From: Desulfobulbus propionicus DSM 2032
Lineage (GTDB): Bacteria; Desulfobacterota; Desulfobulbia; Desulfobulbales; Desulfobulbaceae
Reading direction: 5' to 3'
Assembly: GCF_000186885.1 (NCBI RefSeq)
Contig: NC_014972.1
Span: forward strand, 360,001-392,000
DNA: 32,000 bases
Each line of letters starts with the position of its first letter. Within the stretch, counting starts at the first letter, position 1. Below, piece after piece: positions 1-32,000 of this stretch. Made by a program: the position numbers and the translations under genes. Below the pieces are notes generated by a model that saw only the letters and a list, made by a program, of their open reading frames with translations, did not search any database and was not told where the DNA came from.

Positions 1-917
1 TTAATAAGAAATTTTTGTATTTTTTATGAAGCAAAAAAAATATCTCCGGAAATTTCTTATAAATTGACATTTTTTGATAAAAAAATAATTAGAAATATTT
101 TTAATTACAGCCTGTATAGTTTCGCTGTATCAGTCTCTTCAAGAATCATAAGTTTCACCGACGAAATAGTTGTTGGACTCTTCTTGACGGTAAGCGATGT
201 TACTTACTACGCTATTGCTGTTAATCTAGTCACTTATTTTGAAAAATTGATATGGGCTGGTGCTAGTGTTTTAGTTCCTTATATCAGTCAATTAGACTCA
301 TCCAATGACCATGAAGGGATAGAAAGGGCTTTTTACCAATCCTTTAAATATACTCTTCTTTTTACCCTTTTTATATTCTTTGGCATTATATTTTTAGGGC
401 GTCCCTTTATCGATATATGGATGGGGGAGACGTATGGAGAAAAAGCCTTTCCTGTTTTAATAATCCTAGCAACTGCTAAAGTTGTATCGCACGGGCAATC
501 GATTACTATTGCGCGTTTTTTAGGGACAAGTAATCATAAATTCCTTGGTATTATTAATTCGTTGGAAGCTTTATCAAATTTGGTGCTTAGTTTATTTCTA
601 GTTGTGCATTATCAATTAATAGGGGTTGCTATAGGAACTTGATCCCCTGTCTAATTTTTAATGGTGTCATCCTGCCAGTCTACACTGTGTATTCATTTAA
701 GATTCAACCTTCAGTTTTCTTGAAAAAGGCTCTCTTCGGGCCGTTGGCCACCTTTTCGATATCCTGTTTGATAATTTACAAATTAGATCTTACTTCACTG
801 AGATACAGCGACCTGCTTTTAAATGGTTTCCTGATGTCTTTTATATTTGGTATATTTAGCTTAATGGTTTGTCTAGATTTAAGATTATACAGGAGAGTTG
901 CTTCTAAAAATGAATAA
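1..917 (+). pseudogene. MOP/Wzx-type polysaccharide flippase, 5'-truncated by the window edge and split by a 1-nt frameshift at 637-642
   Basis: Frame 1 is open from base 1, with no stop before the listed TTG at 64, so the gene begins upstream of the window. ORFs 64..642 and 639..917 are both multi-helix hydrophobic proteins. Joined, they read ...QLIGVAIGT|LIPCLIFNGVILPVY..., as in the C-terminal half of Wzx/polysaccharide-biosynthesis proteins. The DNA reads gga act tga where gga act ttg atc would stay in frame, so one T is missing. The 3' end overlaps the next gene start by 8 nt. Confidence 0.55.
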
Positions 918-2055
918 GTTTAAAATCGCTATCATACGCCCCATTGGCTATCCTATTGATTTAAAATCATATAATTCTCAAGAAATAGGTCTCGCTAGGG
1001 CGTTAACGCTTCAGGGGGTAAATGTAGATGTTTTTTTGGCAGGTAGGACTTCAAAACCAGAGAGACAAAAAATAGTTACTACGGGGGAGGGAGAGCTACA
1101 CGTCTATCAATTGCCCTATTATAAAATCCCTGAAATAGATCATGCTATTTATCCTCATTTGAAAGGAATTTTAATTAAAAACCAATACAATCTTTTCCAT
1201 GTCAATGAAGAAAACGAAATCACGTCTTTCCTTGTTGCTAAATTGGGAAAGAAAATTGGTGTTCCAGTCGTTATTTATCAAGGTATGTATCAACAACTTA
1301 CGGGTCGAATTAGGGCAGCGTTTCAAACATTATATGATCATACTGTGTTACCTTGGTTAAGCAAGAATATTTATTTGGCTCTTGCAAAAACTACCAGTGC
1401 AGAAAAACATTTAAAAATGAAAGGTTTTGAAAATACTTTAGTAATGCCTGTGGGGCTGGACACATCTGCATTTGATAACCCTACCGAGATAGATTGGCGC
1501 GCCAAGCTTAAAATTTCCCGCCAGGCGAAGATAATTCTTTACATAGGAGTGTTTGAAAAAAGACGTAACATCCAGTTTCTGTTGGATTTGGCAAAATTAT
1601 TTATAAATAAAAGCGATTTATTTTTTGTTTTTGTTGGCAAGGGAGATGAATTTGAAACAGCTAAAATTCGCACGGAAAAAGAACAGCTTGTGAATGTCAG
1701 GTTACCAGGCCATATACCTCAAAGCGAGTTGCCTTCCTTATACAAAGAAGGTACACTTTTTTTGTTACCGAGTAATTATGAAATATACGGAATGGTTGTT
1801 TTGGAATCGATGTTTTTTGGCGTTCCTGTGATATCTACATCAACAGCTGGTCCAAAAGATATCATTGAGAATGGTATTGATGGTTACTTATTAGATAATT
1901 TAAGTCAAGAACTATGGATAAATTTAATGAACCAAGTGTTAGAAAATGACAACTTGCATTTATTTTTAAAAAATAATGCAATAAATAAAATAATTTCAAA
2001 ATTAACATGGGATAAATTATCAAAAATATACTTATCAAAGGTATGTAGAAATTAG
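910..2055 (+). CDS. Glycosyltransferase family 4 (GT-B, 'group 1')
   Basis: The C-terminal E-x7-E motif is present (EIYGMVVLESMFFGVPVISTSTAGPKDIIENGIDGYL), with the typical GT4 length and layout. I prefer the ATG at 910 (MNKFKIAII), preceded by aggag at 892-896, over the listed TTG at 898. Confidence 0.85.
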   Translation: MNKFKIAIIRPIGYPIDLKSYNSQEIGLARALTLQGVNVDVFLAGRTSKPERQKIVTTGEGELHVYQLPYYKIPEIDHAIYPHLKGILIKNQYNLFHVNEENEITSFLVAKLGKKIGVPVVIYQGMYQQLTGRIRAAFQTLYDHTVLPWLSKNIYLALAKTTSAEKHLKMKGFENTLVMPVGLDTSAFDNPTEIDWRAKLKISRQAKIILYIGVFEKRRNIQFLLDLAKLFINKSDLFFVFVGKGDEFETAKIRTEKEQLVNVRLPGHIPQSELPSLYKEGTLFLLPSNYEIYGMVVLESMFFGVPVISTSTAGPKDIIENGIDGYLLDNLSQELWINLMNQVLENDNLHLFLKNNAINKIISKLTWDKLSKIYLSKVCRN

Positions 2056-2093
2056 TTATTCATAATAATTAATAAATTATATATAATTGATTT

Positions 2094-3389
2094 ATGGAAA
2101 AAATTAACAAATATTTATATCTTTTTGGGATGTATGTTTACAATCCATTGATTAATCAAAAATTTAAATTTTTATTAAATAGCCAATATTGGAATGAAGA
2201 AAGGATTTTAGATTGGCAAATTAATTCCTGTAAAAAGCTTTTGATCCATGCTTATGAAAATTCTCCATTTTATAAAAAATTTTTTAAAGATGTGTCTTTT
2301 CAACCGCAAAATTTTAGAAGTCTTGAAGATTTGAAATTTATTCCTACCACAAGTAAGTCGTTAATTCTTGAAAATTCTACTTATATTCAAAATTTTGTAC
2401 CAAAAGAGAAACACTTTTATTCAGAGACATCTGGTAGTAGTGGAACCCCTTTGATCTTTTACCGTAATGCCACATGGGATGCTTGGCATAGAGCATCGGT
2501 TTTAAGAGGGTATCATTGGTACGGAATAAATCCTTGGGAGAGAAACGGCTATTTGTGGGGTTACAACTTTTCTTTCAAGAAACGATTAAAAGTACGTCTA
2601 CTTGATGCACTTCAAAACAGATTTCGCTTGTTCTCGTATAATGATCAGGAAATTTTTGTTTTTATAAAAAAACTTGAATCAGCAAAATTTCTTGGTGGAT
2701 ATTCTTCCATGATTTATGAGATAGCTAAACAGTTAAACGGAATGTCAAATTCTCGACGATTTTCTTTGAAAATGATTAAAGGTACTTCAGAAAAAATATT
2801 TGATTATTATCAACAAGAAGTTGAGCGAGCTTTTGGTCAAAGAATCATAAGTGAATATGGTTCAGCAGAGGCTGGAATTATTGCATTTGAATGCCCATCA
2901 GGAACGCAACATCTTAATATGGAAACAGCAATAGTTGAAGTTGTTGATAATGAAATAGTAGTAACAAACTTAGTTTCATATTCATTTCCTATAATCAGAT
3001 ATAAATTAGGTGATTTTGTTCAATTAAGTTCAAGTACAAAATGTTCATGTGGTGTAATGCATGGTGCAATAAATGAAGTATTTGGAAGAGTTGGGCGAGT
3101 AATCTATGGAAAAACTCAAAGGTATCCAAGTTTAACCCTTTATTATGTTTTCAAGAATTTAGCGATGGAAAGAAATTTGGTTTTTAATTATCAAGCTCGA
3201 CAAAACGTTAAAGGGGCAATGGAAATTCTAATAGAACAGCATGTCGATCGAGAACAACATCGAATTCTTATAAGTGAATTCGAAAAATATTTTTCTTCTG
3301 ATATTGAATTAAAGATTATTGATGACGTGAGTTTGAAATCAACTGAGGGAAAAAGATTAGATTTTATTAGTTCAATAATTGATGGATAG
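2094..3389 (+). CDS. CapK/PaaK-like adenylate-forming enzyme (phenylacetate-CoA ligase / coenzyme F390 synthetase family)
   Basis: An AMP-binding P-loop-type motif, YSETSGSSGTPLIFY, lies at nt 2427-2450. Size (431 aa) and position inside a glycan cluster match CapK-like proteins. Confidence 0.7.
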   Translation: MEKINKYLYLFGMYVYNPLINQKFKFLLNSQYWNEERILDWQINSCKKLLIHAYENSPFYKKFFKDVSFQPQNFRSLEDLKFIPTTSKSLILENSTYIQNFVPKEKHFYSETSGSSGTPLIFYRNATWDAWHRASVLRGYHWYGINPWERNGYLWGYNFSFKKRLKVRLLDALQNRFRLFSYNDQEIFVFIKKLESAKFLGGYSSMIYEIAKQLNGMSNSRRFSLKMIKGTSEKIFDYYQQEVERAFGQRIISEYGSAEAGIIAFECPSGTQHLNMETAIVEVVDNEIVVTNLVSYSFPIIRYKLGDFVQLSSSTKCSCGVMHGAINEVFGRVGRVIYGKTQRYPSLTLYYVFKNLAMERNLVFNYQARQNVKGAMEILIEQHVDREQHRILISEFEKYFSSDIELKIIDDVSLKSTEGKRLDFISSIIDG

Positions 3390-3394
3390 CCAAA

Positions 3395-4369
3395 ATGGAC
3401 CTTTCAGTCATCATACCCGCTAAAAATGAAAGTTTATTTTTAAAAATTTCAGTTCCAGCACTATGGGTATCAATTAATAAATCTAACATTATAGCAGAAA
3501 TTATTTTAGTTGACAATGGGTCAGAAGATGACACAGAATCGGTAGCCCGTTCTTTGGGGTGCAAAATTCTATCAAGTCCTCAAGGATCTATCGCAAAATT
3601 GCGAAATTTAGGAGCTAGCCAGGCTCAGGGAACCTATCTTGCTTTTGTTGACGCAGACTGTGCTGTACATGAAGATTGGGTCTCCACTTGCATAGAAAAT
3701 CTTAATCATCTCAAAGTTGGTGCTACAGGAACTCGTGTCGTTCCTGCTTCAGAAAAAGCTACTTGGGTCAGCTGGGCTTGGTTCAATTTAGCAGCTGGGT
3801 CTAAGAGAAAAGAGAATGTATCTTGGCTTGGTTCTTCAAACTTAATGTTAAAAAAATGTCTTTTTGATGAATTAGGTGGATTTAATGAAGGTTTAAAAAC
3901 TGCAGAAGATTTTGATCTTACTACACGTTTAAAAAAAACACATAGAATTAAATTAGAAAAAAATATTGACACGATTCACTATAGAGAGCCTGAAACAATC
4001 AAGGAACTTTTTATTAAGGAATCATGGAGGGGAAGTTCAAGCCTCGCCTGCTATATCAGCAATGGTTGCCAATTTGGTGAGTTAGGCAGTGTCGCTATAC
4101 CTATGTTTGTGAATATATGCATAGGAATGCTTGTCATTTTTTTGTTAACAAATTTATCATTAACACCTATTGCCATTTTCCCGATAATTATTTTACCTTT
4201 TATTCTTATGATAAAAAAAGGCGTTCCATTTAATTCATTCATGATCGTTGTTCAAACATATATAGTTGCCTTCATCTTTATTTTGGCAAGATCGGTTTCT
4301 TTGGCTCGTGAAATTTACTATATTTTATTTAGAAGGAGTGATGTTAATATCTGGAAAATCTGTCGATGA
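3395..4369 (+). CDS. Glycosyltransferase family 2 (GT-A) with C-terminal transmembrane region
   Basis: The N-terminus is LSVIIPAKNE...ILVDNGSEDDT...FVDADC (GT2 nucleotide-binding and DxD motifs). The C-terminal ~100 aa form 3-4 hydrophobic helices. The gene starts 5 nt after the previous stop. Confidence 0.85.
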   Translation: MDLSVIIPAKNESLFLKISVPALWVSINKSNIIAEIILVDNGSEDDTESVARSLGCKILSSPQGSIAKLRNLGASQAQGTYLAFVDADCAVHEDWVSTCIENLNHLKVGATGTRVVPASEKATWVSWAWFNLAAGSKRKENVSWLGSSNLMLKKCLFDELGGFNEGLKTAEDFDLTTRLKKTHRIKLEKNIDTIHYREPETIKELFIKESWRGSSSLACYISNGCQFGELGSVAIPMFVNICIGMLVIFLLTNLSLTPIAIFPIIILPFILMIKKGVPFNSFMIVVQTYIVAFIFILARSVSLAREIYYILFRRSDVNIWKICR

Positions 4370-5305
4370 AATAATAACATTATCGATCGCATAGTACTGT
4401 TCCTTCATTTCTGAAGGATCAGCGTATAAGTTGTAGGCGTTACCGCCAATTGCAACTATATTCCACCCAAGATTACCAGGGCTGCTGCTTCCCATCCACT
4501 GGATGTCATTCCGGCTGTATTCTAATGTCCCATCTACCCAAAACTTGACAACTCCATCTTTTGCCCCAGGAGAAGTATTCATTTTTACATACCACTTCAT
4601 TCGGTGCCAAGCACCATCTCCTAATTTCTGCTCAAATGTAGATTTCTCCGTAAAGGTAAAACTTTTGTCATATGAATCTGCGCACCAATAATTGGTTTCT
4701 TGAGGGTCACAGCGATGGCTATGAAAATGTCGAAAACCATATTGGTTATAAGATGTATCGTAAATATAAGCTGGTGCATTGCTTCCAGTAGTAAAAAATT
4801 GAAAAGGACTACCAAGCCTATCCCAATGATAAAATCTAACCATTTTTACGGCAGCCCCACTACTTGTATTCCAGTTCCATTGAAAACCTGGTTGGAATAT
4901 AATGTGTAAAAAAACATAGAGTTCCTGAAAGTCTTTTCCCAAATCTTTTGCCAATATGCCATCAGCACCCCAGCCATCCCCACTTCTTCCGTTATTTGAC
5001 TCATTCCAGACGGTGAGAGCCTTTCCGGAAGTACCTTTATGATTTTCTTCTGAAATCTGGATGGTTGGGTGGTATTTTGGTCCATCGGAGTTTGGATGCC
5101 ATAATTCATCATTACGGTAATAATCCCACCCTGCTGGTAATTTGTTTTTACACGACGAGTCGCTACATCCTTCCTCTTCAGTCTGCGGAAACCAATCTTC
5201 CTTTTTATCAAAGTTTTCAAGAAATATAACTTCAGCCTTTGACACTGTTATGTTACAAAATGTGAATATTGTGAATGTTAGTATCATTATTGTTTTTATT
5301 TTCAC
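4325..5305 (-). CDS. Secreted ConA-like lectin/glucanase-fold protein, possibly a polysaccharide lyase-like enzyme
   Basis: GTG start at 5305 with SD caGGAGtaaccc. Signal peptide MKIKTIMILTFTIFTFCNITVSKA. The C-terminal pattern GVVKFWVDGTLEYSRNDIQWMG...IGGNAY...YYAIDNVIIS is typical of ConA-fold / PF14099-type polysaccharide lyases. The function is inferred only. The 3' end overlaps the GT2 3' end by 45 nt in convergent orientation. Confidence 0.5.
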   Translation of the reverse strand: MKIKTIMILTFTIFTFCNITVSKAEVIFLENFDKKEDWFPQTEEEGCSDSSCKNKLPAGWDYYRNDELWHPNSDGPKYHPTIQISEENHKGTSGKALTVWNESNNGRSGDGWGADGILAKDLGKDFQELYVFLHIIFQPGFQWNWNTSSGAAVKMVRFYHWDRLGSPFQFFTTGSNAPAYIYDTSYNQYGFRHFHSHRCDPQETNYWCADSYDKSFTFTEKSTFEQKLGDGAWHRMKWYVKMNTSPGAKDGVVKFWVDGTLEYSRNDIQWMGSSSPGNLGWNIVAIGGNAYNLYADPSEMKEQYYAIDNVIISSTDFPDINITPSK

Positions 5306-5500
5306 GGGTTACTCCTGTCTCTAAATGCTTTTGAATTGTAATCATGCTATAGGTTATTTTGATTGGTAGAGTAGCATCCTAAAGTTAATTGTTGAGCCTC
5401 TTGCAAAAAAAAAGTCGCCTATCATCATATTTCTGAAAAAATAAGAGGGAAAACCTCCAAAGAAACGTGAGGTGAATTTTCACTCTCTCGGTATGACTTG

Positions 5501-5527
5501 AAAAAGTGTTCAGTTCTTTATTGAACA
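5501..5527 (-). terminator. Weak rho-independent terminator candidate after the PKD/CBM-like gene
   Basis: The minus strand reads TGTTCA-ataaagaac-TGAACA followed by CTTTTT. The stem is 6 bp and AT-rich. It lies about 60 nt downstream of the stop at 5585. Confidence 0.35.
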
Positions 5528-5584
5528 TTCAGCTATGGCATATATTCGATTATTTTGCAATAAGCTTAATTTTTTGTAGTCTCC

Positions 5585-6427
5585 TTATTGGGAGACAATT
5601 TTAACCCAGCATAATTTCGCGGTGTCGGAAGTTTGAAAAGTCAAGGACAGCCTGTTGTCAGTAACAGTAGTTATAATTTCACGTGTTATCCAAGGGTTTA
5701 AGGAACTGAGGCGTTCGGCAGTTATCAAAGCTGCACCCTCAACTTGCACCCCTTGGGTTCTATCTGGTGCAGAAGGGTCACCGACTGTCACCGTGACAAG
5801 GTACTTTCCATTTGGTACGATATGTTCCCAGACAGCTGTTGGGGCTACATGAATAAGAGTATCAAAAGATTGGTCAGGAGACAATAAGCTGTTACGATCC
5901 CTCGTCCCTTCCGCAGCAGGTGGAGAAACCCAGCCATACCCCACCGCATCGTCAAAATTACTCCCACTGTCCATCGTAAACCCTGTCGGGACAGGTGCAG
6001 AAGCAGGCTGGAAATTAATGGCAATCTGGACAGGTGAGGCAAGACTGACATTTTCCTGAGTCATAGTTACGCCACCGCTATTATCAACAATTGTTAAAGT
6101 TACAGGGGAAATTCCTCCCCCTTCAAAACTGTGTGTTACTGTTATTCCGGAATCCTTGACGCCATCTCCAAAGTCCCAAATGTAACTCACGATACTCCCA
6201 TCCGAATCACTCGCCCCACTCGCATCAAAAGTATAAATATCGCCATTTTTAGTATAGGTAAATAACGCCACTGGCGGTTTGTTAATTTTCTGAGCATCGG
6301 TGATGGCGACCCCTTTGAGGCTACCAGAAAAGCCGGTATTAGCCATGGATGGCGGTGCCATGGTGGTTAAAAACAGGACTAGGGTTGCTGCATGGAGAAC
6401 CTTAGTAGATGCTGCTGTTGTTTTCAT
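5585..6427 (-). CDS. Secreted PKD-domain protein with C-terminal beta-sandwich (malectin/CBM-like) domain
   Basis: I prefer the ATG at 6427 (MKTTAASTKVLHAATLVLFLTTMAPPSMA signal peptide), preceded by AGGAGA 7 nt upstream. PKD signature: FDASGASDSDGSIVSYIWDFGDG...VTLTIVDNSGG. The C-terminal region INFQPASAPVPTGFTMDSGSNF...YGW... resembles malectin/CBM-type domains, which is an inference. Confidence 0.75.
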   Translation of the reverse strand: MKTTAASTKVLHAATLVLFLTTMAPPSMANTGFSGSLKGVAITDAQKINKPPVALFTYTKNGDIYTFDASGASDSDGSIVSYIWDFGDGVKDSGITVTHSFEGGGISPVTLTIVDNSGGVTMTQENVSLASPVQIAINFQPASAPVPTGFTMDSGSNFDDAVGYGWVSPPAAEGTRDRNSLLSPDQSFDTLIHVAPTAVWEHIVPNGKYLVTVTVGDPSAPDRTQGVQVEGAALITAERLSSLNPWITREIITTVTDNRLSLTFQTSDTAKLCWVKIVSQ

Positions 6428-6521
6428 TGTATGTCTCCTGGTGCTTCTTTGGTCTTCAAGTTGGTTGCTGAATTTATTGGCCAATGATGAGAACCGGACT
6501 TAACTCTATGGCTTTGTGGTT

Positions 6522-6539
6522 TTCTTAATCAATTAAGAA
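6522..6539. promoter_or_regulatory. Perfect 8-bp inverted repeat TTCTTAAT-ca-ATTAAGAA (candidate operator)
   Basis: Seen directly in the sequence, 95-112 nt upstream of the ATG at 6427. No U/T tract follows on either strand, so a protein-binding site is more likely than a terminator. Confidence 0.25.
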
Positions 6540-6798
6540 GTTAGCGAACATTTGGTGCTTGTAAAAATTTTGTGGCACTACTTTTACTCAAGGCGCAATG
6601 ATTCGGTAATCAATAAAATTATTAATAACCTCTGTATCCGTTCCGTCAGGGAGCATTGGTGAATCCAATACTCACCTGCAAGGCAGGATGATGATTACTC
6701 CTTGCCGCCCACAACGATTCCGGGGTGGACGGCCTTCAGATCGTTGAATGACGGGATTAATTGTATCCTATGCGAAGTTTTTCCTACCGTAGTAACTT

Positions 6799-9510
6799 TC
6801 ATGGCGTATAGTTCAGGCTGTTTGAGGCATTGCCCACTCCACCGGTGGTATCAACCGCCTGGATGGTGAAGGCGGTCGGGCCGGTTGGCATGGTCATTTC
6901 ACAGCTCAGTTGCCGGTCGGCAGGTTTGTTGCAGGTGCAGACCACCGTGCCATTGGCGAGAATCTGGAAGCCGCTGATGGTGCTTTCCTGGGTTGCATCA
7001 AACTCCCAGGTAAAGGTTGCCAGCACCTTTTCCTCTTTCTGGCTGAGAGCAATGTAGCCGATGGCCTCCGCTGGGTGGGCGACTTCCGTATCTTTGGATT
7101 GCTCTTCTTCGACTTTTACCTCGAAACCGGTTGCTGACAGTTTTTGCATTCGCAAAGCCGAAGTGTCGGTGTTGACGGTTGTCTGCATGTCGGCCAGAAG
7201 CAGCGGGGCTGCTGAGTAAGGACTTGGGAAGGCGACCGCATACCACGCCTGTGTGACAACATTGGCTGTGGCGGCAACCCTGTATTGCAGTGAGCCGAGA
7301 CTTCCCTCGCCGGGTTCCCAGGCGAGGTAGTTGATGGTTTCATTGATATGCTTGTTGGTATTTTTTTCCTGCTCGCGGAAATAGTAGGCAAAGCCACTGG
7401 TCGTGACGTCCTTGATGCGGCCACTGATGGTGTCGGTCTCGTTGTTGGAAGCGATCGTGGTCATCATCACCGGCTTTTTGCTGAAAGCCTGGTTGAAGGG
7501 AATCGTTGCAAAACTGGTTTTGCCCGTGAAGCTGCCTGCTTCGACCATGGAGCCGTCGGGCAAGGTATGGTGCCCTTTTTCTATCACGAGATAGCTGGCC
7601 GTCTCCTGCGGATGCGCTCCGTCGAGATAGTTCCACTCGGTGAATTTGATATCAAAGCCGGTGGCATCGACATTGCGCAGGCGAATCACACCCGGGGCGG
7701 GATCATTAAAACTTGCTGGCCCGGCAATGACAACCGGATTCTGGAAAGTAGAACTCAGCGAAACACGAACCCACTCGCCTGTCACTGCGACCTCGCCTGT
7801 TTCGATGTTCAGGTTCGCGGCGGTTTCTTGCGGTTTGACGGTGATCGTTGTCGAGGTTGTCGCGGTGGCCCCCAAATCGTCGGTGACCTGGAGGGTGGCG
7901 ATGAAACTTGCCTCCGTGGTGTAGGTATGGGAGACGGTCTTGCCACTTGCGGAACTACCGTCGCCAAAATGCCACGTGTAGGAGGCGATGGAGCCGTCGC
8001 TGTCGGTGGACGCCGAACCATCGAAGGAAACGGTCAGCGGGGTCGAGCCGCTGGTTGGCGTGGCGCTAAGAGCCGCTTTTGGGGCAATGTTGGCGGCTGC
8101 GGCAGTGACAACCACTGGGGTGGAGGCTGAGCTGGTGAGACCGTTACTATCGGTCACGGTCAGCTCGGTGGTATAGGTGCCGGCGGCGGTAAATGAATGG
8201 GTTGCGGTGGCACCGGTTGCTGTGCTGCCGTCACCAAAGCTCCAGGCGTAGCTGGTGATAGTGGCTAAGCCGGTTGCCGTGGAACCTGTGCCATCGAAGT
8301 TGACCGAAAGCGGTGCCGGCCCTGCTGCCGAGGAAGAGGAGAGCACGGCGGTTGGCGGAATGGCCGCGACTGCCGGTTCGGTGACGGTGACGGAGACAAT
8401 GGCCGTGCTGCTGGCGCCCGTGGTGTTCGTTACCGTCAGCTTGGCCGTATAGGTTCCGGCCGAGGCGTATTCATGGCTGGCCGTGCTGGTCGCGGCAATC
8501 GAGCCATCGCCAAAATCCCACTGATACTGGCTAATCGTGCCGGTTGAAGAACCTGCGTTGAAATTCACAGTGACCGGCGCTGTGCCGGTGACCGGCGTGG
8601 CCTGGATAACGGCCTGAAGCGTTGCCGTGTCGTCGGTGGAGGTTGTGGCGGGAGTATAGGCAAGTAAATTGGACAGGCTGCTTTCCGTGCCATCGGCGTT
8701 GACCGCTTTCACTCCATAAACCAGGTTGCCGCTGGGGACATCAACGGTGCAGGTCAGATTGCGGGCCGCAGGGTCGGTGGTCTCGCAAATGGGCAGATTG
8801 TTTTGATAGATGCGGAATCCGCTAATGCTGGACGCATCGCCACTATACTCCCAGGAAAAGCCGAGCAGTTTGAAGGTAAAGGTTTCTGGGTAAGCGGTCG
8901 GATTAAAGACCAGCAGGTTGGAGAGCCCGCTTTCCGAGCCGTCGGTATGTACCTGGCTCATACTGAAGATCATTTCGCCGGGGAGCAGGTTGGCCGTGCA
9001 GGCAATGGAGGTGTCCGTCGGGCTGGTTGTTTCGCACAGGCGCGTGCTGTTGAGATAGAAGCGATAACCGGCAACATTGGAGAGGTCGGTCGGCTGCTCC
9101 CAGGAAAAGGTGAACAGCTTGTTGCCGATTGAGCTGGAGACCGGTGTTTTCGTGGTCGCGCTGTCGTCCGTTGTGCCGGTATCACCAGAGGTATCGGTTC
9201 CAGTAGAACCGTCAGAGGTAAAGGCAAAGGGGGCGGAATGGGGGCTTTCGCTGCCGTCGCTGAAAGTGGCTGTCAGGGTAAAATTGGTGGTTGCCGCCGT
9301 AAGTGTGACCTCACAGTCCATGGCAGTTGCATTGGGGTTCTGGGTCTGGCAGACGGGCGCTCCCTCCTGATAGAGTTTGAACCCGGTCACCGCTGGTTCG
9401 CTTGGGGGGGTGTATCCCCACTCCACGTGGATGGACTGGGCCGCGGCTGATACGGCAATGGACAATCCGCAGAAAAGGAGGGCTAGGAGGCGGATAATTT
9501 TTCGTTGCAT
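6799..9510 (-). CDS. Large secreted mosaic surface protein (FN3-like Cys-pair modules + 3 PKD + 3 H-type-lectin-like repeats)
   Basis: I prefer the ATG at 9510 (MQRKIIRLLALLFCGLSIAVSAAAQ signal peptide), giving 903 aa. There are three WxFGDG PKD signatures, repeated modules and a Thr/Ser/Asp-rich linker. I saw no cell-wall, PEP-CTERM or lipobox anchor. Confidence 0.85.
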   Translation of the reverse strand: MQRKIIRLLALLFCGLSIAVSAAAQSIHVEWGYTPPSEPAVTGFKLYQEGAPVCQTQNPNATAMDCEVTLTAATTNFTLTATFSDGSESPHSAPFAFTSDGSTGTDTSGDTGTTDDSATTKTPVSSSIGNKLFTFSWEQPTDLSNVAGYRFYLNSTRLCETTSPTDTSIACTANLLPGEMIFSMSQVHTDGSESGLSNLLVFNPTAYPETFTFKLLGFSWEYSGDASSISGFRIYQNNLPICETTDPAARNLTCTVDVPSGNLVYGVKAVNADGTESSLSNLLAYTPATTSTDDTATLQAVIQATPVTGTAPVTVNFNAGSSTGTISQYQWDFGDGSIAATSTASHEYASAGTYTAKLTVTNTTGASSTAIVSVTVTEPAVAAIPPTAVLSSSSAAGPAPLSVNFDGTGSTATGLATITSYAWSFGDGSTATGATATHSFTAAGTYTTELTVTDSNGLTSSASTPVVVTAAAANIAPKAALSATPTSGSTPLTVSFDGSASTDSDGSIASYTWHFGDGSSASGKTVSHTYTTEASFIATLQVTDDLGATATTSTTITVKPQETAANLNIETGEVAVTGEWVRVSLSSTFQNPVVIAGPASFNDPAPGVIRLRNVDATGFDIKFTEWNYLDGAHPQETASYLVIEKGHHTLPDGSMVEAGSFTGKTSFATIPFNQAFSKKPVMMTTIASNNETDTISGRIKDVTTSGFAYYFREQEKNTNKHINETINYLAWEPGEGSLGSLQYRVAATANVVTQAWYAVAFPSPYSAAPLLLADMQTTVNTDTSALRMQKLSATGFEVKVEEEQSKDTEVAHPAEAIGYIALSQKEEKVLATFTWEFDATQESTISGFQILANGTVVCTCNKPADRQLSCEMTMPTGPTAFTIQAVDTTGGVGNASNSLNYTP
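7045..7809 (-). repeat. Three diverged ~75-85-aa repeats resembling H-type lectin domains
   Basis: The pattern F..P(V/L)(V/M/L)......(D/N).......R(L/I/M)..(V/L)(T/S)..GF......(W/E)......E...Y(L/I)(V/A)(I/W/L) recurs at listed-ORF residues ~620-677, ~705-765 and ~793-855. The family assignment is from memory of the PF09458 pattern. Confidence 0.45.
7834..8613 (-). repeat. Three tandem PKD domains
   Basis: The signatures are QYQWDFGDGS...YTAKLTVTNTTG, SYAWSFGDGS...YTTELTVTDSNG and SYTWHFGDGS...FIATLQVTDDLG. Each unit is about 85 aa. Confidence 0.85.
8650..9435 (-). repeat. Three tandem ~75-aa FN3-like modules with a conserved cysteine pair; a fourth copy lies at the C-terminus (6802..7026)
   Basis: Modules at listed-ORF residues 59-130, 163-238, 243-320 and 862-936 share W-E...(V/I)xG(F/Y)(K/R/Q)(L/F/I)Y...C(E/Q)T...C...DG(S/T)ES..SN. 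Confidence 0.6.
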
Positions 9511-9560
9511 TGTGTTCCCCGTGTGCAAAAAGTGGGCGTTCAATTGGTTAACGCCTGAGA

Positions 9561-9576
9561 TGCATGCAATGTGCCA
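9561..9576 (-). promoter_or_regulatory. Sigma-54 (-24/-12) promoter candidate for the large surface-protein gene
   Basis: The minus strand reads TGGCAC-attgc-ATGCA, against the consensus TGGCAC-N5-TTGCW. GG and GC have exact consensus spacing. It lies about 50 nt upstream of the ATG at 9510 and just downstream of a 20-nt pure A/T tract (9585-9604). Confidence 0.6.
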
Positions 9577-9686
9577 AGACCGCCAAATATATTTTTTTTT
9601 AAAACTCAATAGATTAGCTGTGTACGCCGCGTGGTTCGTTTATTTGAATTACTATTTCGTATTAGGTGTATTCGTTGGGTCGATGA

Positions 9687-10475
9687 TCAACGAGCCGTGG
9701 TAATCGCCCACCGGGCCCATTCATACTGGGCGGAGGAAAGATCATTTTTTTTGTTATCGATAAATTTGGCCAGCGAGGCCGTGGAATCGAAAGTGATGGA
9801 ATAATAGCCGTCGGCGTGGGCGCCACGACCGAGCAAAGTTGCCTTGCCAGAACGGTCGATCCCCACCATGAGGTCGAGATTCTTGTAAATGATGGCCTCG
9901 GCGGTACGGGTTACCGTGCCGTACTTCGACTCCATGTAAAAGCGGTAGGTGAATCCGGCAACCACAACGATGAGAACCAAGGCGAGACTGGAGGCCAGCT
10001 TGGCATAGGGGGTGTAGCTTTGGGGGTTGAAGAAATCGCGGAGGGTCAGACGAACGTGACGATGGATGGCTTGGTGAATATCGGTCAGGCGGGCGAGACA
10101 GGGTTGCACCGCCTTGCCGGTGTATCGCTCGACGCTGGCAATGGCTTCGTTGTCCGAGGGATCGGTCATGGCCAGATTGAGGATATGGTCGCCTTCAAAC
10201 CCCAGCGGCAGCACTTCAAATTTTTTGCAAAGATAACGGGGCAACACCCCCCGCGCGGCATCGGTAAAACCCTGATCGGGATCAATGACCGGCAACTGCA
10301 ACTGTTGGGAGAGCACCTCCGTCAGCTGGTCACTGGTGATTGCCCCCATGTTGACCAGAATCCTTCCCAGCCTGCGAGTGCCCCCAACCTGCATTTTCAG
10401 AGCGCGGTCGACAACTTCTTGAGCAACCAAACCGGCATCGAGCAGGAGTTCTCCTAAACGCTTTTTTTCGGCCAT
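9687..10475 (-). CDS. Membrane-anchored MshEN (T2SSE_N) domain protein, predicted c-di-GMP receptor lacking the ATPase domain
   Basis: ATG at 10475 with SD GAAGGAG 7 nt upstream. Tandem motifs RLGELLLDAGLVAQEVVDRALKMQ and RLGRILVNMGAITSDQLTEVLSQQ are separated by 5 residues (nt 10302-10460). The GspE-N-like fold continues to about residue 140. One TM helix (LASSLALVLIVVVAGFTYRFY) is followed by an ~85-aa C-terminal domain. Confidence 0.8.
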   Translation of the reverse strand: MAEKKRLGELLLDAGLVAQEVVDRALKMQVGGTRRLGRILVNMGAITSDQLTEVLSQQLQLPVIDPDQGFTDAARGVLPRYLCKKFEVLPLGFEGDHILNLAMTDPSDNEAIASVERYTGKAVQPCLARLTDIHQAIHRHVRLTLRDFFNPQSYTPYAKLASSLALVLIVVVAGFTYRFYMESKYGTVTRTAEAIIYKNLDLMVGIDRSGKATLLGRGAHADGYYSITFDSTASLAKFIDNKKNDLSSAQYEWARWAITTAR

Positions 10476-10508
10476 GACGTTTCTCCTTCAGAAGGCGAGG
10501 GAAGATGT

Positions 10509-10527
10509 AACTTGTTGAAAACAAGTT
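10509..10527. promoter_or_regulatory. Inverted repeat AACTTGT-tgaaa-ACAAGTT in the leader of the MshEN gene
   Basis: A 7-bp perfect stem/palindrome lies 34-52 nt upstream of the ATG at 10475 and downstream of the predicted -10 box. It could be an operator or a 5'-UTR hairpin. Confidence 0.3.
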
Positions 10528-10547
10528 GATATTGAGTTTATAATTTT

Positions 10548-10577
10548 ATTATAGGAATAAAAATCGAAATTAAGCAA
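10548..10577 (-). promoter_or_regulatory. Sigma-70-type promoter candidate for the MshEN gene
   Basis: On the minus strand, -35 is TTGCTT (10577-10572), the spacer is 18 nt and -10 is TATAAT (10553-10548, 6/6). It sits in an AT-rich intergenic island between a terminator-like hairpin and the gene. Confidence 0.45.
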
Positions 10578-10587
10578 GAATGAAATA

Positions 10588-10623
10588 GGGCTGTGCCCAA
10601 AGCGGAAAAGGGCACACCAGCCC
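10588..10623 (-). terminator. Terminator-like hairpin after the PEP-CTERM gene
   Basis: GGGC/TGTGCCC pairs with GGGCACA/(cca)/GCCC, about 11 bp with a 3-nt bulge and an 11-nt loop. On the minus strand it is followed by the T-rich tatttcattcttgctt. It lies 27 nt downstream of the stop at 10650. Confidence 0.5.
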
Positions 10624-10649
10624 CATCTAGCGGGAGAGAAAAAAGAATC

Positions 10650-11294
10650 TTAATGATCTGAAGAGGATCGAATTCGGAACAAGATCAGTAAGCCGGTGAA
10701 AAAAAGAACGACAGATGAAGGTTCCGGAACGGGAGCGGCGGAACGGACGGCGATGGCATAGGCATGGCTGTTGGTTGTTTGCAGAAATTGCGCGCCGTAA
10801 CCGAAATCAAAGGCCCAGGCACTGGCCATCCCACCCAAAAGCATATCCGATTTGCTTCCAAACCAATAGCAATCGGGCAGCAAGAACGGTTCAAGAGGCG
10901 ATGTTTTCGCGGCTAACTCCTCAATGGTGTTGGGCGCCTGATGCTGCTTGGATGCAAGATTCAGAGTATTGTAATACAGCTGTCCCAGCTCACTGACGGT
11001 GACATTATATTTAGCATCGTTGCCACCGTCATACCCCCAAGTGCCATCGGGTGTATAGGGTAGCCGCCAATCAGCATACCCACCGTACTTACTGTTATTC
11101 AAGGCGTCGATCCAATCATTGGCCCCTTGCCAAGTCATTTTGCCGGCCATGGCCGCATTCGTGGTCCAATAGAAATGGCGGTCGGCATCGTAGAGCAGGT
11201 TGCCGTGGATACTCAGACTGTCCGCAAAGCAGGAAGAAAAAGGGAGCAGGAAGATTGCCAAGAAACTCACGGAAAAAGAAGTTCGCGTGGGCAC
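10650..11294 (-). CDS. DUF1566 (Lcl C-terminal domain-like) protein with PEP-CTERM sorting signal
   Basis: GTG start at 11294 with SD GGGAGG. N-terminal signal peptide FLAIFLLPFSSCFA. DWRLPY...SELGQLYY is typical of DUF1566. The C-terminus VPEPSSVVLFFTGLLILFRIRSS has PEP, a TM helix and a basic cluster. Confidence 0.8.
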   Translation of the reverse strand: MPTRTSFSVSFLAIFLLPFSSCFADSLSIHGNLLYDADRHFYWTTNAAMAGKMTWQGANDWIDALNNSKYGGYADWRLPYTPDGTWGYDGGNDAKYNVTVSELGQLYYNTLNLASKQHQAPNTIEELAAKTSPLEPFLLPDCYWFGSKSDMLLGGMASAWAFDFGYGAQFLQTTNSHAYAIAVRSAAPVPEPSSVVLFFTGLLILFRIRSSSDH

Positions 11295-11321
11295 AATGCC
11301 TCCCGACCGTTTGAGGAAATG

Positions 11322-11345
11322 TGTTGCAGGCTAGCCTGTTGCAGG
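11322..11345. promoter_or_regulatory. Direct repeat TGTTGCAGG x2 (15-nt period) embedding the 12-bp palindrome CAGGCTAGCCTG
   Basis: Seen directly in the sequence, 28-51 nt upstream of the GTG at 11294. A possible sigma-70 promoter on the minus strand lies upstream: TTTACA (11393-11388), 17-nt spacer, TATCAC (11370-11365). Confidence 0.3.
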
Positions 11346-11475
11346 CAGAGCAAATATTTTGAGGGTGATAAACGACAACGATACTTTTGTAAAGAAAATT
11401 AGTGGGGTACCCTGGAACGGGAAACTTCAGGCCAATAGCGAACTTTTTGGCGGGATGGTGCCGGTCGGTAAGGGG

Positions 11476-11511
11476 GGATCACGCCGGAGCACGTCAGTCC
11501 CGGCGTGATCC
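11476..11511 (-). terminator. Hairpin after comEA (12-bp perfect stem, no U tract)
   Basis: GGATCACGCCGG (11476-11487) pairs with CCGGCGTGATCC (11500-11511) around a 12-nt loop. It starts 12 nt downstream of the comEA stop. Confidence 0.5.
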
Positions 11512-11522
11512 ACGGTCACCGT

Positions 11523-11777
11523 TTATTCCCCAACCGTGACGTCCGGTTTGATTTTTTCGATGATTTTGTCGCCGATCCCATTTACTTTGTTGAGATCTTC
11601 AACTGTTTTGAAATTGCCGTTGGCGGTACGGTAGGCAACGATGGCTTCCGCTTTTGTCTTGCCGATCCCGTTGAGGGTCGCCAGCTCTTCCGCATTTGCG
11701 GTGTTGATGTTCACCTTGGCAAAGGCCGCGGTGGCAAAAAAGAGAACCAGCAAGAGCGTCAGGTACAGCTTTTTCAT
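11523..11777 (-). CDS. comEA: ComEA-family periplasmic helix-hairpin-helix DNA-binding protein
   Basis: The 84-aa product has a signal peptide (MKKLYLTLLLVLFFATAAFA) and then VNINTANAEELATLNGIGKTKAEAIVAYR...FKTVEDLNKVNGIGDKIIEKI, a tandem HhH motif. Confidence 0.9.
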   Translation of the reverse strand: MKKLYLTLLLVLFFATAAFAKVNINTANAEELATLNGIGKTKAEAIVAYRTANGNFKTVEDLNKVNGIGDKIIEKIKPDVTVGE

Positions 11778-11987
11778 AGAACCTCCTTTGATGGGATTGA
11801 AGGGAAAAAATGAACACGTCCTGGCTCGATGTTAGGGAAGAATCGGATGCGCTGTCAAATTGAAAAAACGCCTAACTGTTCAATGTAGCGAGACGAATGG
11901 CTGGAATCCTTTGTGCGGCAGCGCTTTTGGAGCACAAGGGGTGTCTCGATTTTTTTTGGTTCATCTGATGAACGCCAAGGAACGTGT

Positions 11988-13697
11988 ATGTCAACGTTGT
12001 CATCCATTGATTACTCTGAAAGCTTGATTGTCCATTTTCGGCGGGCTGAACTCTTGCGGGACGAAGCGGTCGGACTGGTATCCCTGGACCTCAACAGCCG
12101 CCAACTCTGTGATCTTGAGTTGCTGTTGCATCGCGGCTTTTATCCGTTGAGCGGTTATCTGAACCAGGACGATTACCTGCAGGTCCTGGAAACAATGCGG
12201 CTTGCCGATGGGACGGTTTGGCCGATGCCGATCTGTCTGGATGTCAACGTCGACGTGGCCGCCTCCTTGCAACCAGGGCAGCGGGTGGCCCTAAATGACC
12301 AGGAAGGATTCCTGCTCGCCATTCTCACGGTCGGCGAGGTATGGCATCCGGACAGGGAGCACGAGGCGGAAGCGGTCTACGGCACCACCAACCCTGACCT
12401 GCACCCAGGGGTGAAGAATCTCTACCAGAAAACAGCCGAATGGTATGTTGGGGGACAGGTGGAGGGCGTATCGCTGCCCATTCATTATGATTTTCGCAAT
12501 CTTCGCCTCACGCCGGCAGAAACGCATCGGCGGTTTACCCAGTACGGCTGGCGGCGGGTGCTCGGATTCCATACCCGTGAATACTTGCATTGCGCCCACC
12601 GGGAAATGGTCTTGGCCGCGGCCCGTGAGATCAATGCCTCCATTTTCATTCATCCGGCCGCGGGACTGGATCATCCAGGCAATCGGGACCATTACACCCT
12701 GGTGCAGTGCTATCAGGAGTTTATCACCCATTTCCCGGCCAATATGATTCTGCTGGGGATCGTCTCCCTGGCGGACCGGTTTGCCGGCCCCCGCGAGGCG
12801 CTGTGGCACGCGATGATCAGGAAAAATTTCGGTTGCAGTCACTTCATGGTGGCCAAGGACCATGGCGACCCCTTTGCCGGCTCGGACCAGCCGTTATTTT
12901 ACCCCCAAGGCGCGGCCCAGCAGTTGGTGGCTCGGATGGCCGGGGAAACGGGTATCGCCATGGTGCCCGAACGGGCTATGGGCTATGTGGAAGAAAAAGC
13001 CCAGTATGTGTTCCTGGAAAATGTCGGGGAGCATGAGTCGGTCAAGACCATCACCTCGCAGGAACTCAAGCGGCGTCTGGAATGGGGGCTGGAGATTCCG
13101 GAATGGTACTCCTATCAAAACGTTATCCAGGCCCTGCGCCGTGCCTTTCCGCCACGATCCCGGCAGGGGTTTACCGTCTTTTTGACGGGATTGTCCGGGT
13201 CCGGCAAATCGACCATCGCCAAGGTGCTCATGGTGCGCTTCATGGAGATGGGCAACCGGCCGGTGACTCTGTTGGATGGCGACATCGTGCGGAAAAATCT
13301 TTCCTCGGAGCTCAACTTTTCCGAAGCGCACCGCAATCTCAACGTCACCCGTATCGGTTTTGTGGCCAGCGAAATCACCAAGAACGGCGGCATCGCCCTG
13401 TGCGCGCCGATCGCGCCCTATGAAGCATCGAGAGCCGCCAACCGGGAATTGATCAGCCGCTATGGGGGGTATATCGAGGTCTATGTGTCGACCCCGCTTG
13501 AGGTCTGCGAGCAGCGGGATCGAAAGGGGCTGTACGCCAAGGCCAGGAAAGGGCTGGTCAAGGGAGTGACCGGCATTTCCGACCCGTATGTGCCGCCGGT
13601 CAATCCCGAGTTGACCATTGACACCAGCACGATGACCCCGGCCGAGGCGGTGCAGGAAATCCTGCTCTATCTTGAAGAACAGGGCTATATCAGCTGA
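11988..13697 (+). CDS. cysC: Two-domain adenylylsulfate (APS) kinase with N-terminal ATP-sulfurylase-like domain that has degenerate catalytic motifs
   Basis: I prefer the ATG at 11988 (MSTLSS), with aagga about 9 nt upstream. The C-terminal half has GLSGSGKST, LLDGDIVR and GISDPYVPPVNPEL. The N-terminal half has the sulfurylase fold, but QTRNPxHRAH is HTREYLHCAH and GRDHAG is AKDHGD. Confidence 0.85.
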   Translation: MSTLSSIDYSESLIVHFRRAELLRDEAVGLVSLDLNSRQLCDLELLLHRGFYPLSGYLNQDDYLQVLETMRLADGTVWPMPICLDVNVDVAASLQPGQRVALNDQEGFLLAILTVGEVWHPDREHEAEAVYGTTNPDLHPGVKNLYQKTAEWYVGGQVEGVSLPIHYDFRNLRLTPAETHRRFTQYGWRRVLGFHTREYLHCAHREMVLAAAREINASIFIHPAAGLDHPGNRDHYTLVQCYQEFITHFPANMILLGIVSLADRFAGPREALWHAMIRKNFGCSHFMVAKDHGDPFAGSDQPLFYPQGAAQQLVARMAGETGIAMVPERAMGYVEEKAQYVFLENVGEHESVKTITSQELKRRLEWGLEIPEWYSYQNVIQALRRAFPPRSRQGFTVFLTGLSGSGKSTIAKVLMVRFMEMGNRPVTLLDGDIVRKNLSSELNFSEAHRNLNVTRIGFVASEITKNGGIALCAPIAPYEASRAANRELISRYGGYIEVYVSTPLEVCEQRDRKGLYAKARKGLVKGVTGISDPYVPPVNPELTIDTSTMTPAEAVQEILLYLEEQGYIS

Positions 13698-13729
13698 ACG
13701 GGTCAGCAGGAGCGAGAAGGACGGAGCAC

Positions 13730-14683
13730 ATGGTGGCACGTAGCCCAAATGGTTGGTGGGTCCCCTGGCTCGGTCTGTCGTTGCTGGCCGGTCTGCCGTT
13801 CTTTTTTTGGGGCGGGCCTGGGTATTACTCATCCCGGTCGTTCAAGGCGGCCTGGGATCTGGGGCACGTCCTTTTTTTCGCGCTCCTGTCCGTGTGGCTG
13901 CATGCCGTCGTGCGCGCCAAGGTGTCGGCTTGGTCGCCGTTTCGGCTCTTTGTCACGCTGTTTATCGGCGTGTTCCTGGCCGGTGTCACGGCGGAGGGGT
14001 TGCAGATGCGGTGGGTGGGGCGCAGTCCCGATATCGACGATGTCCTGCGCAACCAGTTGGGTTGCTTGACGGCCTTTGCCTTTTTCATCCGCCCGGCATT
14101 GTTGCGTCACACTCCGCAACGCTGGTTCCGTGTGGCGGTATCGCTGGCGCTGTGTGTCACCCTGTGGCCCCTGTCGCGGGCCCTGATCGACGAGAGCCTT
14201 GCCGCCCGGCAATTTCCGGTGCTCGCCGATTTTGAAACCCCCTTTGAGCGGTATCGCTGGAACAATGCCCGCCAACTGCGCAAAGAGACGACAACGGTCC
14301 GGCACGGCAACACCGCCATGCGGGTCCAGTTGTCCACGGCAAAATATTCCGGGGTGGCCTTGTTTTATTTTCCCGGCGACTGGCGTGGATACGCAACCCT
14401 GCATTGCAGCGTCTATAATCCGCAACCAGCGGGGCTGGTGCTCAATTGCCGCATTCATGATACCCACCACAAGGAGCACGGTTCCGAGTTCAGCGACCGT
14501 TTCAATCAGCAGTTCATCCTGCGCCAGGGGTGGAACGATTTGGTTGTCTCCCTGGACAAGGTGAAGAACGCCCCCAGAAGCCGCTCCATGGACATGGGGC
14601 ATATCGAGGGGTTTGGTCTGTTCGTCGTTCAGCAGGACAGCCCGATGGAAGTCTATCTAGACCATGTTTATCTGGGCAGGTAA
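13730..14683 (+). CDS. VanZ-like membrane protein fused to a C-terminal beta-sandwich (CBM11-like) domain
   Basis: The N-terminal 4-5 TM helices carry the VanZ pattern H...E..Q...R..D..DV..N..G (GHVLFF...TAEGLQMRWVGRSPDIDDVLRNQLG). The C-terminal ~170 aa (GNTAMRVQL...GDWRGYATLHCSVYN...GWNDLVVSL...VYLDHVYL) resemble a carbohydrate-binding module. The gene starts 32 nt after cysC. Confidence 0.6.
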   Translation: MVARSPNGWWVPWLGLSLLAGLPFFFWGGPGYYSSRSFKAAWDLGHVLFFALLSVWLHAVVRAKVSAWSPFRLFVTLFIGVFLAGVTAEGLQMRWVGRSPDIDDVLRNQLGCLTAFAFFIRPALLRHTPQRWFRVAVSLALCVTLWPLSRALIDESLAARQFPVLADFETPFERYRWNNARQLRKETTTVRHGNTAMRVQLSTAKYSGVALFYFPGDWRGYATLHCSVYNPQPAGLVLNCRIHDTHHKEHGSEFSDRFNQQFILRQGWNDLVVSLDKVKNAPRSRSMDMGHIEGFGLFVVQQDSPMEVYLDHVYLGR

Positions 14684-14727
14684 GTTGCGGTGAACCGCCT
14701 TGAGCGGCCCGTTTTCGTTTGCCTGGT

Positions 14728-15567
14728 TCACTCGACGTGGGGTTGGCAGCCGGGACAGTGGTAGGTGGCCCTGCCACCTTGAATGGTTTTGAGGATGGCT
14801 TGGCCGCAGCGGGGGCAGGGGGCGTCTTTGCGGCCATACACCGCGAGCTGCAGTTGAAAATATCCGGGATGACCGCTGACGCCGAGAAAATCGGAGATGG
14901 AGGAACCGCCGGCATCAATGGCCAGTTGCAGTATGCGGCGGCTCTCCTGAATGATTCGCCCCCATTCCTTCTCGGTCAGGAGATGTGCTGGTTGCTGCGG
15001 TGCAATCCGGGCGGCGAAGAGAATTTCATTGGCATAGATGTTGCCGATACCGGCAATGAGACGGCTGTTCATCAGCAAAGACTTCACGGCGACCCGCCTG
15101 CCGCGAGCCAGGGCGAGCAGGTTGTCGGCGATGAAAGCTGGTCCGAAGGGTTCGAGGCCCTCCTTGCGGGAAAAATCCGCCTCCAATTGCGCGGCGTGGT
15201 CCGGCGGCCAAACCACGATCGAGCCGAATCGGCGGCTGTCGTTGAAGCGGACATCCAAGCCATTGTCCAGGTGCAACACCAGGTGATCGTGTTTATGGAG
15301 CGTCGTTTGCCCCTGGATCAGGCCGAGCTTGCCGGTCATGCCCAGATGTATCACCAGCACCGCGCCGTTGACCATTCGCAACAGCAGGTATTTGGCGCGT
15401 CGATCGATGGTCCGGATCTGTTGGGCGGCAATGTGTTCCTGTAGGAGCTTGCGGGGGATTGGGCCGCGCAATCGGTGGGCGCTCCACGAGACCCTGACCA
15501 CGGTTCTGCCAGACAAGGGGGCCAGCAAGCCTCTCCGGGTTACCTCCACTTCCGGCAGTTCAGGCAT
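14728..15567 (-). CDS. mutM: Formamidopyrimidine-DNA glycosylase (Fpg/MutM)
   Basis: The start is set at MPELPEVE because the catalytic N-terminal Pro requires it. The product is 279 aa with an H2TH region and the C-terminal zinc finger CPRCGQAILKTIQGGRATYHCPGCQ. The listed 335-aa ORF carries a spurious N-terminal extension. Confidence 0.92.
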   Translation of the reverse strand: MPELPEVEVTRRGLLAPLSGRTVVRVSWSAHRLRGPIPRKLLQEHIAAQQIRTIDRRAKYLLLRMVNGAVLVIHLGMTGKLGLIQGQTTLHKHDHLVLHLDNGLDVRFNDSRRFGSIVVWPPDHAAQLEADFSRKEGLEPFGPAFIADNLLALARGRRVAVKSLLMNSRLIAGIGNIYANEILFAARIAPQQPAHLLTEKEWGRIIQESRRILQLAIDAGGSSISDFLGVSGHPGYFQLQLAVYGRKDAPCPRCGQAILKTIQGGRATYHCPGCQPHVE

Positions 15568-16285
15568 GGTCTGCTCCAATAACCCAGGCCAGCAGGTAGT
15601 TGTCGAATTCGATGATCCGGGCCAACACCACGCCCTCGTCTCGCACCAGGCAACGGGCGGTCCAGAACGTCGCCAGCGGATCGTGGTCAAGGTCAATGAC
15701 CCGGATGGCTCCGAAAAAGGAAGGATGATCGGCAAGACATCCTTTCTTCACCGCCTCCTTGACCGTCCACAGGAGGGCCAGCCGGGTCGGCGGGTCCGGG
15801 ATTGCGCTTGCCAAGGCCCGTTCGTCGGCCGTAGTGATCCGCTCCTGCACCGCGACCAGCCGCGCGGTCTTTTCCTGAATGTCCAGGCCGCAGACCGGAG
15901 CCGTGGTCACCAGGGCGGCGGCGTAGTGTTTGCTGTGCGAGATGGACACGTGGAGGGAATCGCCGAAGGGGAGCGGTGAATCCAGCACGGGGCGGCCATG
16001 CGCATCGGGCAGGAGCGAATAGTCACGGTAAGGCGTTGACGAGTGAGCGGCTGTCAGTCTGCTCAGGCCGTGTTTGGCCGCCAGCCTGCCGCCCAGCCAT
16101 TCCACCCGCCGTTTTGGGTAGGTGAGGCCGGCGAGGAAACGGGCTTCATTGGCCGACAGCCAGGACGTCAGCAGCTCAAGGGGCTCCTCTTGGGCCAATA
16201 ACGGTGCCAGCAGGCGCAGGTCAAGCAGCGAAAGGCAGGTCTTGGCGGGAAGTAGCGGCGCGAACCGGAAGGCCGACACGTCCAT
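15560..16285 (-). CDS. Sfp-type 4'-phosphopantetheinyl transferase
   Basis: Motifs GRPVL...ISHS...GLDIQE...LWTVKEAVKK (W-x-x-KEA-x-x-K) are present. The start is uncertain: ATG at 16285 gives 241 aa, with alternatives at 16342 and 16375. The stop overlaps the mutM ATG by 8 nt. Confidence 0.7.
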   Translation of the reverse strand: MDVSAFRFAPLLPAKTCLSLLDLRLLAPLLAQEEPLELLTSWLSANEARFLAGLTYPKRRVEWLGGRLAAKHGLSRLTAAHSSTPYRDYSLLPDAHGRPVLDSPLPFGDSLHVSISHSKHYAAALVTTAPVCGLDIQEKTARLVAVQERITTADERALASAIPDPPTRLALLWTVKEAVKKGCLADHPSFFGAIRVIDLDHDPLATFWTARCLVRDEGVVLARIIEFDNYLLAWVIGADHA

Positions 16286-16471
16286 GGCGGCCAGGAGCGC
16301 ATGTCCGCCATTCGGGAACGCCCCCGAACCGTTCCTTGCCATGCTTCGAGGATCCGGTATAATCGGGCGGTTCATGCCGATCGGGTCCTGTGTAACGGGT
16401 CGCTGCCGGACCGCGACGCTTTCTTGAACGGCACACGCGATGCCGGTTGCCTTTTCTCCCTTGAAACAGCC

Positions 16472-17044
16472 ATGCCTACCTTCACTGATCTGACCTATTT
16501 TGACCGTGCAATTGCCTTGATTTTTTTGTTCTTCCTGGCGCGGGGCCTGTGGATCGGTTGCGTGCGCCAGTTGGCCGCGTTGTTCGCCCTGATCGGCGGC
16601 TATTTCTGTGCCAGCCAGTATGGGGACAGGATTCTGCCGTTGTCCGCGCCCTTTGTCGACCATCCGAAAGTGATTTTTTTGGCCTGTTTCGCGGTCAGCT
16701 CCCTTGTGGCCGTCGGGGGCTTCACCCTGGTCGGCAAGGTGTTGCGCCGTGTGCGGCGAATCGCCCGGCGTGGTTGGCTGGATCGGTTGACCGGGATGGT
16801 GGTCGGTGGGATCAAGGCGGCGATGGTGACCTCGCTGCTGTACATGCTTCTGACCTCCAGCCTCTCGGCCACCAACGAGCTGCTCCGGACCTCCTTCTCC
16901 TCGCCCTATCTGCGGCAGGGGGCGGAGGTGTTGCGCTCGCGCATCGTTGATTCACGCCTGCGCGACGCTTTCGCCCAGAAGGAACCCGCCATCCTCCCCG
17001 AGCTTCCGCCCGGGAAAGACCAGGAGGAGCCGGTGGAACGGTGA
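16472..17044 (+). CDS. cvpA: CvpA-family membrane protein (colicin V production protein homologue)
   Basis: The start is set at MPTFTDLTYFDRAIALIFLFFLARGLWIGCVRQL. The product has four hydrophobic helices and the typical CvpA N-terminus. The listed ORF start at 16301 overlaps the divergent PPTase gene. Confidence 0.7.
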   Translation: MPTFTDLTYFDRAIALIFLFFLARGLWIGCVRQLAALFALIGGYFCASQYGDRILPLSAPFVDHPKVIFLACFAVSSLVAVGGFTLVGKVLRRVRRIARRGWLDRLTGMVVGGIKAAMVTSLLYMLLTSSLSATNELLRTSFSSPYLRQGAEVLRSRIVDSRLRDAFAQKEPAILPELPPGKDQEEPVER

Positions 17045-17143
17045 CCAGGGTCGCTGCCGCCCTCCAAGCCCGGCTGGTTGAACAGCTTGCTGTATATAGT
17101 GTATTTTCGCCTTTCTTTCAAATGCCCCCTTTGAGGTGAAGCC

Positions 17144-18517
17144 ATGACCACATCGCTGCGTTGTTTCACAGCCTACGACGTTCGCGGCAAGGTTCCCGAG
17201 GAGTTCAATGCCGATATCGCCCTGCGCATTGCCCTGGCCGTTGTCCGGCACTGCGCGGTGGGCACGATGGTTGTCGGTCGTGACATGCGGTTGAGCAGTC
17301 CCGAAATTGCCGAAGCCGTCATGGTCGGCCTGGCAGCCCACGGCATCGACGTGATCGATATCGGCCTCTGTGGCACGGAAGAGGTTTACCACGCGGTCTT
17401 CAGCGGTGCGGACAAGGGCGTCGAGGGCGGGATCATGATCACCGCCAGCCATAACCCGGTGGAATACAACGGCATGAAGATCGTCGAGCGGCAGGCGCGC
17501 CCGGTTTCGCGCGACAACGGCCTGGTCGAGATTGCCCGCATGGCCGGTGACGAGACCTGGTCTCGGCAGATGTGCGCCCATAAACCGGCGCGGCCCGGCC
17601 GTTGCACCAGGATTACCGACAAGCAGGCCTATATCGCCCATCTCCTCAACACGGTCGACTGCGCGATCATGCGGCCGTTGCGTATCGTGGTCAACAGCGG
17701 CAACGGCTGCGCCGGACCAATTGTCGACCTGTTGGCACCGCACTTGCCTTTTGACTTCATTCGTCTGCACCATGAACCCGATGGCCGGTTTCCCAACGGT
17801 GTACCCAATCCGCTTCTGCCCGAGAAACGGGAGGCCACGGCCATGGCGGTACGTGCGCATCGGGCCGATCTGGGCATTGCCTGGGACGGCGATTGTGACC
17901 GCTGCTTTTTCTACGACGAAAACGGCCGGTTCATCGAGGGCTATTATATTGTCGGGTTGCTGGCCACCACCATGCTCCAACACCATCCGGGGGCAACCAT
18001 TCTCCACGACCCCCGACTGGTATGGAACACCCGGGAGATGGTCCTGGCCGCCGGCGGCATCCCGGTCATGACCCGCACGGGCCATGCCTTTATCAAGGCC
18101 GCGATGCGGTCGCTGGATGCGGTCTACGGCGGCGAGATGTCGGCCCATCATTATTTCCGCGCTTTCGGTTACTGCGACTCAGGCATGCTTCCCTGGCTGC
18201 TGCTATGCGGGCTGATGAGCCGTTCCGGGCAGAAGCTGTCGGCGCTCTGCGATGAACGGATGGCCGCCTATCCGGTGAGCGGCGAAATCAATTCCAAGGT
18301 CGATGATCCCGATGCGGTCATCGCCCGGATCGAACAACGCTACGCCGATGGCGTCAGGGATGACACCGACGGTCTCTCCGTCGAATATCCTCGCTTTCGC
18401 TTCAACCTGCGTCGCTCCAACACCGAGCCGGTGCTGCGGCTCAATGTGGAAACCAGGGGCGAGGCAAACCTTTTGCGCCAGAAAACCGAGGAGCTGCTGC
18501 AACTGATCAGGGTGTGA
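17144..18517 (+). CDS. Phosphomannomutase/phosphoglucomutase (alpha-D-phosphohexomutase family)
   Basis: It has the catalytic loop TASHNPVEYNGMK, the Mg site AWDGDCDRCF and the sugar-binding GGEMSAHHYF. The product is 457 aa with SD GAGGTGA upstream. Confidence 0.9.
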   Translation: MTTSLRCFTAYDVRGKVPEEFNADIALRIALAVVRHCAVGTMVVGRDMRLSSPEIAEAVMVGLAAHGIDVIDIGLCGTEEVYHAVFSGADKGVEGGIMITASHNPVEYNGMKIVERQARPVSRDNGLVEIARMAGDETWSRQMCAHKPARPGRCTRITDKQAYIAHLLNTVDCAIMRPLRIVVNSGNGCAGPIVDLLAPHLPFDFIRLHHEPDGRFPNGVPNPLLPEKREATAMAVRAHRADLGIAWDGDCDRCFFYDENGRFIEGYYIVGLLATTMLQHHPGATILHDPRLVWNTREMVLAAGGIPVMTRTGHAFIKAAMRSLDAVYGGEMSAHHYFRAFGYCDSGMLPWLLLCGLMSRSGQKLSALCDERMAAYPVSGEINSKVDDPDAVIARIEQRYADGVRDDTDGLSVEYPRFRFNLRRSNTEPVLRLNVETRGEANLLRQKTEELLQLIRV

Positions 18518-18702
18518 TTCGGTGTGCCGGCAACGGCCGGAGCGTGCCGATCACGTGGCGTTTCAGGCCGTTGTTCCTCCAACAGGCTCCTTGGGAACTG
18601 TCGCAGCGCGGATCGGTTGTTCTCTTCGGGATGCCACGGTGTGCGCGGAGGGGGAGAGGGCAGGACGTTTGAGCGTTTTGCTCCGGATGCCCGGAGCGCT
18701 GT

Positions 18703-19170
18703 TCAGGGGAGGGGATGCCGGGAGCTCTCTTCCGCGTACAGCTTGTGAAAAGCCTCCACATAGTTTTCCAGGATGCCGCGGTCGTTCTCGGAGAGGTGGA
18801 AAAATTCAATGCCGTTGTGATAACGGCCTGCCGAGCCGGTCGTATAGACAACACGTCCCATCACATCAATCAGCCGATCCTTCAGCCCCAAGGTGATCAG
18901 CACCTGCTGGCCCTGCTGCAACGGGAGATGCGTTTCCATCAGAATCCCTCCCTTGCTGACATTCAGTGTTCGGGCCATGGAATACGCGCCCTGCCGTCCT
19001 TGTTCGTCCACGACGAGGTAATCAAGTAAATTTAATGATTCTGGCCGGATGTATTGTCTGCGTTCCGTGGTCATGTCAATCGTGGTGCGTGGTTTGAGGG
19101 ACAGGGAGCCCGCTTGTTCCCGGGAAACCTTGGAAGGGTGTGTGCGGGGTGGCATGTAAAATTGGTACAT
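18703..19170 (-). CDS. Single-domain PilZ protein (c-di-GMP binding)
   Basis: RxxxR (RQYIR) and N-x-S-x-x-G (NVSKGG) motifs are 27 residues apart (nt 18946-19062). The start is uncertain: ATG at 19170, or ATG at 19074 (MTTERRQYIR). Confidence 0.75.
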   Translation of the reverse strand: MYQFYMPPRTHPSKVSREQAGSLSLKPRTTIDMTTERRQYIRPESLNLLDYLVVDEQGRQGAYSMARTLNVSKGGILMETHLPLQQGQQVLITLGLKDRLIDVMGRVVYTTGSAGRYHNGIEFFHLSENDRGILENYVEAFHKLYAEESSRHPLP

Positions 19171-19348
19171 CAAGTCTACAGGTTGCCTTGTGCTTTGTCA
19201 AATCGCGCGGGATGAAAACAAAAGGCACGACAATTTTGTTTGTTTATTTTGTTCGCATGACAAATATGTTGCGTATGTCTGAATGGTTTGTGGCGAATTT
19301 TGTCTTTTTATCTTTTTATTTCATGCAATTAAATCAGAAAAAATAAAA

Positions 19349-19364
19349 TGGCACCTTTTTTGGT
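19349..19364 (+). promoter_or_regulatory. Imperfect sigma-54-like element upstream of amtB
   Basis: TGGCAC-ctttt-TTGGT has a perfect -24 element, but the -12 element reads GG instead of GC. It lies about 230 nt upstream of the amtB ATG, in a 419-bp AT-rich intergenic region. Confidence 0.3.
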
Positions 19365-19592
19365 ATATAAGTGCCGTGGCGCGAACGCAGAAAACGGCGC
19401 GTGGGTTCCGCGCGAGGTGGTCTTGACTGGTGCCGGGACAAAAGGTTGCCGGCCGCATGTCCGGTGTGGCGGAATATGGCGGCGGTGTTTGTCGGTTGAG
19501 CGAGACGGACTGTTAACGAACGATTATTTCTTTGATTTGTGACGATCGATCAAATATAAATAACAAAAATGTAGAATTGTTCGGGAGGGGAG

Positions 19593-20813
19593 ATGATCAA
19601 CGGTGCGGACACTGCGTTTATTTTGGCGGCGGCGGGACTGGTCTTGCTGATGACCCCGGGCCTGGCGCTGTTTTACGCGGGGATGGTGCGGAGTAAAAAT
19701 GTGCTGGGCACCATCATGCAGAGTCTTGTGCTGATCTCGCTCGTCTCCCTGGAATGGGTCTATCTGGGGTATTCGATGTCCTTTGGCCCGGATGTCGGCG
19801 GTGTTATCGGTGATCTGTCCTGGGTGGGCCTCAAGGGTGTGGGGACCGCGCCGAGCGCCGTCTACGCCACCACCATTCCGCATTCGGTGTTCATGATCTA
19901 CCAGTGCATGTTCGCGGTGATCACGCCGGCCCTGATCGCCGGAGCCTTTGCCGAGCGGGTCCGCTTTCCCGCCTTTGTGGCGTTCAGCCTGCTGTGGGCC
20001 GTGCTGGTGTACAACCCCGTGTGTCACTGGATATGGGGCAGTGGCGGTTGGCTGGCGAAACTAGGGGTGCTGGATTTTGCCGGTGGATTGGTGGTCCATG
20101 CGACCTGCGGCGCCGCGGCCCTGGCCTCGGTCCTGGTCATTGGGCCGCGAAGGGGGTACGGGCAAACCAACTTCATGCCTCACAATCTGCCGATGACCAT
20201 GCTTGGCACCGGCCTGCTGTGGTTCGGCTGGTTTGGCTTCAACGGGGGCAGCGCTTTGGCGGCCAACGAGCTGGCGGCAACGGCCTTTGTCGCCACCCAT
20301 CTTGCCGGAATGTCCGGGATGGCCATGTGGACGGTGATGGAGTGGATCAAGCTGGGCAAGCCCACCACCCTGGGGGCAGCCTCCGGCGCCATCGCCGGCT
20401 TGGCCACCATTACCCCGGCGGCGGGTTTTGTTGGTCCCAATGCGGCGATTGTCATCGGCTTGATAGCGGGCGTTGTCTGCTATGGGGCGGTCAACATGAA
20501 GAGCCGGTTCAAGTTCGATGATTCGCTGGACGTGGTCGGCATCCACGGTGTGGGCGGGGTGAGCGGCACCCTTTTGTTGGGCGTGTTTGCCTCCAAGTCG
20601 GTCAATCCGGCGGGGGTCGATGGGTTGCTCGCCGGCAACGGCGCACAGTTGGGGACGCAGCTAATCGGCGTGGGTGTGGTCTGCGCCTATGCCTTTACCG
20701 TCAGCTGGCTGATTCTCAAGGGGGTGCAGGCGGTGATCGGGTTGCGCATCACCGAGGAAGCCGAGCATCAAGGGCTTGACTACACCGAGCATTCGGAAAC
20801 GGCCTACAACTGA
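19593..20813 (+). CDS. amtB: Ammonium transporter (Amt family)
   Basis: The 406-aa polytopic protein carries Amt signatures (DFAGGLVVH, GWFGFNGGS, VHGVGG). SD GGGAGGGGAG lies directly upstream. Confidence 0.93.
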   Translation: MINGADTAFILAAAGLVLLMTPGLALFYAGMVRSKNVLGTIMQSLVLISLVSLEWVYLGYSMSFGPDVGGVIGDLSWVGLKGVGTAPSAVYATTIPHSVFMIYQCMFAVITPALIAGAFAERVRFPAFVAFSLLWAVLVYNPVCHWIWGSGGWLAKLGVLDFAGGLVVHATCGAAALASVLVIGPRRGYGQTNFMPHNLPMTMLGTGLLWFGWFGFNGGSALAANELAATAFVATHLAGMSGMAMWTVMEWIKLGKPTTLGAASGAIAGLATITPAAGFVGPNAAIVIGLIAGVVCYGAVNMKSRFKFDDSLDVVGIHGVGGVSGTLLLGVFASKSVNPAGVDGLLAGNGAQLGTQLIGVGVVCAYAFTVSWLILKGVQAVIGLRITEEAEHQGLDYTEHSETAYN

Positions 20814-20852
20814 TGGCCGGGCCAGGCAACAGGCATCGCGGGGTGAGTCTGA

Positions 20853-21208
<356 letters not shown>

Positions 21209-21209
<1 letters not shown>

Positions 21210-23827
21210 TGGCCGCGACCTTGCGACCGCGCCAGGAGGCACTGGTCGAGGCATGGCGGCAGGGCCTCAGCGGTCAGGAGATCCTGCGCCGTTCGGCAAC
21301 GCTGGTGGACGAGTTCATCATCGACCGTTTTGACAGCGCGCCGGCGGTACAGCAGGTTCGCGGGTCGATCGCCGTTGTCGCCTTGGGAGGCTATGGACGT
21401 CGGGAGTTATCCCCTTGTTCGGATATCGACCTGCTGCTGCTTCACGACCGATGGTCGAAAAAGCACATGCGCGAGGTGGCCGAGGCCCTGCTCTATCCCC
21501 TGTGGGATGAAGGTTTCGAGGTGGGGCACAGTGTGCGCGGGGTCAAGGATGCCATCCGGTTCGCCCTTGATGATTTCCACTTTCAGGTGGCTCTGCTCGA
21601 TGCCCGTTTGCTGGCTGGTTCCAGCGCCCTGTTCGAGGCCTTGCGGGCCCAATACACCAAGCAGGTGTTCGAGGGCCGCCGGGAGGCGTTTATCCGCGCC
21701 ATGGATGCGGCCAAACAGGAACGCTGGCAAAAGTTCGGGAGCCATACCTACCTGCTGGAGCCCCATATCAAGGAAGGCAAGGGCGGTTTGCGCGACATCC
21801 AGGCCATGATGTGGGTGGCCAAGGGCGTGTTTGGCCTGCACGATCTCGATGCCGTTCAGTCCTCGGGAATGCTGGAGGCCGGCAACCGGCGGGCTTTGGA
21901 ACATTCGTGGTCGATGCTGGCCAAGATCAGGAACCGGCTGCATCTGCTCTGCCGCCGCAAGAACGATCAGCTGATCTTTGAGTATCAACAGGAAACCGCC
22001 GAAGCCCTTGATTATCGGGACAAGGACGGCCTGCTCGCGGTCGAGCATTTCATGCGCGATGTCTACAGTCACCTGCAGACCGTGTCGGTGGTGACGGATC
22101 TGTTCTTCGAGCACGTGCATGAGGTCATGGGCTTGACCGGCGGCGCGGCGGTGGAACAGCAACTGGAACGATGCATTGTCGCCCGGGGCGGAACAGTGCG
22201 CTTGACCTCTGTTGAGGAGTTGGCGGAACGGCCGTACCTGTTGATGCGGCTTTTCCTCCAGTCCGGGCGGACCGGCTTGCCCCTGCACCACCGCACCCGG
22301 CAGATCGTGACCGGCCAACTCGATCGGGTCGACGAGTCGTTCCGCCGCTCCAAGCGGGTGGCCCGGGCCTTTCTTGACCTCTTGACCCGGACGGAAACCA
22401 TTTTTCCGGTGCTGGAAACCATGCTGGCCACCGGTCTGCTCACCCGGTATCTGCCAGAATTTGCAGGAGTCGAGTCACTGGCCCAGCATGATCTGTATCA
22501 TCTGTACACCGTGGACCGGCACCAGTTGCAGACCGTGGCCGAGCTTAGCCAGCTGAAAAAGGACCAGGCTGAGCTGTTTGCCGAACTCAAGGAAGAGGAG
22601 GTGCTCTTTCTCGCGGCCCTGCTTCACGATATCGGCAAAGGGAAACAGCGCGACCATTCGCAGGTGGGCGCGGAAATGGTGGCAGGCATCGGCAGCCGCC
22701 TGCGACTGTCGCCTGAGAGCTGCCAGACCTTGGCCTTTCTCATCCGTCACCATCTGTATCTGCCCGAAAACGCGATGCGCCGCGATTTTTCCGACCGAGC
22801 CTTCATCCATCAGGCAGCGGAACTGATCGGTGACAGCGAGCGGCTGACCATGCTCTATCTGCTGACCATCGCCGATTCCAAGGCCACCGGACCTTCGGCC
22901 TGGTCGGATTGGAAAGCAAGCCTGCTCTCGGAGCTGTATTTGACCATCAAGGCCTGTCTTGGTGCCGATTGCCACGTCGATACAATGGACAGGGACGGCG
23001 AAGAACAAGGGGTGAGCTGGCTGCGGGAACAGATCATGGCCCGGCTCGATGGTCAGCCCGCCCGGATCGAGATCGCGCATCTGCCCGCCGACTACCTGCT
23101 GAGCTTCAGTTTGGAGGCGGTGCTGCGGCACCTGACCATCCATGGTGAAAAATCGGCCCGTCTTCGCCAGCAGGTCCTGCTCTTTGCCGAGCCGGGCAGC
23201 CGATCCTGGTCCCTGCTGATCATGGGACCGGATAAGGTGGGGCTGCTGGCCAAATTGTGCGGCGTGCTCGCCCTGCACAACTTGAGCGTGCTGTCGGCGC
23301 AGATTTTTACCTGGCCGGACGGCACGGTGGTCGATACCCTTGAAGTCTCCCCGGCCACCGCCCGCGGCTTTGACGAGGTGGATTGGCCGGCGGTTGAGCG
23401 GGATCTGAACTTGGCGATCAACTACCGTCTCGATGTCGGTTTTCAGCTCAACGAGCGGACTCGGCCGCCGTGGTGGGGCGGGGGACGGCCGGTGCAGCAA
23501 CTGGAGCGGAAGGTGGTCATTGATAATCAGACCTCGCACCAGTACACCATTGTCGAGGTCTATGGAGCTGACAGTCGCAGCACCCTCTACCACCTGACCC
23601 AGACCTTGGCCGATTTTGGGCTGGCCATCCACCGGGCCCGTATCGCCACCGAGGTCGAGCAGCTGATCGATGTGTTTTATGTGCGGACGCAAGCGGGCGA
23701 CAAGCTGACCGATGTCGAGGCCATGGACAAGGTTCGCCTGACCCTGATGCATCTCATCGGCGAGGATGCCGCCAATGAGGCGGTGGCCGCCCAGAAGGAA
23801 ACAGGCAGGACATGCAGTGCCCAGTAG
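21209..23827 (+). CDS. glnD: [Protein-PII] uridylyltransferase / uridylyl-removing enzyme
   Basis: It has the nucleotidyltransferase motif GGYGRRELSPCSDIDLLLL, the HD domain LLHDIGKG and two C-terminal ACT-like domains. The ATG overlaps the glnK TGA (TGATG). Confidence 0.9.
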
Positions 23828-23836
23828 TCGAAAAAT

Positions 23837-23854
23837 AATCCGGTGTGCCGGATT
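23837..23854 (+). other. Intercistronic hairpin between glnD and glnA
   Basis: AATCCGG-tgtg-CCGGATT is a 7-bp stem with a tetraloop. It lies 10 nt after the glnD stop and is followed by gcttaatc rather than a clean U tract. It could be a partial terminator or an RNA-stability element. Confidence 0.35.
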
Positions 23855-23887
23855 GCTTAATCAACCATCCAGGATAGGAGATGAGTT

Positions 23888-25216
23888 ATGACACGCGATG
23901 AAATAATGAAGATTATCAAAGAGAAGAATGTCAATTTCTTCCGCCTCCAGTTCGTCGATATTTTCGGCGCGATGAAGAACATCGCCATGCCGCTCAGCCA
24001 GATCGAGAAGGCGCTTGACGGCAAGATCATGTTCGACGGTTCGTCCATCGAGGGATTTGTTCGCATCAACGAATCGGACATGTACCTCAAGCCGGACTAT
24101 GACACCTTTGTCCTGTTGCCCTGGCGCGAAAAAGACGGCAGCAATGCCGCCCGGGTCATCTGCGATGTCTACAAGCCGGACGGCACCCCGTTCATCGGCT
24201 GTCCGCGCAACAACCTCAAGCGGGTGCTCGCCGAGGCCAAGGCCATGGGCTACACGATGAACGTCGGCACCGAGTGCGAATTCTTCCTCTTCCGCCGCGA
24301 CGAGGAGGGCCTGGCCACCACCATCACCGATGACGTGACCGGCTATTTCGACGTGGAGCCCGACGACGCCGGCATCGACTGCCGCCGCAAGATCATCCAG
24401 ACCCTGGAAGCCATGGGCTTTGAGATCGAGGCCTCCCATCATGAGGTGGCCGAGGGCCAGCACGAGATCAACTTCAAGTATGCCGATGCCCTGACCGCCG
24501 CCGACAACACCGTGACCTTCAAGTGGGTGGTGCGCTCGATTGCCGCCGAGTTCGGCCTGCACGCCACCTTCATGCCCAAGCCGGTGTTCGGGATCAACGG
24601 TTCCGGCATGCACACCAACCAGTCGCTGTTCAACCTGGACGGCACCAACGCTTTCTTTGACGAGAAAGGACCGTTGCAGCTGAGCGAGGTGGCCTACAAG
24701 TACATCGCCGGCATCATGAAGAACGCCAAGGGGTTCTGCGCGGTGACCAACCCGCTGGTCAACTCCTATAAACGCCTGGTCGCTGGCTACGAGGCCCCGG
24801 TGTACGTGGCCTGGTCTGCCTCCAACCGTTCGGCCCTGGTCCGTATCCCGGCCTCACGGGGCATGGGCACCCGCACCGAGGTTCGTTGCCCCGATCCCAC
24901 CTGCAACCCGTACCTGGCTTTTGCCATGATGCTGAACTCGGGCCTGGACGGCATCAAGAACAACCTGCCGGTCCCGGATGCGGTCAATGCCGACATTTTT
25001 GAGATGACCGCCGGCGAGAAAAAGGAGGCCGGCATCGCCAGCCTGCCGGCCAACCTGTACGAAGCCATCCAGGAACTGAAGGCCAACCCGATCGCCAAGG
25101 ATGCCCTGGGACCGCACATCTTCGAGAAATATATCGAAGGCAAGGAAAAGGAATGGGATGCCTTCCGCACCGCGGTGACCGATTGGGAACTGGACAATTA
25201 TTTGAGCAGATATTGA
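23888..25216 (+). CDS. glnA: Glutamine synthetase type I (GSI-alpha, Bacillus-like short form)
   Basis: The 442-aa product has SD TAGGAG 7 nt upstream. The N-terminus is [11 protein letters not shown] and the C-terminus ([15 protein letters not shown]...[21 protein letters not shown]) is colinear with Bacillus-type GlnA. Confidence 0.93.
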
Positions 25217-25243
25217 TCGAATAGATCAGCCTACGGTCCCTTC

Positions 25244-25276
25244 AAGGGGGCATTCCTTCGGGGGTGCCCCCTTTTT
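25244..25276 (+). terminator. Rho-independent terminator of glnA
   Basis: AAGGGGGCA (25244-25252) pairs with TGCCCCCTT (25265-25273), with a T run through 25276. It starts 28 nt after the stop. Confidence 0.8.
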
Positions 25277-25508
25277 CGTGCCCTTGGCAGGGAACGCCGG
25301 CAGCGACCGGGCCATGGTGGGCTTGGGGTGCGGCGCGTGTTTCTTGTCCGCGCGGGTAGCTTTCGGCGGGCGGTTCGCGTATAATGCCGCCACGTCTCCG
25401 ATGGGACGCGGCAGCAGACCCGCATGGTGCGGTTCGGGGAGAGCGAGGCGCAACACCCGGGGGAACCGCCATGCCGGAGGAGTGCTGCTCCAACCTCATG
25501 GCACCTGA

Positions 25509-26462
25509 ATGAACAGCAGCAACAGCGTTGACATCAACGGCAATAAGATCCGCCTGATCAGGGAGCAGAAGGGCTTGACCCAACTGTATCTCGCCACCGT
25601 GGTCGGCGTGACCACCGACACCATCTCCCGCTGGGAGAACCGTCGCTACCCCAGCATCAAGCTGGAGAACGCGAAAAAGCTGGCCGAGGCCCTGGAAGTG
25701 TCCCTGGAGGAACTGCTGGAGATGGAGGCTGATCGCGAGCCGGACGCGGAAATCGGCGGCGAGGAAGCAGCTGCCGACAAGGCGGTTTCCTCCCTTGCCG
25801 GACGAATTGGGGTGCCATGGCCGCGTGGCCGGTGGTGGATTCTTGCCGGGGCGGGCGTGCTGATCGTCGCTGCCCTGGCCTGGGCCGTGATCGTCACGAA
25901 TCGGTCCGGGATGGAGGCGGTGCGGATCATGCCCGCGCATACGGCGCCCAACCTGTCCTTTCCGGTGCTGATACGGATCACCGGTGCGCTGGATGCCGGC
26001 AACACCCTGCTCATCCGCGACGAGTTGTTGGGCGAGGGGCAGGCCATCGGCGCGGAAGGCGAGGGCTCGCCCAAGGAGTTCGGAAAAAATCCTCGGTGGA
26101 TCGGCAAGCTGGCCGGCGGCGAGGCGGCTTTTCTCTACCTGGTGAAGCCCGACAAGAAACTCCGCCCCGATGAGGAGATCGAGTTCGCTGGCGACCTCAT
26201 CACCCGGGAAGGGCAGAGTTTTGGCGAAAAGATCGGCGGCGAACGGCGGATCACCATTGCTCCCTATCACTGGGCCGACCGGGACAAGGATTACGTCATC
26301 AGTGACAGCGAAATTCTCAGAGCTCATGAAACCTATTCCCTGCCGGGAAGCAATTTGATCGATTTCAACGAGATCGAGGAGCTGTGGCTCGCCGGCAAGT
26401 ACGACTGGAACAAAAAAACGCAGACCTTTGTCCCGGTTGCCCCGACTGAAGGCAAGCAATGA
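25509..26462 (+). CDS. Membrane-anchored XRE-family (Cro/CI-type HTH) regulator with extracytoplasmic C-terminal domain
   Basis: The HTH region is IRLIREQKGLTQLYLATVVGVTTDTISRWENRR, followed by an acidic linker and one TM helix (WWILAGAGVLIVAALAWAVIV). The ~185-aa C-terminal domain contains an EF-hand-like loop, DRDKDYVISDSE. Confidence 0.75.
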   Translation: MNSSNSVDINGNKIRLIREQKGLTQLYLATVVGVTTDTISRWENRRYPSIKLENAKKLAEALEVSLEELLEMEADREPDAEIGGEEAAADKAVSSLAGRIGVPWPRGRWWILAGAGVLIVAALAWAVIVTNRSGMEAVRIMPAHTAPNLSFPVLIRITGALDAGNTLLIRDELLGEGQAIGAEGEGSPKEFGKNPRWIGKLAGGEAAFLYLVKPDKKLRPDEEIEFAGDLITREGQSFGEKIGGERRITIAPYHWADRDKDYVISDSEILRAHETYSLPGSNLIDFNEIEELWLAGKYDWNKKTQTFVPVAPTEGKQ

Positions 26463-26590
26463 GCGCGCTGGGCGTGGTTGTCCGCTGCTATCGAGCGGCT
26501 CCGTCCTGGCCGGTCTCATTGTCGGAACAGAACCGCCCCTGAAGGCGCGGCGCCAAGCGGAGCCCCGCGTTTTCGCGCAAGGAGGAATGG

Positions 26591-27274
26591 ATGTATATTG
26601 GCCAAATCATGCACACCAAGCTGATCACCGTGTCGCCGGAAACCACCCTGGTCGAGGCCCGCGAACTGATCGCCATGCACCAGATCGAGCACCTGCTGGT
26701 GGTCAGCAACCGCGGACGGCTGGTTGGCGTTGTGTCCGATCGCGACCTCAAGCAGAACTGGGCCTCTCCGGCCACCGCCCTCAGCGCCCACGAGCTCCAT
26801 TACCTCCTGGAAAAGGTCGAGGTGGGCATGATCATGGTGAGAACGGTCAAGACCGTCACCCCGGAAACCACCATCGAACGGGCCGCCTCGATCATGCAAG
26901 CCGAGAAGATCGGTTCCCTGCCGGTGATGGTGGGCGACACCCTGGTTGGGATCGTCACCAGCACCGATGTCATGGCCGTGCTGCTCCAGGCCATCGGCAT
27001 GGGCGAGGAGAGCATGCGCCTCGGGGTCCTGGTCGACGACCGGATCGGCCGGCTGGCCGAGGTCACCGCGATTTTTCAGCAACAGGGCATCAACATTCAG
27101 AGCTTCTTCTGCTGGCCGGTCAAGGACTCTCCCGACATCTTCCATCTGGTGATCCGGGTGGCCAAGGCGGAGGGGGACAGGGCGATTGCCGCCCTGGAGG
27201 CCAAGGGGTTTCGGATATTGACCCGTTACGAGCCCGATTTGCAACCCTTCCTGCCACGATCAACAGGCAGGTGA
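26591..27274 (+). CDS. CBS-pair + ACT domain protein (AcuB-like)
   Basis: SD AAGGAGG lies upstream. There are two CBS motifs (IMHTKLITVSPETTL...HLLVV; MVRTVKTVTPETTI...GSLPVM...GIVTSTDV) and then an ACT-like segment, LGVLVDDRIGRLAEVTAIFQQQGINIQS. Confidence 0.8.
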   Translation: MYIGQIMHTKLITVSPETTLVEARELIAMHQIEHLLVVSNRGRLVGVVSDRDLKQNWASPATALSAHELHYLLEKVEVGMIMVRTVKTVTPETTIERAASIMQAEKIGSLPVMVGDTLVGIVTSTDVMAVLLQAIGMGEESMRLGVLVDDRIGRLAEVTAIFQQQGINIQSFFCWPVKDSPDIFHLVIRVAKAEGDRAIAALEAKGFRILTRYEPDLQPFLPRSTGR

Positions 27275-27298
27275 TTGTTGCCGGCATCGTTCCCTGAT

Positions 27299-27329
27299 CG
27301 CGCCGGACGCCCGTTCCGCATCCGGCGCG
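27299..27329. terminator. Shared hairpin in the convergent gap between the CBS-ACT gene and ftsH
   Basis: CGCGCCGGA (27299-27307) pairs with TCCGGCGCG (27321-27329) around a 13-nt loop. It lies 25 nt after the + strand stop and 8 nt after the minus-strand stop. Confidence 0.5.
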
Positions 27330-27336
27330 CGCTTGC

Positions 27337-29154
27337 TTATCGCTGCAACCCTTGGGTCAGTTCGACCAATTCCTTTTCCAGCAGCGTTTCTTTTTCCAGC
27401 AGGATCTTGGCGCAACGTTCCAGTATTTCCCGGTTGTTTTCCATGATTCGATAGGTCACGGCAAAGGTGTCGTCGATGATCTTGCGCACCGAGGCGTCGA
27501 TCTGCTGGGCCGTGCTGTCGCTGATCTGGCAGCCGTTGATCCCTGGCCCGTGCTGCTGGCCGAGAAAAGTCGGCTGATTTTCCTCGTAGACGACAAAGCC
27601 GATGGCCGGATCCATGCCGTAACGGGTGACCATGTTGCGGGCAATGTCCGTGGCCCGGGCGATATCGTCCGAGGCGCCGGTGGACAGGTGGTTGAAAATG
27701 AGCTTCTCCGCCGCCCGCCCGCCGAGGAGCACGGCGATCTTGTGCTCCAGTTCCTCCTTGGTCATGAGGAAGCGATCTTCTGTCGGCCGCTGCAGGGTGT
27801 AGCCCAGGGCGCCGATGCCCCGAGGAATGATGGAAATCTTGTACACCGGATCGCTGCCGGGCAGGGCCAGGGCTGCCAGGGCATGGCCGACCTCGTGGTA
27901 GGCGACGATCTCGCGCTCTCTGGCATTGAGCAACCGATTCTTTTTTTCCAGGCCGGCGACGATACGCTCGATAGCCTGGGTGAAATCTTCCATGCTGACC
28001 TCGGTGGCCTGACGGCGGGTGGCGAGCAGGGCTGCCTCGTTGACCAGGTTGGCCAGATCGGCACCGGAAAAACCGGTGGTCAGGTCGGCCACGTGGCCGG
28101 CATCGACATCGCTGCCCATCTGGATTTTTTTCATGTGCACCTTGAGGATGGCGATGCGCCCCAGTTTGTCGGGTCGGTCGACCAGCACCTGGCGGTCGAA
28201 ACGGCCGGCGCGGAGCAGGGCGGGGTCAAGCACCTCGGGTCGGTTGGTGGCGGCAAGCAGTACCAGGCCGCTGCTCGGATCAAAGCCGTCCAGTTCGACC
28301 AGCAGCTGATTGAGGGTCTGTTCCCGTTCGTCGTTGCCGCCCAGGCCGGCGGCGGAGCGCACCCGCCCCAAGGCGTCGAGTTCATCGATGAATATGATGG
28401 CAGGAGCTGACTTGCGCGCCTGTTCAAACAGGTCGCGCACTCGGGCCGCGCCCACGCCGACGAACATTTCGACAAATTCCGAGCCGCTGATCGAAAAGAA
28501 GGGTACCCCGGCCTCTCCGGCTACCGCCCGCGCCAACAGGGTTTTGCCCGTGCCCGGAGGGCCGACCAGGAGCACGCCCTTGGGCATGCGGGCCCCCAGC
28601 TTGCCGTAATCCTCGGGCGCCTTGAGAAAATCAACGATCTCCTGCAGTTCCGCCTTACTCTCCTCCACCCCGGCCACATCCTCGAAGCTGACTCCGGTCT
28701 GGTGTTCCACGTAGACCTTGGCCTTGGATTTGCCGATGTTCATGAAGCCGCCGCCTATTCCCTGTTTGTCGACGAACTTACGGAAGATCAGCATCCAGAT
28801 GCCGAAGAACACCAGCGCCGGCACGATCCAGGAGAGCAGGGTGGCCAGGAACTTGCTCTCATAGATCTGGGTATAGGGGACATTGTATTTCGACAGGTGC
28901 TCGGCGAGACCCGGTTCGACCCGGTTGGCGACGATGATTTTCTTGCCGTTTGGGTCAGGCTCCTTCAGCTCGCCGACGATGTACTTCTCCCGGATGCTCA
29001 GTTCCGCCACCTTGCCCTGCTGGAGCAGGGTTTCCAGCTCGCTGTAGGGCACGGCGGTGATGCTCTGCTGCTCGACCCAGATTTCGTGGATGATCAGAAT
29101 GCCGAAGGCGGCGAAGATGGCAAAGATCACATTGTATTTGTGTTTGTTCTCCAT
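27337..29154 (-). CDS. ftsH: ATP-dependent zinc metalloprotease FtsH
   Basis: It has Walker A GPPGTGKT, Walker B IIFIDELD, the SRH motif and the zinc motif HEVGHA. Two N-terminal TM helices flank a periplasmic loop. I prefer the ATG at 29154 ([14 protein letters not shown]). Confidence 0.93.
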
Positions 29155-29307
29155 GTCTGCACCAGGGAAAGGGTCCAAGGGAAAAACAACGTGTGTTGGG
29201 GGGATAATAATCATGCGGCCGAGGGAGTGCCAGCGGAAATTCCAATCTTCTCGACAGGATAGAATTTCAAACGTTTGCCGGGAGCGGCAGGCCGCCCGCT
29301 TGCCGCC

Positions 29308-29820
29308 TTACTGGAGCTTGGCGGTGATGTGATGCAGGGTTGCCTCCTTGACGATGTCGATGAGCTTTGAATCCTGGGCATAGGCCTCCTCGGTGAAGAC
29401 CTCCTGATACTCGGGCAGGGTGGCGATCAACAGTTGATGGAATCCGTCCGGCCGATCGACATCCAAGGTCCCCGGTTGGACCGGAACCACCGCGGCCACC
29501 TTGACCGAAATCTCGCCATCCAGCCGTTTGAACGCGGTGATAATGGTACAGCGGCCCTTTTTCAGGCGGGATTTCATGCGGTTGAATCGTTCCGAGCGGC
29601 GGGTGTACTCGTGAATCACCGAGGTCAGGGCGCCATCTGGACCAGGAAAATACTGGTTTTTGCCAAACACGTTGGCGAGCACCAGGGTCAATTCATCGGT
29701 TGCGATGGCACCCATTGATTGGTGGGTAAAGGTGAAGACCTCGGAATGTTCGGCAATGATGCCGTTTTGCTGTTCGCCGACGATGTAAATAAAGCGATCC
29801 GACTGCTGCGATTTCACCAC
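29308..29820 (-). CDS. Hypothetical cytoplasmic protein (170 aa), no family recognised
   Basis: GTG start at 29820 with SD GGAGGA about 6 nt upstream. Codon usage is GC-rich like the neighbouring genes. It is co-oriented with ftsH and lies 153 nt upstream of it. Confidence 0.6.
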   Translation of the reverse strand: MVKSQQSDRFIYIVGEQQNGIIAEHSEVFTFTHQSMGAIATDELTLVLANVFGKNQYFPGPDGALTSVIHEYTRRSERFNRMKSRLKKGRCTIITAFKRLDGEISVKVAAVVPVQPGTLDVDRPDGFHQLLIATLPEYQEVFTEEAYAQDSKLIDIVKEATLHHITAKLQ

Positions 29821-30195
29821 AGGTTTCCTCCGGCTGATGGACGATTCGATGAAGAAGGGGGCGCTGCCTGGTTTTCATACCATACCCCTGCCGTGTTCGG
29901 AAAGCGCATAACCGGTCAAGAGGATGCACGTCTTTTTTTTTCACCCCTCCCGATGGCTGTTGCCGGAATGGATCTTGCCGCTGGATTGAGCGGCAGCTGT
30001 GGCCCCTGCTGGTGTCGTCTTGTTAAAAATATCGATAAAGCAAGTTGATGGGTGGTGCCGACATGAACCCGACATGGCCCGGTATCGGGGAACAGGTCAC
30101 CCGATATCCACTGACAGCCACCGGAGGCCAATCTACAGTGCAGGCACAGGATCGGAGATTCGTCGCTGGCCGATCCTTGAGGAGTGTGAACAACG

Positions 30196-30399
30196 ATGAA
30201 CCGAAAAGAACGAGGTGGCCTGTTGGTCTGCCTGACCCTGCTGATCACCGCCCCGCCCCTGGACCACGAGCATTTCTGCACGGTGCTCTCCGTCCACCGG
30301 GGCAAGGTGGTTCTGCAGTGCGACAAGCCCACCGGGATGCACCCCGATGAGCGGGTCAGACTGGGGCCGATCAGAAAGAAGGGACAGGAAGGTCGCTGA
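30196..30399 (+). CDS. Small (67 aa) protein with N-terminal hydrophobic/signal-like segment
   Basis: ATG at 30196 with SD GAGGAG (30179-30184). Third-codon positions are strongly G/C-biased, as in genuine genes here. The N-terminus is MNRKERGGLLVCLTLLITAPPL. No homology was recognised. Confidence 0.45.
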   Translation: MNRKERGGLLVCLTLLITAPPLDHEHFCTVLSVHRGKVVLQCDKPTGMHPDERVRLGPIRKKGQEGR

Positions 30400-30437
30400 C
30401 CGAGGCGACCGTGTCAACGAACGCAAAGGAGAAAAAA

Positions 30438-30770
30438 ATGAACGGCAGGAAAATGCTTGTTGGCGGAATGCTGGTCCTGGCGCTGTTGGGACTGGAAGGA
30501 CATGTGAATCAGGTCGAGGCCCGAAGTCGTGTCTATGTGGGCGCCGATCTGGGGGGGCTGGTGCTGGGCTTTGGCGGTTATCCCCGCTATGTGCACCACC
30601 GGCCTCCTCCGTATGTCTACGGCTATGACCGGTATGTTCCAGTGGGGCCGCCCCCCTATCCGCCGCGCGGCTGGTATCGGTATAACCCGCCTCCGCCGGT
30701 GTATTATCATGATCACCGGCGGCCGCATCATCGGCATCACCATGATCGAGGTTACCGTGGACGATGGTGA
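30438..30770 (+). CDS. Small secreted Pro/Tyr/His/Arg-rich protein with His-rich C-terminal tail
   Basis: ATG at 30438 with SD AAGGAG 6 nt upstream. The signal peptide is MNGRKMLVGGMLVLALLGLEGHVNQVEA. A Gly-rich segment GADLGGLVLGFGG precedes PPPY/YPP repeats and HDHRRPHHRHHHD. Confidence 0.6.
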   Translation: MNGRKMLVGGMLVLALLGLEGHVNQVEARSRVYVGADLGGLVLGFGGYPRYVHHRPPPYVYGYDRYVPVGPPPYPPRGWYRYNPPPPVYYHDHRRPHHRHHHDRGYRGRW

Positions 30771-30796
30771 GGAGCCGCCTCATGCGAGGCGGCTTC
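30771..30796 (+). terminator. GC-rich hairpin immediately after the small-protein gene
   Basis: GGAGCCGCCTC-atgc-GAGGCGGCTTC forms 9 Watson-Crick pairs plus G-U and G-C extensions. It starts 1 nt after the TGA, with no U tract. Confidence 0.5.
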
Positions 30797-30862
30797 GGGA
30801 CAGGTCAGAGAGTTCCGGGGCCGAAAATCCAGGAACGGACGCTGCTGTGGAGAGCGCGTATT

Positions 30863-30887
30863 CCCCCGGCGTCCCGGACGCCGGGGG
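30863..30887 (-). terminator. GC-rich hairpin after ackA
   Basis: CCCCCGGCGTC-ccg-GACGCCGGGGG is an 11-bp perfect stem. It lies 21 nt downstream of the ackA stop (30909) on the minus strand, with no U tract. Confidence 0.55.
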
Positions 30888-30908
30888 CCTGACAGCGTCG
30901 ATCCGTGC

Positions 30909-32000
<1,092 letters not shown>

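Follow-up and report, generated by a model that had tools for sequence, protein, structure and literature searches.

The window analysed here, a 32,000-nt stretch of the genome of Desulfobulbus propionicus DSM 2032, contains a gene whose 262-aa product (ADW16542 / WP_015723089; 100% identical to P0001) is composed, in this order, of an MshEN domain (residues 1-145), a D-x-F-N-P-Q linker, one hydrophobic helix and a folded domain of ~80 aa, hereafter the MshEN-TM protein. The preliminary description was right that the open reading frame is real and 262 aa long, although its strand must be corrected to minus, with the ATG at 10475-10473 and the stop codon at 9689-9687. In the databases the protein is named 'General secretory system II protein E domain protein'. 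The features of the gene and its neighbors are collected in Table 1.

Table 1. Features of the MshEN-TM gene and of its neighborhood, with positions in the window
Feature	Position	Strand	Basis
MshEN–TM–C-terminal-domain gene, 262 aa, ADW16542 / WP_015723089	9687..10475	minus	ORF listing
Shine-Dalgarno-like AAGGAG, 7 nt before the ATG	10483..10488	minus	read from sequence
MshEN_N motif copy 1, residues 6-29, RLGELLLDAGLVAQEVVDRALKMQ	10389..10460	minus	regex match; within NF053729 match
MshEN_N motif copy 2, residues 35-58, RLGRILVNMGAITSDQLTEVLSQQ; A45 off strict motif	10302..10373	minus	within NF053729 6-58
MshEN_C / T2SSE_N1 subdomain, residues 60-143	10047..10298	minus	PF05157; Foldseek to 5HTL and PilF GSPII domains
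Conserved juxtamembrane linker D-x-F-N-P-Q, residues 147-152	10020..10037	minus	alignment conservation
Single predicted transmembrane helix, residues ~158-178	9942..10004	minus	hydropathy, AF2, column conservation
C-terminal ~80-aa domain, residues 183-262, predicted periplasmic	9690..9929	minus	AF2, profile search
Sigma-54-type -24/-12 element TGGCACATTGCATGCA, ~50 nt upstream of the partner ATG	9561..9576	minus	pattern match, 1 mismatch
Downstream partner gene: signal peptide, FN3-like Cys-pair modules, 3 PKD domains, H-type lectin region	6799..9510	minus	Pfam
Second, smaller PKD-domain protein, often third in the cassette	5585..6484	minus	Pfam PKD_4 4.5e-18
Upstream neighbor, Lcl_C domain protein with PEP-CTERM sorting signal	10650..11294	minus	PF07603 1.1e-11; TIGR02595

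The strict MshEN motif has 24 residues, RLGxx(L/V/I)(L/V/I)xxG(L/V/I/F)(L/V/I)xxxxLxxxLxxQ, and occurs as two copies joined by a 5-residue linker. Both copies had been said to fit it, with one V at an L position of the first; this holds for copy 1, which deviates only by V22 at the first L position, but a deviation in copy 2 had been missed, namely A45, which takes the place of the L, V, I or F of motif position 11, and the strict regular expression matched copy 1 only. The spacer between them (VGGTR, residues 30-34) is exactly 5 residues long, as described. Both V22 and A45 are conservative deviations, and the relaxed form of the motif given by Wang et al. 2016 admits them. The NCBIfam model NF053729 'c-di-GMP_motif' covers residues 6-58 (E 3.3e-15, 55.6 bits, cutoff 38), and the Pfam search that had been suggested to verify the identity of the domain returned PF05157 (MshEN) on residues 60-143 (E 5e-13, 49.3 bits against a GA of 23.1). 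The MshE of Vibrio cholerae (5HTL) matches the protein in sequence (E 3.8e-16), and its structure with bound c-di-GMP is also the best fold match of the AF2 model in Foldseek (E 3.8e-10, TM 0.68 on the target, 32-33% identity). In the model, helices at residues 7-13, 19-30, 36-42 and 48-59 are followed by a beta/alpha subdomain, corresponding to the four-helix MshEN_N bundle and the T2SSE_N1 fold.

Among 117 relatives, R6, L7, G8, L11, A25, L26 and Q29 of copy 1 are 97-100% conserved, as are R35, L36, G37, L40, L51, L55 and Q58 of copy 2 (96-100%). MshEN homologues that do not bind c-di-GMP exist, such as the Xanthomonas XpsE, whose inactivating substitutions are listed in the literature, and the domain described here could likewise have lost binding and persist only as a protein-interaction module; the whole protein would then have a structural role in the membrane, as part of an EPS or surface-protein system that does not depend on the second messenger. 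Such a loss could be read from the one strict-consensus deviation in each copy and from G15 (motif position 10 of copy 1), which is G in only 62% of the 117 relatives. However, by our reading of the published list, none of the XpsE substitutions is found at the aligned positions, the Leu clusters and, in both copies, the residues R, L, G and Q show 96-100% conservation over the 117 sequences, the dedicated c-di-GMP motif model scores over its curated cutoff, and the two deviations are conservative and tolerated by the relaxed motif. We regard loss of binding as improbable; as judged from the sequence, residues 1-145 make up a complete MshEN domain with its c-di-GMP-contacting residues intact.

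No T2SSE ATPase domain (Walker A/B; PF00437) was found by Pfam or NCBIfam scans in the protein, which ends at residue 262, in agreement with its initial description as an orphan MshEN domain; the matches to TIGR02538 and TIGR02533 cover only the N-terminal ~140 positions and lie far under the cutoffs. Nor is the gene located within a pil or gsp cluster. The database name could be taken to indicate that a gene for a pilus or secretion ATPase was truncated and that its remnant ends in a hydrophobic tail by chance. Nevertheless, the full-length sequence, at 255-290 aa, is kept in 123 protein clusters (at 90% identity) and 59 species-level genomes, the C-terminal part is conserved and takes a confident fold in the model, the gene is preceded by a good ribosome-binding site, and no ATPase-coding remnant was found 3' of it among the ORFs or with Pfam. 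Conservation on this scale effectively refutes an artefact, to which we attach almost no credence. The family is confined to Desulfobulbales-type names, cable bacteria included, except for three MAG contigs, which are probably mis-binned; two seemingly longer matches outside Desulfobulbales from the genome scan (L065 and L081) proved to be ordinary PilB/GspE ATPases. No paper on the family was found by searching for its accessions, MshEN with transmembrane, PEP-CTERM with c-di-GMP, or cable bacteria with c-di-GMP, and Wang et al. 2016, who tabulate the architectures of MshEN proteins (Supplementary Table 4), do not list this one, which sustains the earlier impression that no member had been characterized.

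Between the receptor and the C-terminal domain lie the linker and the membrane helix. In the alignment A1, F149 of the linker is invariant and D147 and N150 are conserved in at least 90% of the sequences, while among the 117 relatives N150 reaches 88%, P151 91% and Q152 86%. The single hydrophobic helix recognized from the outset was recovered by hydropathy and by AF2: the best 19-residue window (158-176) has a Kyte-Doolittle value of 2.1, against at most 0.85 elsewhere in the protein, and the model places one helix of 30 residues (156-185) over this segment. The segment is conserved as hydrophobic, with a family mean of 2.25 and a minimum of 1.79 for its core, which lacks charged residues in 114 of 117 members and has a charged residue in the other 3. 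It also presents a conserved face of small residues (A161/S162, A165 and A173/G174), together with L166 and L168, in the 117 relatives. Since the charge that flanks the helix is symmetric (2.64 vs. 2.56 K+R), the positive-inside rule alone does not set the orientation. With one membrane pass and an MshEN receptor that has to lie on the cytoplasmic side, the C-terminal domain is expected to be periplasmic (N-in/C-out), an orientation that we infer solely from the cytoplasmic need of MshEN.

The domain that follows the helix had been described as an extracytoplasmic region of ~85 aa that could not be assigned. It measures ~80 aa and has no match in Pfam, NCBIfam, PDB sequences or PDB folds; its profile retrieved nothing from the PDB sequences even at E 10, and Pfam scans of 39 members returned scattered noise only. 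AlphaFold modelling followed by Foldseek, as had been proposed, produced a confident fold of five beta-strands followed by two helices (pLDDT ~90, pTM 0.77) and no significant PDB match: PipX, also with five strands and two helices, was not significant (E 0.23, TM 0.36-0.40), and neither were polo-box domains. A profile search of 1.84 billion proteins yielded 52 representatives of the domain, almost all of them in the MshEN-TM architecture. Weak multi-stretch matches to long repetitive proteins in that search (P0152, P0158, P0162-P0167 and P0169) were regarded as spurious, the three inspected (P0152, P0164 and P0166) being unrelated repeat proteins that match a short strand-turn segment. Across the 117 relatives, the domain is conserved to a degree similar to that of the MshEN_C part (mean top-residue frequency 0.70 vs. 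0.68). In a rare variant without MshEN, it directly follows an N-terminal membrane anchor, which supports its autonomy; a frameshifted full-length gene does not account for one such protein (P0135), the DNA upstream of which encodes an HNH-like protein. Going by its sequence and the model, the domain is of a previously undescribed type. Taken together, it is very probable that the gene product is a bitopic inner-membrane c-di-GMP receptor with the architecture given above.

As noted in the preliminary description, the gene sits directly upstream of one for a large secreted lectin/PKD protein (PKD_4 2.3e-55, H_lectin 3.7e-07), whose likely start is Met34 of a 936-aa ORF. The co-occurrence survey that it had proposed revealed a same-strand signal-peptide FN3-like/PKD gene that starts within 2.5 kb downstream in 40 of the 49 species-level loci with enough downstream sequence, at a median distance of 326 nt from the MshEN-TM gene to the first FN3/PKD match. 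The partner orthologues are 41-60% identical and share a mature N-terminus (IH[VI]EW...); the H-lectin region is also present in 22 of the 40 partner-bearing loci. Most loci of the Desulfobulbus clade have the smaller PKD gene as well, ~3 kb downstream. Among the nine loci in which the FN3/PKD neighbor is missing, three have a PrsT TPR lipoprotein instead and six have neither directly downstream, some lying beside housekeeping genes; one metagenome locus (L004) has its PKD gene in convergent orientation. In the loci of the Desulfobulbus clade (L001-L023), the sigma-54-type element before the partner gene recurs 104-145 nt past the stop codon, and several further loci have it with a less constant spacing; a sigma-54 response regulator is encoded nearby in relatives. 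Upstream of the MshEN-TM gene itself no such element was found, and a scan for promoters and terminators around it performed no better than on shuffled sequences. Since no Rfam family was detected across the whole window, no c-di-GMP riboswitch precedes the PKD gene. On the other side, the PEP-CTERM signal of the upstream neighbor (TIGR02595, 19.1 bits, cutoff 16) marks an exosortase context; the loci of relatives encode PrsT (366.6 bits, cutoff 312.2), exosortase and EpsI, and often lie within exosortase/PEP-CTERM polysaccharide regions.

An intact receptor domain, an undescribed outer domain and a near-constant adhesin-like neighbor make the MshEN-TM protein, on sequence grounds, a good candidate for a new route by which the biofilm signal c-di-GMP is relayed outward, an inside-out role that the preliminary description had raised as a possibility. 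In the mechanism that we propose, c-di-GMP would bind the MshEN four-helix bundle in the cytoplasm and shift how the protein packs or oligomerizes at the membrane; the shift would travel via the single transmembrane helix and alter the action of the periplasmic domain on the FN3-like/PKD/H-lectin product of the neighboring gene, a matrix or adhesin protein secreted through Sec. At high c-di-GMP, this partner would be better retained, positioned or assembled on the cell surface or on the exopolysaccharide, within exosortase/PEP-CTERM polysaccharide loci. The partner would be under two layers of control, transcription from the sigma-54-type promoter and a post-translational one by c-di-GMP through the MshEN-TM protein. 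A bitopic c-di-GMP receptor that acts outward on a secreted partner is our best explanation as a whole, and its chance of being correct approaches, without reaching, one half; the inside-out action on the neighboring protein is, taken by itself, tentative to the same or a slightly greater degree. Against it, a conformational signal is poorly transmitted by one helix and a short linker unless the protein oligomerizes, the partner has its own promoter, 9 of the 49 loci are devoid of an FN3/PKD neighbor, and the NfrB-like character of the MshEN part also fits a regulation of polysaccharide synthesis from the cytoplasmic side.

In that case, the tethered and c-di-GMP-loaded MshEN would act as an adaptor that binds a part of the EPS machinery in the inner membrane or the cytoplasm (glycosyltransferase, Wzx/Wzy-type component or chain-length tyrosine kinase) and activates or recruits it, the C-terminal domain serving only as an anchor or for localization or oligomerization; it would resemble the regulation of NfrB by MshEN in cis or the binding of GspL by the N1 subdomain. 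In NCBIfam, the MshEN part is indeed closest to the NfrB-type, c-di-GMP-activated glycosyltransferases (NF012033, E 1.7e-20, vs. 1.4e-12 for PilB; NF008411, E 2.4e-12), with matches limited to the MshEN region of those models (positions ~482-624). MshEN-like docking domains are among the further Foldseek matches (the N-terminus of PilB bound to PilZ, 7LKM, and the N1 domain of EpsE bound to EpsL, 2BH1), the loci are rich in EPS genes, and in one of them (L012) the gene adjoins a priming sugar transferase and nucleotide-sugar enzymes rather than a PKD protein. Still, the C-terminal domain is conserved as strongly as MshEN_C and has essentially no other architecture, by far the most consistent neighbor is a secreted protein and not a synthase, and no specific cytoplasmic partner is conserved beside the gene. 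An adaptor of this kind is possible, but we consider it rather unlikely. The evidence from architecture and synteny is neutral as to direction, and the periplasmic domain could conversely sense the state of the matrix or EPS and control the sequestration of c-di-GMP by MshEN or its choice of a cytoplasmic partner; yet MshEN has no known enzymatic or DNA-binding output that could report an incoming signal, a receptor of ~1:1 stoichiometry makes a poor sink, and we know of no precedent. Signalling in this direction is highly doubtful.

The outward-acting receptor that we favor can be compared with several known systems. The NfrB-type glycosyltransferases, of GT2–MshEN architecture (PMC8669469; Wang et al. 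2016, Supplementary Table 4), are likewise membrane-associated MshEN proteins in an exopolysaccharide context, and the best full-length NCBIfam neighbors of the MshEN part, but they carry a family-2 glycosyltransferase domain, which is lacking here, where MshEN is N-terminal and the output domain is predicted outside the membrane. Chain-length tyrosine kinases of the EpsG type (MshEN_N–AAA_31), from methanolan and exosortase EPS loci (Wang et al. 2016, Supplementary Table 4; TIGR03029), share the MshEN_N motif and the exosortase-type setting, and TIGR03029 weakly matches residues 6-69 (E 5.7e-06); however, they have only the MshEN_N half, joined to a P-loop kinase, without the helix or the periplasmic domain. 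PA3740 of Pseudomonas aeruginosa, a stand-alone MshEN with a divergent N1, is also an orphan receptor with no ATPase, although the table of Wang et al. 2016 (Supplementary Table 4) lists for it neither a membrane helix nor an extracytoplasmic domain, both of which are predicted in our protein. The MshE, PilB and PilF ATPases (5HTL, 6EJF and 8PDK) have in common with it the two 24-residue motifs, the 5-residue linker and T2SSE_N1, and differ in having the T2SSE ATPase in place of a helix and an unassigned, predicted periplasmic domain.

Two further systems are comparable in topology. Alg44 of the alginate system has a cytoplasmic PilZ c-di-GMP receptor, one transmembrane helix and a periplasmic domain resembling membrane-fusion proteins; the likeness lies only in the logic of the topology and in a secreted-polymer system, as the receptor here is MshEN, and with Pfam we found no PilZ or HlyD-type domain in the protein and detected no relation to Alg44 in sequence or fold. 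LapD, to which the preliminary description had likened the protein, has two transmembrane helices with a LapD/MoxY periplasmic domain between them, a HAMP domain and a degenerate GGDEF-EAL, and it sequesters the protease LapG, so that in LapD/LapA/LapG c-di-GMP sensed in the cytoplasm determines, by way of an event in the periplasm, what becomes of a large surface adhesin. The MshEN-TM protein is proposed to link the same kinds of event, but it has one hydrophobic segment instead of two helices, and neither LapD-type domains nor a LapG-like protease were found by Pfam or NCBIfam in it or its neighbors. By analogy, Alg44 would be a topological counterpart at least as close as LapD. A more far-reaching idea, possible but rather unlikely, is that of a second inside-out c-di-GMP pathway, structurally unrelated to LapD, in which a single-pass MshEN receptor with a periplasmic fold not seen before would hold, release or organize a secreted FN3/PKD/H-lectin matrix protein. 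Such a pathway would be found only in Desulfobulbales, cable bacteria among them, and would be coupled to exopolysaccharide systems of the exosortase/PEP-CTERM kind.

Many more enzymes for the synthesis and breakdown of c-di-GMP are known than receptors for it, and the surface and matrix biology of sulfate reducers and cable bacteria is poorly understood. To our knowledge, LapD is the main example of cytoplasmic c-di-GMP sensing that governs an event beyond the inner membrane, and little is known to us about the regulation of exosortase/PEP-CTERM systems beyond a two-component pair. If correct, our interpretation would provide a new output module for the MshEN receptor class, a new small periplasmic fold and, in sulfate reducers and cable bacteria, a concrete gene pair of receptor and secreted PKD/lectin protein, and it would link c-di-GMP to exosortase/PEP-CTERM systems. 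Even if its function lay on the cytoplasmic side, the MshEN-TM protein would still be an unannotated c-di-GMP effector of polysaccharide loci. Elsewhere in the window, genes for sugar transferases and ATP sulfurylase/APS kinase add to the EPS context, and a PilZ protein is encoded as well, which supports the probable occurrence of c-di-GMP signalling in D. propionicus.

The 262-residue product of the MshEN-TM gene is 100% identical to ADW16542/WP_015723089 of Desulfobulbus propionicus DSM 2032; the names given to it in databases go no further than 'General secretory system II protein E domain protein' and 'hypothetical protein'. Its ATG is preceded by an AAGGAG ribosome-binding site at a distance of 7 nt, and conservation throughout the family excludes a pseudogene or truncation artefact. 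Sequence comparison and modelling together assign to it an intact MshEN receptor domain, a hydrophobic helix and a folded C-terminal domain, and place its gene beside that of a secreted FN3/PKD/lectin protein, with exosortase-type EPS genes in the neighborhood. The MshEN domain itself is known; what sets this predicted c-di-GMP receptor apart is its output module, which is new and confined to one lineage, and its secreted partner, which is conserved. The preliminary description had been aware of no characterised member, and our literature searches likewise turned up nothing on this protein or its family. The observation made there is confirmed, and its interpretation as possible inside-out signalling is supported as far as in silico tests reach.

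Features of the MshEN-TM locus and its surroundings (window positions)
Feature	Position	Strand	Remarks
Low-GC block	1-6500		Polysaccharide genes
Partner gene	6799-9510	-	936-aa ORF; likely start Met34 at 9510
Sigma-54-type -24/-12 element	9561-9576	-	TGGCACATTGCATGCA (TGGCAC-N5-xTGCA); about 50 nt before partner ATG
MshEN-TM gene	9687-10475	-	Single ORF, 262 aa; ATG at 10475, stop 9689-9687
Lcl_C-domain protein	10650-11294	-	C-terminal PEP-CTERM sorting signal; directly upstream of MshEN-TM gene
Bifunctional ATP sulfurylase/APS kinase	11913-13697	+	Divergent from cassette
VanZ-like membrane protein	13730-14683	+	Divergent from cassette
Stand-alone PilZ-domain protein	18703-19173	-
Nitrogen-regulation block	19593-25216	+

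The two claimed copies of the 24-residue MshEN motif were found at residues 6-29 and 35-58, separated by the five-residue spacer VGGTR. V22 occupies an L position in copy 1, as originally reported, and copy 2 carries a deviation that had been overlooked, A45 in place of L/V/I/F; both copies are compatible with the relaxed form of the motif with which Wang et al. (2016) had searched. NF053729, the dedicated NCBIfam model of the 53-residue c-di-GMP motif, aligns end to end with residues 6-58 (E 3.3e-15, 55.6 bits, cutoff 38 bits), and the suggested Pfam check returned PF05157 (MshEN) over residues 60-143 (49.3 bits vs 23.1), the two matches jointly representing a complete MshEN domain, MshEN_N plus T2SSE_N1. 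The sequence also matches Vibrio cholerae MshE (5HTL; E 3.8e-16) and Thermus PilF domains, and the top PDB fold match of the full-length AlphaFold2 model (mean pLDDT 84) is again 5HTL, MshE bound to c-di-GMP (E 3.8e-10, TM 0.68 on the target, 32-33% identity). By every sequence and fold comparison, the protein thus belongs to the MshEN domain family. It is an orphan member, as had been proposed: Pfam and NCBIfam scans detected neither a secretion ATPase nor a glycosyltransferase or other known output domain. The MshEN fusions tabulated by Wang et al. (2016, Supplementary Table 4) comprise ATPase, REC, GAF, HD-GYP, glycosyltransferase, kinase, CheX, M23 peptidase and 'UNK' partners, and an MshEN–TM–small periplasmic domain arrangement is absent from that table.

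Residues R6, L7, G8, L11, A25, L26, Q29, R35, L36, G37, L40, L51, L55 and Q58 are 96-100% conserved in 117 full-length relatives, and the predicted binding site is under strong selection. Since the binding-site residues are conserved and the substitutions that reportedly inactivate XpsE are all absent, c-di-GMP binding by the protein is well predicted; a loss of this capacity by the MshEN part is disfavored by the motif conservation, and we regard it as quite improbable.

A single transmembrane helix had also been claimed, and the sole hydrophobic stretch (residues ~158-178, Kyte-Doolittle 2.1, against values of at most 0.85 elsewhere) was modelled by AlphaFold2 as a single 30-residue helix, 156-185. 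Across the family, the hydrophobic core averages 2.25 (minimum 1.79) and contains a charged residue in only 3/117 members; a conserved linker, D-x-F-N-P-Q (residues 147-152), lies ahead of it. One face of the helix is conserved (A161/S162, A165, L166, L168 and A173/G174) and may serve for helix-helix packing, either with itself or with a partner. Because the positive charge flanking the helix is symmetric (2.64 vs 2.56), the orientation hangs on the MshEN domain, which lacks a signal peptide and needs access to a ligand in the cytoplasm, arguing for an N-in/C-out topology.

The C-terminal domain (residues ~183-262), aromatic-rich and devoid of cysteines, equals the MshEN_C part in its degree of conservation (mean top-residue frequency 0.70 vs 0.68). 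The AlphaFold2 models are confident whether the domain is modelled by itself (pLDDT 89, pTM 0.77) or as part of the full-length protein, and show two helices after five antiparallel strands. Previously described as unassignable, it matched nothing in Pfam or NCBIfam, nor any PDB sequence even at E 10, and the recommended fold search of the modelled domain gave no significant PDB match; the best one, PipX (E 0.23, TM about 0.37), was rejected as a fold relative. Searched against 1.84 billion representatives, a profile of the domain found only 52 proteins, essentially all of which share this ~255-290-aa architecture or are fragments of such proteins. A singleton variant lacking MshEN (P0135, 294 aa, positions 389-1273 of locus L085) has the homologous domain directly after an N-terminal membrane anchor, followed by an additional region of ~150 aa and, at the C-terminus, a second hydrophobic helix, and adjoins an SNase-domain gene; a frameshift artefact was ruled out on checking.

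In all, 123 clusters at 90% identity make up the full-length family, which is present in 59 species-representative genomes, with hosts all of Desulfobulbales type (Desulfobulbus, Desulfogranum, Desulfopila, Desulfocapsa, Desulforhopalus and Candidatus Electrothrix) apart from three short MAG contigs labelled Stahlbacteria (L028), Bacteroidales (L046) and Neomarinimicrobiota (L062). These contigs are probably mis-binned; over the stretch compared, the partner genes of L046 and of L044, a Desulfobulbaceae locus, agree. Outside Desulfobulbales, only the MshEN part finds matches, in ordinary PilB/GspE ATPases. MAG MFD05684.bin.2.19 holds two paralogous copies of the MshEN-TM gene (L052 and L053), neither with a PKD gene beside it and one close to Hsp70-like and NADH-dehydrogenase-like genes.

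The secreted lectin/PKD neighbor of the preliminary description is the 936-aa ORF directly downstream. Besides a signal peptide, its product comprises three PKD domains, an H-type lectin region and four copies of an FN3-like module that bears a conserved Cys pair. That module (...G[FY].LY.[EQN]...C....A..[LM].C.V...) is seen by Pfam only faintly, as Ig_RIMBP2. Its first copy begins with IH[VI]EW 1-3 residues past the signal-peptide cleavage site, a feature conserved in distant loci, and most loci encode IH[VI]EW.Y...G[FY].LY.EG...C...MDC directly after the signal peptide. A survey of co-occurrence, limited to the 49 species-level loci that have 1.5 kb or more of sequence downstream, found that in 40 of them an FN3-like/PKD gene on the same strand starts no more than 2.5 kb away, the median distance to the first match being 326 nt; 22 loci also carry the H-lectin region. 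In three others the place is taken by PrsT, the exosortase-system TPR lipoprotein (TIGR02917, 366.6 bits vs 312.2), and six have neither gene immediately downstream, some with housekeeping neighbors. Across more than 600 residues, partner orthologues retain 41-60% identity in loci whose MshEN-TM proteins share only 45%.

In Desulfobulbus-clade loci (L001-L023), the sigma-54-type element before the partner recurs 104-145 nt past the MshEN-TM stop codon; several distant loci (up to L064) have it too, with less uniform spacing. For that reason, the partner probably has its own enhancer-dependent promoter, and co-transcription with the MshEN-TM gene would not be required; the element is also consistent with the sigma-54 response regulator that relatives encode in the vicinity. 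No Rfam family, c-di-GMP riboswitches included, was found within the window.

Past the architecture, we infer how the protein would work. The defining domains of the MshE/PilB ATPases, NfrB synthases, LapD and Alg44 are all absent from it, and it is a member of none of these groups; in its working it would resemble Alg44 in topology and LapD in logic. Binding of c-di-GMP would alter the packing or oligomeric state of the protein at the membrane, and the change would be relayed via the helix to the predicted periplasmic C-terminal domain, which could act on the retention, positioning or assembly of the neighboring matrix protein. The main alternative, possible though in our judgment doubtful, is an output on the cytoplasmic side, in which the tethered MshEN would recruit or activate the EPS machinery and the C-terminal domain would anchor or oligomerise the protein; it fits two observations, that NfrB-type synthases are the nearest match of the MshEN part and that MshEN-like domains provide docking sites in the complexes PilB-PilZ and EpsE-EpsL.

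On the minus strand of the window, the order is ComEA-like protein, Lcl_C/PEP-CTERM protein, MshEN-TM protein, 936-aa ORF and a smaller PKD protein, the Lcl_C/PEP-CTERM gene being found in only a subset of related loci. Genes that recur nearby are those for exosortase EpsH and for EpsI, for sugar transferases, for sulfate activation and for a histidine kinase together with a sigma-54 response regulator. The sulfurylase/kinase gene directly adjoins the MshEN-TM gene in six distant loci (L005, L020, L040, L050, L056 and L061), an adjacency that hints at a sulfated polysaccharide. The low-GC block (29-41% vs ~60% elsewhere), which encodes a Wzx-like polysaccharide protein, GT4, a CoA-ligase-like protein, GT2 and a 326-aa protein of no assigned family, has the look of an EPS gene island, variable or acquired horizontally, beside the conserved cassette. 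The window encodes a second predicted c-di-GMP receptor, the stand-alone PilZ-domain protein (PF07238, E 7.5e-12), and a PilZ gene occupies the equivalent position in the D. elongatus-type locus L001. The nitrogen-regulation block, with an ammonium transporter, GlnD uridylyltransferase and glutamine synthetase, is unrelated to the MshEN-TM finding.
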